The notes under the pieces are model-generated. The model ran no database searches, was not told the origin of the DNA, and was given only the letters and a program-made list of their open reading frames with translations. A DNA stretch of 64,000 nt, from the NCBI GenBank assembly GCA_027622375.1, contig JAQCAB010000001.1, positions 115,317-179,316 of the forward strand, in the 5' to 3' direction. This DNA comes from Bacteroidota bacterium (GTDB lineage Bacteria; Bacteroidota; Ignavibacteria; UBA10030; UBA8401). Positions within the stretch are counted from its first letter, which is position 1, and each line of letters starts with the position of its first letter. The position numbers were made by a program, and so were the translations under genes. Positions 1-64,000 of the stretch are shown here, in pieces.

Positions 1-678
<678 letters not shown>

Positions 679-742
679 TTACTCCGTGTGATTTTTAAAT
701 GTTTAGTGGATAAAATTAAGAAAATTAAGAGGAAGTTAAAAG

Positions 743-1984
743 TTAGATAACTTTACTTTTGTAAAAATTCTCAAATTTAATTCCACCACGCCATAAAAAA
801 TGTCCCGCGCCTAATAATAAAATTGGACTTAACATTAATGTAAACTTCATATTAATTGGATTTTTTGAAACTTCTAGCATATCATTTATGAATCCATAAA
901 TTGGTGGCGCAATTCCGTTGCCAATTAAGTTGACTACAAACAAATAAATTCCACTTACTAATCCACTATTTTCTGCTCCTGCAATTTCATTTAAGTCGGA
1001 TGTAGCGCAGCCAAACCACATTAAAGAAGTAAATATTAATGGGAAGAGTAATAAATTTTGCCAAAAAGTTTTTTCGGCTAAAAGTAAAAAAATCCAACAT
1101 AAAAAAGTTAAGATTGAAACTATACTTGCAAAACGCATTCTACTACCCGGAATTTTTTTATGAAAATAATCTGCAAACACACCACCGGTAATTGTGCTTA
1201 AACTGCCTGCAACAATTACTCCACCGCCAACTAAAAGCCCGACAAATGAAGTTGAAAGCCCGGACGATCTTTGAATAAATGAAGGCATCCAGACAAAAAT
1301 GCTGTTAGTTGCCGCAGAAAATAATGCATATCCGATTAAATGATAAATTAAAATTTTATTTTTTAGTAAATCTAAAATCGAAGTTTGAGGTACAACATTT
1401 TTTTCTTTTTGGAGATTATTTGGATCTTCTTTTAAAAATAAAATTGCAACAGCAATTATTATAAATGGAAACCCGAGCCAAATTAAAACCGAGCGCCAAC
1501 CTGCGACATCATTTAACCAACCACCAATTAAAAAACTAATTCCGGTTCCCAATCCAATTGCGCTACCATAAACTGACATTGCCGTTGCTCGATTTTTAGA
1601 TGAAAATAAATTTGCAATTAAAGCTAACGCTGCCGGATAAAACATTGCTTGCCCCGCGCCAACAATCATTCTGCAAAATAAAATCCACCAAAAACTATTT
1701 GCAAAAGAAATTGCTCCTGTTGCAATAATCCAAATTGCACAACCAAAACCGGCAAGTTTTATTTTTGAAAATTTATCTGCGAGTTTACCAAAATAAACCC
1801 CGAGTGTAACATAAAGTAAAATAAAACTTGTTGAGCTTAATAACGAGAGCTGGAGATCAGTAAATTGAAATTCATTTTTTATTGGAGTAAAAAGAATATT
1901 TAAAATTACTCTATCAATAAAATTGACGAGATAAGCAAAAGTTAATACACTTAAAGTATACCACTTATTAAAACCAGGAATCAT
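743..1984 (-). CDS. MFS (major facilitator superfamily) transporter
   Basis: 413 aa with about 12 predicted hydrophobic helices and MFS-like loop motifs (GKLADKFSKIK; MFYPAALALIANLFSSKNRATAMSVYGSAIGLG). Confidence 0.8.
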   Translation of the reverse strand: MIPGFNKWYTLSVLTFAYLVNFIDRVILNILFTPIKNEFQFTDLQLSLLSSTSFILLYVTLGVYFGKLADKFSKIKLAGFGCAIWIIATGAISFANSFWWILFCRMIVGAGQAMFYPAALALIANLFSSKNRATAMSVYGSAIGLGTGISFLIGGWLNDVAGWRSVLIWLGFPFIIIAVAILFLKEDPNNLQKEKNVVPQTSILDLLKNKILIYHLIGYALFSAATNSIFVWMPSFIQRSSGLSTSFVGLLVGGGVIVAGSLSTITGGVFADYFHKKIPGSRMRFASIVSILTFLCWIFLLLAEKTFWQNLLLFPLIFTSLMWFGCATSDLNEIAGAENSGLVSGIYLFVVNLIGNGIAPPIYGFINDMLEVSKNPINMKFTLMLSPILLLGAGHFLWRGGIKFENFYKSKVI

Positions 1985-2187
1985 TAAATAATTTTTTAAA
2001 ACTGAATTCCGAGTGTAAACCTTTCAGATTGCCGGCGATTCCCGAATATAAAAATATTGAAGAGAGTAAAAGAAAGATTATAATTGACGAAAAATTTTTC
2101 ATATTAGTCTCACTAAATAAATTTATTTAAATAATAATTATTTAACTTATCTTGCTGCTAAATTAAAGTCAAGTGTAATATAAAAAA

Positions 2188-3009
2188 ATGTTTACTCGGT
2201 TCAACATAACATCCTTAGAAAAAGAAAATCTTCTACCTTATAAAACTTTACGTAGGGTTGATGAACATATTAAAAATGGAATATTTGTTGCCGAAGGTAA
2301 AAAGCTTGTTGAAAGGTTATTAGAAAGTAATATCAAAATAATTTCTCTTTTATTAACTGAAGAATGGTTTTCACAATTTGAAGCACAAATTAAAAAGAGA
2401 GTTGAGAACATTGATGTTTTTGTAGCACCAAAAATTATTTTAAATCAAATAGTTGGCTTTAAACTTCATCAAGGAATAATGGGTGTTGGCGAAGCTCCGC
2501 AAAATATTATTTTACACGATTTTGTAAAACTAACAAAACGAACTTTATTTGCAGTAATTGACGGAATAATGAATTCTGAAAATGTTGGTGTAATTGTTCG
2601 TAATTGCGCTGCATTTAATGTTGATGCTTTAATTGTTGGCGAAACTTCTTCAGATCCTTTTTTACGCCGCGCGGTTCGTAACTCGATGGGAACAATTTTT
2701 AAAATTCCAATAATTTATTCTACAAAACTTGCAGATGATATTTTATTTTTAAAAAATGAATTTGGATTTAATATTTTTGCGGCACACACTTCCATAAAAA
2801 GTAAATCTATTTATGAAATAAATTTTTGTAAAAATAGCTGCATTGTTTTTGGAAATGAAGAAGATGGTCCACGAAAAGAAATTTTAAATATTTGTGATTG
2901 TTTTGAAATTCCGATGAAAGCCGGAATTGACTCATTAAATGTTGCTAATGCAAGCGCAGTGGTTTTATATGAAGTGGATCGTCAAAGATTAGTCAGCAAC
3001 TTCAAATAA
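2188..3009 (+). CDS. TrmH/SpoU-family RNA 2'-O-methyltransferase
   Basis: SpoU methylase motifs are present: AVIDGIMNSENVGVIVRNCAAFNVDALIV, followed by SMGTIFKIPI and IVFGNEEDG. Confidence 0.8.
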   Translation: MFTRFNITSLEKENLLPYKTLRRVDEHIKNGIFVAEGKKLVERLLESNIKIISLLLTEEWFSQFEAQIKKRVENIDVFVAPKIILNQIVGFKLHQGIMGVGEAPQNIILHDFVKLTKRTLFAVIDGIMNSENVGVIVRNCAAFNVDALIVGETSSDPFLRRAVRNSMGTIFKIPIIYSTKLADDILFLKNEFGFNIFAAHTSIKSKSIYEINFCKNSCIVFGNEEDGPRKEILNICDCFEIPMKAGIDSLNVANASAVVLYEVDRQRLVSNFK

Positions 3010-3690
3010 TATTAATTCCGAATCTGAATTAGAAATTATTTTAATATTATTCTCGTTTAAAACTATTGCAGCATCACCAGTAAAATAATTTTCATCAGCA
3101 ATTTTTACACTACCTTCAATTAAATAACAATAAAGTTTCTTTTTTTCAGGAATTGAAATTGAACATGAATTATTTTTTTCAAGATTCGTAACATAAATTT
3201 TTGCATCCTGATTAAAAAATACTCCACCATCAATTTTATCACCAGAAGCAATTGTTAATAACTTATTTTTGCGATCATCTTTAGTAAAATTAATTTGCTC
3301 ATAACTTGGTTCTAAATTTCTTTTATTTGGTAAAAACCAAACTTGAATTAAATGAACTTCGTTTTTTTCTGAATAATTAAATTCTGAATGTGTTACGCCA
3401 GTTCCAGTTGTCATCCTTTGAACTTGACTCTCACCAATTACACCAACACCGCCAGAAGAATCTTTATGCGCGAGCTCTCCTTTCAAAACATAAGTAATAA
3501 CTTCAGCATCATTGTGTGGATGTTCAGGAAATCCAGATCCTGCCGCAACTCTATCATCATTTAAAACTCTAAGTGGTCCAAATTGTATCCAATTGGGATC
3601 GTAAAAATAATTAAAAGAAAAACTATGGAAGCTTTGTAACCAATTGGTTTTAGTTTGACCGCGTGTATTTGCAAGTCTTTTAGTAATCAT
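2989..3690 (-). CDS. Pirin-family protein (cupin)
   Basis: Metal-binding pirin motifs FPEHPHNDAEVITYVLKGELAHKDSSG and QRMTTGTGVTHSEFN are present. The gene converges on the TrmH-family gene and overlaps it by 21 bp. Confidence 0.85.
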   Translation of the reverse strand: MITKRLANTRGQTKTNWLQSFHSFSFNYFYDPNWIQFGPLRVLNDDRVAAGSGFPEHPHNDAEVITYVLKGELAHKDSSGGVGVIGESQVQRMTTGTGVTHSEFNYSEKNEVHLIQVWFLPNKRNLEPSYEQINFTKDDRKNKLLTIASGDKIDGGVFFNQDAKIYVTNLEKNNSCSISIPEKKKLYCYLIEGSVKIADENYFTGDAAIVLNENNIKIISNSDSELILFEVAD

Positions 3691-3790
3691 TGTAATTTTA
3701 TTAAACTCAAAAATAAATAAAAGTTTCCTTATTCCTATTTGTAATTTTAAAAGCAGTTGAGTAATTTCTAAAAAACTAAAAGGATCTTAC

Positions 3791-4324
3791 ATGAAACTAT
3801 TTTACTTTATTCTGTTTTTTATTTTCACTTCCAGTTTATTTTCTCAATCGTGGCAAATTACAAAATTGGATAGCTCAATAATTAAGTATGAAAAAAATAT
3901 TATTATCCAAAGAGATCATCTAGTTTTTTCAATCCAAGCAAAAAAAGATACTCAAAATGTAAATTTAAAAGATGTAAAAGAAATTACTCGACTTGGTAGT
4001 TTCTCAAAAGGATTTTTTTGGGGATTATTTTTAGGTGGATTAGCAGGTGGTGGAGCAACTTATACTTTAATCCAGAAGGGCGATAATGCTGATAAAATTA
4101 TCACACTTGCTGGCGGTACTGCACCATTAAATAATATTGAAAGAGATCGATTAGTTGAGGATAAAGAGAAGATGATGAAGTACACTTTAATTGGTGCCGG
4201 CGTTATTGGGATTCCACTTGGTATTGTTGCTGGTTTAATTACTTCAGGATCAACTAAATATGATTTATCAAAACTTTCAATCGAACATAAAAAAGATATC
4301 GTCACAAAAATTTTAAAGGATTAA
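3791..4324 (+). CDS. Hypothetical secreted or membrane protein
   Basis: It has an N-terminal signal peptide (MKLFYFILFFIFTSSLFSQ) and Gly-zipper-like hydrophobic segments. I recognise no family. It ends 6 bp before the peptidase gene. Confidence 0.45.
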   Translation: MKLFYFILFFIFTSSLFSQSWQITKLDSSIIKYEKNIIIQRDHLVFSIQAKKDTQNVNLKDVKEITRLGSFSKGFFWGLFLGGLAGGGATYTLIQKGDNADKIITLAGGTAPLNNIERDRLVEDKEKMMKYTLIGAGVIGIPLGIVAGLITSGSTKYDLSKLSIEHKKDIVTKILKD

Positions 4325-4329
4325 TAAAT

Positions 4330-5811
4330 ATGAAAAAATACTTATCGGTTTTATTGATTTCAATTTTTTTAAATCAAATTATTTTTTCTCAAAAAGATTC
4401 TTCAAAAATTCCAGATTGGTCAATTACAAAACAAAGTATAAAAGTAAATGGTAAAACTTTAAATTACACAGCAACTGCTGGTTACATGTTATTAAAAGAT
4501 GAATCTGGAAAATCAAAAGCAAAAATAAATTTTATCTCTTATGTAATGGATGGAGTGAGCGATCAATCAAATCGTCCTGTTACATTTACATATAATGGTG
4601 GTCCCGGTTCCGCATCAGTTTGGTTGCACATGGGAGTTGTTGGTCCAAAAAGAGTTTTAATGTCAGATAAAGGTGACCCACTTAGCCCGCCATATACTAT
4701 AGTAGATAACGATTACACTTGGCTAGATTTAACAGATTTAGTTTTTATTGATCCTGTTGAAACTGGTTATAGCCGCCCGGCAGATGGTGTTGATAAAAAA
4801 GAATTTTTAGGTTTTAATGAAGATATTTCTTCTGTCGGTGAGTTTATAAGATTATATACAACTCAATTTCAAAGATGGGATTCGCCAAAATTTTTAGCTG
4901 GCGAAAGCTACGGCACAACTCGCTCAGCAGGATTATCGGGTTTTTTGCAAGATAAATATGGAATGTACATAAATGGAATTATGTTAATTTCCTCAATTTT
5001 AAATTTTCAAACTGCACGATTCGAAAAAGGAAACGATTTACCGCATATTTTATTTTTGCCAACTTATTCTGCAATTGCTTGGTATCATAAAAAATTAGAT
5101 CCAACTTTTACAAATTTAAATTCATTATTAAAAGAAGTTGAAGATTTTGCAATGAATGAATATTCAACTTTACTAATGAAGGGAGATAAATTAACTGATG
5201 CTGAAAAAAATAATCTTGCAAAAAAACTTTCGCGATATACTGGATTAAGCGAAGCATATTGTCATTCTACTTTATACAGAATTGATATTTCCCGTTTTGT
5301 AAAAGAGTTGCGCCGAACTGATGGTTTAACAGTTGGCCGACTTGATGGAAGATTTACTGGAAAAGATTATGATGATGCCGGCGAAAGAAATGAATTTGAT
5401 CCTTCTTTGAATTATGCAATTAGCGGTCCTTTTTCAACAACAATAAATTATTATTTGCGCGAACATTTAGGAGTTAAAAATGATTTGACATACGAAATTT
5501 TAACCAGCCGAGTTCAGCCTTGGAGTTATGCAAATGTCCAAAACCAATATTTAAATGTTGCCGAAACAATGAGACAAGCAATGCACAAAAATCCATTTTT
5601 AAAAGTTCACATTTACAATGGATATTACGATTTAGCAACTCCGTATTTTGCGACTGATTACACAATTAACCACATGATGATTGATAAAGACTTACGCAAA
5701 AATATTACACAATCTTTTTACGAAAGCGGACATATGATGTACATCCATCTTGCTTCGATGAAGAAGATGAAAGATGAAACAGTTAAATTTATTCAATCGG
5801 CATTGAAATAA
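4330..5811 (+). CDS. S10-family serine carboxypeptidase-like peptidase (secreted)
   Basis: It has a signal peptide, an NGGPGSAS..WL motif, a catalytic-serine GESYG motif (LAGESYGTT) and a C-terminal GHM catalytic-His motif (ESGHMMY). Confidence 0.65.
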   Translation: MKKYLSVLLISIFLNQIIFSQKDSSKIPDWSITKQSIKVNGKTLNYTATAGYMLLKDESGKSKAKINFISYVMDGVSDQSNRPVTFTYNGGPGSASVWLHMGVVGPKRVLMSDKGDPLSPPYTIVDNDYTWLDLTDLVFIDPVETGYSRPADGVDKKEFLGFNEDISSVGEFIRLYTTQFQRWDSPKFLAGESYGTTRSAGLSGFLQDKYGMYINGIMLISSILNFQTARFEKGNDLPHILFLPTYSAIAWYHKKLDPTFTNLNSLLKEVEDFAMNEYSTLLMKGDKLTDAEKNNLAKKLSRYTGLSEAYCHSTLYRIDISRFVKELRRTDGLTVGRLDGRFTGKDYDDAGERNEFDPSLNYAISGPFSTTINYYLREHLGVKNDLTYEILTSRVQPWSYANVQNQYLNVAETMRQAMHKNPFLKVHIYNGYYDLATPYFATDYTINHMMIDKDLRKNITQSFYESGHMMYIHLASMKKMKDETVKFIQSALK

Positions 5812-5832
5812 ATTTTTATATCTTACTGAAGG

Positions 5833-5848
5833 CAGGTTTTAAAACCTG
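5833..5848. terminator. 16-nt perfect palindrome (caggttttaaaacctg) between convergent peptidase genes; possible bidirectional terminator or protein-binding site
   Basis: The arms are 8 bp each and exactly complementary. It lies 22 bp after the S10 peptidase stop and about 110 bp after the M28 peptidase stop on the other strand. No strong T-run follows on either side. Confidence 0.3.
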
Positions 5849-5955
5849 ATTCAATCCGATATTTGTTTTTAAATAATGTCAACTCATTTTGAGTTCACAC
5901 AAATTAACAACAATTTATTTTATAAAAATTTTAAAATTAAATCGTCTTAAAAATA

Positions 5956-7335
5956 TTACAAACCATTTTCACTAATTGCATATGCAAGTATTGTCATAGC
6001 AATTGCTCCTAATTCAAGTTCGCGAGAATTTACTTTATCAATTGTGTCATTATCAGAATGATGATAATCAAAATAACGTTGGCTATCGTGATCGAGCCCA
6101 ATTAATGCAGTACCAAATTCTCCCAGTGGCCCAATATCTGCGCCACCTCCCCCTTTTGTAATTCTTGAAGAATTAATTTGTTCAAGTAAAGTTGCAAAAC
6201 TTTTTATTTTTTCAAATTTAAGAGAGTCTGTTGTAACTCCAAAACCTGTTGGCGTAAATCCACCACCATCTGATTCAATTGCGGCAATATGTTTTTCATT
6301 TAAAGTTTTTCTTCTTCTTGCATAATCTAATCCACCACGCAAACCATTTTCTTCGTTCATAAATAACACTGCGCGAATGGTTCGTTTTGGTTTAATACCA
6401 AGTCGTTTTATTAAATTCAAAACTTCAATCGATTGAACGCAACCTGTTCCATCATCATGTGTCCCAGTTCCTTTATCCCAACTATCCAAATGTCCGCCAA
6501 CTAAAATAATTTCGTTGGGAAATTCAGAGCCAGTAATTTGTCCAATCACATTTGAGGATTCAACATCTGGCAAGGTTTCCGCTGAAAGTTTAACACGGAT
6601 TTCTACTTTTCCTTTTTCGAGAAGTAGATTTAAATTATTTGCATCAATTGTAGAAATTGCAAGAGCTGGAATTTTTTTTACATCTTTTTCAAAATTAGTT
6701 GCACCTGTATGCGGTTTATCATCAAGCGCATGCGTCATCGATCGGACAATTGCAGCAACTGCGCCAAGTTTACTTGCTTCGTTTGGCCCTCTTCCTCTTT
6801 GATCAACTGCTCCACCGTAAGCTCTTCCGGGCTCAAATAAAGATTGGTCAAATGGACGACTAAAATAAATTATTTTTCCTTTTGCTTTATCACCGAGAAG
6901 TTTTGCTTCATCAACAGAGTTTACTTTTATAACTTCGCCACTCACCCATTTATCATTTGTTCCACCCGAGCCACCGAGAGCACAAGAATTTAATTTTATT
7001 TTTTTTGGATATGTAACTTCTGCAATTTCGTTTTTACCACGAACCCAACGTGGCACCATCATATTTTCTAGCCAAACTGAGTCGGAATTAATTTCTTCCA
7101 TTTTGGCTTTGCCCCACGCAACTGCTTTTTCAGCTTGCGGAGAACCAGAAACACGCGCTCCAACCTTTGATGTTAATTCGTATAAAAATTTATACGCATC
7201 TTGATTAATTAATCCTTCTTTGATTATTTTTTTTACATCTTCATTCAAATAATTTTCTGATTGAGATTGCAGATTATTATTTATCAAAAGTCCGCAAAAT
7301 AAAATTGCGGATTTTAAACAGGAATTTATTTTCAT
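5956..7335 (-). CDS. M28-family zinc aminopeptidase (secreted)
   Basis: It has a signal peptide and M28 metal-ligand motifs (GGHLDSWDKGTGTHDDGTG; FMNEENGLRGG). Confidence 0.8.
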   Translation of the reverse strand: MKINSCLKSAILFCGLLINNNLQSQSENYLNEDVKKIIKEGLINQDAYKFLYELTSKVGARVSGSPQAEKAVAWGKAKMEEINSDSVWLENMMVPRWVRGKNEIAEVTYPKKIKLNSCALGGSGGTNDKWVSGEVIKVNSVDEAKLLGDKAKGKIIYFSRPFDQSLFEPGRAYGGAVDQRGRGPNEASKLGAVAAIVRSMTHALDDKPHTGATNFEKDVKKIPALAISTIDANNLNLLLEKGKVEIRVKLSAETLPDVESSNVIGQITGSEFPNEIILVGGHLDSWDKGTGTHDDGTGCVQSIEVLNLIKRLGIKPKRTIRAVLFMNEENGLRGGLDYARRRKTLNEKHIAAIESDGGGFTPTGFGVTTDSLKFEKIKSFATLLEQINSSRITKGGGGADIGPLGEFGTALIGLDHDSQRYFDYHHSDNDTIDKVNSRELELGAIAMTILAYAISENGL

Positions 7336-7337
7336 TT

Positions 7338-7847
7338 TTATTTTTTCTTTCGTGTAGTTTTTTTAAGAGCGCTAATTAATTTTTGATATGTTTTGTTAAA
7401 TCCTTCTGAAACAAGTTTTACATCATTTAAAACTGGCATAAAATTTGTATCACCATTCCAACGCGGCACAATGTGGAAGTGAATATGATTTTCAATCCCC
7501 GCGCCAGCTACACGACCAAAATTTGCACCAATATTATATCCTTGTGGTTTTATTGCTTTATCAAGCAGTTTAATTGTTTTATTTATTGTAGATAAAATTT
7601 CCGAATAAACTTTTGCAGGTAACAAACTTAAACTATCAACATGTTTATTTGGCACAATCATTATATGGCCATTGTTATATGGATACAAATTTAGCATTGC
7701 AAAACAATTTTTAGAGCGGAAGAGAATTAAATTTTTTTTATCATTTTTGCTATTTAGTGCTTTGCAAAAAATACATTCGTCATTATTTTTTTGATTTTTA
7801 AAACTTGCAATATATTTTGAGCGCCAAGGAGAAAATAATCGTTCCAT
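7338..7847 (-). CDS. HIT-family nucleotide hydrolase/transferase
   Basis: The histidine triad HIHFHIVPRW is present. Confidence 0.7.
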   Translation of the reverse strand: MERLFSPWRSKYIASFKNQKNNDECIFCKALNSKNDKKNLILFRSKNCFAMLNLYPYNNGHIMIVPNKHVDSLSLLPAKVYSEILSTINKTIKLLDKAIKPQGYNIGANFGRVAGAGIENHIHFHIVPRWNGDTNFMPVLNDVKLVSEGFNKTYQKLISALKKTTRKKK

Positions 7848-7879
7848 AAAAAATAATATAATTACATCAGTGTTTTAAA

Positions 7880-8926
7880 TCAATTTAAAGTTAAGCGCTG
7901 TTTAACAGTTTCAAAAATATCTTCAGTTGAAATTTTTTGCATGCAAAGTAAATAATCATCATTTGTTAATTTGCATTTTGTCGTTCGGCAAGGGCTGCAA
8001 TCAAGTTGTGTGAAAAAACTTTTATGTCCGTTTTTTTCAGAATATGGAAACCAAATCTCAGGTGGTTCGGGACCAAATATTCCAATTGTTGGAGTATTTA
8101 CTGCAACAGCAATATGCATTGGACCACAATCATTTGAAACAAGAACTTTGCAACATTTTAAAATTGCTGCTAATTGCCTGACTGGTAAAAGTGGTAAAAT
8201 TTTTACTTTTCCATAAGAATTATTAACAATAAAATTTATTAACTCATCATCATTTGCACCGGGGCTTATTATTATTTCTGCATTAGTTTTTGCTGATATT
8301 AAATCTATTAATGCTGAAAAATTTTCGGGTAACCAGCATTTATTTTTCCAAGTAGCTCCCGGATGAATTGCTACAATTGGTTTATCCATTTCCAAACCTT
8401 GCCACAAAAGAAATCTTTTTGCTTCATCAACTTCTTTTTGAGATAAAAATATTTCTGTCTCATAATTATTTTGTTCTATACCGATTGGTTTAAGGAATTT
8501 AAAATATTGCGTAATTGCAGATTCAAAAGTATTAGTGATCTCAATTTTATGTGTAAATATTTTTGAACGAATCCCACGATTTAAACCGATTTTATATTTT
8601 GCGCCACTCCATTTTGCCCACAAACTTGTTCGTGGATTGCTAAACAAATCAATAAAAATATCAAATTTAATTTTACGGATTTTTTTTAAAAGTAAAATTG
8701 TTTGTATTAAATTATTTTTACTATCATCAAATTTAATTATCTCATCAATATTTGGATTACAGTCTAAAAGTGATGTCCCTTTTTGTTCTCCCAAAAATGC
8801 AATGTATGCATTTGGAAATTTATCACGCAGAGATTTAATAATAGGAGTTGTTAAAACAATATCACCAATAAATTTATAGCGTGAGATTAATATTTTTTTA
8901 ATTGAATTTGCTTCTATAGAACTCAC
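7880..8926 (-). CDS. Glycosyltransferase family 9 (LPS heptosyltransferase-like)
   Basis: The N-terminal segment ILISRYKFIGDIVLTTPIIKSLR and the segment VSNDCGPMHIAVAVNTPTIGIFGP match the heptosyltransferase signature. Confidence 0.8.
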   Translation of the reverse strand: MSSIEANSIKKILISRYKFIGDIVLTTPIIKSLRDKFPNAYIAFLGEQKGTSLLDCNPNIDEIIKFDDSKNNLIQTILLLKKIRKIKFDIFIDLFSNPRTSLWAKWSGAKYKIGLNRGIRSKIFTHKIEITNTFESAITQYFKFLKPIGIEQNNYETEIFLSQKEVDEAKRFLLWQGLEMDKPIVAIHPGATWKNKCWLPENFSALIDLISAKTNAEIIISPGANDDELINFIVNNSYGKVKILPLLPVRQLAAILKCCKVLVSNDCGPMHIAVAVNTPTIGIFGPEPPEIWFPYSEKNGHKSFFTQLDCSPCRTTKCKLTNDDYLLCMQKISTEDIFETVKQRLTLN

Positions 8927-8929
8927 AGA

Positions 8930-10315
8930 TTATTTTCTTCTCCACGTATCAACTGAATACTTCCAAAGGCTTTCATCAATTGTAAATGGTTGTAAATTAA
9001 AATATGAAGTTTTTTCATCCAAATTAGTTTTTTTAAAAGTAATATTAAAAGTTTGATTGTTTATTAAGTATTGCCAAACCTCTGTTTGCATTCCAACGCA
9101 TTCAACATTCCCCGGTAAACCACAAACAATAAAAACCATTCCCATTGGCAATTTAAATCCCGCATCGCATGAACTAAAAATTAAATTTGCATCTTTAACC
9201 CGATCAAAAAATTCATTTTGTTTTGCAATACCGCCATGCTCGCGCCACCAATTTTTTAACCAATTTCTTTTTTTATCATTTGTGTCTTGAGCAAGTAAAC
9301 TATCAATTTCGTATTTGAACAAAAGATAGCGAGTAGCTAAAATTGAATCATTAACATTTAATAAATTTGGATAATTTTTATTGTTAATTGTTAATGTGCC
9401 CAAAGAGCGCAATGTATCTTTATAATTTTTAAATGAATTATAAATTATTTTTCTTGAGAATAAATATTGTTGCTCAATCGGAACAAAAAATGTATCTATT
9501 AATTGCATCCTTTCGGAATTTGGATATATCATTAACTTTTCATTTTTCAAAACTAAATTATCAAATTTTAATTGGCATAATGATGTGTCAAAATATAAGG
9601 ATGATCTTGTTGGCTCATTAATTGTTTGTAATTCCTTCCTCTTTAAAAACTCACTTACTATTTTTAATGAATCGCCAATTTTGATATTATATAATTCCTG
9701 ATAATAAATTATAGTATCAACTTCATCATTAAATTTAATATCATTTAAAAAAAGTGGCTTTAACTTCCCTTGCACGTTTTCTAAAAATAAACCATTACTT
9801 AAAGTTGGTTGGTTACTAAAATTACGAGCTTCAGTTGTAAATAGTGAGTTATAACTTAAACCCGAAATATTATCTACTAATTGAATTTGGACTTTATATT
9901 TTCCTGTATCAGCATAAAATGTTTGAAGATGATAATCTTTTACAGATTTTTGAGTTGCCTCATAATTATTTGTTCGCGGACGCTTTGAAACTTCTTTTGA
10001 AGTAATTAGTGAATCATTTTTTTTTAGATTAAAGAACAAAGAATAATCAGCTTCAAAATTTTCTCCCTGTTTTATAAATCTTATTCTATCCCAAGTTATT
10101 TGAGTATAAATATCTAACCTACTTTGAAATTTATTTATTAATGAGTCGGCGGGTTTTAAATTAATAACATGGGCTTCAAATCTTGGTTGACTTAATCGTT
10201 TAAATCTTTCAACTGAATAACAATCTGTAATTATTTTTTCGGAGGAACTACATCCAAAAAATAATATCAGAAGAAAATAATTAAAAGCTAAATAATGGGT
10301 TCGCCCTTTTATCAT
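8930..10315 (-). CDS. Lipoprotein, probably a degenerate GWxTD-domain family member
   Basis: It has a lipobox (LILFFGCSS). The C-terminal block NEFFDRVKDANLIF....GFKLPMGMVFIVCGLPGNVE....EVWQY resembles the GWxTD consensus (NExxEYYxRVxxAN...GWKTDRGxxYIxYGxPD...W.Y), but the W/T/D/R positions are substituted. Confidence 0.4.
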   Translation of the reverse strand: MIKGRTHYLAFNYFLLILFFGCSSSEKIITDCYSVERFKRLSQPRFEAHVINLKPADSLINKFQSRLDIYTQITWDRIRFIKQGENFEADYSLFFNLKKNDSLITSKEVSKRPRTNNYEATQKSVKDYHLQTFYADTGKYKVQIQLVDNISGLSYNSLFTTEARNFSNQPTLSNGLFLENVQGKLKPLFLNDIKFNDEVDTIIYYQELYNIKIGDSLKIVSEFLKRKELQTINEPTRSSLYFDTSLCQLKFDNLVLKNEKLMIYPNSERMQLIDTFFVPIEQQYLFSRKIIYNSFKNYKDTLRSLGTLTINNKNYPNLLNVNDSILATRYLLFKYEIDSLLAQDTNDKKRNWLKNWWREHGGIAKQNEFFDRVKDANLIFSSCDAGFKLPMGMVFIVCGLPGNVECVGMQTEVWQYLINNQTFNITFKKTNLDEKTSYFNLQPFTIDESLWKYSVDTWRRK

Positions 10316-10365
10316 ATAATATTATTTGTTCGACGAAGTGGGATTAAAATTAGTTTAAGAATTTT

Positions 10366-10806
10366 TTAAATCCATTTAATCATATCTAAAAACATTACTA
10401 AAAACGTTCCGCCAAAAATAAATGTAAATAAAGCAACAATTCCTGATTTTATCAAAAGACGTTTAGTTTCAATTTTGTCAATTTCAACTATAGGAAAAGT
10501 TTTTACAGAAACATCACCAGTAACATTTGTTTGACATGTGAGGCGGATATTTTTTTCAATTTTGCGCGCATAAAATGGAAGGCTTGAAATTAAAATATTT
10601 TCTTCGTCTTCTTTGCGAGATGAAACACCTTTGCCATCAATAACTTCAACTCGGCAAGTTCCGCATAATCCTTCTCCGCGACAATTTAAAATTTTTGAAA
10701 TTCCTTTATAAGGAGAAATTTTATTAAACCGAAGCGCTTGTCTTAAATTTGCTCCGATTGGTACTTCAATAGTTTTGTTTTCGTTTATAAGTGTAATGAC
10801 TGCCAT
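10366..10806 (-). CDS. Plant-type [2Fe-2S] ferredoxin-domain protein with a C-terminal membrane anchor
   Basis: The Cys ligand pattern CRGEGLCGTC....C(QTN) is present. The last ~30 aa are hydrophobic (IVALFTFIFGGTFLVMFL). Confidence 0.6.
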   Translation of the reverse strand: MAVITLINENKTIEVPIGANLRQALRFNKISPYKGISKILNCRGEGLCGTCRVEVIDGKGVSSRKEDEENILISSLPFYARKIEKNIRLTCQTNVTGDVSVKTFPIVEIDKIETKRLLIKSGIVALFTFIFGGTFLVMFLDMIKWI

Positions 10807-10861
10807 TTTTATTTTAATTAGTTTTAAAAATTAGAAAAAAAAGAATAGTTAATCAAGATGA

Positions 10862-12181
10862 TTAATATTCTTCAACACCATTTTTTGTAACTTTTGCCCG
10901 AATTAGTGGTTTTAATTTTATTTTTTCAGAACCGATTGTAAAACAATTTCTCAGGTTTTCTTCAAAATGCTGATCGTTTATATCTGTATAAATTGTTGCT
11001 AAAAATTCACCTGATTTAACTTCATCTCCAATTTTTTTTGAGAAAACAATGCCAGCCTTTGGATCAATTTTGTCATTCATTGTAAGTCTTCCAGCTCCTG
11101 CAGAATTTGCAATTAACCCAACTTCTCTTGTGTTAATAGAATTTATAAATCCTGAAGTCTTTGCTGTTACAGAAAAAGTATATTTTGATTTTGGATAATT
11201 ACTTAAATCATCTAAAATTTGTAAATCTCCATTTTGCAATTTAACAATTTCCAAAAATTTTCGATAAGCTGAGCCATCTTCAATTTTTTGTTTGCATAAA
11301 TTAATTCCTTCTTCAATTGAATTTATTTTCCCGGCTAATGACAACATTTCCGCAGACAATCTAAAAGTTACATCCAATAAATCTGGGACAATTTTACCTC
11401 TTAAACATAAAACCGTTTCAACAACTTCAAGCCAATTACCAACCATTTTTCCCAATGGTTCATCCATTGAGGTAATTATTGCGATAACATTTTTATTAAA
11501 CTTATTGCCAATATTAATTAATGCTTTTGCTAATTCAATTGATTTGTGATAATCCTGAAAAATTGCACCACTTCCATATTTAATATCAAGAACTAGCGAA
11601 TCAATTCCTGAGGCAACTTTTTTACTCATAATACTTGCAGAAATTAATGGAATTGAATCGACAGTTGAAGTAACATCGCGCAAAGCATAAATCTTTTTAT
11701 CAGCTGGAACAATTTCAGATGTTTGCCCAATCATTGAAACATTTATTTCAGAAATAATTTTTTTAAATTCTTCTATTGATAAATTTGTTTTAAAGTTTGG
11801 AATTGATTCCAATTTATCTAGCGTTCCACCTGTGTGCCCCAATCCTCTTCCACTAATCATCGGGACTGTAACTCCGCAAGCAGCAACAATTGGCGCTAAC
11901 AAAAGCGAAATTTTATCACCAACTCCACCAGTTGAATGCTTATCAACTTTTGGATTTTTAATAAATGAAAGATCAATTTTTTGACCGGAATTAATGTATG
12001 CCGAAGTTAAATTAAAAGTTTCATCTTCAGTCATTCCATTAAAATAAATCGCCATTAATAAAGCTGAGATTTGATAATCGGCAATTTTATTATTGCAATA
12101 TTCTCTAATAATAAAATTTATTTCTTCTGCTGTTAACTCAAAATTATTTCTTTTTTTGCGGATTATTTCAACAGCATTCAT
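10862..12181 (-). CDS. Pyrimidine-nucleoside (thymidine) phosphorylase
   Basis: The motifs DKHSTGGVGDK and SGRGLGHTGGTLDKLESIPNF are present, and the glycosyltransferase-family-3 N-terminus matches. Confidence 0.9.
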   Translation of the reverse strand: MNAVEIIRKKRNNFELTAEEINFIIREYCNNKIADYQISALLMAIYFNGMTEDETFNLTSAYINSGQKIDLSFIKNPKVDKHSTGGVGDKISLLLAPIVAACGVTVPMISGRGLGHTGGTLDKLESIPNFKTNLSIEEFKKIISEINVSMIGQTSEIVPADKKIYALRDVTSTVDSIPLISASIMSKKVASGIDSLVLDIKYGSGAIFQDYHKSIELAKALINIGNKFNKNVIAIITSMDEPLGKMVGNWLEVVETVLCLRGKIVPDLLDVTFRLSAEMLSLAGKINSIEEGINLCKQKIEDGSAYRKFLEIVKLQNGDLQILDDLSNYPKSKYTFSVTAKTSGFINSINTREVGLIANSAGAGRLTMNDKIDPKAGIVFSKKIGDEVKSGEFLATIYTDINDQHFEENLRNCFTIGSEKIKLKPLIRAKVTKNGVEEY

Positions 12182-12840
12182 TTTATTAAATATGTAATTA
12201 ATTCAAGTGGATTGTTAATAATTATATCTGGATTAAATTTTTGCAATTCTTCAAAATTCATTGCACCCCATGTTACTCCGCAAGTTGAAATTTCAGAATT
12301 TTTACCAACTAAAATATCTTTATCTGTATCTCCAACAATAATAGTTTCTTCATTTTTCCAATTTTGTTTTTCAAGAATTAAATTAATTATTGTGGGGTTT
12401 GGTTTAAATGGAATATTATCAGAACCCTGTATTTGAGAAAAGTAATTTGTTATTCCAAAATGATTTGTTGCTCTGAGAGCGCCACTACCACGTTTTGTAG
12501 TAGCAATTGCCATTTTAAAATTATTTTGACTTAAAATATTTAATAAATCAAAGACTGACGGAAAGAGAGTTGTGGTTTTTAAAGAATTGGGGACATAATA
12601 TTCTGTATATTTTTCAGATGCTTCATCAAGTTTAGAATGCAATTCAAGTGGAAGCAAGCTTGAAAAAGTTTCATGTAATGATTTCCCAATATGTGGATAT
12701 AATTCATTTTCTGAAATATTATTTATTCCGTAATCTTGAAGGACTAGTAATTGTGCTGTGGCAATATCTTTTTTAGAATCAACAATTGTTCCGTCTAAAT
12801 CAAAAATAATATTTCGGATATTGAAAAATGTTTTTTGCAA
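12178..12840 (-). CDS. HAD-IA family hydrolase (phosphatase)
   Basis: HAD motif I (IIFDLDGTIVDS) and a later GDTDKD motif are present. The 3' end overlaps the upstream gene by 4 bp. Confidence 0.7.
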   Translation of the reverse strand: MQKTFFNIRNIIFDLDGTIVDSKKDIATAQLLVLQDYGINNISENELYPHIGKSLHETFSSLLPLELHSKLDEASEKYTEYYVPNSLKTTTLFPSVFDLLNILSQNNFKMAIATTKRGSGALRATNHFGITNYFSQIQGSDNIPFKPNPTIINLILEKQNWKNEETIIVGDTDKDILVGKNSEISTCGVTWGAMNFEELQKFNPDIIINNPLELITYLIK

Positions 12841-12843
12841 TTT

Positions 12844-13032
12844 TTAGTATTCAATTTTAATTGTGAATTGCTTTTTACATTTTTTGCATTCAACTTCAAC
12901 AGTAACCCAATTGTTTCTTTCGTAATATGATAATTCAATTAATTTACCGCTGCAGTTTTTTGAAATGCATTCTTGAAAATTAATTTTATAATTACGATCA
13001 GTTAGATTTTTATTATTTTTTTCTATCATCAA
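12844..13032 (-). CDS. Small zinc-ribbon-like protein
   Basis: 62 aa with two Cys pairs (CISKNC ... CKKCKK). It sits tightly between the MscS and HAD genes. Confidence 0.35.
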   Translation of the reverse strand: MMIEKNNKNLTDRNYKINFQECISKNCSGKLIELSYYERNNWVTVEVECKKCKKQFTIKIEY

Positions 13033-13034
13033 AA

Positions 13035-14114
13035 TTATTTTGTCTGCGATGTGGCAAGTTTAATATTATTTAATCTCATTGACTCATAAATTTGATAACG
13101 TAATCTATCAGCAACTTTTGCTTGAGATTTAACAGTTGCAACTCTTCCAACAACTCTAAATTGCAAACCAATATCAGAAAGTTTAATTAAGAAAACTCCT
13201 GGTTCTGGTTTTGATAAAAACTCAGTCTCATTTCTCAAAATATTTAAAAGTAAATCTTTTACTTTATGGCTATCACTATCAAATTGAACTGTAAAATCAA
13301 CAACAACTCTTGTTTCTTCTTGTGGTGCTATAAAATTTACAATTCTAGTTTTTACAAGTTCAGCATTCGGTATAACAACTAAATTATTATCAAAATCCAA
13401 AATTTTTGTAGAGCGAACTCCAATTTCATAAACATCACCTTCTTCTCCAGACTGAAGTTTAATTCTATCACCAATTTTAAATGGTCTGTCAATCATAATT
13501 GTATAGCCCGCAATTATATTTGCAATTGTATCTTGTGAAGCAAAACCGATTGCTAGCGAACCGATACCAAGTATTGTTAGAACACTTGTAATATTTTGTC
13601 CAAACAAATCAAGAATAATAATTATTGATATCGCACTTGCGATGATAGTAACAACGCGTTTAATTAAAATTGTTTGCGCTCGATCGTAAGTAGTTTTATT
13701 TCTAAGTGCGGTTGAAATTAAACTTTGCCTTGTTAATAAATTTATTCCACGAACAATTGCCGTTGCAATTATAATTGTTAAAAGTGACAATACAATTTTA
13801 TCTATAAAATCTATCGTTTTGTAAAATGCTGTTCGGTGAGATAAAGTATCAATAATTGCTTGAAGCGAAATATATAAACCTATAATTAACGAAAGCGAAA
13901 CATCGTGGCTTAAAATAGTTTCAACTATTTTATCATCAATTGTAGTTTTTGTGCTTCTTGTAATTTGTTTGCCGATTCTGCGTAAAATTATTTTTATAAT
14001 TTTACCGGCAATTAAAGTTAAAAGTATAATTAAAATTGTATTTGAAATATAGAACGACAATCCCATTCCAAAATATTGCAATAACTTTCCACTTAAATAA
14101 TTATAGATTTGCAT
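13035..14114 (-). CDS. MscS-family mechanosensitive ion channel
   Basis: It has N-terminal TM helices and the MscS beta-domain signature IMIDRPFKIGDRIKLQSGEEGDVYEIGVRSTKI. Confidence 0.75.
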   Translation of the reverse strand: MQIYNYLSGKLLQYFGMGLSFYISNTILIILLTLIAGKIIKIILRRIGKQITRSTKTTIDDKIVETILSHDVSLSLIIGLYISLQAIIDTLSHRTAFYKTIDFIDKIVLSLLTIIIATAIVRGINLLTRQSLISTALRNKTTYDRAQTILIKRVVTIIASAISIIIILDLFGQNITSVLTILGIGSLAIGFASQDTIANIIAGYTIMIDRPFKIGDRIKLQSGEEGDVYEIGVRSTKILDFDNNLVVIPNAELVKTRIVNFIAPQEETRVVVDFTVQFDSDSHKVKDLLLNILRNETEFLSKPEPGVFLIKLSDIGLQFRVVGRVATVKSQAKVADRLRYQIYESMRLNNIKLATSQTK

Positions 14115-14115
14115 T

Positions 14116-14706
14116 TTATACTTTTAAATTTCTACTTCCTGGTTTTGTAATGGGAATATTTTTTTTACAAAGTGGGCAATTTGCTGGATCATAAGTTACA
14201 ACTTCCATATTTAACAAATTAAAATATTTTGAATCAAATTTAATTTTTCCATTACTTCGATCTACAATTGATGCAACGCCAATCACTTCGGCATTAAAAT
14301 TTTTAACAATTGAAATTACTTCATTTATCGAACCACCTGTTGTAATTACATCTTCAATTACTAAAACTCTTTCGCCATGTTTTAATTCAAAACCTCTACG
14401 TAGCTTCATTTCTCCATTTTCACGTTCGGTAAAAATAGTGCGCGCTGCTAATAATCTACCAACTTCAGTACCAACAACAATTCCACCAACAGCGGGTGAA
14501 ATTACAACTTCAACTTCTTTTAAGTGAAATGAATTTGCAATTGCGATTGAAAATAAAGTCAAATATTTTGGATACTGTAAAACTTTTGCGCATTGAAAAT
14601 AATTTGGGCTATGCAATCCAGATGTTAAAACAAAGTGGCCATCTAATAATGCATGTGTAGATTCAAAAATATTTTTTGTTGTTTCGTTAGATAAATGGAT
14701 GCTCAT
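14116..14706 (-). CDS. pyrE: Orotate phosphoribosyltransferase
   Basis: The PRPP-binding motif VLVIEDVITTGGS is present, with an N-terminal HALLDGHFVLTSGLHSPNYFQCAKVLQ typical of PyrE. Confidence 0.8.
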   Translation of the reverse strand: MSIHLSNETTKNIFESTHALLDGHFVLTSGLHSPNYFQCAKVLQYPKYLTLFSIAIANSFHLKEVEVVISPAVGGIVVGTEVGRLLAARTIFTERENGEMKLRRGFELKHGERVLVIEDVITTGGSINEVISIVKNFNAEVIGVASIVDRSNGKIKFDSKYFNLLNMEVVTYDPANCPLCKKNIPITKPGSRNLKV

Positions 14707-14712
14707 TTTAAT

Positions 14713-15039
14713 TTACCATTCATCTTCAATTTCTTCTAACTCTTCTTCCATTTCTTGTTTTGGTTTTTTTTCTCCTACCAATTCAGCAACTTCAATTCCT
14801 TTACGATATGTTTTTTTTGCAAGATCTGTTCTATTTAAATAAACATAAATTTGTCCCAATTGATGATATGCTGCAACATATTTTGAGTCCCGTTCAATTA
14901 ATTCAGTTAATAAATTTATTGCGGTTTGATAATCATTTAAACTTTTAAACTCTAATGCAAGCGCATATCTTGTAAAAGAATCATTTGGGTCTTTTTCTAA
15001 AATTAAAACTAATTTTTCTATTCTGGGATTTGTTTTCAT
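14713..15039 (-). CDS. TPR-repeat protein with an acidic C-terminal tail
   Basis: TPR-like helical repeats are followed by EMEEELEEIEDEW. Confidence 0.5.
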   Translation of the reverse strand: MKTNPRIEKLVLILEKDPNDSFTRYALALEFKSLNDYQTAINLLTELIERDSKYVAAYHQLGQIYVYLNRTDLAKKTYRKGIEVAELVGEKKPKQEMEEELEEIEDEW

Positions 15040-15100
15040 TTAATTTAAGATGAACAAACTTGCTTAAACATTTGTTACTCTGCAAGTTTTGTTAAAAAAA

Positions 15101-16156
15101 TTATTTTACAATTATACTTTTTTCTTGCAATTCAATAATTTCGCCAATTTTACAAAGTGTTATCAATTGTTTAATTGAATTAGAAGATTTCACAAATTTT
15201 AAAAATTCAGTTTCTTTTTCTTTTTTGATTGTAAATAATAAACCACCATTTGTTTGTGGATCAGATATAATAGTTTGACACATTTGTGAAATAGGACTTA
15301 TCTTATTTCCATAACTTTGCCAATTTCTGTTTGAACCTCCCGGTATCGAGTTTTGTTTAATATATTTGTTTAAATCGCAAATCAGTGGGATTTTATTTTC
15401 ATAAATAATTGCTGATTTTTTTGAACCTTCACAAATTTCAATTAAATGTCCAGCCAAACCAAAACCTGTTACATCGGTCATTGAAGTTATAAAATCTAAA
15501 TTACCGAGAGTCTCACCAAAACTATTTAATTTCAACATACTTCTATGAGCAAGCAATTTATCTTTTTCAGAAATAATTCCTTTTTTTTCTGCAGTGGATA
15601 AAATACCAACACCAATCTTTTTTGTTAAATATATTTGGTCACCAATATTTGCAGTTGAATTCTTTTTTATATTTTTTAAATCACAAATTCCATTTACAGC
15701 TAAACCAAAAATCGGTTCAATAGTATCAATTGTATGCCCTCCTGCAAGTGGGATATTTATTTTTTCACAAATATTTTTTGCTCCCTCAATTACTTTTGCA
15801 GCAACTTCAACAGGGAGTTTTGAAATTGGCCAACCTAAAATTGCTAATGCAAAAATTGGTTTCCCTCCCATTGCATAAACATCACTAATTGCATTTGCCG
15901 AAGCAATTTGGCCAAATAAAAATGGATCATCCACAATTGGTGTAAAAAAATCGGTTGTTGAAATCAAAGCAGTTCCGTTTTTTAAATCGTAAACCGCCGC
16001 ATCATCTTTTGTTGAGTTACCAACAATTAATTCCTTAAATAATTTTTTTGAATTATTTTTTCCGATAATTTCTTCCAAAAGTTGCGGAGAAATTTTGCAA
16101 CCACAACCAGCACCGTGAGAAAATGATGTAAGTTTAACTTTCAGTTTCTTTAACAT
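15101..16156 (-). CDS. selD: Selenide, water dikinase (selenophosphate synthetase), Cys-type
   Basis: The N-terminal SHGAGCGCKISP is nearly identical to the E. coli SelD active-site loop. An AIR-synthase-like fold follows. The start overlaps the selU stop by 23 bp. Confidence 0.9.
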   Translation of the reverse strand: MLKKLKVKLTSFSHGAGCGCKISPQLLEEIIGKNNSKKLFKELIVGNSTKDDAAVYDLKNGTALISTTDFFTPIVDDPFLFGQIASANAISDVYAMGGKPIFALAILGWPISKLPVEVAAKVIEGAKNICEKINIPLAGGHTIDTIEPIFGLAVNGICDLKNIKKNSTANIGDQIYLTKKIGVGILSTAEKKGIISEKDKLLAHRSMLKLNSFGETLGNLDFITSMTDVTGFGLAGHLIEICEGSKKSAIIYENKIPLICDLNKYIKQNSIPGGSNRNWQSYGNKISPISQMCQTIISDPQTNGGLLFTIKKEKETEFLKFVKSSNSIKQLITLCKIGEIIELQEKSIIVK

Positions 16157-17174
16157 GTATTTTTATTGATTTTATAATTTCATCTTCAGTAACTTTTAAA
16201 TCTGAAAATATTAATTTTGTTACAAACCTTTGATCTCGAAACTGTAAACCTTTATTGTAAAGTTTATCGTAATATTTTAATGCAACATCGGCTGCCTCAT
16301 AATAATTGTCATTTTCAATAAATTGTAATGCAGATAATGTTTTTTCGCTGCCTAATTTTTTTTTCAATTTTAAGAATGAATTTGAAAGTTCGTTTTTTGA
16401 AAATCCACCATATCCCTTTACAAGTTTTTGCAATCTAACTTCTTTTGGCAAATCAACAAAAAATAATTTTGCTGAGCGAATTTGTTTCCACAAATTTTCA
16501 GGAATAACTAAACGTCCGGTTAACTTACTTTCATCTTCAATAAAAATTTGTTTTGTTTCATCTAATTTACAAAACTCAAAAACAAGTTCGTTTTCAAATT
16601 GCTCTTGTGTCGGAAAAATTTTTGTTCCAACTCCACCAAATGCAGAACCACGATGATTTGCAATTTTTTCAATATCAATAATTTGTTTACCGATTTTTTT
16701 TAATTTTTGAAGTAATTCGGTTTTACCTGTTCCTGTATATCCACCAATTATAATTAAATCAAATTTTTTGTTAAAATAATTAATTACAAAATTTCTGTAA
16801 GATTTATACCCTTTTTCTAATCTAACTGTTTGAATATTTAATTTTGCTGCAAGCCATTCAATTGATTTACTTCTCATCCCTCCACGCCAGCAATAAATAC
16901 AAATTTTATTATTTGTTTTTGCAGCATTTATTAATTCAGTTGTGAGAGAGTCTATTTTCTCAGAAACAAATCTTATTCCGGTAAGAGTTGCTTGTTCTTT
17001 CCCTTTTTTCTTGTAAAGAGTGCCAACAACCTCTCTTTCTTTATCAGTAAAAATTGGAATATTAATTGAACCCGGAATATTCCCTTTCTTAAATTCAAGT
17101 GGAGATCTTGTATCTACTATTGAATATTTTTTCCCTTTAATTAAAAAATCATTTATCAAAATTGTTTCGGGCAT
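16134..17174 (-). CDS. selU: tRNA 2-selenouridine synthase (MnmH/YbbB)
   Basis: It has an N-terminal rhodanese domain with the active-site CWRGGMRS, then a P-loop GGYTGTGKTE. Confidence 0.85.
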   Translation of the reverse strand: MPETILINDFLIKGKKYSIVDTRSPLEFKKGNIPGSINIPIFTDKEREVVGTLYKKKGKEQATLTGIRFVSEKIDSLTTELINAAKTNNKICIYCWRGGMRSKSIEWLAAKLNIQTVRLEKGYKSYRNFVINYFNKKFDLIIIGGYTGTGKTELLQKLKKIGKQIIDIEKIANHRGSAFGGVGTKIFPTQEQFENELVFEFCKLDETKQIFIEDESKLTGRLVIPENLWKQIRSAKLFFVDLPKEVRLQKLVKGYGGFSKNELSNSFLKLKKKLGSEKTLSALQFIENDNYYEAADVALKYYDKLYNKGLQFRDQRFVTKLIFSDLKVTEDEIIKSIKIHVKETES

Positions 17175-17181
17175 TCATTAA

Positions 17182-18384
17182 TTATTTCAATTTTTTAAGA
17201 GATTGATTAAAGTCATTTATTAAATCATCAATATTTTCAACACCAACAGAAATTCTGACCATTCCTCCAGTAACTCCATGCTCGTTTAATTCTTCATCAG
17301 TTAAATTTATATGAGTAGAATAAACTGAAATGCTTACTAAAGTTTCAACTCCTCCTAGTGACATTGCATTAATTGCAATATTTAATGAGTCAACAAATTT
17401 TACAGCATTTTTTACTCCACCTTTTACTACAATAGTTACAACGCCACCACCTGCTTTCATCTGTTTTTTTGCAATTGCATAATCAGGATGTGAATTTAAA
17501 AATGGATAAATTACTTTTTCAACTTTTTTATTTTTTGAAAGTATTTCGGCAAGTTTTAATGCATTCGAGTTACACCTTTCAACACGCAATTCAAAAGTTG
17601 ATAAACTTCTGCCAAGTAAAAATGCCATAAATGGATCTGCAGTTCCACCAAAATATTTGCTTTTTAGTTTTATTTTTGAAATTAATTTTGAGTTTCCAAA
17701 AACAACACCAGCAAGTAAATCGCTATGACCACCCAAAAATTTTGTTGCGCTTTCAACTACAATATCAACACCAAGTTTAAGTGGATTTTGATTTACAAAA
17801 GTTCCAAAGGTGTTATCAATTATTGTAATGATTTTTATTTTTAATTTTTTTTCTTGAATTCGAACAATATTAATTAACACTTCAATATCAACTAATGATA
17901 AAGTTGGATTTGTTGGAGATTCAAAATAAATTATTTTTGTTTTTTTAGATATTTTATTTCCCAATTCCATTAAGTCTGAATTGCTAAAATATTTTACATC
18001 TATTTTCATCTTATTAAGATGATCTCTAAAATATCGATACGTTCCTCCATACAAACTATTTAGTGCAAGTATTTCATCACCGGAATTTGCAAATGTGTGT
18101 ATTGTAGTTGTAATTGCAGCCATCCCTGATGCAAACAAAATTGAATTATCACAATTTGCAATTGCAGCAAGTTTTTGTTCTGTATCTTCTATTGTGGGAT
18201 TTTTGTAACGGGTATAAATATAAACCGAGTCATCTCCATTTGCATATTTTATCGCATCTCTCGAATCTTCAAATCTAAAATTTGAAGTTTGATAAATCGG
18301 CATTGAAACTGGCCCTCTTCGAGGTCCAAATTTTATGCCATGAATAGAACGTGTTGCAATTAAAGGGTTTAATTTTTTTTTCAC
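17182..18384 (-). CDS. Cys/Met-metabolism PLP-dependent enzyme (cystathionine gamma-synthase/lyase or methionine gamma-lyase family)
   Basis: PF01053-type signatures are present: YTRYKNPT and the PLP-lysine region ESATKFLGGHSDLLAGVV. It ends 7 bp upstream of selU. Confidence 0.85.
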   Translation of the reverse strand: MKKKLNPLIATRSIHGIKFGPRRGPVSMPIYQTSNFRFEDSRDAIKYANGDDSVYIYTRYKNPTIEDTEQKLAAIANCDNSILFASGMAAITTTIHTFANSGDEILALNSLYGGTYRYFRDHLNKMKIDVKYFSNSDLMELGNKISKKTKIIYFESPTNPTLSLVDIEVLINIVRIQEKKLKIKIITIIDNTFGTFVNQNPLKLGVDIVVESATKFLGGHSDLLAGVVFGNSKLISKIKLKSKYFGGTADPFMAFLLGRSLSTFELRVERCNSNALKLAEILSKNKKVEKVIYPFLNSHPDYAIAKKQMKAGGGVVTIVVKGGVKNAVKFVDSLNIAINAMSLGGVETLVSISVYSTHINLTDEELNEHGVTGGMVRISVGVENIDDLINDFNQSLKKLK

Positions 18385-18499
18385 TTCATTATTTTTTAAA
18401 TATCGTAATTTAAATCAATTAAATAAAATAATATAAAACACTCAATTTTAATTTTACAATCATTAAAAATATGAGTAATTTCCAATCTAACTAATTATA

Positions 18500-19006
18500 A
18501 TGAAGCTTAATAAATTTATACTTTTATTTTTACCGATTTTTCTTATTGCTTTTAATTGCAATGAAACAACCTCAAAAAATTCAAACTTACCAACTTTTTT
18601 TGTTACCGAGAATTCTAAAAAAATAACTTTTGCTGAATTCGCAAAAGATAATGTAGTTTTTGTAAATTTTTGGGCAACATGGTGCGCTCCTTGTATTGAT
18701 GAAATCCCCGATATAATTCAACTTTCAAATGAGTATAAAAATAAAAATGTTAAATTTTTGGGAATATCGATTGACGAAGGAAGTGATGCTATACAATTAG
18801 TTGAAGAATTCAAAACCCAATATAAAATCCCATACACGATTATTATAGATAAAAATCAAGAAATTCAGAAAGCTTTTGGTGGAATGCGCGGAATACCAAC
18901 TACATTTATAATTGCTAAAAATGGTAAAATTACAGATAAATTATTAGGTTTAAGATCAAAAGAAGTTTTTGCTGGTGTAATAAACAAGGCTATTAATATA
19001 AAATAA
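18500..19006 (+). CDS. TlpA/ResA-like thiol:disulfide oxidoreductase (thioredoxin fold), secreted
   Basis: It has a signal peptide and the motif WATWCAPC. Confidence 0.75.
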   Translation: MKLNKFILLFLPIFLIAFNCNETTSKNSNLPTFFVTENSKKITFAEFAKDNVVFVNFWATWCAPCIDEIPDIIQLSNEYKNKNVKFLGISIDEGSDAIQLVEEFKTQYKIPYTIIIDKNQEIQKAFGGMRGIPTTFIIAKNGKITDKLLGLRSKEVFAGVINKAINIK

Positions 19007-19043
19007 TTTTAAACTTTTCAAGCTTAACGATCGTCTTAAAACT

Positions 19044-20744
19044 ATGGGAGATCAAATTGTAAAAAATCGTAAAGTTACTCCCGTTGATACTTCCAAAGAT
19101 TTAGTTTATAGGTTTGCGAATAAATCTATCCCAAATTTAGAACGAACAAAAGCTGGACTTGAACCATATTCTGGGGCTTGGGGAACTGTACAAATTCTAC
19201 ATTTCTTAAGAAGAACAACTTTTAATCCAAATCTTGATAATATTGCTTTTTTAAAAAATAAAACTTTAAAGCAATCTGTTGAATTATTATTAAACAGTTC
19301 AAGTATGCCAGAGCCTCCTGTTAAACATTATACTTTAGATGATACAGAACTTGCAATTGGTGAAACTTGGATTAACGCACCTTATAATTATGGAATTAAT
19401 AGTGGAATAATAAATAACCAACGTAAAAATTCTCTTCGCGGTTGGATGGTGGATTTAATGCTGAGCGAGGGAATTAATATTCGGGAAAAAATGACTTTGT
19501 TTTGGTCAAATCATTTTTCAACAGAACTAAATGAATATGATGATGCGCGATCTGGATATATTATTAATAAAATCTGTCGAGAAAACGCACTTGGAAATTT
19601 TAAATCCTTAGTAAAACAGATAACATTAACTCCGGCAATGCTTAGATATTTAAATGGATATTTAAATTCAGCAACTGCACCGGATGAAAATTATTCAAGA
19701 GAACTTCAAGAATTATTCACACTTGGAAAAGGTCCTGATTCAAAATATTCTGAAGAAGATGTAAAAGCAGCAGCAAAAGTTTTAACTGGATGGAGAATTA
19801 ATAATACAGTTAACCCTCAAGCTACTTTTTATGATAATTCGCGGCATGATAAAACAAATAAACAATTTTCCAGTTTTTATAATAATACCATAATAGTTGG
19901 AAAAAATTCGTCAACAGCTGGTAATGATGAACTTGATGATTTACTAAATATGATTTTTGCGCAAGAAGAAGTTTCAAAATATATTTGCCGCAGATTATAT
20001 CGTTGGTTTATTTATTATGTAATTGATAATAACGCCGAAGAAAATGTTATCAAACCACTTGCAAAAATTTTTAGAGATAATAATTATACAATTAAACCAG
20101 TTTTAGATGCACTTTTTAATAGTGCTCATTTTTTTGAGTTTGTAAATATTGGTTGTCAAATTAAAAATCCAGCGGATTTATTTACAACGCTTATAAACCA
20201 ATTTTATGTTTTGCAACCTTTAAAAATAGATGTTGTTACTTACTACACAGTTTGGGTTTATTATAATGAACTGATTACATTTATGGGACAGAAATTAATG
20301 GATCCACCTGATGTTGCAGGTTGGCCTGCTTATTGGCAATCACCTCAATATTACGAACTTTGGATAAACTCTGTTACATATCCAAAACGTGTTCAGTTTT
20401 CAGATTCGATGATTTCAAATAATGGAATTACCCGTGGTGGATTTAAAATAGTTATTGATCCATTAATTTTAGTAAACAAATTAAATAATCCTTCTAATCC
20501 AAATTCACTTGTTGCTGAATTAGTCGAATATTTATATCCTATTGAAATCTCAAACGATCAAAAAAATTTTTTAAAAAATCAAACTTTACTCTCTGGTCAA
20601 TCAAATGATATTTATTGGAGTGATGCTTGGAACGCTTACAAATCAAATCCAACAAATGCAGCAACAAAAAAAATTGTGACTGATAGATTAATGTCACTTC
20701 TAAAATATATGATGTCCGGAATGAGTGAATATCAACTTTCATAA
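19044..20744 (+). CDS. DUF1800-family protein
   Basis: 566 aa. It has the conserved pairing and overall shape of DUF1800 (HFLRRTTF, WSNHFST). It is immediately followed by DUF1501 with a 2-bp gap, the canonical gene pair. Confidence 0.6.
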   Translation: MGDQIVKNRKVTPVDTSKDLVYRFANKSIPNLERTKAGLEPYSGAWGTVQILHFLRRTTFNPNLDNIAFLKNKTLKQSVELLLNSSSMPEPPVKHYTLDDTELAIGETWINAPYNYGINSGIINNQRKNSLRGWMVDLMLSEGINIREKMTLFWSNHFSTELNEYDDARSGYIINKICRENALGNFKSLVKQITLTPAMLRYLNGYLNSATAPDENYSRELQELFTLGKGPDSKYSEEDVKAAAKVLTGWRINNTVNPQATFYDNSRHDKTNKQFSSFYNNTIIVGKNSSTAGNDELDDLLNMIFAQEEVSKYICRRLYRWFIYYVIDNNAEENVIKPLAKIFRDNNYTIKPVLDALFNSAHFFEFVNIGCQIKNPADLFTTLINQFYVLQPLKIDVVTYYTVWVYYNELITFMGQKLMDPPDVAGWPAYWQSPQYYELWINSVTYPKRVQFSDSMISNNGITRGGFKIVIDPLILVNKLNNPSNPNSLVAELVEYLYPIEISNDQKNFLKNQTLLSGQSNDIYWSDAWNAYKSNPTNAATKKIVTDRLMSLLKYMMSGMSEYQLS

Positions 20745-20746
20745 AA

Positions 20747-22330
20747 ATGAATAGAAGAGAATTTATACAAAAAACTGTTCCTGTTTCCCTGTTGCCATTT
20801 TTTATTGGTGGATATTCTGTAAAAGCATTTGGTCGTTCACCATTTTTAGAAACATTAATAAGCGCGGGAACTGAAACTGATCACGTTCTTGTTTTAATCC
20901 AACTTAATGGTGGCAATGATGGTTTAAATACAATTTTACCAATCGATCAATATAGTAATTTAGCAAATGCTCGTTCAAATATTTTAATTGCAGAAAATAA
21001 AATTTTAAAATTAACAGATAAGACTGGTATACATCCAATTATGTCTGGTTTAAAAAATTTATACGACTCTGGGAAATTTACACTTGTTCAAAGTGTTGGA
21101 TATCCAAATCCAAATTTCTCACATTTCCGCGCAACAGATATTTGGCTAACTGCAACAGATTCAAATGTTCATGAGTCATCAGGTTGGGTGGGTAGATATT
21201 TATCAGATCAAAATGAATTTCCAGATTATCCCACTGGTTATCCAAATACCGTTATGCCCGATCCACTTGCAATACAAATTGGATCCGTTGTGAGTTCCAG
21301 TTTGCAAGGATATAATTCTAGTATGGGAATGGCTATCACTGATCCTACAAAATTTTATCAGTTTATAGCCGGAACAGTTGATCCTGCACCAAACACACCT
21401 GCTGGTCATGAATTAACTTACATCAGACAAGTAGCTCAACAAACTAATTTATTTGCAGGCTCAATAAAAAATGCTGCAGCAAAAGCAAATAATAAATCAA
21501 GTTTATATCCAATGGCGCCTGATAATTCACTCGGCGATCAATTAAAAATTGTTGCGCGTTTAATTGCTGGCGGATTAAAAACAAGAATTTATATTGTAAA
21601 TATCGGTGGCTTTGATACTCATTCTGTTCAAGCGATTGCTGGCGAAACTGATACCGGAACCCATGCAAATTTATTAAAAAGATTATCTCTCGCAATTTCT
21701 GCTTTTCAAGATGATTTAAAATTATTAGGTGCTGAAGATCGTGTTGCCGGAATGACATTTTCAGAATTTGGCAGAAGAATAAAATCAAACTCAAGTGGTG
21801 GAACTGATCATGGATCAGCTGCGCCACTTTTCCTTTTTGGTAAACATGTTAAAGGTGGAATTATTGGCTCAAATCCAATTATCCCTGCAAGTGTAACTGT
21901 GAATGATAATATTCCGATGCAATATGATTTTCGATCAGTTTATGGTACAGTTCTCAAAAATTGGTTCGGTGTTTCGACAGAAGAATTAAAAAGAGTTTTA
22001 TTTAAAGATTTCCAAATTTTACCACTTTTTGCATCAACAGGAATTGCAGAAAAAAATGAATTACCTCCACATAATTTTGTTTTACATCAAAATTATCCAA
22101 ATCCATTTAATCCAAATACAAAAATAAAATTTAATTCAAGTGGCGCAAATTTGACTATTAAAATTTTTGATATGACGGGGAGAGAAATTAAAACAATTGC
22201 GGAAGGATATTATCCACAGGGCTCGCACGAAGTTAATTTCCATGCAAATGGATTACCATCGGGAATTTATTATTATCGTCTTCAATCTGGTGCTTTCACA
22301 CAAATGAAGGCGATGACTTTAATAAAATAA
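20747..22330 (+). CDS. DUF1501-family (sulfatase/alkaline-phosphatase-like) protein with a Tat signal and a T9SS C-terminal sorting domain
   Basis: It has the twin-arginine motif MNRREFIQK and the DUF1501 body (GGFDTHS, GTDHGSAAP). The last ~85 aa begin NYPNPFNPNTKIKF and end with K, the TIGR04183-type Por secretion tail. Confidence 0.7.
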   Translation: MNRREFIQKTVPVSLLPFFIGGYSVKAFGRSPFLETLISAGTETDHVLVLIQLNGGNDGLNTILPIDQYSNLANARSNILIAENKILKLTDKTGIHPIMSGLKNLYDSGKFTLVQSVGYPNPNFSHFRATDIWLTATDSNVHESSGWVGRYLSDQNEFPDYPTGYPNTVMPDPLAIQIGSVVSSSLQGYNSSMGMAITDPTKFYQFIAGTVDPAPNTPAGHELTYIRQVAQQTNLFAGSIKNAAAKANNKSSLYPMAPDNSLGDQLKIVARLIAGGLKTRIYIVNIGGFDTHSVQAIAGETDTGTHANLLKRLSLAISAFQDDLKLLGAEDRVAGMTFSEFGRRIKSNSSGGTDHGSAAPLFLFGKHVKGGIIGSNPIIPASVTVNDNIPMQYDFRSVYGTVLKNWFGVSTEELKRVLFKDFQILPLFASTGIAEKNELPPHNFVLHQNYPNPFNPNTKIKFNSSGANLTIKIFDMTGREIKTIAEGYYPQGSHEVNFHANGLPSGIYYYRLQSGAFTQMKAMTLIK

Positions 22331-22389
22331 ATTTTTTATAAACTTCTTTTATTTTCGTTTTTTTAAAATTATTTTAACAATAACAATTT

Positions 22390-23559
22390 ATGAATGTCCC
22401 TTTACTTGACCTAAAAATTCAATATCAATCTTTAAAAACAGAATTAGATAATGCATTAATTCGTGTTGCGGAATCTCAAAATTTTATACTTGGTAAAGAA
22501 GTTGAAGATTTTGAAAATGAAATTTCCAAATCTCTAAGCTTAAAATATTCACTCGGTGTTTCATCAGGTACCGATGCACTTTTACTTGCATTAATGGCTT
22601 TAGATATCAAACCAGGGGATGAAGTAATTGTTCCGACATTTTCTTTTTTTGCAACTGCTGGAGTTGTTTCCCGCTTAAATGCAATTCCCGTTTTAGTTGA
22701 TTCAGATCCTGTTACATTTAATATCAATCCTGAATTAATTGAAAAAAAAATCACCTCAAAAACAAAAGCAATAATTCCTGTTCATTTGTTTGGACAAAGT
22801 TGCGAGATGGATAGAATTATTCAAATCGCAAAAAAATATAATTTAAAAATTATCGAAGATGCTGCACAATCAATTAGTGTTCAATATAAAAATGGTAACC
22901 CTGTTGGAACAATTGGTGATATTGGATGTTATTCGTTTTTCCCAAGTAAAAATTTAGGTTGCTTTGGCGATGGTGGTTTAGTTACAACAAACGATGAAAA
23001 TCTTTTTGAAAAACTTAAAATTATGCGTGTTCATGGTTCAAAACCAAAATATTATCATAAAGTAATCGGTGGAAATTTTAGAATTGATGCAATTCAAGCT
23101 GCCATACTTCGTGTTAAATTACCACATTTAAATCAGTGGTCGCAAGCAAGAAGAAATAATGCAGATCTTTATGATAAACTTTTTATTGATAATAAGCTTG
23201 CAACTTTAACCGGAAAAATAAATTTTTCTGAAAACGAAAAAGTTTTATTACCAAAACCAATTTATAAAATTTCAACTTTAACAAATTACCATATTTACAA
23301 TCAATACATTATTCGTGCTGAAAAGCGGGATGAATTAAGAAAATTTTTATCTGACAATAATATTTCTACAGAAATTTATTATCCGGTTCCTTTCCACAGA
23401 CAGGAATGTTTTAAATATTTAAATTATTCTGATTCAGATTTTCCAATTGCAAATAGTTCCGCAGATAACTCAATTGCATTACCAATTTATCCTGAATTAA
23501 AAAATGAGCAAATAAATTATGTTGTCGAAACAATTAAAAAATTTTTCCAAAACAAGTAG
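22390..23559 (+). CDS. DegT/DnrJ/EryC1/StrS-family PLP-dependent sugar aminotransferase
   Basis: The N-terminal MNVPLLDLKIQYQSLKTELDNALIRV....SSGTDALLLAL....GDEVIVPTFSFFATA signature is present. Confidence 0.85.
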   Translation: MNVPLLDLKIQYQSLKTELDNALIRVAESQNFILGKEVEDFENEISKSLSLKYSLGVSSGTDALLLALMALDIKPGDEVIVPTFSFFATAGVVSRLNAIPVLVDSDPVTFNINPELIEKKITSKTKAIIPVHLFGQSCEMDRIIQIAKKYNLKIIEDAAQSISVQYKNGNPVGTIGDIGCYSFFPSKNLGCFGDGGLVTTNDENLFEKLKIMRVHGSKPKYYHKVIGGNFRIDAIQAAILRVKLPHLNQWSQARRNNADLYDKLFIDNKLATLTGKINFSENEKVLLPKPIYKISTLTNYHIYNQYIIRAEKRDELRKFLSDNNISTEIYYPVPFHRQECFKYLNYSDSDFPIANSSADNSIALPIYPELKNEQINYVVETIKKFFQNK

Positions 23560-24064
23560 TCTGCTTTCAAAATCAGATTTACGAAAAAAACTTAAATCAA
23601 TAAAATTACTAATTGTTGATGTTGATGGAGTTTTGACTGATGGCGGAATGTATTATTCTTCAACCGGCGATCAAATGAAAAAATTTAATGTTCGTGACGG
23701 AATGGGAATAATATTGTTAAAAAAAATTGGAATTAAAGTCGCAGTAATTACAAGTGAGTCAACAAAAATAATGCAATTCCGTGCTAAAAAATTAAAGATT
23801 GAGGATTTACATCAAGGATCTTTTGATAAAATCCCTGCGTTTAATAAATTATTGACAAAATATAATTTAACAACTAACCAAGCTGCTTTTATTGGCGATG
23901 ATTTAAATGATACTTCACTTTTAAAAATTGTGGGGCTTGCAATAACTCCATTAGATGGAATTCTAAAAAATAAAAATATTGCTCACTATATTACTGCTAA
24001 AAAAGGTGGAGATGGTTGCGTTAGAGAAATTTGTGATCTTTTAATTTCTGCTCAAAAAGGATAA
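23519..24064 (+). CDS. kdsC: 3-deoxy-D-manno-octulosonate 8-phosphate (KDO-8-P) phosphatase
   Basis: The HAD-IIIA motif IKLLIVDVDGVLTDGGMYY and a later GDDLNDTSLL are present. The ATG at 23519 overlaps the DegT gene by 41 bp. Confidence 0.8.
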   Translation: MLSKQLKNFSKTSSLLSKSDLRKKLKSIKLLIVDVDGVLTDGGMYYSSTGDQMKKFNVRDGMGIILLKKIGIKVAVITSESTKIMQFRAKKLKIEDLHQGSFDKIPAFNKLLTKYNLTTNQAAFIGDDLNDTSLLKIVGLAITPLDGILKNKNIAHYITAKKGGDGCVREICDLLISAQKG

Positions 24065-25635
24065 CTTAACTGTAGCGAAACTCTTCCTGCGGATTTTTTA
24101 TCAGTTCGCCATAAACAACTTAATCTGCTATCTCGATCTTTCCAAGAAAAAGCAATTCCAGCATCAGACATTTTATTATTTTTATTTAAAAATGAATTTA
24201 TAATTTCTTTTGTGGGATCCGAAACTGATTTTTCGTAATAATGTATTTCCCCAACATTAGCGAGTAAAATTAAATTCAAATTATTTATCCAAGGCATCAC
24301 CATATCAATTAAATCACCTTTGATAAAATATTCAGCATTAATTAAGATCATTCTGCTACCTTCAAATTCTTTGTAAGAATAAGCTGGCAAAGAATTAAAT
24401 CCACCTAAAAATAATTTTTTTTGTTGAATGGTGTCGCCATTTAAAATCCCAAATCTTAACCGAATTCTTAATTGATCGTTTTCCGAAATTGATTGCAATC
24501 TCCTGATATCAATTATTGTTCTATCAAATTTATAAATTTGGTTTTTACCGATTCCACCAATTTCATTTGTTACAAAAATATTCCAACCAGATGAAGTATA
24601 ATTATTATTTTTAATTGAAGAATATCCTGCAGAAAAAATTAAACTGTTAATTTGTCCTTCATCAATTAAATAATTTTCGCGATATAAATTTTTTCCAAAT
24701 AATGACCAATTTGTAGTTTTATTTAATGAAGTGTATTTATCATTTAAATAACTTGAACCAACAAAAAAACGATTTTGTGATTCTGCAAAGTGAAAATCTA
24801 AACTTAATGAAGCACCTTCTTTGTAAAAATAATCCATATAATCATCTTTTGAGAACAAAGTCGATAATGAATTATCTTCAGTAGTTATTAACCATTGATC
24901 GTCTGTTGAAACGAGTGAGTGGTATTCTGCAGAAAGTTGTAAAAATGAATTTTGAAGTTTTATATTTCTTGAAAGTCCAAATTCACCTTCCCACTTATGA
25001 AGTCCAAAAGAATAATTTACAAGATAGTGTGCGCTAAGTGGTTTAATATTTTGGGAATTTAAATTTTTTGTTTTTGTAAAACCGATTGCAACTTGTTCTA
25101 CTCTGTTAAATCTGAAGCTTCCTTCTTTTGTTAAATAATGTTCAGGAAACCAATTTTGTGGAGTAAAAATAAATTTTCTTGGAATGTTTTTTTGTGATTT
25201 AGTTAGATTTGTTATTCCCCTGTTTTCTCGAATAATACCACCAACAAATCCATCTTCAAAAATTTCACCTCGCAAAGTTGTTGCATCTCCTGTAATAACA
25301 CCATTATTTTCAATATGTATATCACCTTTTAAAACAAGAGCATCACCAATTAATGTGCCTTCAACAAAAAGATTTCCTTTTTTAATTACAACATTACCTT
25401 GAATTGTATCCTTTTCAGAAATTGTTAAAGATTGATTAAAAGTTTGAGTTGAAGTTGTTATTGATGTAATTGGATCATCAAGCAAGGGATATAAATCGTC
25501 AAGTGGTTCAAAAAATAAATAATTTTCAAAATCTTCAAATATAAAATCATCATTGATTTCTAAACTATCTTTAACTTCTTGAGCAAATATAGAAATGGGA
25601 ATTAAAATGAATATAATTAAAAATAGTTTCTTCAT
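24052..25635 (-). CDS. Hypothetical outer-membrane beta-barrel protein with N-terminal bactofilin-like beta-helix repeats
   Basis: It has a signal peptide and an N-terminal GNVVIKKGNLFVEGTLIGDALVLKGDIHIENNGVITGDATTLRGEI region of bactofilin/DUF583-like periodicity. The C-terminal half has alternating-hydrophobic strands and ends in ...SLQLSYPF (a terminal Phe beta-signal). Confidence 0.45.
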   Translation of the reverse strand: MKKLFLIIFILIPISIFAQEVKDSLEINDDFIFEDFENYLFFEPLDDLYPLLDDPITSITTSTQTFNQSLTISEKDTIQGNVVIKKGNLFVEGTLIGDALVLKGDIHIENNGVITGDATTLRGEIFEDGFVGGIIRENRGITNLTKSQKNIPRKFIFTPQNWFPEHYLTKEGSFRFNRVEQVAIGFTKTKNLNSQNIKPLSAHYLVNYSFGLHKWEGEFGLSRNIKLQNSFLQLSAEYHSLVSTDDQWLITTEDNSLSTLFSKDDYMDYFYKEGASLSLDFHFAESQNRFFVGSSYLNDKYTSLNKTTNWSLFGKNLYRENYLIDEGQINSLIFSAGYSSIKNNNYTSSGWNIFVTNEIGGIGKNQIYKFDRTIIDIRRLQSISENDQLRIRLRFGILNGDTIQQKKLFLGGFNSLPAYSYKEFEGSRMILINAEYFIKGDLIDMVMPWINNLNLILLANVGEIHYYEKSVSDPTKEIINSFLNKNNKMSDAGIAFSWKDRDSRLSCLWRTDKKSAGRVSLQLSYPF

Positions 25636-25664
25636 TAAATTTTAATATTTTAGATAATAAATAT

Positions 25665-26381
25665 ATGAAACTTTCAATCAACATAGACCACGTAGCAACT
25701 TTGCGCCAGCAACGAAGAGAAAAATATCCTGATCCAGTGAGCGCTGCAATAATATGCGAAAAAGTTGGAGTTGATGGAATTGTTTGTCACTTGCGTGAAG
25801 ATAGAAGACATATTCAAGATCGTGATGTTTTTCTTTTGAGAGATACTTTAAAAACAAAATTTGATCTCGAAATGGGTGCTTCTGAAGAAATTATTAAAAT
25901 TGCTTTACAGGTTGTGCCAGACTTAGTAACACTTGTTCCAGAAAAACGTGAAGAATTAACAACCGAAGGGGGATTAAATATTTTATCTCAAAAAGATTAT
26001 TTAAAAAAAACTATTTCGCGATTTCACGAAAAAAACATTCCTGTTAGTTTATTTGTTGAACCAGATAAAAATGTAATTGAGGTTTCTAAATTAATTGGAT
26101 GTGATTTTGTTGAGCTTCATACAGGTGTTTACGCAAATGCAACTACAAAAGAAGAAATTGAAATTAAATTAAAACAAATTTCTGAAGCTGCACAATTTGC
26201 AAATTCAATCGGGCTAAAAGTTAATGCCGGGCATGGTTTAGATTACACAAATATTTTGCCAATCATAAAACTTAATTCTATTTATGAAGTTAGTATTGGA
26301 TATTCAGTAATTACCCGCGCTCTTTTTGTAGGGTTAGAAAAAGCAGTTCGTGAAATGTTAAATTTAGTAAAGGGGATTTAA
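25665..26381 (+). CDS. pdxJ: Pyridoxine 5'-phosphate synthase
   Basis: MKLSINIDHVATLRQQRREKYPDPV....VCHLREDRRHIQDRD is the canonical PdxJ sequence. Confidence 0.9.
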   Translation: MKLSINIDHVATLRQQRREKYPDPVSAAIICEKVGVDGIVCHLREDRRHIQDRDVFLLRDTLKTKFDLEMGASEEIIKIALQVVPDLVTLVPEKREELTTEGGLNILSQKDYLKKTISRFHEKNIPVSLFVEPDKNVIEVSKLIGCDFVELHTGVYANATTKEEIEIKLKQISEAAQFANSIGLKVNAGHGLDYTNILPIIKLNSIYEVSIGYSVITRALFVGLEKAVREMLNLVKGI

Positions 26382-26392
26382 AAATTATAAAA

Positions 26393-26977
26393 TTAGTGTC
26401 GTAGCTGAAATTTTTTTATCTCGTCTCTCATTTTTGCAGCTTGCTCGTAGTTTTCATCTTCAATAAATTTTTGAAGTTTTAATTCAAGCTGTTCTAATTC
26501 AGATAATTTTAATATTGGAATTTTTTTTGCAACTACTGATTTTTCTTCCTCTTCATCATCTTCAGTTTCTTCACTAATTAATCCAGCTTCATTAATAACT
26601 TCTTCAGCAACATAAATTGGGGCGCCAAAACGAACAGCAATCGCAATAGCATCACTTGGTCTTGAATCAATTTCTATAACTTGTGAAAGATTTTCAACAC
26701 TTATTTTTGCATAAAATGTTCCGTCACGCAACTCATTTATTGTAACATCAACTATATTTAAACTTAAATTTTCAAGTATGTTGCGAATTAAATCATGCGT
26801 AAGTGGTCGTGGTGGTTTTACTCCTTCCATTTCCATTGCTATTGAACTTGCTTCAAATGCTCCAATTATAATCGGGAGTTGGCGTTTGCCATTAACTTCT
26901 TTTAAAAGTAATGCGTATGCACCGCCGTGGCTTGGTGTTGAGGAAAGTCCTAATATTTCTACTGCAATTTTTTCCAT
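26393..26977 (-). CDS. Bifunctional nuclease-family (DUF151) protein with a C-terminal UVR motif
   Basis: It has a DUF151-like N-terminal domain and an acidic linker. The C-terminal EQAAKMRDEIKKFQ matches the UvrB/UvrC motif. Confidence 0.7.
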   Translation of the reverse strand: MEKIAVEILGLSSTPSHGGAYALLLKEVNGKRQLPIIIGAFEASSIAMEMEGVKPPRPLTHDLIRNILENLSLNIVDVTINELRDGTFYAKISVENLSQVIEIDSRPSDAIAIAVRFGAPIYVAEEVINEAGLISEETEDDEEEEKSVVAKKIPILKLSELEQLELKLQKFIEDENYEQAAKMRDEIKKFQLRH

Positions 26978-27033
26978 CTGATTTTTAATCTACTATAAAT
27001 TTATAAAAAACTATTCAATAGTCAAATTTTTGT

Positions 27034-28008
27034 TTAATGTGATTTTAATTTATTTATTTCATCTGTTAATGCAGGAATTATTTCGAAAGCATCACCAATA
27101 ATTCCATAATCAGCAACATTAAAAATTGGAGCTTCTTTATCTTTATTAATAGCAACAATATATTTTGACGAACTCATTCCCGCTAAATGTTGAACAGCAC
27201 CCGAAACTGCTACTGCAATATAAAGTGATGGTGAAACTGTTTTTCCAGTTTGACCAACCTGTTCATCATGTGGTCTCCAACCTGCATCAACAACCGCGCG
27301 AGATGCACCGACTGCTGCACCAAGTGAGTCGGCTAATTTTTCAATCATTAAAAAATTTTCTGGCTCTTTTAATCCTCTTCCACCTGTTACAATTATATCT
27401 GCTTCTGCAACATCTTTTTTATTTGTGGATTGCTTTACTTCTGTAACAATTGTTGAAAAATCTTTTTCTAATAATTCAACTTCAAATTTTAATACTTCTG
27501 CTGTTTCGTTTGAAGCAATTCCAGCAGTAAAAACATTTGGACGTAAACTAAATATTTTTTTATCAGAAGTGATTTCAACATCCACAAAACTTTTGCCTGC
27601 AAAAATTGGACGAGTTGCGATTATTTTTCCATCTTCTATTTTTAATTGTGTGCAATCACTTGCAACACCCGCATTTAATTTTACTGATAAACATGGAGCC
27701 AAATCTTTACCCATTGCACTTGCAGATAAAAATAAAATTGAAATACTTTCTTTTTCAATAATCTGATTAATAATTGTACTATAAGCTGATGTTGAATAAT
27801 TTTTTAATCGCGGGTCTTCAACAACAAAAACTTTTTTAATTCCAAAACCACCAAGTTTACTTGCAATTTGCGAAACACTTTCACCAACTACTAAGCCAAC
27901 AACTTCCGAATTTAATTCTAACCCTAATTTTATTGCAGCATTACAAACTTCAAAAGCAGTTTTTTTAAATTGGTTTTCCCGTTGCTCAGCAAAAACTAAA
28001 ATCTTCAT
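27034..28008 (-). CDS. etfA: Electron transfer flavoprotein alpha subunit
   Basis: The FAD-binding C-terminal domain motif VGQTGKTVSPSLYIAVAVSGAVQHLAGM is present. Confidence 0.85.
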   Translation of the reverse strand: MKILVFAEQRENQFKKTAFEVCNAAIKLGLELNSEVVGLVVGESVSQIASKLGGFGIKKVFVVEDPRLKNYSTSAYSTIINQIIEKESISILFLSASAMGKDLAPCLSVKLNAGVASDCTQLKIEDGKIIATRPIFAGKSFVDVEITSDKKIFSLRPNVFTAGIASNETAEVLKFEVELLEKDFSTIVTEVKQSTNKKDVAEADIIVTGGRGLKEPENFLMIEKLADSLGAAVGASRAVVDAGWRPHDEQVGQTGKTVSPSLYIAVAVSGAVQHLAGMSSSKYIVAINKDKEAPIFNVADYGIIGDAFEIIPALTDEINKLKSH

Positions 28009-28754
28009 TAAATCACCTTTGCTTCTTCATGTAAAAGACGAACTAATTCTTTTACGGCTGAAATATCATTGCCAATAATTTTACCTTTTGACTTTGCAGT
28101 TGGCTTTGACATTTTTTTTACAAGAATTTTATTTTCGCAAATTGCTGCTGGTTTTTCATCAATTGGTTTGCGTTTTGATTCCATAATTCCTTTTAAGGTT
28201 GGATATCTTGGTTCATTCAATCCTTTTTGAGCTGAAATAACAATTGGTAAACTTGATGAAACAACTTCATGTCCTCCTTCAATTTCTCGTTCCGCAATTA
28301 CTTTTGATCCCTCAATATTTAATTTTACTACAACTGTAACCGATTGCCAATTTAAAAAAGTTGCAATTAATCCGCACATTTGCGAATCATCATAATCGAT
28401 TGATTGTTTGCCAACATAAATAATTTCGGGTAAATATTCTTTCGCAAATTCTGACAGCGCAAATGCAATTGAAAATGAATCTCTAACTGAAAGATCTTTT
28501 AATAATACTGCTTTATCACAACCCATTGAAAGTGCTTTTCGCAAAGTTTCTTTGTGTTGATCGCCACCGAGTGAGCAAACTAAAACCTCTCCACCAAATT
28601 TTTCTTTAGTTTTTAAAGCTTCTTCAATTGCATAATCATCGTACGGATTTAAAATAAAATTAACACCATTTTGATCTATTGAAATATTATCCGATGCAAT
28701 ATTTACTTTTGTCGTAGTATCAGGTACGTGATTAACACAAACAAGAATCTTCAT
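28008..28754 (-). CDS. etfB: Electron transfer flavoprotein beta subunit
   Basis: MKILVCVNHVPDTTTKV... shows an ETF-beta fold. It abuts etfA. Confidence 0.85.
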   Translation of the reverse strand: MKILVCVNHVPDTTTKVNIASDNISIDQNGVNFILNPYDDYAIEEALKTKEKFGGEVLVCSLGGDQHKETLRKALSMGCDKAVLLKDLSVRDSFSIAFALSEFAKEYLPEIIYVGKQSIDYDDSQMCGLIATFLNWQSVTVVVKLNIEGSKVIAEREIEGGHEVVSSSLPIVISAQKGLNEPRYPTLKGIMESKRKPIDEKPAAICENKILVKKMSKPTAKSKGKIIGNDISAVKELVRLLHEEAKVI

Positions 28755-28776
28755 AAAAAATTTTACTTACTTGTTT

Positions 28777-30111
28777 TTAATATCGGTAATAATCTGGTTT
28801 AAATGGTCCATCGACCGAAACACCAATATACTTTGCTTGTTCAGTTGTAAGAGATTCTAATTCAGCGCCAAGTTTTGCAAGATGAAGTCTTGCAACTTTT
28901 TCATCCAAATGTTTTGGCAAAGTGTAAACTTTATTTTGATATTGAGATGAGTTTGTCCATAATTCAAGTTGTGCTAAAACTTGATTTGTAAACGAGGTTG
29001 ACATTACAAAAGATGGATGTCCCATTGCGCATCCTAAATTTACAAGTCTTCCTTCAGCAAGTAAAATTATATCTTTTCCATCAATGGTATATTTATCAAC
29101 TTGCGGTTTAATTGTAACTTTTGATTTTTCGAAATTATTATTTAACCAAGCAACATCAATTTCATTATCAAAATGCCCGATGTTGCAAACAATTGTTTTA
29201 TCTTTCATCAATTTAAAATGAGTAGAATTAACAACATTAAAATTTCCGGTTGCAGTAACAACTATGTCAGCTTCTTTAATTGCATTTTCCATTTTTTTAA
29301 CTTCATATCCATCCATTAAAGCTTGCAATGCGCAAATTGGATCTATTTCTGTAACTATCACACGAACATTTTGACTTTGTAAAGATTGAGCCGATCCTTT
29401 TCCAACATCACCATAACCAGCTACAACTGCAACTTTACCAGCTAACATTAAATCAGTTGATCTGCGAATTGCATCAACAAGAGATTCGCGACAACCATAT
29501 TTATTATCAAATTTAGATTTTGTAACTGAGTCGTTTACATTAAAAGCTGGAAGTGGCAAAGTTCCTTTTTTAACTCTTTCATACAAACGATGAACACCGG
29601 TTGTGGTTTCCTCAGAAATTCCTTTTATAGCTGAAACTAATTCTGGGAATTTATCTAAAATCATATTTGTTAAATCTCCACCATCATCTAAAATCATATT
29701 TAAAGGTTTTTGATCTGGACCAAAAAATAAAGTTTGTTTAATACACCAATCAAATTCTTCGAGCGACATCCCTTTCCAAGCATAAACTTGAATTCCTTTT
29801 GCAGCAATTGCGGCAGCTGCGTGATCTTGTGTCGAAAAAATATTGCAACTTGACCAAGTTACTTCAGCGCCGAGATCTTTTAAAGTTTCAATTAAAACTG
29901 CAGTTTGAATTGTCATGTGTAAACAACCTGCAATGCGAGCACCTTTTAGTGGTTGTTTTGATTTCATCTCTTTTCGGATTGTCATTAAACCAGGCATTTC
30001 AGCTTCTGCAAGTTCAATTTCTTTTCTTCCCCACTCAGCCAAAGATAAATCTTTAACTTTAAATGGAATAAAAGTTTTTTTATCAATTTTTACTTCTGCA
30101 ACTTGATGCAT
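28777..30111 (-). CDS. ahcY: Adenosylhomocysteinase
   Basis: The canonical N-terminus [26 protein letters not shown] and an NAD-binding domain are present. Confidence 0.95.
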
Positions 30112-30130
30112 ATTATTTTCTCCTAAAAAA

Positions 30131-31279
30131 TTATTTTGAAGCGTTTTTAAATAATGGGACTAAATCGAGTTTTTCCCATGTAAAGTTTTTTCCGGTTCTA
30201 CCGAAATGACCACCTGCTGCTGTTTTTTTATAAATTGGACGACGCAAATTTAATCTTTTTATAATTCCTGCCGGAGTCATATCAACATTACAATTTATAA
30301 AATCAGAAATTTTCTCATCAGCAATTTTACCAGTTCCGAAAGTATTTACATTTATTGAAACAGGTTTTGCAACACCAATAGCGTATGCAACTTGAATTAA
30401 ACATTCATCAGCCAAACCAGCGGCAACAATATTTTTTGCTAAATGACGTGCTGCATATGCTGCACTTCTATCAACCTTCGTCGGATCTTTTCCGGAAAAT
30501 GCGCCACCACCATGCGGTGCGCGGCCACCATAAGTATCAACAATAATTTTTCGGCCTGTTAAGCCAGAATCACCATGTGGCCCACCAACAACAAAACTAC
30601 CAGTTGGATTAACATGAATTTTTGTTTTTTTATCAATTAATTTTTTTGGAATAACTTTGTTAATTACATAATTAATTACATCTGCTTTTATATTATCATT
30701 TTTTACATTCGGATCATGTTGAGTTGATATTACAATTGCTTCAACCCTGCGGATTGTTTTGCGATCTTTTTCATATTCAACTGTAACTTGAGATTTTGCA
30801 TCTGGTCTTAAATAAGGCATCAACTTTTTATTTTTCTTTCTGATTTCTTCAAGTCGTAAAATTAATTTGTGTGCAAACATTATTGGCGCGGGCATAAGTT
30901 CTTTGGTTTCTTTATTTGCATATCCAAACATCATTCCTTGATCACCAGCACCACCAATATTAACTCCCTTTGCAATATCTGGTGATTGAGAATGGATGCT
31001 ATTCATAATCCCGCAAGATTCAGCATCAAATTTATATTCTGCCGAATTATATCCAATATCATTAATTGTATCTCTCACAATTTTTTGAAAATCTACATAA
31101 GCAGTGGTTGTAATTTCTCCTGCAATCACAACTTGCCCTGTTGTTACTAAAGTTTCGCAAGCAACACGAGCAAGTGGATCTTTTTCTAAAATTGCATCAA
31201 GTATCGCATCCGAAATTTGATCACAAACTTTATCTGGATGCCCCTCTGAAACTGACTCTGATGTAAATAAATATCTCAT
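30131..31279 (-). CDS. metK: S-adenosylmethionine synthetase
   Basis: [29 protein letters not shown] and [19 protein letters not shown] are present. Confidence 0.95.
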
Positions 31280-31297
31280 ATCTTCCTTTTTATTTTT

Positions 31298-32272
31298 TTA
31301 ATTAAACTCTAATTCGCTTGAATCACCAATATTAATTTTTCTAAAATTATCAACAACAATTGCATTTGTTCCAATTATTGAATGTTCGAGAACACTATTT
31401 TTTACTATTGCTCCTTCATTTATAATACTATTTTTTATAATACAATTTGCAATATTTGTATTTTCTGCAATTGTTACATTTGGACCAATCACAGAATTTT
31501 TTACTACAGCTTTTGGTGAAATAAAAACCGGTGGTATTGTAATCACTGTCGGAATTGCATAATGATTTTTTGCATTTCTTAAAAGATGTTCGTTTGTAGA
31601 AATTAAAGTTTCAGGTTTTCCACAATCATACCATCCTTCAATTTCGAAAGGTAAAATTTTTTCTCCGCGCTCAATTAATTGTTGAAGCGCGTCGGTTAAT
31701 TGAAATTCATTTTTAGTTTTTTTATTGTTTAAAATATTTTTCTCAAGTTCTTCAATTAATAATTTTGGATTTTGAATATAATAAACGCCAACTATTGCTA
31801 AATTGCTTTTTGGATTTTCCGGTTTTTCAACCAAACTTTTTATAAATCCATTTTCAATTTCTGCAATACCAAATCTTTTTGCATCATCTACAGGGTGAAC
31901 GCCAATTGCAGAATAATTTTGATTAATCATTTTTTTTAAATCAATTTCAAATATTGTATCTCCAAGAATAATTAAAATTGGATCGTTTGAAATTGTATTT
32001 TTTGAAAGATAAATTGCATGCCCCAAACCAAGCCGTTCTTCTTGTTCAATAAAATCAACTTTAATTTTATAATTTTTTTGGATGTACTCAATTACAAGGT
32101 CTCCCAAATATCCTACTATAATAGTAGCTTCAGTAATTCCTTCCGAAATTATTTTATCCATTATGTGTCCGATAATTGGTTTACCGGCAATACTCAGCAT
32201 AACTTTTGGAATTGTATTTGTATGCGGACGAAGTCTGCTTCCAATTCCAGCTACTGGGATAATTGCTCTCAT
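31298..32272 (-). CDS. Sugar-phosphate nucleotidyltransferase (G1P thymidylyl/uridylyltransferase-like) with a C-terminal left-handed beta-helix
   Basis: It has the N-terminal NTP-transferase motif MRAIIPVAGIGSRLRP....KVML and C-terminal hexapeptide repeats (VIGPNVTIAENTNIANCIIKNSII). Confidence 0.7.
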   Translation of the reverse strand: MRAIIPVAGIGSRLRPHTNTIPKVMLSIAGKPIIGHIMDKIISEGITEATIIVGYLGDLVIEYIQKNYKIKVDFIEQEERLGLGHAIYLSKNTISNDPILIILGDTIFEIDLKKMINQNYSAIGVHPVDDAKRFGIAEIENGFIKSLVEKPENPKSNLAIVGVYYIQNPKLLIEELEKNILNNKKTKNEFQLTDALQQLIERGEKILPFEIEGWYDCGKPETLISTNEHLLRNAKNHYAIPTVITIPPVFISPKAVVKNSVIGPNVTIAENTNIANCIIKNSIINEGAIVKNSVLEHSIIGTNAIVVDNFRKINIGDSSELEFN

Positions 32273-32365
32273 ATTATAATTTGCAAAATAATTAAGTTGA
32301 ATGAAAAATTTAAAACATTTAAAAAGTGGATCACAAAATAAAAAAGTAATGGTAGAAATACAATA

Positions 32366-32399
32366 AAAACGCCCTGCTTGTTTAATAAACAGGGCGTTT
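32366..32399 (-). terminator. Rho-independent terminator downstream of ftsZ (end of the dcw operon)
   Basis: There is a 10-bp perfect GC-containing stem (aaacgccctg / cagggcgttt) with a 13-nt loop. On the minus strand it is followed by TTTTATTGTATTT, and it lies 25 bp past the ftsZ stop. Confidence 0.65.
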
Positions 32400-32423
32400 G
32401 TGGGTTAGAGAAAAGAATGGATG

Positions 32424-33587
32424 TCAATCCATTATTTTGCGAAGAAAAGCTGGTCTGTCATCTTCAGTTTGTTGCTTATATTCTTTTTGATCTTCCTCAG
32501 CTGTATTAACTTGCGAGATTTCTAAACCTTGACGGATAAAAGTTGGCTCATCAAATTTTCTCAAATTAATTACTCCGGTTGGAACATCAATTACAGAAGA
32601 TTTTTTTGGAATACGAAGATGGTCTTCTTTTCTTTTTTTGAATCCGGTTGCAATTACAGTAACCATAATTTCGTCGGTCATTTTTTCATCAATTACTGCA
32701 CCAAGAATTACATTTGCATCTTCACCAACTTCTCTATGGATAATTTCAGTCGCTTCTTCAACTTCAAATAACGACATATTTTTTCCACCGGTGATATTTA
32801 CAATTACTCCTTGTGCACCTGCAATTGAAACACCTTCAAGTAATTCGCTTGAGATTGCTTTGTTGGCAGCTTCAACAGCACGATTTTCGCCACTACTAAT
32901 TCCTGTTCCCATTAATGCATCACCCATTTCGCGCATAATTGTACGAACATCAGCAAAATCTAAATTAATTAAACCTGGAACAGTTATTAATTCTGAAATT
33001 CCACGAGTTGCACCATATAAAACACTGTTGCAAATTTCAAAAGCTTCTTCAAGTGGTGTTGTTCTTTCAACAATTGAAAGTAATTTTTGGTTTGGTATAA
33101 CAATTAAAGTATCAACTTGTTTTTTCATTTCTTCCAAACCATATTCGGCTTGAGAAAATCTTTTTTTACCTTCACAATTAAAAGGTTTAGTAACAATTCC
33201 TACAACAAGTGCGCCCATACTTTTTGCAATATTTGCAATAACAGGTCCTGCACCGGTTCCCGTTCCACCTCCCATACCAGCAGTAATAAATACCATATCG
33301 CTGCCATTTAACATTCTTGCAATTTCCTCTTTATCTTCTTCAGCAGCGCGATGCCCGATTGTGGGATCTGCTCCTGCACCCAAACCGCGTGTTAAATTTT
33401 TACCGATTTGAATTTTATTATCAGCAGAGCATCTTGATAATGCTTGCGTATCTGTATTGATACAGACAAAATCAACGCCAGTCAAACCACGGGAAATCAT
33501 TCCGTTGACTGCATTGCTGCCACCTCCACCGACACCCACGACACGAATTTTAGCGCCGAGGTCCATCGATTTATCGAACTCTATCAT
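32424..33587 (-). CDS. ftsZ: Cell division GTPase FtsZ
   Basis: The tubulin signature GGGTGTGAGP and GVGGGGSNAVN are present. Confidence 0.95.
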   Translation of the reverse strand: MIEFDKSMDLGAKIRVVGVGGGGSNAVNGMISRGLTGVDFVCINTDTQALSRCSADNKIQIGKNLTRGLGAGADPTIGHRAAEEDKEEIARMLNGSDMVFITAGMGGGTGTGAGPVIANIAKSMGALVVGIVTKPFNCEGKKRFSQAEYGLEEMKKQVDTLIVIPNQKLLSIVERTTPLEEAFEICNSVLYGATRGISELITVPGLINLDFADVRTIMREMGDALMGTGISSGENRAVEAANKAISSELLEGVSIAGAQGVIVNITGGKNMSLFEVEEATEIIHREVGEDANVILGAVIDEKMTDEIMVTVIATGFKKRKEDHLRIPKKSSVIDVPTGVINLRKFDEPTFIRQGLEISQVNTAEEDQKEYKQQTEDDRPAFLRKIMD

Positions 33588-33637
33588 AATATCTCCTTTT
33601 TGTTAATTGTTTATAAATAGTTACTGTTAAAATTTTT

Positions 33638-34879
33638 TTATAATTCATCAAACCAATTTTTCATCCTTTTAAATATTGTTGCAAATTTTCCATCCATTTT
33701 TTCGGGCGGAGTAACTGATCCAGCGGTTGTTCTGTGCCGATGTTTAATTGAGTGCATCACTAATCCAATTCCTGTTGCATATATCGGGTTTTGAATTTCG
33801 CTAACAAGTCCACCTTTAAATCCTTGTGGAATTCCAATTTTTACTGGAACTCCCAAAACTTCTTTTGCTAATTCGGCGGTACCTTTTATTAATGATCCAC
33901 CTCCTGTAATTACAACACCTGCCGATAAATGTTTTTGATAACCAGATCGTTTAATTTCTAATGCTACTATTTCTAAAATTTCTTCCATCCTAGGTTGAAT
34001 AATTTGACACAATAATTTTTTTTCAATATCAATTGGATTTCTTCCACCAATACCGGGCAAAGTAATTATAGCATTATCAACCACTGTTGGTAAATATGCG
34101 TGACCATATTTTATTTTTAATTCTTCGGCTTGATTGTTTAAAATTCCAAGACCGCGACGAATATCATCTGTAACTTTTTGTCCAGCAATTCCTAAAACCG
34201 CAGTATGACGAATTGTATTATCTTCAAAAACTGCTAAATCAGTTGTTCCTCCTCCAATATCAATTAATGAAACTCCAACTTCTTTTTCATCTCGGTGAAG
34301 AACCGCTTCACTTGAAGCAATTGGTTCAAGAACAATATCTTGACTTTCAATTCCGGCACGACGAATACATTTAATAATATTTTGAGTTGCTGAAACAAGT
34401 CCTGTAATAATATGAACAGTTGCTTCAAGTCGAACTCCCGACATTCCAACAGGATCATAAACTCCATCTTGTCCATCAACAATAAATTCTTGTGGAATTA
34501 CATGAATAATTTTTCTATCTGATGGAAGTGCAATTTTGCGAGTGTCGGCAATTAATCTATCAACATCGCTCGGCAAAATTTCATTATCGGGATTACTAAT
34601 TGAAATCACACCTCTACTTTGGAAACTTGAGACATGATCACCTGCAATTCCTGCAACAACATTTTGAATTTTTATACCTGATTGTTGTTCAGCATCTCGA
34701 ATAGCAGCTTGAATTGAACTTATAGTTCTTTCAATATGAGTAATCACACCACGAGTCAATCCTTCGGATTTACTTTTCCCGATACCGAGAATATTGATTT
34801 CATTATTTTCATTTACCGATGCAACAATTACGCAAACTTTTGTTGTTCCGATATCAAGTCCTACATAAATATTTTCCAT
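33638..34879 (-). CDS. ftsA: Cell division protein FtsA
   Basis: Actin-like ATPase motifs (VGLDIGTTKVCVIV; DIGGGTTD) are present, and the gene sits directly upstream of ftsZ. Confidence 0.9.
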   Translation of the reverse strand: MENIYVGLDIGTTKVCVIVASVNENNEINILGIGKSKSEGLTRGVITHIERTISSIQAAIRDAEQQSGIKIQNVVAGIAGDHVSSFQSRGVISISNPDNEILPSDVDRLIADTRKIALPSDRKIIHVIPQEFIVDGQDGVYDPVGMSGVRLEATVHIITGLVSATQNIIKCIRRAGIESQDIVLEPIASSEAVLHRDEKEVGVSLIDIGGGTTDLAVFEDNTIRHTAVLGIAGQKVTDDIRRGLGILNNQAEELKIKYGHAYLPTVVDNAIITLPGIGGRNPIDIEKKLLCQIIQPRMEEILEIVALEIKRSGYQKHLSAGVVITGGGSLIKGTAELAKEVLGVPVKIGIPQGFKGGLVSEIQNPIYATGIGLVMHSIKHRHRTTAGSVTPPEKMDGKFATIFKRMKNWFDEL

Positions 34880-34899
34880 TTTACTTTTACTAATTTTTT

Positions 34900-35652
34900 T
34901 TAATTAATCATTATTGGATTTTGTGATACAATAATTTGATCTGAAAATCTTGCATCAATAAATCCGTTATTTGTTTCAAACAAATGCTCTTTATAAGTAT
35001 TAAAAAATCCAGAAAGTTTAATTACTGATTCTTCAATTTCTGATTTTGATAATATAATTGGCAATCCATGTTCTGTTGTTTTTAAAATCAAATTTCTGCT
35101 TGTTAATTTTATTTCTGATACATTTTTATAAAAAGTTGTATCAATTTCTTTTATTAATTGTAGAGTATATAGCGGTAGTTGAACTTCTTCCTTTCTAATA
35201 AAGTTATTTTCATCATAATTCACATTCGTAAAAATTACAGGCAAATCAAGTGTTGTTTTAAAATTTCTCAAACGTAAAACAAATCCATTTTTATCTATGT
35301 AGTTAGTTTTCCCAAAACTATTTGAGATAATTGCAATTGGATTTCGCTCTTCAATATTTATAATTAAGCGAGATGGAAAATCGCGTTGTAAAATTACATT
35401 ATTAATATAAGGCTCACTCAAAATTTTGAAGCGCAACTCATCCAAATTTTTTGTAAACATATTTGCTGGTGTTTTAATTCCAGAAAGAATAACTACCTCT
35501 TCTGAAGAAAGTAAATTATTTCCTAAAACCTGAATATTTGAAATTACATTATGCTTTTTCCAATTTGTTGCGCCAGCTACAATAATAATTGTAGAAATTA
35601 TTATTATCACAAAACTAAGTAAAGTGCCAATATTTGAATTTTCTTTTGCCAT
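34900..35652 (-). CDS. ftsQ: Cell division protein FtsQ/DivIB
   Basis: It has an N-terminal TM helix and a POTRA-like segment (ISNIQVLGNNLLSSEEVVILSGIK). Its position is between murB and ftsA. Confidence 0.6.
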   Translation of the reverse strand: MAKENSNIGTLLSFVIIIISTIIIVAGATNWKKHNVISNIQVLGNNLLSSEEVVILSGIKTPANMFTKNLDELRFKILSEPYINNVILQRDFPSRLIINIEERNPIAIISNSFGKTNYIDKNGFVLRLRNFKTTLDLPVIFTNVNYDENNFIRKEEVQLPLYTLQLIKEIDTTFYKNVSEIKLTSRNLILKTTEHGLPIILSKSEIEESVIKLSGFFNTYKEHLFETNNGFIDARFSDQIIVSQNPIMIN

Positions 35653-35653
35653 T

Positions 35654-36574
35654 TTAATTATGAACTATTTCATATTCTTGTTTTGAAAACCCAACGAGTT
35701 TAACTTCCAACTCCAATTTTATTTTATTTTTAGAAAAAACATCACTGCGCGCAATTTTAATTAATTCAAAAACATCACTCGCTTTTGCATTTCCTTTATT
35801 GACAATAAAATTTCCATGCTTTTCAGAGATTTGTGCATTCCCAAATTGTTTTCCTTTTAAACCAACCGATTCAACTTCTTTTGCAGCAAAAGTTCCTTCA
35901 GGATTTTTAAACATACTTCCCGAGTTTGGTAAATTTAGTGGTTGTGATTCATTTCTTTTTAAAAGTAATTCGCGACGCTTTTTAATTAATTCTCCAGTTG
36001 AGCCTTTTATTAAATTAAATGTTCCACTTAAAATAATATCATTAACAAAACCAGAGCGTCTATAAATAAATCCGGAATTAGCTTTATTGATTTTTTGAAT
36101 TTTACTATTTCTAAAAATTTCCACTTCACAAATATGATCTGAAATTTCGCCACCATAAGCACCGGCATTCATCATAATTGCGCCACCAATTGTTCCGGGA
36201 ATTCCGGCTAACATTTCAACGCCCGATAAAGAATTTTGAATGCAAAAATCTACAAACATCCCAATTCTAAGTCCGGATTCTGCGATTACAAAATTATTTT
36301 CTAAACTGATTTTTGATAAACCTGATTCTAAATTAATTACAACACCGCGATAACCAGAATCGCTTATCAACATATTTGAACCTCGGCCGATTATCATAAA
36401 TGGTTCGTTGTTATCTTTTAAATATTGAACAAGATTTGTTAAATCAATTTTATCAAATGGCTCAGCATAAATATCTGCAGGTCCACCAATTTTAAATGAA
36501 GTATATTTTGCCAATGGCTCATTTAAAGAGATAAATCCGCGAAATATTTTTTTCAGTTCTTGAAGATTTATCAT
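35654..36574 (-). CDS. murB: UDP-N-acetylenolpyruvoylglucosamine reductase
   Basis: The FAD-binding motif YTSFKIGGPADIYAEP is present. I place the start at the internal ATG (MINLQ...). It forms an ATGA overlap with the murC stop. The longer ORF-track start at 36616 would overlap murC by 46 bp. Confidence 0.85.
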   Translation of the reverse strand: MINLQELKKIFRGFISLNEPLAKYTSFKIGGPADIYAEPFDKIDLTNLVQYLKDNNEPFMIIGRGSNMLISDSGYRGVVINLESGLSKISLENNFVIAESGLRIGMFVDFCIQNSLSGVEMLAGIPGTIGGAIMMNAGAYGGEISDHICEVEIFRNSKIQKINKANSGFIYRRSGFVNDIILSGTFNLIKGSTGELIKKRRELLLKRNESQPLNLPNSGSMFKNPEGTFAAKEVESVGLKGKQFGNAQISEKHGNFIVNKGNAKASDVFELIKIARSDVFSKNKIKLELEVKLVGFSKQEYEIVHN

Positions 36575-37953
36575 TTTTGAATTGCCTCTTTCAAAAAATT
36601 TTCTCCAAACTTCCAAATATCACCTGCGCCCATTGTTATTACAATGTCTCCATCTTTAATAATAGTTTTTAAAAATGTTGGAATATTATTTTTATCATGT
36701 ACGTAATGAGTATTTTTATGGCCGAATTTTTTTGCAGCTATAATAATTAATTCACCAGTTACACCTTGAATTGGAGTTTCTCTTGCCGGATAAACATCAG
36801 TTACAATTAAAACGTCGGCAAGCAAAAATGCCTTTCCAAATTCTTCATAAAAATCTCGAGTGCGGGTAAATAAGTGTGGTTGAAAAACGCAAACAACTCT
36901 TTTTTTCCATCCCTCTTTGGCACCTAAAAGTGTTGCTTTGCATTCAGTTGGATGATGAGCATAATCGTCATACAAAGTAATTCCAAGAGCTTCACCTTTT
37001 TTCTCCCAGCGGCGATAAACACCTGAGAATTTTTCAATTCCTTTTTTTACACTTTCAAATGTAATATTTAATTGTAATCCGACTGAAATAGCAGCAAGAG
37101 AATTTTGAATATTATGTTTTCCCGGGATTTGCAAATTTATTCTTCCCAATTCAATTCCATTTTGTAAAACTGTAAAACTTGTTTGATGTTCATTTTGATT
37201 TATATCAATTGCTTGAATATCAGCTTGTGGAGAAAATCCATAAGTATAAATTTTCTTTTTTGAAATTTGTGGGATAATATCTTGCAAGGCCGGTTCATCT
37301 AAACACAAAAGAACAAATCCATAAAAAGGAACTTTGTTCGCAAATTGTATAAAAGCATTTTTTATATCTTCCAAATCGCGATAAGTATCGAGATGATCAA
37401 CTTCGAGCGTTGTAAGTACTGCAATTGTGGAAGTTAGAGATAGAAAAGATCGATCGAATTCATCAGCTTCAACAACAATAAAATCACCTTTACCAAGTCG
37501 CGCGTTTGTTCCACCAAGTCCACTTAATTTTCCACCAACTATAACAGTTGGATCCAAATTTCCTTCAATTAAAACCAAACTGATCATTGAAGTTGTTGTA
37601 GTTTTACCATGCGTGCCAGCAATTCCAATTCCATATTTTAGTCGCATTACTTCGGCAAGCATTTCAGCACGACGAACAATTGGGATTTTCCTTTTTTTTG
37701 CTTCCATTATTTCAGGATTATCTGGTACGATCGCAGAAGAATAAACCACCGTGTCAACATCATTCATAATGTTTTTTGAATTATGTCCTTCAAAAACTTC
37801 AGCACCAAGCAAAGTCAATCTTTCAGTCACTTCAGTTAACGAACGATCGGAACCTGAAACTTTAAAATTTAAATTGAGTAATATTTCAGCAATGCCACTC
37901 ATTCCGATGCCGCCGATGCCGATAAAATGTATTTTTTTAATTGAACTAAACAT
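36571..37953 (-). CDS. murC: UDP-N-acetylmuramate--L-alanine ligase
   Basis: IHFIGIGGIGMSGIAEIL and the Mur ligase P-loop GTHGKTTTTSM are present. Confidence 0.95.
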   Translation of the reverse strand: MFSSIKKIHFIGIGGIGMSGIAEILLNLNFKVSGSDRSLTEVTERLTLLGAEVFEGHNSKNIMNDVDTVVYSSAIVPDNPEIMEAKKRKIPIVRRAEMLAEVMRLKYGIGIAGTHGKTTTTSMISLVLIEGNLDPTVIVGGKLSGLGGTNARLGKGDFIVVEADEFDRSFLSLTSTIAVLTTLEVDHLDTYRDLEDIKNAFIQFANKVPFYGFVLLCLDEPALQDIIPQISKKKIYTYGFSPQADIQAIDINQNEHQTSFTVLQNGIELGRINLQIPGKHNIQNSLAAISVGLQLNITFESVKKGIEKFSGVYRRWEKKGEALGITLYDDYAHHPTECKATLLGAKEGWKKRVVCVFQPHLFTRTRDFYEEFGKAFLLADVLIVTDVYPARETPIQGVTGELIIIAAKKFGHKNTHYVHDKNNIPTFLKTIIKDGDIVITMGAGDIWKFGENFLKEAIQK

Positions 37954-38464
37954 TTATACTTTTCCTGCGAGTAAGTTCTTTTGTGTAGGTAAGAATTGTT
38001 TTACGCTTTTTAATTGGAATTGTTTTTGCAAGATGTTGAAATTGCTCGAGTAAATTTTTTTGTCTTTCATATCTGCCAACACGAATTCTATAAGCTCGTT
38101 TTCTATTTTTTACTTTTAATAAAACCATTTGATGTAATCCGGCAGTTTTAACTCCGCGCTCTCTTCCAATATAAATCCATTCTATATTTTGAATTAAAAT
38201 TTCACTTTCGTTTGAACGTCTCCAAAAAATAATTTTATTATCAGTTAAAATTATTTTCCTTTCTCGCCATCTATTTAATATTAGAACCACAAAAGCAACA
38301 AACACAAAAAATGAAATCATATAAATAACCGGATCTTGCATTGTTAGTTGCCAATCTTTATCAATAAAAGTTCCTTTGATTCCGATATATATCACAAGCG
38401 TAACCATATAAATCAATGCTTGTTGATAATAAAAATCGAGCTTGTAAATATATTCTCTACTCAT
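37946..38464 (-). CDS. Small membrane protein: two TM helices plus a bacterial PH-like (bPH_2/YdbS-like) domain
   Basis: 172 aa with two hydrophobic helices (ALIYMVTLVIYIGI; VIYMISFFVFVAFVVLIL). These are followed by a basic ~90-aa domain (IILTDNKIIFWRR...HQMVLLKVKNRKRAYRIRV). The ATG overlaps the murG stop by 8 bp and its stop overlaps the murC start by 8 bp. Confidence 0.4.
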   Translation of the reverse strand: MSREYIYKLDFYYQQALIYMVTLVIYIGIKGTFIDKDWQLTMQDPVIYMISFFVFVAFVVLILNRWRERKIILTDNKIIFWRRSNESEILIQNIEWIYIGRERGVKTAGLHQMVLLKVKNRKRAYRIRVGRYERQKNLLEQFQHLAKTIPIKKRKTILTYTKELTRRKSINV

Positions 38465-39566
38465 TTACTTGCTCCGAGATTCTTTGCAAAATTTGTTTTG
38501 CAATAATCGATGATACGTTTGGCTTCCCCAGTTTTTTACACTCAGTTGAAATTGATTTTAATTTATTTTCAGAATCAAGAAGTTCAGTAATTGTATTAAA
38601 TAATTTCTCATCTAAATTTTTTTCTTCAATCATAACTGCGGCGTTTTTATCAACCAATGTTTTTGCATTGTAAAATTGATGATTGCCGGCAGCAAATGGA
38701 TATGGAATTAAAATTGCTGGTTTGCCAAGTAATGTTAATTCTGAAATTGTTGTTGCGCCCGCTCTGCAAACAACAATATCCGATGCGGCGTAAGCGTATT
38801 CCATTTCATCAATAAATTGAAAGATTTTTACATTTATTAATTTTATTGTTGATTGATAAAATGCAGCATCCTTTGCACCGGTTTGCCAAATTATTTGATA
38901 ATTTTTTTTCTGCAATAAATCTAAAATTGAATAAATAGAATTGTTAATTTTGTTTGCTCCAAGACTTCCGCCAAAAACTAAAATTGTTTTTAAGTCTGGG
39001 TTTAATCCAAAATATTTGTTACCTGCTGTTTTAGAAATAGTACCAAATTTTTTCCTAGTTGGATTTCCAACAACTTCATAATTCACTTTTTTGCTTAAAT
39101 ATTTTTTTGTTTCCTCAAAAGCCAAATAAACTTTTTCAGCTCTTTTGGATTGAATTCTTGTAGTAATACCCGGAAAGCTGTTACTTTCATGAATAATTGT
39201 CGGAATTTTTAACCACGATGCAACTCTTAAAACAGGACCACAAACATATCCACCAGTTCCAATAATTATGCTTGGTGATAATTTTTTTAGAAGATTGTAA
39301 ACTTGCAAAAGCGAAACAGATATTTTTATCGGAAGTAACAAATTTTTTAATGTAAATCTACGATGCAATCCACTAATCCAAATTGGATAAAATGGAAATC
39401 CAGATTGCGGAACTATACGAGCCTCTATTTTATTTTTTGTACCGATAAAAGAAATCATACAGCTTGAATCCAATTCTTTGAGAGACTCTGCAATTGAAAG
39501 TGCGGGGAACAAATGTCCACCCGTTCCACCACCTGTAAATAAAATATGTTTGACTTTATTTTGCAC
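38457..39566 (-). CDS. murG: UDP-GlcNAc:undecaprenyl-PP-MurNAc-pentapeptide GlcNAc transferase
   Basis: The N-terminal FTGGGTGGHLFPALSIAE and a GT28 C-terminal domain are present. Confidence 0.9.
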   Translation of the reverse strand: MQNKVKHILFTGGGTGGHLFPALSIAESLKELDSSCMISFIGTKNKIEARIVPQSGFPFYPIWISGLHRRFTLKNLLLPIKISVSLLQVYNLLKKLSPSIIIGTGGYVCGPVLRVASWLKIPTIIHESNSFPGITTRIQSKRAEKVYLAFEETKKYLSKKVNYEVVGNPTRKKFGTISKTAGNKYFGLNPDLKTILVFGGSLGANKINNSIYSILDLLQKKNYQIIWQTGAKDAAFYQSTIKLINVKIFQFIDEMEYAYAASDIVVCRAGATTISELTLLGKPAILIPYPFAAGNHQFYNAKTLVDKNAAVMIEEKNLDEKLFNTITELLDSENKLKSISTECKKLGKPNVSSIIAKQILQRISEQVNE

Positions 39567-39578
39567 ACTTTTTAAAAA

Positions 39579-40736
39579 TTACGTTGTTTGTAAATTTGCA
39601 TTTTCAAATTCATGGCCGATATTTTTTGATTCTCTCGGAAATAAATCTGTTTGTGAAGAAATATTTAAAAGTACACCTACCGAAAAACAAGTAAGTAAAA
39701 AACTTGTACCACCATAACTAACAAAAGGCATTGGCAAACCAGTTGTTGGTAAAATGCCAAGTGTAATTAACATGTGAATTATTGCATAAAATGTTAGTGA
39801 GAATGTGATTCCAAATGCTAAATACTTCCCGAATGAATCTGGGGAATATTTTGAAATTCTGATGCCACGATAAAAAATTGTGAGAAATGCAATTATCAAA
39901 AATATTGTACCGATAAATCCATATTCTTCTCCAACAATTGAAAAGATAAAATCATTATAAGATTCTGGTAAAAAAAAGTTACGTTGTTTACTTTCTCCCA
40001 TTCCAATACCAAAAATACTTCCGTTACCAAATCCAATAACACCTTGCGATTGCTGAAAAGATTTAAATGAAGCATTTTCGCTGCCAACTCCAAAAAATGA
40101 TAATATTCTTGCTCTTCTATATGAAGCACTCATCATATAAATAATTATAATTGGCAAAAGTGATAAAAATGTTTTAGCCAAATGCGAAAATTTTGCACCT
40201 GCAATAAAAACCATAGAAATACCAATTGTTGCAATCATAATCCCCATGCTAAAATTTGGTTGTAAAAATATTAATGCAACAACAATTCCAATAACAAGTA
40301 GTGGTGGCAAAAGACCTTTTTTAAAATTTTCGATTATCTCTTGTTTTTTTGTGAGTAGTGAGCTTAAATAAATTATGATTGCAATTTTTGCAATTTCAGA
40401 TGGTTGAAAACGAAATCCTAAAAGAGTAATCCAGCGAACGGCACCCTTTTCGAGATTTCCAAAAAATATTGTTACAACCAATAATAATATTGATGCAATA
40501 ATAAAAACTTCTGCAAATCGTTTATAAATTTTATAATTCAATTTCATCGAAATAAATAAAACAATTAAACCGATCCAAATAAAATTTAAATGTTTGTTTA
40601 AAAGAGCATTTGTAGAACCAAGTTTTTGTGAAGCAAACATGGATGAAGCACTAAATATTACAAGGGTGCCAAAAAATATTAATGCAAAAACTGTTAACAA
40701 AATTAATCTATCGATGTAATTATTTTTGGTTGCCAT
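39579..40736 (-). CDS. ftsW: SEDS-family peptidoglycan glycosyltransferase FtsW
   Basis: It is a 10-TM SEDS protein with PESYNDFIFS and GILPTTGLPMPFVSYGGTS motifs. Confidence 0.9.
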   Translation of the reverse strand: MATKNNYIDRLILLTVFALIFFGTLVIFSASSMFASQKLGSTNALLNKHLNFIWIGLIVLFISMKLNYKIYKRFAEVFIIASILLLVVTIFFGNLEKGAVRWITLLGFRFQPSEIAKIAIIIYLSSLLTKKQEIIENFKKGLLPPLLVIGIVVALIFLQPNFSMGIMIATIGISMVFIAGAKFSHLAKTFLSLLPIIIIYMMSASYRRARILSFFGVGSENASFKSFQQSQGVIGFGNGSIFGIGMGESKQRNFFLPESYNDFIFSIVGEEYGFIGTIFLIIAFLTIFYRGIRISKYSPDSFGKYLAFGITFSLTFYAIIHMLITLGILPTTGLPMPFVSYGGTSFLLTCFSVGVLLNISSQTDLFPRESKNIGHEFENANLQTT

Positions 40737-42139
40737 TATTTTTTATCCATCGAATAAATTAATTTTTTAAAAACTTGACCGCGTTCTTCATAATCATTAA
40801 ACCAATCAAAAGATGCACACGCTGGTGAAAGTAAAATTGTGTTTCCCTTTTCAGAAATTTCAACGGCTTTATCCAAAACTTTATGCATTGATAAAATATT
40901 TGGTTTATCATTACCAATAGTTTCAATTAAAATTGTTTTAACGATTTTAGAAAAATGTTTTTCTATTTTTTCTTTGGAGTCACCAAAAGCAATTATTGAG
41001 CGAACTTTATTTTTTACAATTTCATTTATAGCTGAATAATCATTCCCTTTATCTTTTCCACCTAAGAGAAGAATAATTGGTTCATTAATTGTTTCAAGTG
41101 CCGATCGCAAACTATCAACCGTTGTTGCTTTAGAATCGTTCACAAATTTTACATCATTAATTTTTGCAACAAATTCTTGACGATGTTCAACGCCTTTAAA
41201 ATTCCTCAAAGTTGCTCTTAAAGAAGCAAGATTAACTCCAAGTGACATTGCAACAAGTGTTGATGCCATTGCATTTTTTAGATTATGCTCTCCCTTTATG
41301 CTGATTTCGTGAATGTTGATTACTTCGCTTAATTGACCATTCATTGATACAATTAATTTTTCACCATCAATAAATGCGCCATCAGTTCCCAAAGGTTTTT
41401 TGGATTTTGTGGAAAAGAAAATCTTTTTTGGAGTTGAATTTGAAATAATTTTTTTTGTCCACTCATCTTCATAATTATAAATTAGCAAATCATTTAAAGT
41501 TTGATTTTTTAAAATTCTTTTTTTGGAATTCGCATAAAGCTCCATAGAATTTTTATATCTATCTAAGTGATTTGGTGTAACATTTGTAATTACACTTATT
41601 GATGGATGAAATGTGTGGCAAAAATCAAGTTGAAAGCTACTTACCTCCAGAAGAATAATATCTTTCGGAACCAAATCCATAACAAATGATGAGAATGCCT
41701 TACCAATGTTACCCGCAGTAATGTATTTTTTCTTTGCATCGCTTAACATCCTTTCTATTAAAGTTACTGTTGTAGTTTTGCCAGACGACCCGGTTACTGC
41801 AATAATTTGATTATCGCAAAACCAGCTGGCTATTTCAATTTCGCTAACAACCGGAATATTTCTGGTTATCACTTCCAAAATAAAATTTGAATCTGGTGGA
41901 ACTCCGGGACTTATAACAACTAAGTTTGCATCAAAAGCTAAGCTAGAATGTTCGCCAACTTCAAATTGAATATTTAATTTTTTGAGCTCCGATAAATTTT
42001 TTTCAGTTGATTGGTTTTTATTATTATCAGTAACAAAAACTTTTGCACCTTTTTGCGCAAGTAATTTAGCAACAGCAATTCCGCTACGCGCTATGCCAAC
42101 TACTGTAATTTTTTTACCAATAATATTTTTATCCATCAA
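40736..42139 (-). CDS. murD: UDP-N-acetylmuramoylalanine--D-glutamate ligase
   Basis: It has the Mur ligase P-loop GSSGKTTT and the MurD N-terminal Rossmann segment (VVGIARSGIAVAKLL). Confidence 0.9.
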   Translation of the reverse strand: MMDKNIIGKKITVVGIARSGIAVAKLLAQKGAKVFVTDNNKNQSTEKNLSELKKLNIQFEVGEHSSLAFDANLVVISPGVPPDSNFILEVITRNIPVVSEIEIASWFCDNQIIAVTGSSGKTTTVTLIERMLSDAKKKYITAGNIGKAFSSFVMDLVPKDIILLEVSSFQLDFCHTFHPSISVITNVTPNHLDRYKNSMELYANSKKRILKNQTLNDLLIYNYEDEWTKKIISNSTPKKIFFSTKSKKPLGTDGAFIDGEKLIVSMNGQLSEVINIHEISIKGEHNLKNAMASTLVAMSLGVNLASLRATLRNFKGVEHRQEFVAKINDVKFVNDSKATTVDSLRSALETINEPIILLLGGKDKGNDYSAINEIVKNKVRSIIAFGDSKEKIEKHFSKIVKTILIETIGNDKPNILSMHKVLDKAVEISEKGNTILLSPACASFDWFNDYEERGQVFKKLIYSMDKK

Positions 42140-43251
42140 CGCACTTTAAAAGTTGTTAAACTTATTATCATTAATAGAATTGCAATTATGTAAAACCTCG
42201 TAACAATTTTTGGTTCTGGAATTCCTTTTAATTCAAAATGATGATGAAGTGGCGCCATCAAAAATATTCTTTTTCCTTCGCCATACTTCTTTTTTGTGTA
42301 TTTAAAATAAACTCGCTGGATAATTACAGAAACAGTTTCAATAAAAAATATTCCACCTAAAATTGGCAGAATAAATTCTTTTTTAACCATAATAGTTAAA
42401 GCTCCCAATGCGCCACCGAGCGCTAATGAACCTGTATCTCCCATAAAAACTTGCGCGGGATAAGAATTAAACCATAAAAATCCCATTGCAGCTCCAACAA
42501 GTGCTGCACAAAATATTGCAAGCTCGCCATTACCTCGCAAGAAAATTATATTTAAATAATTACTTAATTCGTAGTTACCTGAGATATAACTAATTACACC
42601 AAGAGTTAATCCAACAATTCCAACCGTCCCTATTGCAAGTCCATCAAGTCCATCAGTTAAATTGACAGCATTTGATGTTGCAATAATTACAAATACAACC
42701 ATCGGTACATAAAAAATTGAAAGATCAAAATTAAAATCTTTTACAAAAGGAACAGTTGTTAATGTAGCAGCATTTATTGAAGTGACTTCAGTTGCATTCA
42801 TCAAAATCACTCCAAATAAAATTCCAATTGTGAATTGCCCAATAATTTTATACCAACCAATTAATCCTTTTGGTTTTTTCTTAATTACTTTTAAATAGTC
42901 GTCCAAAAATCCAACGATGCCCAAACCGATCGTTACAAATAAAATTAATTGCACATAAATATTTTGAAGATTCGACCACAAAATTGTTGGCGTTAATAAC
43001 GCGCCCAAAACAATCAATCCACCCATTGTTGGTGTGCCAGCTTTATTTAGATGAGTTTTTGGAGCTTCAACTTTTGCCGACTCTCCAATTTGAAATTTTT
43101 TAAGAAGTGAAATTATTTTTGGTCCCAACCAAAAACTAATTAACAAAGCTGTAATTGCTGCAGCTGCTGCACGAAAAGTTAAATATCTAACAACTCCAAA
43201 ACCTGGAGGAGAATACAAATTTTCAATCCAAGTAAAAAAGTGATACAGCAT
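42136..43251 (-). CDS. mraY: Phospho-N-acetylmuramoyl-pentapeptide transferase
   Basis: The MraY motifs NAVNLTDGLDGLA and MGDTGSLALGG are present. I take the start at the internal ATG (MLYHFF...), 1 bp after the murF stop. The ORF-track start at 43281 would overlap murF. Confidence 0.9.
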   Translation of the reverse strand: MLYHFFTWIENLYSPPGFGVVRYLTFRAAAAAITALLISFWLGPKIISLLKKFQIGESAKVEAPKTHLNKAGTPTMGGLIVLGALLTPTILWSNLQNIYVQLILFVTIGLGIVGFLDDYLKVIKKKPKGLIGWYKIIGQFTIGILFGVILMNATEVTSINAATLTTVPFVKDFNFDLSIFYVPMVVFVIIATSNAVNLTDGLDGLAIGTVGIVGLTLGVISYISGNYELSNYLNIIFLRGNGELAIFCAALVGAAMGFLWFNSYPAQVFMGDTGSLALGGALGALTIMVKKEFILPILGGIFFIETVSVIIQRVYFKYTKKKYGEGKRIFLMAPLHHHFELKGIPEPKIVTRFYIIAILLMIISLTTFKVR

Positions 43252-43252
43252 T

Positions 43253-44638
43253 CTATCCAACCTCCTGCAAGTGGTCAACAATTTCTTCCATTTTCATTCC
43301 GCGCGATCCTTTAACCAAAACAACATCTCCTCTGTCAACAATATTTGTTAGCATATCTTTTAAATCATTTTTAGAATCAAAGTGATGGTTGTTTTCTAAT
43401 TTTGCACTTTTGCTAATTAATTGTGCCATCAATCCATAAGTAAATAAATGTTTAAACTTCATAGATTTTATTTTTTTACCAATTAACTTATGTTCCGATT
43501 TTGAAGCGCTACCCAATTCCAACATATCTGCCATGACAATTATTTTTTTTCCAGGAGCGTCAATATTTTTTAAAGTTTCGAGCGCGACTAAAACGGAATC
43601 TGGATTTGAATTATAAGTATCATTAATTACAAGTAAACCATGACGATGAATTACTTCCATTCTTTTTGCTGGAGAAGAAAACATTGAAAGCCCAAAAGAA
43701 ATTTTTTCTGGAGGAACTTTAAATAAAATTCCGAACGCTCCTGCAACTAATGCATTTGAAACATTATGCAAACCGGGAACAGTAAGTGATACAGGGATTT
43801 TAATTCTTTTGGATTTTATTATAAATGAAGTTTCTCCTCTTTTATTAATATTAATTTTAGTTGCGTAAAAATCGCTCGTCTTTTTAATTGAATAAAAATA
43901 TTTTTTTCTATTTGATCTTGAGGATTTAACTAAAAACGAATCATCATGATTTACAATTATCATTCCATTTTCTCTTAAATATTTATAGATAGTGGTTTCC
44001 TCTTTTGCAACACCATCTAAATCACCAAAAAATTCAAGATGCTCTTTGCCGATATTTGTAATTATGCCATAATTTGGTTCTGCAATTTTACATAAGTAAC
44101 CAATTTCGCCGAAATGATTTGTCCCCAATTCAAGCACTGCCATCTCAATCCCTTTTCTTAATTTAAATAACATGTGTGGCATGCCAATATTATTATTTAG
44201 ATTTCCCTGCGTTGCTAAAACGTTATATTTAGTTTGCAAAACAGAATTAATCATATCTTTAGTTGTAGTTTTTCCGTTGCTACCTGCAACAACAATTATT
44301 GGAATGTCAAATTTTCGGCGATATAAATTTGCAAGTTCACCAAGAGTATCAATTGTATTTGGAACAATTACAAAAGTAATTGTAGAACTTTTTACATTAA
44401 ATACATTCAATTTGTACCACTCAGTATCTGCGACGATTACAGTTACTTTAGAATTTTTTGCAGTTTCAATAAAAGTATGCCCGTCGTGATGTTCGCCTCG
44501 AATTGCAAAGAAAATATTTCCTTCGTGAACAGTTCTTGAATCTGTAGAAACACCTGAAATTTTTTGCAAACGAAAATATTTTTCGTTAAACAAAATTGAA
44601 TTAGAAAGTGATTTTAAATCTTTTATACTAAGATTCAT
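43253..44638 (-). CDS. murF: UDP-MurNAc-tripeptide--D-alanyl-D-alanine ligase
   Basis: It has the Mur ligase P-loop GSNGKTTTKDM and a MurF-type N-terminus. Confidence 0.9.
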   Translation of the reverse strand: MNLSIKDLKSLSNSILFNEKYFRLQKISGVSTDSRTVHEGNIFFAIRGEHHDGHTFIETAKNSKVTVIVADTEWYKLNVFNVKSSTITFVIVPNTIDTLGELANLYRRKFDIPIIVVAGSNGKTTTKDMINSVLQTKYNVLATQGNLNNNIGMPHMLFKLRKGIEMAVLELGTNHFGEIGYLCKIAEPNYGIITNIGKEHLEFFGDLDGVAKEETTIYKYLRENGMIIVNHDDSFLVKSSRSNRKKYFYSIKKTSDFYATKININKRGETSFIIKSKRIKIPVSLTVPGLHNVSNALVAGAFGILFKVPPEKISFGLSMFSSPAKRMEVIHRHGLLVINDTYNSNPDSVLVALETLKNIDAPGKKIIVMADMLELGSASKSEHKLIGKKIKSMKFKHLFTYGLMAQLISKSAKLENNHHFDSKNDLKDMLTNIVDRGDVVLVKGSRGMKMEEIVDHLQEVG

Positions 44639-46145
44639 ATTTTTTTATAAACTCCTCAATTTCTTCTTGGTCACTCAAATGAATTTTAGAATTTCCAATT
44701 ACTTGATAATCTTCATGCCCTTTACCAGCAACAACTACTATGTCACCATCTACTGCTTGCATGAGAGCTTTTTTAATTGCTGACTTTCTATCGGGTTCAA
44801 TAATTGTTAATTTATTTTTTTTCATTCCGTTTAAAATATCTTCAATAATTTTTTCTGGGTTTTCTGTTCGTGGATTATCTGAAGTTATCACAACTACATC
44901 ACTCAGCTCTTCAGCAATTGAACCCATTATTGGTCTTTTTGTTTTATCGCGATCACCGCCAGCTCCAAAAAGTGTAATTATTTTTTTTTCTTTTTTTACA
45001 AGTGGTCTAACTGTTTCTAAACATTTTTTTAATGCATCTGGTGTGTGCGCATAATCTACAACAGCAATCCAATTTTTTGGAGATTTAATTTGATGCAATC
45101 TGCCGGGAGCTGGTTTTAAATTTTGGAAAGCCGATTGAATGTTATTCCAACTAATCCCCATTGAATAAAGTGTAGAATATGCAGCTAATAAATTTTCTAA
45201 ATTAAATTCTCCTAAAAGTGAAGTTGAAACTGATTTTGAATTTGGACTATGATTATTAATTATTGTTGAAATCCCCTTCGAAGAAAAAATATTTTGATTT
45301 GCCCAAATATCACTTTGTTTTTGTCTGCTGTATTTTATAATCTTAGCTTTTGTATCTTTAATAATATCATCACAATAAATAGAATCAGAGTTTACAATTG
45401 CAATTGAATCTGTTTTTAAATTATCAAACAATATTTTTTTAGATTTTAAATACTCATCCATTGTTACGTGATAATCCAAATGATCTTGAGTTAAGTTTGT
45501 AAAAACAGCGGTGCTAAAATTAATTCCATTAACTCTGTGTTGATGCAAAGCATGAGAGGAAACTTCCATCACAACGTGTGTACATTTATTATTTAGCATT
45601 TGGGAAAAAAGTTCCTGCAAATCAATTGATTCTGGAGTTGTATGTATAGCAGAAAAACTTTTAACACCATCGTAATATTGGATTGTGCCAATTAATCCAA
45701 CTTTAACATTTTCAATATTACTTTGCTCGAGCAATTGTTTTATTAAATATGTTGTTGTTGTTTTTCCGTTTGTACCAGTAACTCCAATTACTTTTAACTT
45801 TTGAGTTGGGTTCTCAAAATAATTATTTGCCATTTGTGCAAGTGTAATTCGACTATTACTTACAACCAGTTTTGCAACTCCCAGGTGCATGCAAAGTGCA
45901 TCTGGCAAACTTGATTCATCCTCAACAACTACAACACGTGCACCTTTTGAAACTGCTTCGCCAATAAATTTATGTCCATCAAAACTCATCCCCTTTATTG
46001 CAACAAACAAATCACTTTTATCTACTTTTTTTGAATTGTATTGTACTTTGCTGATATGAATATCATCTTTAATAATTGTTTGGCCATAGACGGTATTATA
46101 CAGTTTTATGATTTTAACATCCCGTATAAGTTCGCCTAATTTCAT
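44628..46145 (-). CDS. murE: UDP-MurNAc-L-Ala-D-Glu--2,6-diaminopimelate (or L-Lys) ligase
   Basis: GVTGTNGKTTTTYL and the MurE C-terminal motifs are present. It overlaps murF by 11 bp. Confidence 0.9.
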   Translation of the reverse strand: MKLGELIRDVKIIKLYNTVYGQTIIKDDIHISKVQYNSKKVDKSDLFVAIKGMSFDGHKFIGEAVSKGARVVVVEDESSLPDALCMHLGVAKLVVSNSRITLAQMANNYFENPTQKLKVIGVTGTNGKTTTTYLIKQLLEQSNIENVKVGLIGTIQYYDGVKSFSAIHTTPESIDLQELFSQMLNNKCTHVVMEVSSHALHQHRVNGINFSTAVFTNLTQDHLDYHVTMDEYLKSKKILFDNLKTDSIAIVNSDSIYCDDIIKDTKAKIIKYSRQKQSDIWANQNIFSSKGISTIINNHSPNSKSVSTSLLGEFNLENLLAAYSTLYSMGISWNNIQSAFQNLKPAPGRLHQIKSPKNWIAVVDYAHTPDALKKCLETVRPLVKKEKKIITLFGAGGDRDKTKRPIMGSIAEELSDVVVITSDNPRTENPEKIIEDILNGMKKNKLTIIEPDRKSAIKKALMQAVDGDIVVVAGKGHEDYQVIGNSKIHLSDQEEIEEFIKKYES

Positions 46146-46147
46146 AA

Positions 46148-48187
46148 TTAATTTTTAAGAGATAAGTTTTTAAAATTATTTGAATTGAATACTGCAACAT
46201 TGTTTGTACATCCAAGAGTAATTGTACTACCTTTTGTAACTTCACTACCTGCAATTGGATTTTGATTTACAACAATTCCTGTGCCTGAAAATTTTGCAGT
46301 TAAATTATTAGACTTTAAAATTGAAATTGCTTTTCGCAAAGTTAAACCACATACATTTGGAAGAAATACATTGTTTGTTTCTGTTGACGGATTTATAATT
46401 TTATTTTCATATATATTTTTTGTGGAAATATTATTTTTAGATTTTTGTTCAAATTTATTTTCTGCAATTTGAAATTTACTTTGATTAAAAAATCCTTTGT
46501 TGCGATGCAATTGCTCGGCGATACCTCTAAAAATAATTGCACTTGTTGTTCCTCCGTAATATTCTCCTTTAGGATTTTCTAGAAGTACAACGCAAACAAT
46601 TTCAGGATCATCTGCGGGATAAAATCCTGCGAATAAAGCATTGTAAAATCCTTTTTTATATTCACCATCAACAAACTTTCGTGCTGTACCAGTTTTTCCA
46701 GCAATTGGTAAATCAGTTAATTTGGTTCCACTCCCGGTTCCTTCATCAACAACTTTTTTTAACATTTCTTTTAAAGTTTCAGCAACATCAGCAGAAATTA
46801 CTCTTCTAATTAATTTTGTTTCATTCGATTCAATTATTTCACCTTCTTCATTTTTAACATTTTTAATTATGAATGGTTTTAAAAGTAATCCACCATTCGC
46901 AATTACTGAATATGCCATTGCAAGTTGTAATGGAGTTGAATTAAGTTCATATCCAAATGACATATTATTTAAGGTTGTAATTGACCACGAAAATGGTTTT
47001 TTAAGTTCGCCTGATGCTTCGTTTGGAATTTCAACATTTGTGGGGAAACCAAATCCAAAACTTCGTGCGTGAGTATAAAGTTGTTCAGCTCCAATTACAT
47101 TGCTAATTTTTGCCATAACAATGTTGCTTGAATTTGTCAACGCATCAGTTACAGTTACATCGCCTTTCAAGGGATGTGAGTCTTCAATTATTCTAGATTT
47201 TTTATTATTAAGTTGAACGACATATTTTCCATTTTCTGCAAAAAACTTTTGTTCGGGAGTTATAGAATTATTTGTTAGTCCTGCTGAAACTGTAATCACT
47301 TTAAATAAAGATCCTGGCTCGTATAATTCTGTTACTGATCTATTTTTGAGAGCTTCTTGCTCAAATACTCTAGTTACACTTGGATCAAAAGTTGGATAAT
47401 TAGCATTTGCTAAAATTTCTCCAGTTTTTGGATTTACCATTATTACACAACCTGCATCAGCCTGCGTACGATCGATTCCCTTTTTTAATTCTTCTTCCGC
47501 TATTGTTTGATATTCGAGATCAAGTGTAAGTTGTAATGAATTTCCATTTTTTGGTTCTTGTCTTGGATAATCAATTGAAACATAAGTTTTACCAAGCCCA
47601 TCACGCTGAAGTATAACAAATCCTGAATCACCACTTAAAATTTTATTGTATTGATATTCAATTCCACTTTTACCAATATTTTCAAAATTTGTAATCCCAA
47701 TTGTTTGGACAGCAGTACCGCCATTAAAAAATAAACGCCTAGGTGTATTTACTGGAATTATTCCTGGTAATTTTTTTTGGATAATTTTTTCAGCAACTAC
47801 TGGGGGAATATTTTTTTCGAGCCAGATAAACTTCTTTTTTGATGATAATTTATTTTTATAATGATTTATTGGTTTATTAAATACTTGCGAAAATATTCTT
47901 GATGTTGAAGTTAAATTGTTTTTTGCAATTGATGGATCGGCTGCAAGTGATATTAAAACTGAATTTGAAACAAGTAAATTATTTTTTCTATCAAAAATTA
48001 ATCCACGGGCTGGTGGCAATGGAACATAATTTTGATATTGAAGTCGTGCGAGTTCTGTATATTTCGGAGAATCAATTATTTGTATTTGAACTAGCCGAAT
48101 TATTGTCAACAAAAATAAAAGTGAAATAGAAACAACTATTAATACAACTCTTATTCCACGGTTTTCGATTGAGGAATTTTTTCTCAT
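46148..48187 (-). CDS. ftsI: Peptidoglycan D,D-transpeptidase FtsI (class B PBP) with a C-terminal PASTA domain
   Basis: It has an N-terminal TM helix, a dimerisation domain and the transpeptidase motifs SLFK (STFK-type), SNS and KTGT. The last ~65 aa (NVCGLTLRKAISILKSNNLTAKFSGTGIVVNQNPIAGSEVTKGSTITL) match the PASTA fold. Confidence 0.85.
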   Translation of the reverse strand: MRKNSSIENRGIRVVLIVVSISLLFLLTIIRLVQIQIIDSPKYTELARLQYQNYVPLPPARGLIFDRKNNLLVSNSVLISLAADPSIAKNNLTSTSRIFSQVFNKPINHYKNKLSSKKKFIWLEKNIPPVVAEKIIQKKLPGIIPVNTPRRLFFNGGTAVQTIGITNFENIGKSGIEYQYNKILSGDSGFVILQRDGLGKTYVSIDYPRQEPKNGNSLQLTLDLEYQTIAEEELKKGIDRTQADAGCVIMVNPKTGEILANANYPTFDPSVTRVFEQEALKNRSVTELYEPGSLFKVITVSAGLTNNSITPEQKFFAENGKYVVQLNNKKSRIIEDSHPLKGDVTVTDALTNSSNIVMAKISNVIGAEQLYTHARSFGFGFPTNVEIPNEASGELKKPFSWSITTLNNMSFGYELNSTPLQLAMAYSVIANGGLLLKPFIIKNVKNEEGEIIESNETKLIRRVISADVAETLKEMLKKVVDEGTGSGTKLTDLPIAGKTGTARKFVDGEYKKGFYNALFAGFYPADDPEIVCVVLLENPKGEYYGGTTSAIIFRGIAEQLHRNKGFFNQSKFQIAENKFEQKSKNNISTKNIYENKIINPSTETNNVFLPNVCGLTLRKAISILKSNNLTAKFSGTGIVVNQNPIAGSEVTKGSTITLGCTNNVAVFNSNNFKNLSLKN

Positions 48188-48190
48188 TTT

Positions 48191-48607
48191 TTATTTTTTT
48201 AATTCCTTAAGTTTATTTCGATCGATTGAAAACCAATTTGGCGATGAATTTGGATTTGACATTTGCAATAGATTTGAAGCAACAACCGAAATTTTTTCGA
48301 TGCTAGATTTTCGGTTTATTTCCGCCTGTAAAAGCTGATTAATATTTCGATTTTTTTTATGAGTTGTCTTTAACTCGCCAACTTCTTTTGCCAAACTTTC
48401 AACCTTAATAACATTACCTATATAAAGTAATGCAGTGACTGCAAAAACAAACATCCAACTCACAATATTAAATGTAGAATGTTTGCGTTTATAAACCGGT
48501 CGATTTTTTGATTCGGAATTTTCATCACTAATTTTTTCAACTTTCGAATTATGTTCGCTATAAACATATCGTCGATCATCCAAAATATTTTGATTACTAT
48601 TTGCCAT
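48191..48607 (-). CDS. ftsL: FtsL-like cell division protein
   Basis: It has a single TM helix (IVSWMFVFAVTALLYI) followed by a coiled-coil segment. Its position is between rsmH and ftsI. Confidence 0.5.
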   Translation of the reverse strand: MANSNQNILDDRRYVYSEHNSKVEKISDENSESKNRPVYKRKHSTFNIVSWMFVFAVTALLYIGNVIKVESLAKEVGELKTTHKKNRNINQLLQAEINRKSSIEKISVVASNLLQMSNPNSSPNWFSIDRNKLKELKK

Positions 48608-49599
48608 TAATTTTTTTCTGCAATTCTTAGTTTTGCACTACGCGAACGTTTGTTATTTTTTACTTCTTCTTCCGATGGAATAATTGGTTTTTTAGTTAAT
48701 AAATTAAAAATTGGTTCAATTATTTTATTTGGAATTAATTTATGAGATGATCTTTCATAATTTTTAGAGTTGTTCACAAAAAATTGTTTTACAATTCTAT
48801 CTTCCAATGAGTGATAGGAAATTATTGCAATTCTTGATTTTGGAAGTAAAATATTTTTTGAGAATTCAAGTAAGTTAATTAACTCATCTAATTCTTTATT
48901 TACTTCAATTCTAATTGCTTGAAAAATTCTGGAAATACATTTGATTAAATGTTTGCCTTTGTAACATTTTTCAATAACACTAATTAAATCATTTACTTTT
49001 TCAATTTTAGAAATACTTCTTGTTTCAAATATTTTTCTTGCAATTCTTTTTGAAAATGGTTCTTCGCCATATTTAAAAAATATCTCAACAAGTTTTTCTT
49101 GGCTGTAATTATTAACTATATCTTTAGCGTTTATTGGTTGAGATTTATCCATTCTCATATCTAATTCTGATTGATGTAAATATGAAAATCCCCTTTCACT
49201 TGACTCAATTTGAAAAGACGAAACACCCAAATCTGCAACAACTCCATTTACTTTCGAAATATTATTTTCATTTAAAACATTAACAATATTTTGAAATTTA
49301 CTTTTCACAATAATTAATTGCCCTTTATTAATCCAATAAACAAATTCTGTTTTAACAAATTTAATTGCATCTTCATCTCGATCGATTGCAATAACTTTTC
49401 CATTTTGTGAAAGTTGTTTAAGTATCTCGTTTGTATGACCACCACCACCGAGAGTGCAATCAACATAAATTCCGTTTTTATCTGTGATGAGATTTGAAAT
49501 AGTTTCTCTAAGCAAAACTGGTTTATGATAAATTGTAGTTTTATTTTCCACATTAAGAAAATCAATAGAATTATTTTTTAAAAACTTGCGCAGCAACAT
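48607..49599 (-). CDS. rsmH: 16S rRNA (cytosine1402-N4)-methyltransferase
   Basis: The motifs YHKPVLL and IYVDCTLGGGGH are present. I chose the internal Met start, which overlaps mraZ by 29 bp. The longest ORF would overlap by 92 bp. Confidence 0.85.
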   Translation of the reverse strand: MLLRKFLKNNSIDFLNVENKTTIYHKPVLLRETISNLITDKNGIYVDCTLGGGGHTNEILKQLSQNGKVIAIDRDEDAIKFVKTEFVYWINKGQLIIVKSKFQNIVNVLNENNISKVNGVVADLGVSSFQIESSERGFSYLHQSELDMRMDKSQPINAKDIVNNYSQEKLVEIFFKYGEEPFSKRIARKIFETRSISKIEKVNDLISVIEKCYKGKHLIKCISRIFQAIRIEVNKELDELINLLEFSKNILLPKSRIAIISYHSLEDRIVKQFFVNNSKNYERSSHKLIPNKIIEPIFNLLTKKPIIPSEEEVKNNKRSRSAKLRIAEKN

Positions 49600-50014
49600 C
49601 TTCGTAACTTTGTTGCTGTTTTTGTTTATATGTATCGAATAACTTGGGATTCCAAACTTCAATTCTATCTAACACCCCAATTATTTTTACATCTGTTGTA
49701 ATATGTGCGAACTGTAGCAACTCTTTTGGAATTACAATTCTAGATTGTTTATCAAGAGTAGATTCTGTTGCCCATTCAAGTAAAGTCCGGGCAATAAATC
49801 TATGTTGCGGATCTGCTGAAATTAAATTTCGGATTGATTCTTCAACTTTTATCCATTCATCATGTGGGTACAAAAATAAACATTCTTCGTAACCACGTGT
49901 GATTATAAACATTTCGTTTGCATTTGGCGAAATGTTTTTCTTCATGCGCGCAGGGATATTAATTCTCCCTTTTGCGTCTACAGCATATGTATACGATCCA
50001 ATAAACGATGACAT
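49571..50014 (-). CDS. mraZ: Transcriptional regulator MraZ
   Basis: It is 147 aa with a duplicated SpoVT/AbrB-like domain (DAKGRINIPARMKK ... DKQSRIVIPKEL). It is the first gene of the dcw cluster. Confidence 0.85.
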   Translation of the reverse strand: MSSFIGSYTYAVDAKGRINIPARMKKNISPNANEMFIITRGYEECLFLYPHDEWIKVEESIRNLISADPQHRFIARTLLEWATESTLDKQSRIVIPKELLQFAHITTDVKIIGVLDRIEVWNPKLFDTYKQKQQQSYEDVAAQVFKK

Positions 50015-50056
50015 TTTTTTCTTTTCTCCAATAGTGTTTTTTTCTTCATCCGCAAC

Positions 50057-50074
50057 TACCCACTCTTACCCACT
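50057..50074 (-). promoter_or_regulatory. Putative MraZ-box: two GTGGG-containing direct repeats (AGTGGGTA x2, 10-bp period) 43-60 bp upstream of the mraZ ATG
   Basis: The plus strand reads TACCCACT ct TACCCACT, which is an exact 8-mer repeat at 50057-50064 and 50067-50074. Read on the mraZ strand it is AGTGGGTA-ag-AGTGGGTA. This resembles known MraZ operator repeats (GTGGG-type direct repeats with helical-turn spacing). Confidence 0.45.
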
Positions 50075-50243
50075 ATTTCGCCTAAAGTACGGAATATTGT
50101 TATAAAGTCAAGTTAAAATTAGGAATAATTGAATTCCCCAGATTTCTGAAAACTATTTGTTTTCATTAATATTTTATTCGATCAATGATGTATTAATAAA
50201 TAAAAGATTTTTTGATTAATTAAATTTTATTAATACTCTGATT

Positions 50244-50281
50244 TTTGTTTGACTATTTGTCAGTATAGGTGTTATTTTTGT
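50244..50281 (+). promoter_or_regulatory. Candidate Bacteroidota-type sigma-A promoter for miaB (TTTG ... TAtttTTG)
   Basis: A TTTG at 50244-50251 and TATTTTTG at 50273-50280 match the FCB-group -33/-7 consensus, about 10 nt before the miaB ATG. This is inferred by eye only. Confidence 0.2.
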
Positions 50282-50290
50282 TTTCTAATT

Positions 50291-51622
50291 ATGCATGATA
50301 TAGTAGAAAATCCAACACTTTCTAAAGCGTTGTACGTAGAAACTTATGGCTGCCAAATGAATATTGCAGACAGCGAAATTATTTCCGGTTTATTGAATCA
50401 AAAAGGATATAAACTTTCTGAAAAACCTGATAATGCTGATGTGATTATTTTAAACACTTGCAGTGTTCGTGATAATGCTGAAAAAAAAATTCATGATCGT
50501 TTAAATCATTTAAAATTTTATAAAAAGAAAAATCCTGCAGTTGTAATCGGGATTGTTGGTTGCATGGCCGAAAGATTACGAAGTGAATTAATTGAAAAAA
50601 ATAATATTGTTGATTTAGTTGTCGGTCCAGATGAATATAGAAAATTACCTGAATTAATTAATGATGCAGAAAATGGAACTACTGGAATTGCAGTTCGTTT
50701 ATCAAGAGTTGAAACTTATGATGACATTACTCCACTTAGAACAAATGGAATTAATGCATGGATTTCGATTATGCGTGGTTGCGATAAATTTTGCACATTC
50801 TGTGTTGTTCCTTTCACTCGTGGACGAGAAAGAAGTAGATCATTTAAAAGTATTGTTGAAGAAGTTCATCAACTTAGCGCAACTGGATTTAAAGAAATTA
50901 CTTTAATTGGTCAAAATGTAAATTCATATTTAGATGGTGAAAATGATTTTGCAGATTTAATGTGTGAGGTAAGTTTAGTTGATCAAAATCTTAGAATTCG
51001 TTTTACAACTTCTCATCCGCAAGATATGTCGGATAAATTAATTGAAACAATTGCGACACATAAAAATATTTGCAACAATATTCATTTACCTGTTCAATCA
51101 GGCTCAAATAGAATTCTGAAATTAATGAATCGAAGTTATTCAATCGAACATTATCAAAATTTAATTGAAAAAATAAAAAAGCAAATTCCTGAAGTTGGTC
51201 TTTCAACTGATCTTATTGTTGGATTCCCGACTGAAACTGATGAAGATCATAAATTAACACTCGATTTTTTAAATAATGTTAAATATGATGGCGCATATAT
51301 GTTTAAATACTCTCCACGCGAAAATACAAAAGCTTGGGAAATGGGAGATTCTGTTCCAGAAGAAATAAAACAAGCAAGATTAAGTGAAATAATCGATCTT
51401 CAAAATAATATCGCTACTGAAATTAATAAAACTCTAATTGGAAAAACTTTTAACGTTTTAACTGAAAAGGAAAGCTCAAAATCATCTTCTGATTGGACAG
51501 GTAGAACAGACACAAATAAAATTGTAGTCTTTAAAAAAGGAAATATTAATCGTGGTGATTATATAAATGTTGTAATTGAAAAGTCAAATTCTGCAACACT
51601 TTTTGGGAAGATTGTAGAATGA
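50291..51622 (+). CDS. miaB: tRNA-i6A37 methylthiotransferase (radical SAM)
   Basis: The MTTase N-terminus YVETYGCQMN and the radical-SAM segment CDKFCTFCVVP are present, with a TRAM C-terminus. The start is taken at ATG 50291 rather than the TTG-extended ORF. Confidence 0.9.
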   Translation: MHDIVENPTLSKALYVETYGCQMNIADSEIISGLLNQKGYKLSEKPDNADVIILNTCSVRDNAEKKIHDRLNHLKFYKKKNPAVVIGIVGCMAERLRSELIEKNNIVDLVVGPDEYRKLPELINDAENGTTGIAVRLSRVETYDDITPLRTNGINAWISIMRGCDKFCTFCVVPFTRGRERSRSFKSIVEEVHQLSATGFKEITLIGQNVNSYLDGENDFADLMCEVSLVDQNLRIRFTTSHPQDMSDKLIETIATHKNICNNIHLPVQSGSNRILKLMNRSYSIEHYQNLIEKIKKQIPEVGLSTDLIVGFPTETDEDHKLTLDFLNNVKYDGAYMFKYSPRENTKAWEMGDSVPEEIKQARLSEIIDLQNNIATEINKTLIGKTFNVLTEKESSKSSSDWTGRTDTNKIVVFKKGNINRGDYINVVIEKSNSATLFGKIVE

Positions 51623-52317
51623 TAAAATTTATTTTTGCTGTTTTCTTTTTAATTCAATCACAATCTCCAAACGATATTATTAAAGAAAAAATTTTATCTG
51701 TTTATAATGGCAACGCCGAAAATATTTTAAAAGAACTTCCAACTCTTGAAACTAAATATCCAAATAATGCGAGTGTAATTTATTTAAAAGCAATATTAAC
51801 AGTTGATGGCGCAAAAGCTGTAAAAATGTACGAGCAAATAGTAAATCAATTTCGCGAAAGCGAATGGGCTGATGACGCGCTTTATAGAATTTATGAATAC
51901 AATTATGCAATTGGACTTTATAAAAGAAGTGATGAAATATTTTCGAAATTAAAAGAACAATTTCCAAATTCTGAATATTTACAAATTCCACAAAAAAAAG
52001 TTGGGCTTGAAAAACAAACATTGGTTTTTGAAGAAAAGGAAGAAAATAATTTACCTTCAGAGATTTCAAAAGAAACTGAAAATAAAATATCTCCATTTGC
52101 AGTTCAAGTTGGCGCTTTTGTAAATGAAGAAAATGCAAAAGTGAAAGCAAACTTTTTTAAATCACTTGGGAAAAAAACATCAATTCAAAAAAAAGAGACT
52201 ACAACAATTTTATTTGTTGTAGTTGTTGAGGGATTTGAAACCGAAAAATCAGCTCGCGAATTTATTATAGAACTAAAACAAAAACATCAAATTGATGCAT
52301 TTTTTGTAAAAAGATAA
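51619..52317 (+). CDS. SPOR-domain protein with TPR-like N-terminal region (secreted)
   Basis: It has a signal peptide. The C-terminal ~75 aa (SPFAVQVGAFVNEENAKVKANFF...ILFVVVVEGFETEKSAREFI) show the SPOR fold pattern. Confidence 0.6.
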   Translation: MIKFIFAVFFLIQSQSPNDIIKEKILSVYNGNAENILKELPTLETKYPNNASVIYLKAILTVDGAKAVKMYEQIVNQFRESEWADDALYRIYEYNYAIGLYKRSDEIFSKLKEQFPNSEYLQIPQKKVGLEKQTLVFEEKEENNLPSEISKETENKISPFAVQVGAFVNEENAKVKANFFKSLGKKTSIQKKETTTILFVVVVEGFETEKSAREFIIELKQKHQIDAFFVKR

Positions 52318-53445
52318 ATGCAAAATTTAGAAGTAAATAATCAGCTCGCTCCGAATTTATTAATTTCAAAATCTTCCGAAATGCAGGAAATTAATAATGT
52401 AATTAAACAAGTTGCAATTACAGATATTGCGGTTTTAATTACAGGCGAAAGTGGAGTTGGGAAAGAATTAGTTGCCCATGCAATTCACTCAAATAGTTCT
52501 CGTTCAAAAAAACCAATTATCACTGTTAATTGCGGTGCAATCCCGGAAGGAATTATTGAGAGCGAACTTTTTGGACACGAAAAAGGATCGTTTACTGGAG
52601 CAATTGAATTACGAAAAGGATATTTCGAGTTAGCAGAAAATGGCACGATTTTCCTTGATGAAATAGGTGAATTACCTTTAAGCACTCAAGTAAAATTTTT
52701 ACGGATTTTGGAAAATGGTGAATTTATGAGAGTTGGTTCATCGCTTCCAAAAAAAGTAAATGTTCGTGTAATAGCTGCAACAAATAAAAATTTGCAAACT
52801 CTTGTTTCAAATAAATTATTTAGAGCTGATTTATTTTATAGACTGCGAACTGTCAATATTCATATTCCACCTTTGCGCGAAAGAGTTGAAGATATAATTG
52901 AACTCGCAAATAAATTTTCTGCTGATTTTTCAATTCGCAATAAAATTACTTTTACAGGTTTTGCTGATGGCGCCTTGGAAATTTTAAAAGAATATTATTG
53001 GCCAGGTAATGTGCGCGAATTAAAAAATGTTATTGAAAGTTTATTAGTAATTAATCATGCAAATTTAATTTCTCAAAGTGATATTGAAAACTTTCTAAAA
53101 AAATATGAATCTCAGAATTCTCTAGAAACAGAACGTGGGCTACAGCTTTATCCAATTAAAAATGAATTGGAAGAAAGAGTTTTAATTTATCGCGCTTTAG
53201 TAGATTTAAAAAATGATATCTATGAAATCAAAAATATTTTAAAAGATAAAAATTTGGTTTCTCAAAACGGTGTTGAAAATCTAACAGCTCTTCCAGCTCA
53301 CAATTGTTCTCTTGATGAAATGGAAAGAAAATTAATAACCGAAACTTTGGAAAACTTTCATGGTAACAGACGTCTTGCTTCAAAAAAATTAAAAATCAGT
53401 GAACGTACACTTTATCGAAAAATTAAAGAATATGGATTATTATGA
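52318..53445 (+). CDS. Sigma-54-dependent transcriptional activator (AAA+ plus Fis-type HTH) lacking an N-terminal sensor or receiver domain
   Basis: The AAA+ domain starts at about residue 15 ([11 protein letters not shown]; GSFTGA GAFTGA-motif variant; [10 protein letters not shown]). The C-terminal HTH is [24 protein letters not shown]. Confidence 0.85.
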
Positions 53446-53930
53446 AAAATAGTTTTTGGTTTTTGATATTCTTAATTTTTATCGGTTGCGTGTATTCATT
53501 TACGGGTTCATCGGTTCCTGTTCATATGAAGACAATTGCAATTCCTCTTTTGCAAGATCAAAGTGGATTTGGCGAACCAAATATAAAAGAGGAAATCACA
53601 AAAAAATTAACCGACCTTTTTATTAACGATAACACACTTTCTATTTCAGACAGAACAACAGCGGATGCTATAATCGAAGGAACAGTTGTTGCAATTAGTG
53701 ACGCGCCATCTGTTATTGAAAAAGGAGAACGTGTTGATACCCGAAGAATTACAATCTCCACAAAAATAACTTTTCAGGATTTACAACTTCGCAAAATTGT
53801 TTGGGAAAAAGATTTTGCAAACTGGGGAGATTATAAAACAGGAGATTTTACAAAAAGGCAGGATGCAATTTCGGAAGCGATCCGCAAAATTACTGAAGAT
53901 GTTTTTATTCAAACAGTTTCGAATTGGTAA
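53442..53930 (+). CDS. LptE-like LPS-assembly lipoprotein
   Basis: It has a lipobox (FIGC), and the mature N-terminus CVYSFTGSS resembles the LptE CGYxLxG motif. It is 162 aa. Confidence 0.4.
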   Translation: MKNSFWFLIFLIFIGCVYSFTGSSVPVHMKTIAIPLLQDQSGFGEPNIKEEITKKLTDLFINDNTLSISDRTTADAIIEGTVVAISDAPSVIEKGERVDTRRITISTKITFQDLQLRKIVWEKDFANWGDYKTGDFTKRQDAISEAIRKITEDVFIQTVSNW

Positions 53931-53966
53931 ATTGAAAAATTTTTAATCACATAACATTTAATCAAA

Positions 53967-55469
53967 ATGATTGACACAATATTAACTCTTTATTTTATTT
54001 CACTTTTAGTGCTTTTTATTTTTGGATCGCACGGTTTTATAATGGTCTTCCATTATTATAAACACAGATTTAATAAAACTATTCAACCCGATTTGCCGAA
54101 CGAATTACCTCATGTTACAATTCAATTGCCAATGTTCAACGAAAAATATGTTGCTCAAAGATTGTTGGATTCGGTTTGTGAAATTGAGTACCCAAAAAAT
54201 AAACTTGAAATCCAAGTTCTTGATGATTCAACTGATGACACAGTTTCAATTGTTGAAAATATTGTAAAAGAAAAACAAAATTTGGGATTTGACATTATTC
54301 ACATTCACAGAACAAATCGAAAAGGATTTAAAGCTGGCGCATTAAAAGAAGGACTTGAAAAAGCAAAAGGTGAATTTGTTGCAATTTTTGATGCTGACTT
54401 TGTTCCCAAAAATTATTTTCTGATGAAAACAATTCCATACTTTTATTCTGATAAAAAAACTGGAATGGTTCAAACAAGATGGGAGCATTTAAATGAAACC
54501 TATTCAATTCTAACTCGTGTTCAAGCTCTTGCACTTGATGGTCATTTTGTAATTGAGCAAAATATACGAAACAAAGCAGGATTTTTTATAAACTTTAACG
54601 GAACCGGTGGCGTGTGGCGTAAAAGTTGTATCATGGATGCCGGCAATTGGCAAGCAGATACTTTGACTGAAGATTTGGATTTAAGTTATCGCGCACAATT
54701 AAAAGGATGGAAATTTAAATTTTTAAGAGATGTTGTTTCGCCTGCAGAATTACCTGCCGAAATTAATGCTTTAAAATCTCAACAATTTAGATGGACAAAA
54801 GGTGCAATTGAAACTGCAATAAAACTTTTACCAAAAGTTTTAAAATCTGATTTACCTTTGAGAAAAAAAATTCATTCGGTTTTCCATTTAACAAATAATT
54901 TTGTTTTCCCATTTATTTTGGTTGCAGCAATTTTAAATACACCACTTATCTTTATAAAACATTATGGTGGCTATGAAAGTTATTTCCAATTTATGTCGAT
55001 TTTTATTTTTGCTTTTATCGGTTCATTTTTATTTTATCTTTATTCCCAAAAAGATATTTACGAAGATTGGCAAAGGAGAATTTCTTTCTTCCCACTATTT
55101 ATGGCTGGTAGCATGGGGTTTGCAGTAAATAATACTCGTGCTGTTTTAGAAGGATTATTCGGAAAAAAATCTGAATTTATAAGAACACCAAAATATAGCA
55201 TAAAAGAAAAAAATGATTCCTGGAAAAATAATAATTACACAATTAAAAAAATCCACTGGACTGTTTGGGTAGAGTTTGCACTTGCAGTTTATTGTTTTGG
55301 CGGTGTTGTTTCAGCAATCTATTATTTAGAATTAGCATCGATTCCTTTTCAATTATTATTTTTTACAGGATTTGCATTCATGTCATATCAAAGTTTGAGA
55401 GTAGCATTTTTTGATAGATTTAATTTAACTCGCACAGCTCTTCTACAACGAGAAGTTGCTTCTGCATAA
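53967..55469 (+). CDS. Processive family-2 glycosyltransferase (cellulose/chitin/hyaluronan-synthase-like), integral membrane
   Basis: It has an N-terminal TM helix, a GT-A domain with DDSTDDT, DXD (FDADF) and the Q(Q/R)xRW motif (QQFRWTKG), then about four C-terminal TM helices. Confidence 0.75.
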   Translation: MIDTILTLYFISLLVLFIFGSHGFIMVFHYYKHRFNKTIQPDLPNELPHVTIQLPMFNEKYVAQRLLDSVCEIEYPKNKLEIQVLDDSTDDTVSIVENIVKEKQNLGFDIIHIHRTNRKGFKAGALKEGLEKAKGEFVAIFDADFVPKNYFLMKTIPYFYSDKKTGMVQTRWEHLNETYSILTRVQALALDGHFVIEQNIRNKAGFFINFNGTGGVWRKSCIMDAGNWQADTLTEDLDLSYRAQLKGWKFKFLRDVVSPAELPAEINALKSQQFRWTKGAIETAIKLLPKVLKSDLPLRKKIHSVFHLTNNFVFPFILVAAILNTPLIFIKHYGGYESYFQFMSIFIFAFIGSFLFYLYSQKDIYEDWQRRISFFPLFMAGSMGFAVNNTRAVLEGLFGKKSEFIRTPKYSIKEKNDSWKNNNYTIKKIHWTVWVEFALAVYCFGGVVSAIYYLELASIPFQLLFFTGFAFMSYQSLRVAFFDRFNLTRTALLQREVASA

Positions 55470-55502
55470 AATTGCTTTAAAAATAAGTTCCTTGTATAAT
55501 AC

Positions 55503-55533
55503 ATGCCGGTAAAAATTTTATCGGCATTTTTAT
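55503..55533 (+). terminator. Candidate rho-independent terminator after the GT2 gene
   Basis: A 6-bp stem (atgccg/cggcat) with an A/T-rich loop is followed by TTTTTA. It sits immediately before the next gene's ATG. Confidence 0.4.
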
Positions 55534-55540
55534 TTAATAA

Positions 55541-56293
55541 ATGACAACAATTGCAACAAAAACTTTTTCGGATAACGAAATTAATTTTTTAACAGAAAAG
55601 TTAAAACAAAATCCTGCTTCCCCTTTATTTGCAAGATTAGCTGACGCATTATTGTCTTTAAATAAAACTGATGAAGCTCTTCTTCTTTGTCAAAATGGAA
55701 TTGAAAAATATCCCGATTATGCTGCGGCTTATGTTGTTTTAGGAAAAATTAATTTAAAGCTTGGCAATTTTATATCTGCAAAAAATAATTTTTTAACTGC
55801 AATCCAAAAATCGCCAACAAACCAAATTGCGGTAAAATTAATTCAAAACATTCCTGAAGAAAAATTAACTGAACCAGAAAAAATTAATTTTCCTCAATTT
55901 GAAGAATTTGAAAAAACTCACGAAGTCAAAATCCCAGAAAATGAATTAATTACAATTGATGAATTTTTAAGTATTAAAAAAATTCAAACTGAAGAAGAAA
56001 ATATTAATCAAATGGATGAGCTTGCGCAACTACTTTCGCAAGCCGAAAAAATTACACCAGTTGAAGTTTCTGAAAACTCAACTTTACCTGATATTGAACT
56101 TTTTGAACCATTTATTGTAACGCCAACATTAGCAGAAATTTACGCAAATCAAGAGGAATTCTCAGATGCAATTGAATTATATAAAACTTTAATTCAAAAA
56201 CGTCCCGATCAAAAAGATGAATTTGTAAAAAGGATTGAAGAATTAAAACTTAAAGCAATTGAAGTTGCAAAACTAAAAAAAGAGGGAAAATAA
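55541..56293 (+). CDS. TPR-repeat protein
   Basis: It has N- and C-terminal TPR-like repeats (AAAYVVLGKINLKLGNF; AEIYANQEEFSDAIELYKTLIQKRPDQ). Confidence 0.5.
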   Translation: MTTIATKTFSDNEINFLTEKLKQNPASPLFARLADALLSLNKTDEALLLCQNGIEKYPDYAAAYVVLGKINLKLGNFISAKNNFLTAIQKSPTNQIAVKLIQNIPEEKLTEPEKINFPQFEEFEKTHEVKIPENELITIDEFLSIKKIQTEEENINQMDELAQLLSQAEKITPVEVSENSTLPDIELFEPFIVTPTLAEIYANQEEFSDAIELYKTLIQKRPDQKDEFVKRIEELKLKAIEVAKLKKEGK

Positions 56294-56548
56294 TTATTTT
56301 TGTTTATTCAAAAGTCGCGATAATTTTGACTTTTGGTTTGCAGCTTTATTTTTATGAATAACACCTTTTTTGCCAAGTTTATCCAAATAACTAATTGCAA
56401 TTTGTAAATTTTTTGATGCTTCTTCTTTAGTTTTTGAGGTTCTAACTTTTTTAATAACTGTTTTTAACTTCGAAGTTTTCGAAAGATTTTTTTCAGTTTT
56501 TTTCGCAGTGGAACGAATTCTTTTTATTGACGATTTATGCTGTGCCAT
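56294..56548 (-). CDS. rpsT: 30S ribosomal protein S20
   Basis: MAQHKSSIKRIRSTAKKTEKN... is 84 aa, basic, and has the bS20 N-terminal signature. Confidence 0.85.
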   Translation of the reverse strand: MAQHKSSIKRIRSTAKKTEKNLSKTSKLKTVIKKVRTSKTKEEASKNLQIAISYLDKLGKKGVIHKNKAANQKSKLSRLLNKQK

Positions 56549-56600
56549 AATAAAATTGTTTTATAATTGTTAAATGAAGTACAAATATATTCATTAATGA

Positions 56601-56897
56601 TTCGACTACCAAGGAGAAACTATTTTTGAAAAACCATCATTCAGAAATTCTATAAAGAAAAAAAGATGTTTAATCCCCGCAGATAGTTTTTACGAATGGA
56701 AACGAGATGAAAAAACTAAACAACCTTTTAGGATTAAATTAAAAAAACGTGAACTTTTTGCTTTTGCAGGAATTTGGGACGAATGGAAAACTGAAGATGG
56801 AAAAGAAAAATTTACATTTTCAATTATTACAACTTCTCCAAATAAATTTATTAGCACAATTCATGATAGAATGCCAGTGATACTCGCCAAAAAATAA
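56601..56897 (+). pseudogene. Truncated remnant of an SOS-response-associated peptidase (SRAP/YedK/HMCES, DUF159) gene
   Basis: The start-codon-less 98-codon ORF reads ...KRCLIPADSFYEWKRDEKTKQPFRIKLKKRELFAFAGIWDEW...FSIITTSPNKFISTIHDRMPVIL. It is collinear with the central part of E. coli YedK (ICFADGWFEWKKEGDKKQPFFIY...IFMAAIG...HDRRPLVL). The N-terminal ~110 aa (including the catalytic Cys2) and the C-terminal ~50 aa are absent. A stop codon and rpsT lie immediately upstream. Confidence 0.6.
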
Positions 56898-56928
56898 TTC
56901 AGTTGAAGTTCACACGCCATTAAAATAA

Positions 56929-56955
56929 AAAACCACTTCAGTTTATGAAGTGGTT
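56929..56955 (-). terminator. Rho-independent terminator downstream of the yceI-like gene
   Basis: An 11-bp perfect stem (aaaccacttca / tgaagtggttt) with a 5-nt loop is followed on the minus strand by TTTTATTTTAAT. It lies 21 bp past the stop at 56976. Confidence 0.55.
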
Positions 56956-56975
56956 TGATAAAATAAATTCCTTAA

Positions 56976-57554
56976 TTAATTTTTACGAAGTTGGATATTG
57001 CAAACAATATCAACATTATCGCTTACAACTACACCACCAGCTTCGGTTAATTTATCCCAAATTACACCAAAATTTTTACGGCTAATTGAAGTTAATGCTT
57101 TAAAGCCTGCTTTTAAATTTCCACGTCCATCTTTTATTGTTCCAAAATAAGTAACATCCATAACTGCAGGTTTTGTAATATCTCTCATTGTAAGATTTCC
57201 ACTCAATTTATATTTTTTATCACTTATTTTTGTAAAAGAAGTTCCTTCAAATTTTATTGTGGGATATTTTTGAGCGCTAAAAAAATCATCACTTTTTAAA
57301 TGATTATCACGCATCTCATTATCAGTATTAATTGAGTTTACCTCAATTGTAAAATTTACTTTACTGCCAGTAAAATCCTCTTTTTCAGATAAAACCTCTC
57401 CTTCAAATTTTTTAAAATTTCCTTCAACTTCACTTATCATCAAATGCACAATGCTAAATTTTATGTTTGAATGTGTTGCGTCAATTGTCCATTTAGATTG
57501 TGATAATGTGAATGAAGTAATAAGTAAAAAAGTAAATATTAATTTTTTAAACAT
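56976..57554 (-). CDS. YceI-like periplasmic polyisoprenoid-binding protein
   Basis: It has a signal peptide and the YceI family start (KWTIDATHSNIKFSIVHLMISEVEGNFKKFEGEV). Confidence 0.8.
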   Translation of the reverse strand: MFKKLIFTFLLITSFTLSQSKWTIDATHSNIKFSIVHLMISEVEGNFKKFEGEVLSEKEDFTGSKVNFTIEVNSINTDNEMRDNHLKSDDFFSAQKYPTIKFEGTSFTKISDKKYKLSGNLTMRDITKPAVMDVTYFGTIKDGRGNLKAGFKALTSISRKNFGVIWDKLTEAGGVVVSDNVDIVCNIQLRKN

Positions 57555-57631
57555 AATTTTATTCTCTTATAATTTATTAATAGATTTTTTGAGAGGGTAA
57601 AAATGAAACAATTTTGCTGTTAAAACAAAAG

Positions 57632-60600
57632 TTATTTTAAGAACAACATTTTTTTAGTTTGCACAAATCGTTTTGATTTATCAATTGCTTCGGCTTCAAT
57701 TCTGTAAAAATACATTCCGCTAGATTGGTTTGCATTCCAACTAATTGTATGATTCCCCGCTGGAAGTACATCATTAACAAGTTCTGTAATTTTTTCGCCA
57801 AGTAAATTATAAATTTCGATTTTAACTTTACTTTCAATTGGGAGTGAGTATTTAATATTTGTTTTTGGATTAAATGGATTTGGATAATTTTGTTCCAAAC
57901 TAAAATTCTTTGGCAATACAGGTTTTGCTGAATAATTTACAGATAGGTTTCCATTTTGATTAATATTTTTTGAAACAGAATAGATTTCGAAAGCGCCATT
58001 TAAATTACCTTCAAAATTATTATTTAGAATTGAGATATAAATATTTCCAAGCTCGGTTGAAGCTTCTGGCGATAAATCTTTATTTCCAAGATTTGCAAAT
58101 GCAGTTGTTGTAAGTCCATATTTAGAGTGTGAATTAAACATTGCAACAATTGATTCACCAAAATATTTTTTAAGATTTGTATTCAGCACAAACGAATCAA
58201 CTTTTACAGCATTTGTATTAAAGTTTAAAGTCAAACTCATCGCATCAAAACTTTTTACTCCACTTGCGAAAATAGGGATTGCAATTGTTCTTCCATCATT
58301 TAAAGATTTTGTTTCACCAGCAAAAATACTTTTTTCTGAAATATTGGCATTATTTTCTTTTGCAATAGTTGAGTTTACGGTTCCCCCTTTTCCATTTATA
58401 AATGCCCAGTTCCAAATTCTAACAAATAATGTTAAATCTTCAAGATCAATTAAGCCATCATTATCAATCGAAATAACCGGGAAAGTTCCCCGATATGGAG
58501 AAATATCGCCAACATTTTTATTTCCAGTTTTCCAAGCGTTACTAAAAATTGCAAGATCTTCCGTTAAAATTCTTCCATCATTTGTATAGTCAGTTAAAAT
58601 ACCAGTTGTAAATTGTTTTGCCTTTGCAACTTTTGTGCTGTCAAGATTTCCGAGAGAATCTCTATACCATAATGTGAAATAATGTTTTGTCATTGCTTTC
58701 AATTTTGGAATCCACATCGAGTCAATATCACTTGTTGGTTTAGTAATTGGGAAAACTCTTGTTGGTGTATTACTATTATATATTGATGTTTCAGTTACAT
58801 ATAATTGATATGATGTTGGAGAACTCATATCTGTTGATTTTGTCCAACTTACTGTAACACTGCCTGCAATATTTTGAGTGTTATTTACAACTGATTTTAT
58901 ACTATCAATCATTGGAGGAGTATTATCAACTGTAAATTTATTTGTTGTAAGTGGTTGACTATTTACTGCTAAACCATATGCAGTCAAACGGAATTTGGTT
59001 GTTTGCGATTCAATAAACTCACCATCACTTTTTGTGCGCCACAAAACTGAATCATTAAAATTTGAATTTGAAACTTTTGTAGCTCTTCCACCAAGTTGTG
59101 CTACTGAGAACCATGAGACACCATCATTTTTACTAAACTCTCCGACAAATGTAATTGTATCATCATTTGCAGCGTTAACCAAAAATGGAATGTAAACAGA
59201 ATCTTTTACAATTTTTTGAGGTGTTGTTACTGAAAGTAGTCTAACCGGTTTCGACGGAGTTGCTCTTTTAAGAATTTCATTTTTATCAAAATTATCTGCT
59301 CTATCTCGAGCTCGCAAAGCAAGAAAATATTTTTTATAATTTTGGAATCCAGTTATTGTTTTTGTGTGCGTAGTTGGAGAATCATCAATTATACTATCTC
59401 TTGGTGAGTTGTAATCTATTAAAGTAGAATCCGTTTGAACATAATAAATATAATATCTGAGTGGCGAATTTTTATCTGTTCCTTTAAGCCATGTAATTGT
59501 AATTGCATTACCTGTAGTTTCAGCAAATGCCGAAGTAATTCCACTAAATGCTGGTGGGTTGTTGTCTAAAGAAAATACACTTGATGCAGTTGGATTACCC
59601 GTTCCACCAATACCTATTAATGTAACTCTTAATTTTACTGAATCATTTTCAATAAACGAAAAATCTTTTTTAGAAAGCCACCCCATTAAAGTTGGAATAC
59701 TTGATATAGCAAATTTTTCTTTTGTAACTAAAATATTTGTTGTTGCAAACCAAGTTGAACCATTATTAAGTGAGTATTCCAAAACTAATGATGCAGTATC
59801 ACCCAAATCTCCATTCGGATAATATAAAATTCTTAAACTGTCTGATGCAAAATTAAATTGGTTTTTAGCTACAACAACAGAATCAACTTGTGGTTTTCTA
59901 GGAACAACTCTAAACTCCCATGCAGTTGACCACAAACTTGTGTCTGTCAAATTTCGCGCACGCATCTTCCAGTAATAAGTTAAATTTGTGGTCAAAGAAT
60001 CGTAATAATGTATTTTTAAACTTGAATCAATATCTGCAACATCACGCACACCTGTTGTAAATCCAGAAGTTTGAGAAATTTGTAAATCATATCTTGTTGC
60101 AACTTTTGCAGTATCTTTCCATTGTAAAGTATCACGAACTTTTACCCAAAGTTTTTTATCAGTCGGGCTTAGATGAATTGGTGCACCAATTAAAGTTCTA
60201 AAATTCCAAACAAAAGACCAAAAACTTATATTATTTCTATTATCACGCGATCTAACTCGCCAGAAATATTTTTTATAATTTTTAAAATTTGTAATTGCTT
60301 TTACTGTATCGCCACCTGTAATATCACCACTAAAAAAAGGAGTTAAAGTAGTATCAATTGTAGTTGCTGTGTGTGGCTGCTCATAAATTTCCATTCTGTA
60401 ATCAATTGCACCTAAAACTTTTCTCCATTTTAAAGTATTCGAAATTGCAATTCTTACTGATGAACTTTCGGGATAAACAAGAACTGGTTGTTCATTTACA
60501 TCTTCAATTAAAACTGTAACTGCTCTTTCAAAAAATTTTGCAGGTGTGCCAGAATCTGTGGTTCGTATTCTGATTGTATATTGATTTTTGGCTTCGTAAT

Positions 60601-63600
60601 TATAACTTTCTTTTGCTTTAAGTTTGTCATTTAAAATTTGGAAAGAAGCATTATCATCGGAACCTAATCCTGTTACAAGTGTGTATGTAAAAGATTGATT
60701 TGCATCTTCATCTGTTGTTGATAAAGTTCCGATTACTATATCATCTGGTTCATTTTCTGCAATTGATGAATCACTTATTGTTATCCAAGTTGGTGTGTCA
60801 TTTACATTATCAATTGTAATCGGGATTGCTCTATCAAAAGTTTTTCCCGGTGTGCCGTTATCTGTTGTGCGAATTCGAACAGTGTAACTACTTTTTACTT
60901 CAAAATTAAAAACTTCGTTTGTTTTAAGTTGATCACCTGCAATCGTAAATTTTGCATTATCATCAGCACCTGTCCCTGCAACAAAAGTGTAAGTATGTGT
61001 TTGCCCAACATCTGCATCGGTTGTTGATAATATTCCAACTTTCGTTCCAACAACTTCATTTTCTGCAACTGTTGAGTCATCTATCGCAATCCAAGTTGGA
61101 GCATCATTATCATTTTCAATTACAACTGTTATTGCTCTTTCAAAAAATTTTGCTGGTGTTCCAGAATCTGTTGTACGAACACGAATTGTATAATTTGATT
61201 TTACTTCGTAATCAAAAACAGCATTCGATTTTAACTGATCACCAGTTATTGTGAATGAAGAATTATTATCCGAGCCTGTGCCTGTTACAAAAGTATATGT
61301 GTAACTTTGACCAGCATCTTCATCTGTTGAACTCAATGTTCCGATTGTTGTGTTTGTCGGTAAATTTTCAAGTATTGTAGAATCATTAATTGCAATATTT
61401 GTTGGTGTGTCATTTGCATCCTTAATTGTAATTGGGATAATTCTTTGGAATGATAAAGCTCCCTGGTCTAAAGTTTGTACCCGAATTGTATAACTTGATT
61501 TTACTTCGTAATTGTAAATTGCATTTGATTTAAGCTTATCTCCAACAATTTGGAAAGATGCGTTATCGTTTGACCCAGCACCGGAAACTAATGAATAAGT
61601 AAAATTAACATCTCCATCAGGATCAGTTGAGCTGAGAGTTCCAATATCAGTTCCTGTTGCTAAATTTTCAAAAATTGTTGAGTCGCTGATTGCAACATAA
61701 GTGGGCGCATCATTTACAGAATTAATTGTAACATTAAAAGTTTTTTCAACTACATCGTCTCCACTATTTGCTGTTCCACCATCATCAGTAACTCTTACTG
61801 TAAGAACTATGGGGCTAATTCCTGAAGTATTTTTATTTGCAACTGGAGAAAATGTTAAAGTGCCAGTTGCATTCGGACTTGTGTACGAAGTGATAGTTGG
61901 AGTTGGTATTATTGTGGTTGTATTTGATGTAGCTGAAACAATTAAAAATTGCCCAACTTCATCTGAACCGCCACCAACACCAATGCCAGCTAAATTTACA
62001 GTTTGTGTTACAGCATCTTCATCAATTGTTATATCAACTGGTTTTGTTAAAGTTGGCTCATCATTTACTGCAGTAACAGTAATTGTAAAAGTTATTGGCG
62101 CATCAGAAGTTGAATTGTCACCACCATTTGCAGTCCCACCATTATCATCTAAATATGCAGTTATGGTTGCAGAGCCATTTTTATTTAAATCTGGTCTAAA
62201 AGTTAAATCGCCAGTTGCCGAAATTGCAGGTTGCTCAACAAACAATGCTGTATTGGTATTTGTGGAAATTACAAAATTTAGTGTTTGTAAATTTTCATTT
62301 GTTATACTTGAACTCGTTGGTCCCTTCTTTATATTTGTTGCCCAACTCGAAATTGTTTGAGTTGTAACATCTTCAAGAACTGTTTGGTTTGCACCTTTTG
62401 TAAAACTTGGTGAATCGTTTACTGGAGTTATTGTTACTTGAAATGTTTTTGAAATTGAACTATTTGTTGAACCACCATCACTAACTGTTACTGTAATTGT
62501 AATTGTCCCATTTTGATCTGCTTGCGGAGTTAAAGTTAAACTTCCTGTATTATTTGCACTTGTGTATATTACTGTTGGGTTTGGAATAACTGCTGCATCA
62601 CTTGACGTTGCAGTAACGGATAAAGTTTGTGTTTCGTTTGCTGCACCAGATCCAATTCCACTTAAATTTACAGTTATATTTCCACCTGCATCTTCCAAAA
62701 CCGCAGTCGGGTTTGAAATATCTGCAAGTGTCGGCTGATCATTTACAGAAGTTACAGTTACATTTATTGTAATAACTTTTGTGTCATCTCCACTATTTGC
62801 TGTTCCACCATTATCAGTGAGTGTAACAGTTAAAACAACTGGTGTGCCAGAAGTAAATTGATCTGCAGCCGGAGTAAAATTAATTGTTCCTGTCGGATTT
62901 GCACTTGCATAAGAAATTGTTGGTGTTGGAATTATATTTGTGTTGCTCGAAGTTATTGATAGAGCCAGGGTTTGACTATTTTCATCTGTTCCTCCTCCTG
63001 CACCAATTCCAGATAAAGAGATGGTTTGTGCCGATGCATCTTCATCAACAGAAATATCAGATACGGAATTTATTATTGGTTCATCATTTACGCCAGTAAC
63101 TGTTATTGTAAAACTTTTTGGATCGTCACTTGTATTATCTACACCACTATTTGCAGTTCCACCATCATCTTGTAAGTAAACCGTTACTGTTGCAACACCA
63201 ACTTTGTTTGTTGCAGTAGTATAAGTTAAAGTCCCACTTGCATCAATTACAGGTCCTGCAGAAAAAAGTGCAGTGTTAGTATTATTTTGAATTACAAAAG
63301 ATAGAATTTGAGATGCTTCATTAGTTCCTTTATTTAAATTTGTTGCCCAACTTACACTTTGCCCACCAGCATCTTCTAAGATAGTTTGGGCACCGCCAGC
63401 AGTATAACTTGGTATATCATTAACATTTGTAACTGTAACTGTAAATGTTTTTGTGATTGCATCATCGCCACTATTTGCAGTTCCACCATTATCTGTAACT
63501 GTAACAGAAATTGTAACAGTACCATATTGATTTGCATTTGGTGTATAAGCAAGTGAGCCAGTTGTTGCCGCGCTATTATATGTTACTGTTGGATCAGGTA

Positions 63601-64000
63601 TTATAGTAGTATTGCTTGATGTTGCAGTAACTGTTAATGCTTGATTTGTTTCCCATGCTAAATTAGATCCATTACTTTTTATTCCATTTAAGTTTACAGT
63701 TTGTTGTGCTGCATCTTCAAGAATTGTTAAGGTACTTAAATTATCAATAGTCGGTTCTTGGTTTACTTGTGCTATTGTAATTGTAAAAGTTTGATTTGCG
63801 CTTGAGTTATTTCCACTGTTTGCAGTTCCACCATCATCTTGAATTGAAAGTGTTACTGTTGCAGTACCAACTTGATTAGTTGCCGGAGTAAAAGCTAATA
63901 CTCCACTCGCGTTGACTGCAGGTTGAACTGAAAATAATGTGTTTGCATTATTTGTAACTGTAAAAGTTAAAGCTTGTGAATCTTCATCCGAACCACCCCC
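57632..64000 (-). CDS. Giant T9SS-secreted surface adhesin (>2100 aa; the N-terminus lies outside the window)
   Basis: The reading frame is continuous on the minus strand from 64000 to the stop at 57632. I checked by hand that it continues past the ORF-track TTG at 62698. From the N- toward the C-terminus it has the following parts. It starts with at least six ~115-aa VNDxPT-type repeats (SGIGxG...IPxPTIxY...NGxxxIxVxVxDxGGTxNxGD...VNDxPT). Four ~103-aa cadherin-like repeats follow (DNDAPT / ANDTPT linkers, TDxDxG). FN3-like W-containing domains come next. A dockerin-like double Ca-loop follows (DYTNDGRILTED ... DNDGLIDLED), then a cohesin-like beta domain. The tail is a T9SS C-terminal domain (QNYPNPFNPKTNIKYSL...MLFLK). 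Confidence 0.8.
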   Translation of the reverse strand, partial: GGGSDEDSQALTFTVTNNANTLFSVQPAVNASGVLAFTPATNQVGTATVTLSIQDDGGTANSGNNSSANQTFTITIAQVNQEPTIDNLSTLTILEDAAQQTVNLNGIKSNGSNLAWETNQALTVTATSSNTTIIPDPTVTYNSAATTGSLAYTPNANQYGTVTISVTVTDNGGTANSGDDAITKTFTVTVTNVNDIPSYTAGGAQTILEDAGGQSVSWATNLNKGTNEASQILSFVIQNNTNTALFSAGPVIDASGTLTYTTATNKVGVATVTVYLQDDGGTANSGVDNTSDDPKSFTITVTGVNDEPIINSVSDISVDEDASAQTISLSGIGAGGGTDENSQTLALSITSSNTNIIPTPTISYASANPTGTINFTPAADQFTSGTPVVLTVTLTDNGGTANSGDDTKVITINVTVTSVNDQPTLADISNPTAVLEDAGGNITVNLSGIGSGAANETQTLSVTATSSDAAVIPNPTVIYTSANNTGSLTLTPQADQNGTITITVTVSDGGSTNSSISKTFQVTITPVNDSPSFTKGANQTVLEDVTTQTISSWATNIKKGPTSSSITNENLQTLNFVISTNTNTALFVEQPAISATGDLTFRPDLNKNGSATITAYLDDNGGTANGGDNSTSDAPITFTITVTAVNDEPTLTKPVDITIDEDAVTQTVNLAGIGVGGGSDEVGQFLIVSATSNTTTIIPTPTITSYTSPNATGTLTFSPVANKNTSGISPIVLTVRVTDDGGTANSGDDVVEKTFNVTINSVNDAPTYVAISDSTIFENLATGTDIGTLSSTDPDGDVNFTYSLVSGAGSNDNASFQIVGDKLKSNAIYNYEVKSSYTIRVQTLDQGALSFQRIIPITIKDANDTPTNIAINDSTILENLPTNTTIGTLSSTDEDAGQSYTYTFVTGTGSDNNSSFTITGDQLKSNAVFDYEVKSNYTIRVRTTDSGTPAKFFERAITVVIENDNDAPTWIAIDDSTVAENEVVGTKVGILSTTDADVGQTHTYTFVAGTGADDNAKFTIAGDQLKTNEVFNFEVKSSYTVRIRTTDNGTPGKTFDRAIPITIDNVNDTPTWITISDSSIAENEPDDIVIGTLSTTDEDANQSFTYTLVTGLGSDDNASFQILNDKLKAKESYNYEAKNQYTIRIRTTDSGTPAKFFERAVTVLIEDVNEQPVLVYPESSSVRIAISNTLKWRKVLGAIDYRMEIYEQPHTATTIDTTLTPFFSGDITGGDTVKAITNFKNYKKYFWRVRSRDNRNNISFWSFVWNFRTLIGAPIHLSPTDKKLWVKVRDTLQWKDTAKVATRYDLQISQTSGFTTGVRDVADIDSSLKIHYYDSLTTNLTYYWKMRARNLTDTSLWSTAWEFRVVPRKPQVDSVVVAKNQFNFASDSLRILYYPNGDLGDTASLVLEYSLNNGSTWFATTNILVTKEKFAISSIPTLMGWLSKKDFSFIENDSVKLRVTLIGIGGTGNPTASSVFSLDNNPPAFSGITSAFAETTGNAITITWLKGTDKNSPLRYYIYYVQTDSTLIDYNSPRDSIIDDSPTTHTKTITGFQNYKKYFLALRARDRADNFDKNEILKRATPSKPVRLLSVTTPQKIVKDSVYIPFLVNAANDDTITFVGEFSKNDGVSWFSVAQLGGRATKVSNSNFNDSVLWRTKSDGEFIESQTTKFRLTAYGLAVNSQPLTTNKFTVDNTPPMIDSIKSVVNNTQNIAGSVTVSWTKSTDMSSPTSYQLYVTETSIYNSNTPTRVFPITKPTSDIDSMWIPKLKAMTKHYFTLWYRDSLGNLDSTKVAKAKQFTTGILTDYTNDGRILTEDLAIFSNAWKTGNKNVGDISPYRGTFPVISIDNDGLIDLEDLTLFVRIWNWAFINGKGGTVNSTIAKENNANISEKSIFAGETKSLNDGRTIAIPIFASGVKSFDAMSLTLNFNTNAVKVDSFVLNTNLKKYFGESIVAMFNSHSKYGLTTTAFANLGNKDLSPEASTELGNIYISILNNNFEGNLNGAFEIYSVSKNINQNGNLSVNYSAKPVLPKNFSLEQNYPNPFNPKTNIKYSLPIESKVKIEIYNLLGEKITELVNDVLPAGNHTISWNANQSSGMYFYRIEAEAIDKSKRFVQTKKMLFLK
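60460..61705 (-). repeat. Four tandem ~309-bp cadherin-like domain repeats inside the adhesin gene
   Basis: Four successive protein blocks share at least 50% identity (e.g. TNIAINDSTILENLPTNTTIGTLSSTDEDAGQSYTYTFVTGTGSDNNSSFTITGDQLKSNAVFDYEVKSNYTIRVRTTDSGTPAKFFERAITVVIENDNDAP against the next three copies). Confidence 0.7.
61702..64000 (-). repeat. At least six tandem ~345-bp VNDxPT-type (cadherin/Ig-like) repeats inside the adhesin gene, continuing beyond the window
   Basis: The recurring block is ...SGIG(S/A)G..(E/D)xxQTLxxxxTSSxxxxIPxPTIxYxSxNxTGxLxFxPxxxxxGxxxIxxTVxDxGGTANxGDxxxxxxFxxTVxxVNDxPT. Antisense shadow ORFs in the track reflect this periodicity. Confidence 0.65.

Follow-up and report, generated by a model that had tools for sequence, protein, structure and literature searches.

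A conserved DUF1501 family pairs a twin-arginine signal with a type IX sorting domain and points to a candidate Tat-to-T9SS export route

Introduction

Type IX secretion system (T9SS) cargo proteins are described as Sec-exported (PMC9251779), and a second source states the same (PMC12618676). The system is known to transport proteins in the folded state (PMC9251779). The T9GPred pipeline for the prediction of T9SS cargo explicitly excludes proteins with a twin-arginine (Tat) signal, and none of its 102 experimentally verified cargo proteins carries one. Our search of the searchable papers for experimental examples of Tat-dependent T9SS cargo found none. The Tat motifs of DUF1501 proteins, and the operon that their genes form with DUF1800, were published earlier (PMC3542564, PMC5122149), and a literature search for secretome or proteomic reports on DUF1501 proteins with a T9SS tail returned none.

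Here, we describe a DUF1800/DUF1501 gene pair in a 64-kb stretch of DNA (the window, meaning the whole stretch analysed), in which the DUF1501 protein bears a twin-arginine signal at one end and a T9SS sorting domain at the other. We propose that this protein would be exported by Tat and then secreted by the T9SS as an ester hydrolase or transferase, with DUF1800 as its coupled, signal-less partner, and we put the probability of this reading at roughly 0.7.

Results

The DUF1800/DUF1501 gene pair

The DUF1800 gene occupies positions 19044-20744 of the forward strand and encodes 566 aa, of which residues 53-514 match Pfam PF08811 (Pfam HMM, 294.4 bits, cut-off 26.1). It is followed on the same strand by the DUF1501 gene (20747-22330; 527 aa), whose product matches PF07394 across residues 49-409 (Pfam HMM, 65.5 bits, cut-off 27). 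The two are separated by the 2-nt spacer at 20745-20746 (+), and the junction reads TCA TAA AA ATG in the sequence, in agreement with the preliminary description of this DNA, which had placed the genes 2 bp apart. Wherever a comparison locus extends upstream, which is the case for 39 of them, DUF1800 comes first and DUF1501 second, with short gaps or overlaps; this conserved order, together with the 2-nt spacer, suggests that translation of the two genes is coupled.

A redoxin gene lies upstream (18500-19006), and was dropped as a possible third member of the operon because it is not conserved beside the pair in other loci. Scans for sigma-70 promoters and terminators at the pair yielded only chance-level signals, and a search for natural DUF1800-DUF1501 fusion proteins found none.

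A conserved twin-arginine signal at the N-terminus of DUF1501

The DUF1501 protein begins with a twin-arginine (Tat-type) signal peptide (20747-20833, +; residues 1-29), which reads MNRREFIQK TVPVSLLPFFIGGYSV K AFG and is followed by R, the cleavage site after AFG having been placed by us and not by a prediction tool. The motif NRREFIQK, to which the preliminary description had drawn attention, is indeed present: where the Tat consensus has S/T-R-R-x-F-L-K in the n-region, this protein has N-R-R-E-F-I-Q-K, and MNRREFIQK fits the TatP regular expression RR.[FGAVML][LITMVF]. The RR motif is kept in 112 of 120 homologues, among which the consensus is K-R-R-D-F-[LI]-[KR]-[RK]. No other ORF in the window has an N-terminus of the RR type.

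The Tat HMMs TIGR01409 and PF10518 gave no match to the isolated DUF1501 N-terminus, even at E<=10, and we therefore relied on the conservation statistics of the motif. Across 110 aligned homologues with identities of 56-100%, the first R and the F at +3 are invariant (110/110 each), the R at +1 is found in 108/110 and the L/I in 104/110. The h-region that follows is weakly hydrophobic, with a value of 2.2 in the window protein and of 2.01 among the homologues versus 2.99 in Sec leaders (p=2.5e-23), the latter taken from 50 Sec-type, T9SS-tailed ORFs of the same comparison loci. The Gly+Pro fraction is 0.20 in the homologue signals and 0.07 in these Sec leaders. A basic residue in the c-region is a Sec-avoidance feature; one stands directly before the A-x-G site in 87 of 114 homologues, as K stands before A-F-G in the window protein.

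The comparison loci also point to a second family with this combination. Multicopper oxidases are classic Tat substrates, and the one RR-signal protein among the 74 other T9SS-tailed ORFs of these loci is a multicopper oxidase. Its homologues have the tail in 118 of 120 cases; counted by motif alone, RR lies within the first 15 residues in 72/120, and 45 more begin at a Met right after the motif. These counts show the multicopper oxidases to be a second family of predicted Tat type that pairs a twin-arginine signal with a T9SS tail.

It could be argued that the DUF1501 N-terminus works as a Sec signal, or undergoes promiscuous routing, so that the twin arginine would be an inherited trait without present-day Tat dependence and the protein an ordinary Sec-then-T9SS cargo. 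Such a reading would accommodate the sub-threshold behaviour of the curated Tat HMMs (one relative reaches 20.4 bits with the generic Tat model, under its cut-off of 22.7), the KR or RK that replaces RR in a few members of the clade, and the lack of any Tat signal in the 102 verified cargo proteins of T9GPred. It would also sit easily with the gene content of the window, where a search for tatA/tatC and for T9SS machinery (SprA, PorV, PorU, GldKLMN) found none within the 64 kb. However, retention of R-R-x-F-[LI] at 98-100% in homologues that are 56-100% identical would be unexpected for a relic. The h-region hydrophobicity and the Gly/Pro content are sharply unlike those of the Sec leaders on neighbouring T9SS cargo, the basic c-region residue recurs in most homologues, and the multicopper oxidases have the same RR and tail pairing. 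We consequently regard Sec routing as improbable, and favour Tat export of DUF1501.

A type-A sorting domain at the C-terminus of DUF1501

The last part of the protein is a T9SS C-terminal sorting domain of type A (22094-22327, +; residues 450-527) that starts with QNYPNPFNP and finishes with MTLIK. The tail had been recognized in the preliminary description, which made the claim depend on T9SS-CTD profile thresholds, and it passes both curated ones: residues 450-521 of 527 score 40.9 bits with TIGR04183 (cut-off 23) and 39.3 bits with PF18962 (cut-off 27). A disordered linker (22040-22093, +; about residues 432-449, with pLDDT <50 at residues 432-441) joins the catalytic domain to the tail, which is predicted to form a beta-sandwich of six strands across residues 457-525 (pLDDT about 90). 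The family profile matches two PDB chains: 8glj_D at E=0.004, deposited as ‘Por secretion system C-terminal sorting domain-containing protein’, and 8glk_D at E=0.047, deposited as ‘Endonuclease I’. A second T9SS-tailed protein, a cadherin-repeat giant, is encoded elsewhere in the window (57632-62698, -), which shows that DUF1501 is not the sole bearer of this tail in the organism.

Distribution of the two signals

Among the 120 closest DUF1501 homologues, 117 carry the PF18962 tail. The preliminary description had proposed a survey of T9SS tails on DUF1501 proteins. When relatives were gathered with the DUF1501 catalytic part alone, 126 of the best 150 50%-identity cluster representatives showed a strict RR motif, and the tail was present in at least 123 (at least 82%). 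Full-length matches that include the tail come from Pedobacter, Chitinophagaceae, Saprospiraceae, Cytophagales, Rhodothermales, Balneolaceae and Marinimicrobia, and the Pedobacter carriers of RR motif, DUF1501 domain and tail include cultured species, such as Pedobacter sp. Leaf194 and P. lithocola CCM 8691, with WP_378986047.1 among the Pedobacter proteins. Relatives in Abditibacteriaceae, Armatimonadales, Leucothrix and Acidimicrobiia end before the tail. Judged from these matches, the tail is apparently confined to T9SS-bearing lineages, and relatives from phyla without a T9SS are without it. Two relatives (P0391 and P0479) have PA14 and ricin-B lectin modules inserted before the tail, an arrangement that suggests a putative extracellular, glycan-directed activity.

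DUF1501 proteins with both Tat motif and tail are already annotated in RefSeq/UniRef, and the window protein is typical of its clade, a large and conserved one with both signals that spans Bacteroidota with a T9SS and related FCB lineages. The preliminary description had called a route from Tat to the T9SS unusual. Measured against the searchable literature this is apt, because cargo is described as Sec-exported and T9GPred excludes Tat proteins; in sequence space it is not, given the share of the best 150 clusters that have the tail. We read these distributions as pointing to a widespread Tat-to-T9SS route that is undescribed in the searchable papers.

The tail might instead be an Ig-like binding or structural module on an enzyme that stays in the periplasm, rather than a secretion signal. 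It shows a weak FlgD_ig match (20.2 bits, below the cut-off), T9SS machinery was not observed within the 64-kb window, and about 18% of the best 150 clusters lack the tail, so that the enzyme can evidently work without it. Nevertheless, this explanation appears very improbable to us: both curated T9SS-tail models are passed, and the domain is strictly C-terminal and follows a disordered linker. It occurs just in lineages known for T9SS-type tails, is missing from relatives in other phyla and recurs on another protein of the same window, and the lectin and PA14 modules of the relatives suggest an extracellular location. A role of the tail in T9SS secretion thus remains our preferred interpretation.

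The enzyme domain

The catalytic domain (20834-22039, +; about residues 30-431) has the alpha/beta core fold of the alkaline-phosphatase superfamily. Its invariant motifs are NGGNDG (D58), SHFR (S125/H126), GFDTH (D290/H292) and GTDHG (D354/H355), and the candidate catalytic residues named here were drawn from invariant columns only; S125 directly precedes a predicted helix (residues 126-135). By its predicted fold, DUF1501 is a member of the superfamily whose nearest relatives are the NPP/PafA phosphoesterases. It is, however, just 9-15% identical to NPP phosphodiesterases and PafA/PhoK alkaline phosphatases and is without HMM-level similarity to them, and the family profile aligned to E. coli PhoA with a probability of 0.1.

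We rejected a classical (S1) sulfatase identity because the formylglycine motif [CS]-x-P-x-R is absent; it was found neither in the window protein nor in any of the 120 homologues, in which S-H-F-R is conserved instead. The mature DUF1501 protein contains no Cys, and periplasmic disulphide formation is therefore not needed, a property that is compatible with folding in the cytoplasm but is not evidence for it.

The DUF1800 partner

DUF1800 is an all-alpha protein in which a disordered leader of approximately 45 aa precedes a conserved HLLRR core. It has many invariant polar residues, and a search for a solved structural relative found none. No signal peptide was detected in the window protein or in any of the five phyla examined: a hydrophobic N-terminus is missing in 119 of 120 DUF1800 homologues and in all loci from the five phyla. 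In 92 of the 120 homologues, the N-terminus reads M-[DN]-R-R-x-F-L without an h-region. The preliminary description had envisaged a surface-exposed hydrolase plus a partner; for the partner this picture is conjectural, with DUF1800 devoid of a signal peptide in every phylum examined. Its dual-targeting interpretation as a whole is partly supported: the two signals proved real and co-conserved, the rarity did not hold in sequence space, and a surface location of the partner would be no more than a conjecture.

The pair resembles a Tat hitchhiker pair, in that DUF1800 has no signal of its own and its gene adjoins that of DUF1501. We prefer, for now, a model in which DUF1800 would be an obligate, translationally coupled partner that associates with DUF1501 while still in the cytoplasm and leaves with it through Tat as a ‘hitchhiker’. 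A role in maturation, or as a chaperone, that is confined to the cytoplasm is nearly as likely as hitchhiking. DUF1800 would then never be exported, and would serve DUF1501 as a maturation factor or signal-peptide-binding chaperone, following the logic of TorD/DmsD and of the sulfatase-maturating enzymes. This alternative, which we hold as a serious if tentative one, would explain why no phylum examined shows a signal peptide, fits the tight coupling of the two genes and the folding or maturation step in the cytoplasm that Tat export of DUF1501 implies, and avoids any need to pass a heterodimer through the T9SS. On the other hand, DUF1800 proteins of 450-570 aa are bigger than the catalytic domain of their supposed client, their many invariant polar residues are enzyme-like, and the RR motif without an h-region (92/120) has no obvious purely cytoplasmic use. 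DUF1800 proteins have also been detected in the membrane-vesicle fraction of Entotheonella, although together with cytoplasmic chaperones (PMC12981691).

A further version of hitchhiking would have DUF1800 ride bound to DUF1501 through Tat and then through the T9SS by means of the DUF1501 tail, with its orphan RR motif as a second contact to the Tat receptor. We consider this a long shot, and we know of no precedent for the fate of such a heterodimer at the T9SS. If true, DUF1800-DUF1501 would be the first hetero-oligomeric, piggy-back type IX cargo.

Discussion

Our data favour a mechanism in which DUF1501 would act on phospho- or sulfo-esters, as a metal-dependent hydrolase or transferase that belongs to the alkaline-phosphatase superfamily. 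The protein would fold in the cytoplasm, and probably gain its metal there, before the twin-arginine signal takes it in the folded state over the inner membrane via Tat. In the periplasm, the T9SS would recognize the type-A tail and move DUF1501 across the outer membrane, leading to surface attachment or release. Such a hand-over is mechanistically plausible because the T9SS transports folded proteins.

If this model is correct, the definition of a T9SS substrate as a protein with a Sec signal and a C-terminal domain is too narrow, and prediction pipelines that filter out Tat proteins would systematically miss enzyme families, at least DUF1501 and the multicopper oxidases. The T9SS would also accept proteins that have been folded, and possibly metal-loaded, in the cytoplasm, and the widespread and unexplained DUF1800/DUF1501 pair would gain a place in the cell and a subunit logic that can be put to the test. 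Because cultured Pedobacter species share the architecture, the question of a Tat-to-T9SS route is directly testable.

Other described systems offer points of comparison. The Tat-exported hetero-oligomers known as hitchhikers, such as the small and large subunits of hydrogenases or DmsAB, share with DUF1800/DUF1501 the arrangement of adjacent genes and a single twin-arginine signal. The putative DUF1800-DUF1501 complex differs from them in the RR motif without an h-region that many DUF1800 proteins display, which, to our knowledge, classical hitchhikers do not have. The DUF1800/DUF1501 operons of Proteobacteria and the DUF1501 modules of Planctomycetes and Verrucomicrobia (PMC5122149, PMC3542564) have the same Pfam families, gene order and DUF1501 Tat motif; those tail-less DUF1501 proteins end at about residue 415-430 (L039-L042), whereas proteins of the FCB clade continue into a T9SS tail and in some cases also contain PA14 or ricin-B modules.

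Canonical type-A cargo, such as the gingipains and the cargo proteins of Flavobacterium johnsoniae, shares with DUF1501 a C-terminal beta-sandwich of approximately 75 aa after a linker. Such cargo has a Sec signal (PMC9251779; PMC12618676), while the N-terminus of DUF1501 is of the twin-arginine type and conserved as such, and the rules of T9GPred would reject DUF1501, unlike canonical cargo. Lastly, the proposed route is reminiscent of the Tat-dependent substrates of type II secretion, such as PlcH and PlcN of Pseudomonas aeruginosa (cf. PMC4899797), in which a folded, Tat-exported enzyme is likewise passed, in the periplasm, to an outer-membrane machine able to handle folded proteins. The type II substrates are selected by a conformational signal, whereas for DUF1501 the outer-membrane step would be that of the T9SS, directed by a discrete C-terminal domain.

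The gene pair and its chromosomal setting

The DUF1800 gene (19044-20744, + strand; 566 aa, Pfam 294 bits) and the DUF1501 gene (20747-22330, + strand; 527 aa, Pfam 65.5 bits, cut-off 27) meet at the junction TCA-TAA-AA-ATG, with a spacer of 2 nt and no terminator between them. The ORF coordinates, Pfam matches and junction confirm the adjacent pair at 19044-22330 reported in the preliminary description. The window is ordinary chromosomal core, AT-rich (~30% GC) and carrying the dcw cell-division cluster and genes for SAM synthetase, AdoHcy hydrolase, ETF, SelD and SelU; it also encodes LptE and a heptosyltransferase, and the organism is therefore diderm. The gene neighbourhood is reproduced in the independent Logan assembly SRR2027830. 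Deposited MAG proteins labelled 'Bacteroidetes bacterium' match both pair proteins at 100% identity, and the nearest relatives of both are labelled Ignavibacteria or Bacteroidota.

A redoxin gene (18500-19006, + strand; AhpC/TSA, TlpA-like, WCAPC), whose product has a hydrophobic leader, precedes the co-directional pair by 37 nt; its adjacency is not kept in other loci, and it is probably unrelated. Adjoining genes at 15101-17174 (- strand) carry domains of selenophosphate synthetase (AIRS) and tRNA 2-selenouridine synthase (Rhodanese + AAA_SelU in the Logan annotation), which suggests that the organism uses selenium. Two uncharacterized envelope-type proteins are encoded on the - strand, one with a GWxTD domain (8930-10315) and one of 527 aa (24052-25635) whose sole matches, to DUF5686 and bactofilin, fall below threshold.

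Two targeting signals on one DUF1501 protein

The T9SS tail noted earlier on the DUF1501 protein scored above both profile cut-offs across residues 450-521 (PF18962, 39.3 bits, cut-off 27; TIGR04183, 40.9 bits, cut-off 23). In the AlphaFold2 model (mean pLDDT 80), the tail is an independent beta-sandwich with strands within residues 457-525 (pLDDT ~90), preceded by a disordered linker at residues 432-441. Against PDB sequences, the family profile matched only 8glj_D (E=0.004; deposited as 'Por secretion system C-terminal sorting domain-containing protein'), 8glk_D (E=0.047; 'Endonuclease I') and the tail of a GH167 glycoside hydrolase. A giant cadherin-repeat protein (57632-62698, - strand; >1688 aa, frame open to the window end, N-terminus beyond the window) ends in a type-A T9SS tail of the QNYPNPFNP form (37.9 bits), and so the organism uses this tail on further proteins.

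The N-terminus of the DUF1501 protein reads MNRREFIQK-TVPVSLLPFFIGGYSV-K-AFG|R, and is the only RR-type N-terminus among the window ORFs. The generic Tat HMMs TIGR01409 and PF10518 did not match it even at E<=10, and its Tat character was judged by evolution and composition. The TatP regular expression was satisfied by 112 of the 120 best homologues, which show 56-100% identity; the failures are mostly clearly truncated gene starts, with two R-K variants. In register, the motif was R in 110/110, R in 108/110, F in 110/110 and L/I in 104/110, with K/R at the two positions directly after L/I. The h-region, measured as the Kyte-Doolittle mean of the most hydrophobic 10-residue stretch, averaged 2.01 +/- 0.26 in the family, compared with 2.99 +/- 0.34 in 50 evident Sec leaders from other T9SS-tailed ORFs of the same comparison loci (Mann-Whitney p=2.5e-23); Gly+Pro content was 0.20 against 0.07, and a basic residue directly preceded the A-x-G site in 87 of 114 homologues. 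The RR motif, low h-region hydrophobicity, Gly+Pro content and a basic residue in the c-region are textbook distinctions between Tat and Sec signals.

In five Rhodothermales/Balneolaceae loci (L026, L028, L029, L031 and L032), the RR/RK motif of the longest DUF1501 ORF is preceded by additional N-terminal sequence with many His, Cys and Glu residues (such as ...CLEHGCAHTDEHSQWSRRDFLS), which may represent a leader that binds metal or a wrongly called start.

Distribution of the paired signals

Searching 1.84 billion 50%-identity representatives with the catalytic part (residues 1-445) returned 11,439 clusters at E<=1e-3, of which 1,719 reached E<=1e-30. The strict RR motif was present in 126 of the 150 best representatives (38-61% identity). 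The survey of T9SS tails that had been proposed gave at least 123 of these 150 (82%), 112 by a family-built HMM and 11 by PF18962; some tail-negative representatives are fragments or ~420-aa proteins. PF18962 is precomputed on 117 of the 120 closest homologues. The pairing is thus very common inside this DUF1501 clade. Species-representative genomes with the full-length architecture include Pedobacter lithocola, Chitinophagaceae, Saprospiraceae, Lewinellaceae, Crocinitomicaceae, Cytophagales, Runella, Paludibacter, Rhodothermales, Balneolaceae and one Marinimicrobia MAG; the same 528-aa protein occurs under RefSeq accessions in many cultured Pedobacter species, and one UniRef entry is already titled 'Secretion system C-terminal sorting domain-containing protein'. 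The RR signal is also present in relatives from Abditibacteriaceae, Armatimonadales, Leucothrix and Acidimicrobiia, but these proteins end at about residue 415-430, without a tail.

The comparison loci contain 74 other T9SS-tailed ORFs; an RR-type signal is missing from 73 of these, and most have Sec-type MKK leaders. The sole exception is a three-domain multicopper oxidase (locus L057, Ignavibacteria MAG JBGAGG010000001.1, 4549-6297, + strand) with the RR leader MKRREMIKSALGLGALLSVPG and a PF18962 tail. Multicopper oxidases are classic Tat substrates. The 120 closest homologues of this oxidase come mainly from Ignavibacteria MAGs; PF18962 is found on 118 of them, and at least 72 have the RR motif within the first 15 residues; 45 more start at a Met five codons downstream, a start-calling ambiguity. 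T9SS tails have thus been gained by two or more families that carry twin-arginine leaders, and the oxidases form a second family, beside DUF1501, with putative Tat-plus-T9SS targeting.

A folded enzyme as probable T9SS cargo

The DUF1501 protein matched ENPP6 (structural match score 17.5), PhoK (17.4), Xanthomonas NPP (17.4), PafA (16.8) and sulfatases (about 16) at 9-15% identity, with concordant Foldseek results. The formylglycine motif [CS]xPxR was absent from all 120 homologues, and the earlier label 'sulfatase' overstated the case. Conserved motifs are NGGNDG (D58), SHFR (S125/H126, directly before the predicted helix 126-135), GFDTH (D290/H292) and GTDHG (D354/H355); likeness to NPPs and alkaline phosphatases suggests a Ser nucleophile and a metal site, which may be bimetallic. 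Cysteine is absent from the mature protein. Relatives P0391 (817 aa) and P0479 (686 aa) carry PA14 and/or ricin-B lectin modules between catalytic domain and tail, which suggests an extracellular, glycan-directed activity; these insertions also hint at a carbohydrate substrate.

The most likely mechanism, to which we give a probability of roughly 0.7 from the sequence evidence, is that this alkaline-phosphatase-superfamily enzyme would be exported folded via Tat and then secreted by the T9SS, a two-step secretion in which Tat, not Sec, feeds the T9SS. A review of folded-protein translocation describes T9SS substrates as using the Sec machinery and the T9SS as moving folded proteins (PMC9251779), and the abstract of a November 2025 paper still ascribes a Sec-dependent signal peptide to them (PMC12618676). 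T9GPred, built on 102 verified proteins, defines cargo by the presence of a Sec signal and the absence of a Tat signal. Within the portion of the literature open to searching, we found no description of a Tat-dependent T9SS cargo, nor any mention of DUF1501 together with the T9SS. Tat motifs on DUF1501 proteins and the DUF1800-DUF1501 operon have already been published (PMC3542564, 2012; PMC5122149, 2016). The interpretation in the preliminary description is partly supported. The dual targeting that it regarded as an unusual route is real and conflicts with the searchable literature; it is clade-wide and already annotated rather than peculiar to this locus.

The DUF1800 partner

DUF1800 lies directly upstream of DUF1501 in all 39 loci with upstream sequence, at gaps of -37 to 235 nt (a gap of 785 nt in one locus is only apparent and reflects a split ORF). 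Its model is confident (pLDDT 86.8) and all-alpha, with a disordered leader. A hydrophobic N-terminal segment is absent from the window copy, from 119 of 120 homologues and from the Bacteroidota, Rhodothermota, Armatimonadota, Proteobacteria and Actinobacteria loci, so the 'surface partner' of the preliminary description went too far. DUF1800 could be a cytoplasmic maturation factor, which fits the signal asymmetry of the pair equally well as carriage through Tat by DUF1501. An M-[DN]-R-R-x-F-L start without a hydrophobic h-region occurs in 92 of 120 DUF1800 homologues (P0125-P0240; genes of loci L003-L023), on a polar leader of ~44 aa predicted to be disordered; the window copy lacks it, and we are aware of no function described for RR motifs that lack an h-region. 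Because of this orphan motif, we lean slightly towards carriage by DUF1501, by which the pair would resemble Tat hitchhiker complexes: DUF1501 has a Tat signal, DUF1800 has none, and this asymmetry is conserved.

Follow-up and report, generated by a model that had tools for sequence, protein, structure and literature searches.

The window, a stretch of 64,000 nucleotides, contains a complete dcw cluster; few gene clusters of bacteria are as well studied or as conserved. Its genes are collinear, tightly packed and all encoded on the minus strand, in the order mraZ-rsmH-ftsL-like-ftsI-murE-murF-mraY-murD-ftsW-murG-X-murC-murB-ftsQ-ftsA-ftsZ. The first-pass annotation had placed a 172-aa ORF, here termed X, between murG and murC, and both the ORF listing and the NCBIfam models for the flanking genes bear this out:

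36571..37953, minus strand: murC, 460 aa, directly downstream of X (NCBIfam TIGR01082, 1e-159, above cut-off)
37946..38464, minus strand: gene X, 172-aa ATG ORF (ORF listing), stop codon at 37946..37948
38457..39566, minus strand: murG, 369 aa, directly upstream of X (NCBIfam TIGR01133, 2.4e-97, above cut-off)
48191..48607: FtsL/DivIC-like gene, separate from X

The raw sequence confirms the overlap of 8 bp claimed for each end of X. The start of X and the stop of murG share the 8 nt ATGAGTAG (38464..38457), and the start of murC and the stop of X share the 8 nt ATGTTTAG (37953..37946). Promoter and terminator scans around the dcw cluster gave signals not above shuffled expectation and so do not point to a transcription unit within it. 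X has the properties of a dcw cluster gene, being collinear, on the same strand, conserved in position and free of promoter or terminator signals of its own. Scanning the window for Rfam families and tRNA genes gave no matches.

X is a conserved gene under purifying selection

Database searches yielded 72 homologues of X with 44-72% identity. An alignment of 71 sequences (alignment A1) contains 22 invariant residues, dN/dS among the orthologues is 0.02-0.18, and X is under purifying selection and a real gene. The X profile, searched against 1.84 billion representatives, matched 182 clusters, and all full-length members among the matches listed have the same layout of about 150-175 aa. A second profile-based homologue search brought no further named or characterised members, and the database names of the homologues are all 'hypothetical' or obviously spurious. 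The JGI names 'AbrB/MazE fold antitoxin' and 'PRC-barrel YlmC', attached to some divergent members, were rejected because the fold is PH-like (see below). PHROGs and PADLOC gave no matches, so X does not belong with phage or defence proteins; NCBIfam models gave nothing meaningful on X, and a profile search against all PDB sequences returned chance matches only (butyrophilin, E about 1). Searches of the literature on dcw and Ignavibacteria, on genes intervening between murG and murC, and on MurG, pleckstrin homology and lipid II turned up no description of X; the only gene they showed to be reported 'between murG and murC' is a nitroreductase in Frankia, which is unrelated to X.

That X has no annotated function anywhere could speak for a functionless lineage-specific spacer ORF, an annotation artefact or a frameshifted end of murG or murC, but this reading, whose chance is practically nil, is already refuted by the low dN/dS, the invariant residues, a confident conserved fold predicted even at 18% identity and, as regards a frameshift fusion to murG or murC (named at the outset as grounds for discarding X), by the short non-coding spacers that part X from both neighbours in many genomes and by the fit of MurG and MurC to full-length models without X. 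X is a separate gene.

X follows murG inside and outside the dcw cluster

To compare gene order, 80 species-representative genomes with an X locus were used, 78 of which show both murG and murC. The visible flanks agree with the order murG-X-murC in 80/80 loci; an orthologue at this position is thus conserved, and the earlier view of X as an integral, conserved member of the operon stands. The distance from the murG stop to the X start has a median of 7 nt (78 loci), murG and X overlap or are at most 30 nt apart in 54/78 loci, and the median distance from X to murC is 28 nt. The same order is present in several metagenome contigs, and the divergent members L090 and L093 (20-30% identity) have full dcw clusters with X in the same place.

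At least five distinct loci (L086, L088, L091, L092 and L094) have murG without visible ftsW upstream or murC downstream, and X lies directly after murG in all five. The overlap of murG and X amounts to 8-11 nt in L091 and L092; no division gene is near X in L088, L091, L092 and L094, where murG is still adjacent. On the short contig of L086, X is preceded by murG alone and followed by an ORF with a signal peptide. Some divergent lineages have the order murG-X-Y, where Y has a signal peptide and is anchored at its C terminus. Since X directly follows murG outside the dcw cluster with no murC nearby, X tracks murG specifically and not the murG/murC junction. The first-pass annotation had tied X to this junction; the murG side of the link holds, but the junction as such does not, because X stays with relocated murG.

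X is predicted to be a membrane hairpin protein with a basic PH-like domain

The structure of X was predicted with AF2 (pLDDT 84.5), and the following parts can be distinguished:

38444..38458, minus strand: N-terminal beta-strand, residues 3-7 (DSSP on two independent models)
38366..38437, minus strand: membrane helix 1, residues 10-33 (model, hydropathy)
38333..38365, minus strand: short acidic loop, residues 34-44, net charge -2 (charge count)
38264..38332, minus strand: membrane helix 2, residues 45-67 (model; 19-residue hydropathy window up to 2.8)
38021..38263, minus strand: PH-like domain body, residues 68-148, six beta-strands and a C-terminal amphipathic helix
37949..38020, minus strand: C-terminal tail, residues 149-172, K/R-rich, net charge +7 (charge count; pLDDT 48-67)

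Two membrane helices followed by a basic domain had been claimed from the translation, and the AF2 model, the hydropathy (hydrophobic segments at about residues 15-33 and 45-63) and the charge counts agree with this. Residues 68-172 contain 27 K+R versus 9 D+E. Because the loop has a net charge of -2 and the C-terminal part one of +18, the positive-inside rule shows a predicted topology in which both termini and the PH-like domain lie on the cytoplasmic side of the membrane, the side on which MurG acts; the loop would be periplasmic. According to these models, X, which has no name so far, is a small protein of the inner membrane in Ignavibacteria-type Bacteroidota, and its PH-like domain is cytoplasmic.

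The strand at residues 3-7 lies ahead of the membrane hairpin and opens the conserved motif F/Y-x-Y-K-L-D-F-Y-Y-Q, in which A1 shows no variation at Y7, D10, F11, Y12, Y13 and Q14. Helix 1 carries a stripe of tyrosines spaced by 7 residues (Y12, Y19 and Y26, conserved family-wide at 84%, 95% and 83%), and the loop ends with a conserved D44-P45 (85% and 94% in 106 family members). The body of the PH-like domain is basic, with R83, R121 and R128 conserved family-wide and a RIRVGRYER motif. The tail is variable in length and sequence in A1, and model confidence is low there. The pattern of conservation indicates that the three arginines and the tyrosine stripe may form specific binding surfaces.

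The predicted domain is a beta-sandwich of about seven strands, one end of which is capped by the C-terminal amphipathic helix, as in the PH-like superfold; structure prediction thus gave the PH-like fold that had been proposed. Since one strand precedes helix 1, the PH domain of X appears in the models to be split by the membrane hairpin, with residues 3-7 as its probable first strand and six strands and the helix afterwards, instead of two transmembrane helices simply followed by a PH domain. This layout resembles that of EROS/CYBC1 (PDB 8kei chain D), a eukaryotic ER chaperone of NOX2.

X is a distant relative of bacterial PH proteins

In Foldseek the model of X matched 3dcx and 3hsa, which are crystal structures of bacterial PH domains. 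The first-pass annotation had likened X to bPH_2/YdbS proteins; the architecture of two helices and a PH-like domain supports this, but membership in PF03703 (bPH_2) is not supported, as no match reached the cut-off. PF03703 did not match the window protein or 71 close members at E<=1, and its best match, to the divergent member P0138, has 17.9 bits (E 0.0039; gathering score 22 bits). None of the Pfam and NCBIfam models reaches its threshold on X, and the only match of the window protein is to the eukaryote-type PH domain (PF00169, E=0.076). The best match to bPH_4 (PF06713, DUF1200), again in P0138, scored 20.9 versus a gathering score of 22.9 bits (E 4e-4), the best match to bPH_10 16.7 versus 27 bits (P0125, E 0.005), and bPH_5 and bPH_6 gave about 12-14 bits in divergent members. 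Among the 71 close members, sub-threshold matches were seen to bPH_6 in 3, to bPH_5 in 1 and to bPH_3 in 1, and P0181 bears the precomputed label 'PH_40 (weak)'. The EbsA-like model (PF17255) matched 43 of the 71 below threshold, with about 14-18 versus 25.9 bits and a best E of 5e-4, in alignments that cover helix 2 and the first strands of X; papers on cyanobacterial 'EbsA' hold no information on this Pfam model. Judged by gathering scores, the X family does not belong to bPH_4, bPH_10, bPH_5, bPH_6, PH_40 or EbsA-like. The recurrent weak matches are consistent with X being distantly related to the bacterial PH clan, with no single family established.

Like X, the bPH_2, bPH_4, bPH_6, bPH_10 and EbsA-like proteins combine two N-terminal membrane helices with a PH-like domain that is intracellular, spans about 80 residues and is capped by a C-terminal helix. 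X differs from the bPH families in its own invariant motifs, YKLDFYYQQ and RIRVGRYER, and in its conserved position after murG, which is not reported for them; in contrast to the textbook layout of bPH_2, one strand comes before the helices. Eukaryotic PH-like domains (PH-GRAM of myotubularins, GRAM of Lam6, PH of Rtt106/Pob3/SSRP1, GLUE of Vps36) have 2-19% identity to X, occur in unrelated contexts with unrelated functions, and in none of them does an inserted membrane hairpin serve as anchor. Within the two-helix class of bacterial PH proteins, X is probably a new variant that has so far gone unannotated. Membrane-anchored bacterial PH proteins are mostly functionally uncharacterised, and a role for X would give a function to one branch of them.

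A possible role of X in lipid II synthesis

The enzyme MurG is a target of antibiotics, and how it is organised at the membrane is still under debate. X may sit in the membrane, facing the cytoplasm, and serve MurG and the synthesis of lipid II as an adaptor or assembly factor, a reading to which we give somewhat less than an even chance. X would share a transcript with murG, and its translation would, in this genome, be coupled to that of MurG. With its two-helix hairpin inserted into a basic PH-like domain on the cytoplasmic membrane face, it could take part, as an adaptor or assembly factor anchored in the membrane, in the step from lipid I to lipid II, the last one at the membrane in making cell-wall precursor. 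The hairpin with the tyrosine stripe of helix 1 might contact a polytopic partner, MraY and FtsW being the obvious candidates, or undecaprenyl lipid, and the arginine-rich PH-like domain might dock the peripheral MurG or bind nearby pyrophosphate or anionic lipid head groups. We infer these contacts with MurG, MraY or FtsW, the binding of lipid and the direction in which X would affect lipid II synthesis. MurG works without an X-like protein in most bacteria, so X is not mechanistically required for the reaction itself. Gene adjacency alone is no proof of a functional link, a general point against a MurG-partner role.

MurG and MurC have been reported as natural fusion proteins, an argument for joint action of the two enzymes in a complex (PMC4929429). 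Like such fusions and the proposed Mur complexes, the order murG-X-murC suggests physical coupling of enzymes encoded side by side; X differs in being a third, membrane-embedded protein that follows murG even without murC nearby. Attached to murG over deep divergence, X is a candidate for an organiser of lipid II formation that has been missing so far, in a major and poorly studied branch of Bacteroidota.

Holding by both hairpin and PH domain, as proposed here, is modelled on the way EROS holds NOX2: the two helices of EROS bind a polytopic membrane protein and its PH domain binds a cytoplasmic enzyme domain (PMC11161758). The shared architecture offers a specific, testable working model. By analogy, X could be a prokaryotic split-PH chaperone of the EROS type that assembles or stabilises a lipid II complex, with the hairpin on MraY and/or FtsW and the PH domain on MurG, needed for normal wall synthesis and joined by Y as a partner in the murG-X-Y lineages; we consider this full version improbable. 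If this is true, X would be the first protein with a bacterial PH domain to have a defined role in the synthesis of peptidoglycan precursors. Even if X did not interact with cell-wall enzymes, its motifs, fold and synteny define a new protein family for annotation.

Other roles for X

Small lineage-specific membrane proteins occur in the dcw clusters of other phyla, and in the window and most relatives X lies in a full dcw cluster near ftsW, ftsQ, ftsA and ftsZ. X might therefore be a general divisome or septal accessory factor, its PH-like domain binding FtsA or the C-terminal peptide of FtsZ or its hairpin regulating FtsW, with the adjacency to murG reflecting the history of the cluster. PH/PTB-type folds often bind short peptides by strand addition (PMC2817789), which fits such binding. 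We regard this as unlikely, given the four loci described above in which murG is adjacent to X but no division gene is near. With its predicted periplasmic loop of only about 11 residues, X could not act in the periplasm like FtsL, FtsB, FtsQ or FtsN. It also does not have the features of the known small divisome membrane proteins FtsL, FtsB/DivIC, FtsN and ZipA: FtsL, FtsB and FtsN are single-pass proteins with a periplasmic coiled coil or domain and ZipA has a large cytoplasmic FtsZ-binding domain, whereas X has two helices and both termini inside. The FtsL model gave a sub-threshold match in 1/71 X members.

YdbS/YdbT and DdE/DdF, two-helix bacterial PH proteins, have been tied to antimicrobial-peptide resistance or export and not to cell-wall synthesis, unlike the role proposed for X. 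X belongs to the same architecture class, with two helices and an intracellular bacterial PH domain, and gave the recurrent sub-threshold matches to bPH_4, bPH_2, bPH_10, bPH_5, bPH_6 and EbsA. It could accordingly form an oligomeric ring or pore of this type that protects against envelope stress or transports small molecules or peptides (e.g. undecaprenyl-phosphate-linked intermediates), and merely be co-expressed with cell-wall genes. However, no family threshold was reached, none of about 95 X loci showed a bacteriocin, ABC-transporter or stress-regulon context, and the strict adjacency to murG would be left unexplained, so that we hold such a role to be quite improbable.

The MurG of this genome is of ordinary length and domain set, with nothing obviously missing for X to replace. 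X as a substitute for a lost membrane-binding patch of MurG was also considered and rejected; judged by eye, the patch region in this genome is still basic and hydrophobic.

A 172-aa gene between murG and murC

The ORF listing, with identities assigned by NCBIfam and Pfam, places a complete dcw cluster on the minus strand of the window, in the order mraZ-rsmH-FtsL/DivIC-like-ftsI-murE-murF-mraY-murD-ftsW-murG-X-murC-murB-ftsQ-ftsA-ftsZ, where X is an ORF of 172 aa.

Selected genes of the dcw cluster
49571..50014, minus strand, mraZ (NCBIfam/Pfam)
48191..48607, minus strand, FtsL/DivIC-like gene (NCBIfam/Pfam)
38457..39566, minus strand, murG (NCBIfam/Pfam, well over curated cut-off)
37946..38464, minus strand, X, 172 aa (ORF listing)
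36571..37953, minus strand, murC (NCBIfam/Pfam, well over curated cut-off)
32424..33587, minus strand, ftsZ (NCBIfam/Pfam)

The ATG of X has 8 nt in common with the murG stop (ATGAGTAG, 38464..38457) and its stop has 8 nt in common with the murC ATG (ATGTTTAG, 37953..37946); the raw sequence thus agrees exactly with the first-pass annotation, which had described the ORF and both overlaps. In a scan of the region around X, promoter-like and terminator-like sites occurred no more often than in shuffled sequence.

A search of 5.8 billion proteins returned 72 homologues of X, 44-72% identical and all about 160-200 aa long, among which neither a Pfam domain nor an informative name was found; the exact sequence is on record, named 'hypothetical protein', from a metagenome assembly labelled 'Bacteroidetes bacterium'. 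The alignment contains 22 invariant residues, among them the motifs Y-x-x-D-F-Y-Y-Q, at the N-terminal end, and R-x-R-x-G-R-Y, toward the C-terminus, and dN/dS across orthologous coding sequences is 0.02-0.18 (Nei-Gojobori). The idea that X is a meaningless ORF is refuted. In an exhaustive HMMER search of 1.84 billion cluster representatives, the X profile matched 182 clusters at E<=1e-3 (147 of them at E<=1e-10), and the full-length matches were all 150-177 aa and aligned to it end to end. Judged from these matches, X forms a compact family with a single architecture and is not a domain of wide occurrence.

Gene order in close relatives

One genome per GTDB species was scanned, using patterns that single out the close subfamily; 240 genomes matched and 80 loci were kept, all from MAGs labelled Bacteroidota, Ignavibacteriae or Ignavibacteriales. 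Two loci (L047, L053) are labelled Ignavibacterium, and a few of the 80 bear obviously loose taxonomic labels. Conservation of the position, which the first-pass annotation had left to a survey of relatives, holds wherever flanks are visible: on-contig flanks show the order murG-X-murC in 80/80 species loci (murG visible in 78, the murC start in 79) and in five separately fetched metagenome loci. From the murG stop to the X start the median distance is 7 nt, with overlap or <=30 nt in 54/78 loci; from the X stop to the murC start it is 28 nt, with overlap or <=30 nt in 41/79. The 8-nt overlaps of the window are therefore one case of an arrangement that is generally tight, not always overlapping. 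Because spacers flank X in relatives, a frameshift or fusion artefact is ruled out.

In 13 of the 78 species-representative genomes, murG and X are more than 500 nt apart. Large gaps occur in L008, L009, L011 (two copies), L014, L023, L024, L037 (two copies), L064, L070 and L074; the ten examined each hold one or two genes of ~200 aa, whose products all have a signal or lipoprotein peptide as well as repeats that, by eye, are like the MORN/YwqK type. The murG/murC junction thus takes additional genes in this clade, with X constant. Between X and murC (insert loci L032, L048, L063, L069, L080, L084; L038, L066, L068, L077), some relatives carry a ~120-aa membrane protein like half a TauE/SafE-type permease (GIGGAI...AQGTTLAML), and others a four-helix-bundle protein of a kind that is often a selfish insertion, both judged by eye. 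Within the fetched flank, no murB was found past murC in about half of the relatives (many of L006-L085, e.g. L007-L011), in contrast to murC-murB-ftsQ in the window, so that the position of murB in the cluster varies within the clade.

X follows murG outside the dcw cluster

The home contigs of divergent members, 20-30% identical to X, were identified. In L090 and L093 these members occupy the same murG/murC position in full dcw clusters. Five distinct loci (L086; L088, duplicated as L089; L091; L092; L094, duplicated as L095) have no ftsW visible upstream and no murC visible downstream. Unrelated genes flank murG in L088 (GC 0.63), L091, L092 and L094; the contig of L086 is too short, showing just murG and the start of the gene Y described below. 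X directly follows murG in all five; in L091 and L092 the two genes share 8-11 nt. By gene order, X tracks murG, not murC, and these detached pairs are the strongest evidence for a functional link, one that points to MurG. That X is a general divisome accessory is unlikely, being weakened by such loci without division genes.

After X in the five detached loci comes a conserved gene, Y, whose product of about 160-196 aa carries a signal peptide and is anchored in the membrane at its C-terminus; the anchor ends in ...LLFSVRSN.

Copies of Y
L088:5489-6046, Y
L091:6499-7089, Y
L092:6494-7048, Y
L094:1312-1800, Y
L086:1505-1681, Y (start)

The copies share homology with one another (E 1e-8 to 1e-25 for comparisons of L088, L091 and L092; weaker for L094). 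Y has no Pfam match and is not present in the window. This gene order suggests a murG-X-Y module in lineages with murG outside the dcw cluster.

Topology and predicted fold

From hydropathy and charge counts, X has two membrane helices joined by an acidic loop (net -2) and followed by a very basic C-terminal part (net +18), a distribution that by the positive-inside rule puts the domain and both termini in the cytoplasm. The AlphaFold2 model (71-sequence alignment; pLDDT 84.5, pTM 0.70) likewise bears out the two hydrophobic helices and basic domain first proposed, and comprises a strand (3-7), two helices (10-33 and 45-67), six strands, a helix (135-148) and a low-confidence tail. The homologous protein P0210, 18% identical to X, was modelled with an identical order of elements (106-sequence alignment; pLDDT 93.5, pTM 0.80). 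A canonical PH domain has seven strands; since one strand precedes the hairpin and six follow it, we infer from the models that the membrane hairpin splits the PH domain of X between its first and second strands.

Beyond the hydrophobic core, D10, Y12, Y19, Y26, G31, D44-P45, R83, R121 and R128 are conserved among 106 family members. The three tyrosines are seven residues apart and thus lie on one face of helix 1; D44-P45 forms the turn on the periplasmic side, and the arginines lie within the PH-like domain. The conserved helix face and membrane-near arginines would suit the binding of a membrane partner, together with either a phosphate-bearing ligand or the acidic surface of a protein.

Relation to known PH proteins

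The sole match of the window protein was a eukaryote-type PH model (E=0.076). Among 71 close members, sub-threshold matches were to EbsA-like (43/71, best 5e-4), DUF6585 (18/71) and, in a few cases, bPH_6, bPH_5 and bPH_3, with zero to bPH_2. Divergent members reached 20.9 bits for bPH_4 (cut-off 22.9), 17.9 for bPH_2 (cut-off 22) and 16.7 for bPH_10, besides a precomputed weak PH_40 match. Of the bPH_2/YdbS-like resemblance proposed earlier, the two helices and PH-like domain stand, and the bPH_2 match does not. As family matches are only sub-threshold, X is best described, on profile scores, as a new family that lacks annotation and belongs to, or borders on, the membrane-anchored bacterial PH proteins.

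Xu et al. were the first to recognise this class, with two helices and an intracellular PHb domain, and raised the speculation that such proteins assemble into oligomeric pores or caps (PMC2817789). Few of them have been studied; those that have, YdbS/YdbT and DdE/DdF, are tied to antimicrobial-peptide resistance or export, and none has been linked to murG. An oligomeric envelope or transport protein of the YdbS type is an improbable reading of X, as it leaves the murG linkage unexplained.

A possible role with MurG

The best-supported reading, which we hold tentatively on computational evidence, is that X, a membrane protein facing the cytoplasm, may act as an adaptor or assembly factor for MurG and for the conversion of lipid I to lipid II. 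Natural MurG-MurC fusions have been reported and support these enzymes working in complexes (PMC4929429). In the literature searched, we found no description of a gene at the murG/murC position or of a PH-domain partner of MurG. The protein class and fold are already known; new are the X family itself, whose bearers are mostly uncultured, the predicted split-PH/EROS-like layout in bacteria and the persistent murG linkage.

In EROS, the eukaryotic ER chaperone of NOX2, two membrane helices 'separate the PH domain', and six strands follow helix 2 before the C-terminal helix is reached; the two membrane helices contact TM2 and TM6 of NOX2, and the PH domain contacts its cytoplasmic dehydrogenase domain (PMC11161758). 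The layout of X in the predicted models is the same (probable split PH domain, hairpin, six strands and helix). The likeness is one of architecture by analogy and is no evidence for shared ancestry; EROS offers a concrete model of how a split-PH hairpin protein could link a polytopic membrane protein with an enzyme in the cytoplasm.

Other genes near the cluster

The longest murB ORF of the window (35654-36616, minus strand) has a TTG start and overlaps the end of murC (36571-37953, minus strand) by 46 nt; its Pfam match does not begin until residue 48, which makes a true start further downstream probable. A gene for a protein with SPOR, a peptidoglycan-binding septal domain, adjoins the cluster just past mraZ (51619-52317, plus strand). 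In L088, the gene immediately upstream of the detached murG and X encodes a TPR-SPOR protein (2956-3783, minus strand). The window also encodes, at 57632-62698 (minus strand), a protein of 1688 aa that combines cadherin-like repeats with a C-terminal sorting domain for type IX secretion (Por_Secre_tail), consistent with a Bacteroidota-type organism.

Follow-up and report, generated by a model that had tools for sequence, protein, structure and literature searches.

Why should a giant bacterial surface protein carry a dockerin-like and a cohesin-like module side by side, ahead of its C-terminal sorting domain? The question is raised by a gene at the end of the window, by which we mean the whole 64,000-nucleotide stretch of DNA that was analyzed. 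On the minus strand, positions 57632–64000 hold 2122 stop-free codons in translation, closed by a TAA stop codon at 57632–57634. Since the frame stays open up to position 64000, the gene overruns the window edge, as had been predicted, and its N-terminal part lies outside. Across the whole 2122-aa overlap, the same protein sequence is encoded by an independent Logan contig (L001), which lengthens it by 241 aa before it, too, stops inside the gene. Two other assemblies contain full-length orthologues of the same architecture (2293 aa in L002 and 2604 aa in P0004), both of which start with an N-terminal signal peptide; identity between orthologues and the window protein is about 75%. The encoded protein is approximately 2,600 aa long. 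Its overall order is cadherin-like repeats, FN3-like and other β-sandwich domains, a dockerin-like module, a β domain, and a T9SS type A C-terminal sorting domain (CTD). Domain searches detected no enzyme domain in it, and its neighbors in the window are housekeeping genes: those for YceI, S20, a TPR protein, LptE, and a GT2 glycosyltransferase, together with the dcw cluster of cell-division and cell-wall genes.

Most of the protein is a rod of cadherin-type repeats, which are described as calcium-binding. VNDxP boundary motifs were found at aa 79, 193, 304, 419, 527, 645, 762, 862, 964, 1066, and 1168, delimiting six complete bacterial cadherin-like repeats of 108–118 aa, preceded by an incomplete one (61712–64000, minus strand), followed by four classical cadherin repeats of 100–102 aa (60494–61711, minus strand). 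The bacterial-type repeats, each ending in VNDxP, reached 85.4 bits with NCBIfam tandem-95, under its cut-off of 90, and matched the Pfam families Cadherin_4 (37.4 bits), Big_9 (27.8 bits), and Cadherin_5 (23.6 bits). The classical repeats, with 53–66% mutual identity, matched Pfam Cadherin PF00028 in four stretches (E 1.5e-25, 89.8 bits, cut-off 28.8). The array thus contains ten full repeats, in agreement with the original prediction of at least ten, but of three sequence subtypes (A, B, and classical) rather than two.

The nucleotide-level tandem repeats of about 309 and 345 bp that had been proposed are present as a periodicity, with spacings of 306 nt and 324–354 nt, but the copies are only 60–70% identical (68–69% at the 306-nt period of the classical repeats). 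Exact direct repeats reach at most 25 nt, and Tandem Repeats Finder returned no long-period array. Repeat collapse is therefore unlikely, and the suggested proneness to recombination or collapse is correspondingly weak, although the short-read contig L001 ends within the array and the number of classical cadherin repeats differs among orthologues (four versus one). That the array or the entire gene could be an assembly artefact is hardly credible: the contig break in the array and the end of the window inside the gene would fit it, but the divergence of the copies, the identical protein from the independent contig, and the orthologues of the same architecture all argue against it.

Between the rod and the C-terminal modules, the FN3-like domains that had been predicted gave at most near-threshold scores. 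Two FN3/Ig-like domains are tentatively placed at aa 1170–1366 (59903–60493, minus strand) on the basis of a weak similarity to Pfam Ig_Rha78A_N (E 0.02). They are followed at aa 1367–1800 (58601–59902, minus strand) by two copies of a unit consisting of a β-sandwich of unknown family and an FN3-like domain. Only one segment, aa 1483–1592, came near the Pfam fn3 threshold (E 5.9e-05, 23.7 bits, cut-off 25), and the remaining pieces of aa 1367–1800 had no significant Pfam match.

The dockerin-like module of about 70 aa (aa 1801–1868; 58397–58600, minus strand) comprises two EF-hand-type loops, DYTNDGRILTED (aa 1804–1815) and SIDNDGLIDLED (aa 1844–1855), which lie within 58436–58591 and are joined by the conserved linker D-I-[GS]-P...G..P; helices were modeled directly after each loop, at cassette residues 21–33 and 61–76. 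The window sequence scored below the cut-off of Pfam Dockerin_1 (16.1 versus 22.9 bits). Its best profile match was NCBIfam NF041540 (dockerin_GC, "GC-type dockerin domain-anchored protein"), aligned over profile positions 10–64 of 67, again below the cut-off (22.4 versus 29 bits), whereas 36 of 44 relatives matched dockerin_GC at E ≤ 0.01. In NF041540, the dockerin itself is the C-terminal anchor, while here a cohesin and a T9SS tail come after it. The aromatic residues of the dockerin helices are near-invariant (W31 in 97%, W71 in 95%, and W73 in 94%) in a family with an overall identity of 20–25%, and the D12-to-W73 span measures 60–62 aa in 94% of the sequences. Calcium binding may be atypical, since the second calcium loop lacks conservation at positions 1 and 3, where most relatives are without the canonical ligands, and since the orthologue has Ala instead of Gly6 in loop 1. 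No second dockerin-like loop pair was found elsewhere in the 64-kb window.

A low-complexity linker (aa 1869–1890; 58331–58396, minus strand), which shows little conservation and differs in length among family members, leads to the cohesin-fold β-sandwich of about 140–160 aa (aa 1891–2027; 57920–58330, minus strand). The AlphaFold2 model of the 245-residue cassette had a pLDDT of 87.6 and a pTM of 0.85, with the linker as its least confident part (residues 87–91 below 50; residues 81–100 averaging 52–65), and structure searches with this model placed cohesins at the top by two methods. Pfam Cohesin did not match the window sequence but matched 10 of 44 relatives at E ≤ 0.01. A profile of 44 cassette sequences matched 25 PDB sequences at E ≤ 10, all of them cohesins or dockerins and each in the fitting half of the profile (dockerins at positions 6–69, cohesins at about 85–211), although the single matches were weak, with a best E of about 1e-3. 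Both the dockerin-like and the cohesin-like assignments are supported at the family level. The T9SS tail (aa 2039–2122; 57635–57886, minus strand) was confirmed by PF18962 (34 bits, cut-off 27) and TIGR04183 (37.5 bits, cut-off 23). Since it ends in this sorting domain, the protein is predicted to be a type IX-secreted fibrillar surface protein and, judged from its domain types alone, is most plausibly an adhesin.

The dockerin–cohesin–CTD arrangement is widespread. A full HMMER scan yielded 188 cluster representatives at E ≤ 1e-3. The CTD motif lies downstream in 110 of the 152 listed proteins, and in about 100 of those it occurs 200–255 aa past the dockerin start, mostly at 227–250 aa. Proteins with the cassette are 293 to 3902 aa long and carry unrelated cargo domains (cadherin, FN3/LamG, BNR, FG-GAP, β-helix, VWA, and FGE-sulfatase), and two such cargoes are encoded only 1.4 kb apart on contig L016. 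Two proteins, P0086 and P0138, have a dockerin and a CTD without a cohesin. The three modules form a fixed cassette that recurs on no fewer than 100 different kinds of T9SS cargo protein from uncultured bacteria, which we consider a new finding. The literature searched contained no description of a dockerin–cohesin cassette on T9SS fibrillar or cadherin-like repeat proteins, and to our knowledge none has been given for such adhesins.

In six independent loci (L002/L009, which hold orthologues of the window gene; L008; L012; L013; L014; and L017), the cargo gene adjoins a gene for a small cohesin protein of around 280 aa (about 265–305 aa). Its signal peptide, with a lipobox-type Cys that is invariant, precedes an Ig domain of Y_Y_Y-like type and the cohesin domain. 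A gene for a PEGA protein is also adjacent in all six, and in most of them this protein carries DUF5683. The small protein of L008 exceeded the Pfam Cohesin cut-off (36.5 versus 24.1 bits), and all PDB matches of a profile built from five of the small proteins were cohesins (best E 4.6e-5). The locus of P0086, whose cargo has no cohesin, retains both the PEGA and the cohesin-lipoprotein genes, while no small cohesin gene was found in the informative loci L010 and L015. The lipoprotein gene lies directly upstream of the orthologous giant gene; its presence at the window locus, whose own upstream region lies past position 64000, is extrapolated from these orthologues.

The best reading of these data, about as likely to be right as wrong, is that the cassette would tether T9SS surface fibres non-covalently, by cohesin–dockerin contact. 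Its recurrence in more than 100 proteins, in many beside a cohesin lipoprotein gene, points to non-covalent surface anchoring rather than a cellulosome. The two cargoes without a cohesin, the lipoprotein gene kept at the P0086 locus, and the paired cargoes of L016 suggest that the putative dockerin may act in trans. The two loci lacking the small cohesin gene and the scores of the window modules below the Pfam and NCBIfam cut-offs speak against a tether, as does the pTM of the two-domain construct, which suggests a dockerin packed on its own cohesin in a closed, non-assembling module. In such a module, which is possible though doubtful, the dockerin would sit permanently on the cohesin of the same polypeptide, and the two would make a rigid pedestal that separates the fibre from the sorting domain near the membrane. 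As the cohesin alone makes up about 60% of the modeled length, the pTM may indicate a defined mutual orientation, and the fixed order and spacing together with the near-invariant tryptophans on both helices would suit a conserved partner surface. However, a module working only in cis would have no need of the separate lipoprotein conserved in six loci, and dockerin-plus-CTD proteins without a cis cohesin occur.

It is unlikely that the resemblance is one of fold only, with a calcium-binding spacer and an Ig-like "pre-CTD" domain that aid T9SS recognition or folding without any cohesin–dockerin interaction. The subthreshold scores, the weak single PDB matches, and the degenerate second loop would be in keeping with this, but the constant order in which both folds occur together in about 100 proteins, the 25 of 25 fitting PDB matches, and the linked cohesin gene would then be hard to explain, and a functional cohesin–dockerin relationship is therefore favored. 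Very unlikely is the cellulosome-like scaffold of the original prediction, in which the cohesin would recruit dockerin-bearing hydrolases into a polysaccharide-degrading surface complex. Cloacimonadota proteins with cohesins, dockerins, and T9SS-type C-terminal domains have been so interpreted (PMC8542988), and the β-helix/NosD-like or FGE-sulfatase domains of some cassette relatives are possibly enzymes. Nevertheless, no glycoside hydrolase, lyase, peptidase, or CBM domain was found in the giant protein, it and its neighbors are free of CAZyme domains, the window holds no further dockerin-like loop pair, and each protein has a single cohesin, with no multi-cohesin scaffoldin in any locus examined.

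Compared with the cellulosomal pairs of Clostridia (type I/II; PDB 1ohz, 2ccl, 4uyp, 3l8q, 6kgc), the present system lies in a Gram-negative T9SS context, with one dockerin and one cohesin adjacent in a single polypeptide, no enzymes or CBMs, and a T9SS sorting domain or lipoprotein instead of SLH or sortase anchoring. Its dockerins also differ in their mostly degenerate loop 2, their Trp-rich helices (F..AW, F..MWNW), and, for the window, scores under the Pfam cut-offs. Non-cellulosomal modules, reportedly treated by Peer et al. in 2009, are closer in that they extend beyond cellulose degradation and at times occur together in one protein; 2xdh (Archaeoglobus fulgidus) and 2ozn, 2jnk, and 2w1n (Clostridium perfringens NagJ/NagH) were among our sequence and fold matches. 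Those are isolated proteins or toxin complexes, however, whereas here a fixed cassette occurs on some 100 or more T9SS cargoes with a linked cohesin lipoprotein gene. Candidatus Stygibacter (Cloacimonadota), likewise uncultured and represented solely by MAGs, combines cohesin/dockerin proteins with a T9SS-type C-terminal domain, but in its proposed cellulosome-like system the dockerins are borne by hydrolases, and a scaffoldin of 3,755 aa contains CBMs and tandem cohesins (PMC8542988), in contrast to both modules on one cargo, no evident enzymes, and an extra cohesin on a small lipoprotein. In Chlorobium chlorochromatii, also of the FCB group, the giant BIg-repeat surface proteins Cag_2037 and Cag_2038 are proposed to be tethered by cohesin–dockerin contacts between products of neighboring genes (bioRxiv 10.64898/2026.03.19.712371); a T1SS exports them, one protein has its cohesin at the N-terminus and the other its dockerin at the C-terminus, and there is no cassette, T9SS tail, or lipoprotein cohesin. 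Bacteroidota T9SS fibrillar adhesins and tandem-95/cadherin-like repeat proteins share the signal peptide, the long calcium-binding Ig/cadherin-like array, and the type A CTD; the dockerin–cohesin cassette is not known to have been described for them.

Under the tether reading, once the protein has been exported and its sorting domain removed, the cassette would keep the fibre on the cell surface through non-covalent cohesin–dockerin contacts, with the dockerin plugging into the cohesin of the small lipoprotein. The fibre's own cohesin might hold its dockerin in cis until the lipoprotein is docked, or it might receive the dockerin of another cargo molecule next to it. In the latter case, different cargoes sharing the cassette could be chained or clustered.

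Translation of the minus strand across window positions 57632-64000 gave 2122 stop-free codons followed by TAA, confirming the predicted frame of more than 2100 aa that runs off the window edge. Since ORFs running off the source were not listed, the ORF list contained this frame only as a 1688-aa TTG-started ORF at 57632-62698, an under-call of more than 430 codons. The independent Logan contig L001 (SRR2027830) encoded a protein that was identical over the whole overlap and added 241 residues; this reading (L001:1-7092) stopped within the repeat array, 720 nt past the window edge at 64000. A search for the 5' end and upstream sequence by way of the adjacent YceI gene led to a contig that stopped within the giant gene. 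Short-read assemblies seemed to break within the giant gene despite its diverged repeats. The G+C content of the window was 30.5%, and the flanking genes encoded YceI, ribosomal protein S20, a TPR protein, a GT2 glycosyltransferase, LptE, a sigma-54 activator, a SPOR protein, a MiaB-like enzyme and the mraZ-ftsI-mur cluster. This dcw cluster (window 36571-50014, minus strand), comprising mraZ, rsmH, a DivIC-like gene, PBP/FtsI with PASTA, and Mur ligases, was separated by a few kb from the gene of the adhesin and confirmed that the latter has an ordinary chromosomal context.

The giant protein was a T9SS cargo of calcium-binding cadherin-type repeats, with dockerin-like and cohesin-fold modules before its tail. 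VNDxP boundary motifs at aa 79, 193, 304, 419, 527, 645, 762, 862, 964, 1066, and 1168 delimited one partial and six full long repeats of 108-118 aa each, which matched NCBIfam tandem-95 at 85.4 bits, under the cut-off of 90, as well as Pfam Cadherin_4, Big_9, and Cadherin_5. Four further repeats of 100-102 aa matched the classical Cadherin family PF00028 in four stretches (89.8 bits). With [DN]xNDxPT present at every repeat boundary, the array was identified as cadherin repeats by both its tandem profile matches and its linker motifs. Long repeats 1, 3, 4, and 6 formed subtype A (44-59% pairwise identity) and repeats 2 and 5 formed subtype B (56%), while the classical repeats were 53-66% identical among themselves and 17-29% identical to the long repeats. 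Residues 1170-1800 contained FN3/Ig-like domains and unassigned beta-sandwich domains, and Pfam fn3 came near its threshold only at aa 1483-1592 (23.7 bits vs. 25). The final 84 residues were a T9SS type A sorting domain scoring above both curated cut-offs (TIGR04183, 37.5 bits vs. 23; PF18962, 34 bits vs. 27, aa 2039-2112). The N-terminus of the window protein lay off the window, and the orthologues L002 and P0004 started with the signal-peptide-like MKKL(L/F)LNI...AQ. No enzyme domains were detected anywhere in the giant protein.

The repeats had been expected to make the locus prone to recombination and assembly collapse, which the sequence did not support. The nucleotide periods were 306 nt and 324-354 nt, the copies were only 60-70% identical, the longest exact direct repeat was 25 nt, and Tandem Repeats Finder returned no long-period array, which ruled out near-identical nucleotide repeats. 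Consequently, there was little substrate for either process. The window protein together with L001 had at least eight full long repeats and four classical repeats, the L002 orthologue (2293 aa, from a Bacteroidota MAG) had approximately 11 and one, and the P0004 orthologue (2604 aa) had approximately 11 and four. Judged from these sequences, repeat copy number changes over evolutionary time.

The dockerin-like module and the cohesin-fold beta domain directly before the T9SS sorting domain (CTD) form the Doc-Coh-CTD cassette. In the window sequence, neither module passed the curated thresholds: Pfam Dockerin_1 (PF00404) scored 16.1 bits (cut-off 22.9) over the first loop only, NCBIfam dockerin_GC (NF041540) scored 19.5-22.4 bits (cut-off 29), and Pfam Cohesin (PF00963) gave no match even at E <= 10. 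A single-sequence Pfam search with the C-terminal 245 aa returned only sub-threshold Dockerin_1 and EF-hand matches, plus a spurious match to KdpA. With the same query, PDB phmmer found nothing except an EF-hand kinase (E 0.085), and a word-indexed homologue search found no match. The word-indexed search with alignments gave just three and six proteins, the six-sequence profile retrieved no cohesin and no dockerin from the PDB, and AlphaFold on the single sequence was unusable (pLDDT 34). When 1.84 billion cluster representatives were scanned exhaustively by HMMER with the 245-aa query, 188 proteins were found at E <= 1e-3, which provided the alignments A3 (21 sequences) and A4 (44 sequences), and the cohesin/dockerin signal in the PDB arose only with these two. 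The A4 profile matched 25 PDB sequences at E <= 10, all 25 of them cohesins or dockerins, with the dockerins placed on positions 6-69 and the cohesins on positions ~85-211 (best matches 3l8q, 1.1e-3; 4uyp, 2.6e-3; 2y3n_B, 7e-3). When the A4 members were scanned singly, Pfam Cohesin was found in 10 of 44 at E <= 0.01 (best 5.9e-7), Dockerin_1 in six of 44, and dockerin_GC in 36 of 44 at E <= 0.01 (best 3.3e-7).

AlphaFold2 with A4 produced a model with a pLDDT of 87.6 and a pTM of 0.85, which had helices directly after the loops (cassette residues 21-33 and 61-76, pLDDT 90-97), a linker hairpin, and a nine-stranded C-terminal domain. All of the 49 highest-ranking Foldseek matches of the model in the PDB were cohesins (E 1e-6 to 1e-4), and the predicted nine-stranded jelly-roll was closest to solved cohesins. 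Since sequence profiles, structure prediction, and fold comparison agreed, the dockerin-like and cohesin-like calls of the original prediction were right at the family level, and we conclude that the window copy is a divergent dockerin-cohesin member missed by curated thresholds.

The dockerin-like module contained two EF-hand-like 12-residue loops (cassette residues 12-23 and 52-63) with their helices, and its conservation was counted across 100 relatives. In loop 1, the ligand positions 1, 3, 5, 9, and 12 were kept at 74-99%, with Asp at position 1 in 88%, position 5 in 82%, and position 12 in 99%, D/N/T at position 3, and D/N at position 9 (74%; Leu in the window); Gly6 was variable and replaced by Ala in the orthologue. 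Loop 2 was conserved only at positions 5 (D, 100%), 9 (D/N, 96%), and 12 (D, 100%), and its positions 1 and 3, Ser and Asp in the window, varied across the family. Invariant prolines marked the linker between the two segments (D-I-G-P...G..P), and near-invariant aromatics were found on both helices (F27, W31, F67, W71, and W73). The module length was tightly constrained, with 60-62 residues from D12 to W73 in 94% of the sequences.

The cassette was widespread, and a gene for a separate cohesin lipoprotein was linked to it. The dockerin-like module was listed for 152 proteins; in 110 of them [NQ]xPNPF, the start of the T9SS sorting domain, was present downstream, and in ~100 of those it lay 200-255 aa past the dockerin start, mostly 227-250 aa; the proteins without it mostly had T9SS-like tails or were fragments. 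The 245-aa window cassette thus has the same layout as ~100 relatives. The carriers ranged from 293 to 3902 aa (median 1238 aa), and their cargo regions were unrelated, comprising cadherin-like repeats, FN3 + LamG, BNR/sortilin, FG-GAP/TIG, right-handed beta-helix, VWA, and FGE-sulfatase. Public annotation has missed the dockerin and cohesin modules: neither term occurred in the public names found for the relatives, which read 'hypothetical protein', 'fibronectin type 3 domain-containing', 'LamG-like', or 'T9SS type A sorting domain-containing'. In two related proteins, P0086 and P0138, the sorting domain came straight after the dockerin, without a cohesin. The L016 locus carried two different cassette cargo genes 1.4 kb apart with a TPR/TMEM260-like gene between them, encoding the 1353-aa P0050 (L016:2-4063) and a NosD/beta-helix protein of 1234 aa that matched both Cohesin and Por_Secre_tail (L016:5502-8063). 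At another locus, a small cassette gene adjoined a 713-aa protein (L005:1076-3217, plus strand) that by eye resembled DUF262-type nucleases and appeared to have a C-terminal DNA-binding region.

The gene neighbourhood was read in orthologues and relatives, as the window counterparts would be situated past position 64000. Two genes preceded the giant gene both in L002, an orthologous locus, and in L009, a locus of the same species. The first encoded a 312-316-aa PEGA + DUF5683 protein and the second a 284-aa protein in which a signal peptide with a lipobox-type Cys and an NPxDP motif were combined with an Ig-like domain and a beta domain at the C-terminus. The 284-aa protein shared 33% identity (E 2e-40) with a 282-aa protein of locus L008, which was encoded at the equivalent place upstream of a cassette protein of 3902 aa and matched Pfam Cohesin at 36.5 bits, above the cut-off of 24.1. 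Homologues of this small cohesin protein also adjoined cassette genes in L012, L013, and L014; the L012 protein had a weak Pfam Cohesin match, and the L014 protein was aligned by hhalign with a probability of 99.9% (E 1.6e-33) and had a weak Pfam Y_Y_Y match. A profile of five small cohesin proteins retrieved only cohesins from the PDB (best E 4.6e-5). In L012, a PemK toxin gene (L012:3141-3694, minus strand) and a small upstream ORF, likely a toxin-antitoxin pair, separated the cohesin lipoprotein gene from that of the giant cargo.

A PEGA protein, in many cases with an additional caspase or CsgG-like domain, preceded the small cohesin gene in each such locus. These conserved gene pairs, next to dockerin-bearing T9SS cargo genes, were located at L002:4266-6079, L009:1857-3658, L008:3176-6035, L012:1-3049, L013:1120-3987, L014:1431-4011, and L017:5699-8265. 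In L002, L009, L008, L012, L013, and L014, every PEGA protein had a signal peptide as well as a hydrophobic segment at its C-terminus, and Pfam detected DUF5683 in all of them except L013. The small cohesin proteins were ~265-305 aa long, carried a lipobox-type Cys near the N-terminus where that end was seen, and their genes often shared a few bases with the beginning of the cargo gene. The dockerin-only cargo P0086 adjoined a caspase-PEGA gene and a 265-aa small-cohesin homologue (probability 98%, E 1.3e-13). The small cohesin gene was absent from two informative loci, L010, which kept the PEGA gene, and L015, which had CarboxypepD_reg and PKD proteins in its place. L008 and L010 are orthologous even though one is without the small cohesin gene, since they share a block downstream of their giant cassette genes (L008:18125-23709 and L010:10920-15553) of STAS, MotA/ExbB, two ExbD, TonB_C, PBP-like, and large TPR genes. 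Two other candidates were tested and rejected, namely a small cohesin protein fused to the N-terminus of the related protein P0006 and the PKD protein upstream of P0015 as a homologue of the small lipoprotein.

We rate the chances as roughly even that a cohesin-dockerin tether anchors or assembles the fibre on a surface lipoprotein. The dockerin would dock the secreted fibre onto the lipoprotein cohesin at the cell surface, and the fibre's own cohesin might either hold its own dockerin in cis or take the dockerin of another cargo. A purely cis-locked pedestal, with the dockerin bound only to its own cohesin, draws on the structure model: as the pTM was high for a two-domain construct of which the cohesin makes up only ~60% of the length, the modules are probably packed together, and the model supports a cis contact between them. 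Dockerin-only cargoes occur next to cohesin-lipoprotein genes, which argues for a trans partner of the dockerin, and we consider an exclusively cis arrangement unlikely. That the modules merely resemble dockerin and cohesin in fold without binding seems quite improbable.

The original prediction had further proposed a cellulosome-like complex, which found no support. The family has one cohesin per protein, and no CAZyme or CBM domain was present in the giant protein or the window neighbours examined. The 64-kb window held no second dockerin-like loop pair, and its only other T9SS cargo (window 20747-22330, plus strand; 527 aa), with DUF1501 (sulfatase-like) and Por_Secre_tail (PF18962, 39.3 bits), had neither dockerin nor cohesin. 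As a second CTD-bearing protein, this cargo gives indirect evidence that the organism may encode T9SS machinery (PorV, SprA, GldKLMN, PorU). Thus, a multi-cohesin scaffoldin with dockerin-bearing carbohydrate-active enzymes was not found within the window, and an enzyme scaffold of this kind is very improbable. Returning to the lipoprotein tether, a broader and tentative version, which we regard as rather doubtful, is an undescribed system with three components that would be widespread among uncultured bacteria with a T9SS and would anchor cargoes at their surface, docked to the lipoprotein and daisy-chained to one another. Its putative components would be a PEGA/DUF5683 protein of the membrane, which often has a caspase domain, an outer-membrane cohesin lipoprotein, and interchangeable giant cargoes, each bearing a dockerin as plug and a cohesin as socket ahead of the T9SS tail.

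Clostridial cellulosomes and the non-cellulosomal cases of C. perfringens NagJ/NagH and A. fulgidus were among the sequence and fold matches and are structural relatives of the cassette modules. A cohesin/dockerin system with T9SS-type tails has been proposed for Cloacimonadota MAGs, but its dockerins are on hydrolases and its scaffoldin is multi-cohesin (PMC8542988). In Chlorobium chlorochromatii, a cohesin-dockerin pair has been proposed to tether two giant proteins of Ig repeats to each other, but these are exported by a T1SS (bioRxiv 10.64898/2026.03.19.712371). These Cloacimonadota and Chlorobiota cases were the only ones found; within an incomplete coverage of the literature, which makes this absence of evidence only, we found no description of the cassette with its lipoprotein/PEGA/DUF5683 linkage, none of the cassette for Ignavibacteria, Marinimicrobia, or Latescibacteria, and none of DUF5683/PEGA with cohesin. 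Taken with its conserved gene partners, the cassette looks like a new arrangement.

For the window gene itself, the message is more modest: it encodes an adhesin-like surface fibre and not an enzyme scaffold, and it joins the known kinds of T9SS cadherin-like fibres and non-cellulosomal cohesin-dockerin proteins. The surface retention of T9SS cargo is understood mainly from Porphyromonas, where it relies on covalent attachment to anionic LPS, and to our knowledge it is largely unknown in many uncultured lineages with T9SS tails. The three-component system, if true, would be a non-covalent alternative to this LPS attachment. A fixed cassette before the sorting domain and a linked cohesin lipoprotein offer a concrete, testable alternative, in which giant surface proteins of very different kinds would be anchored by a modular plug and socket, and which would extend cohesin-dockerin biology well beyond cellulosomes.
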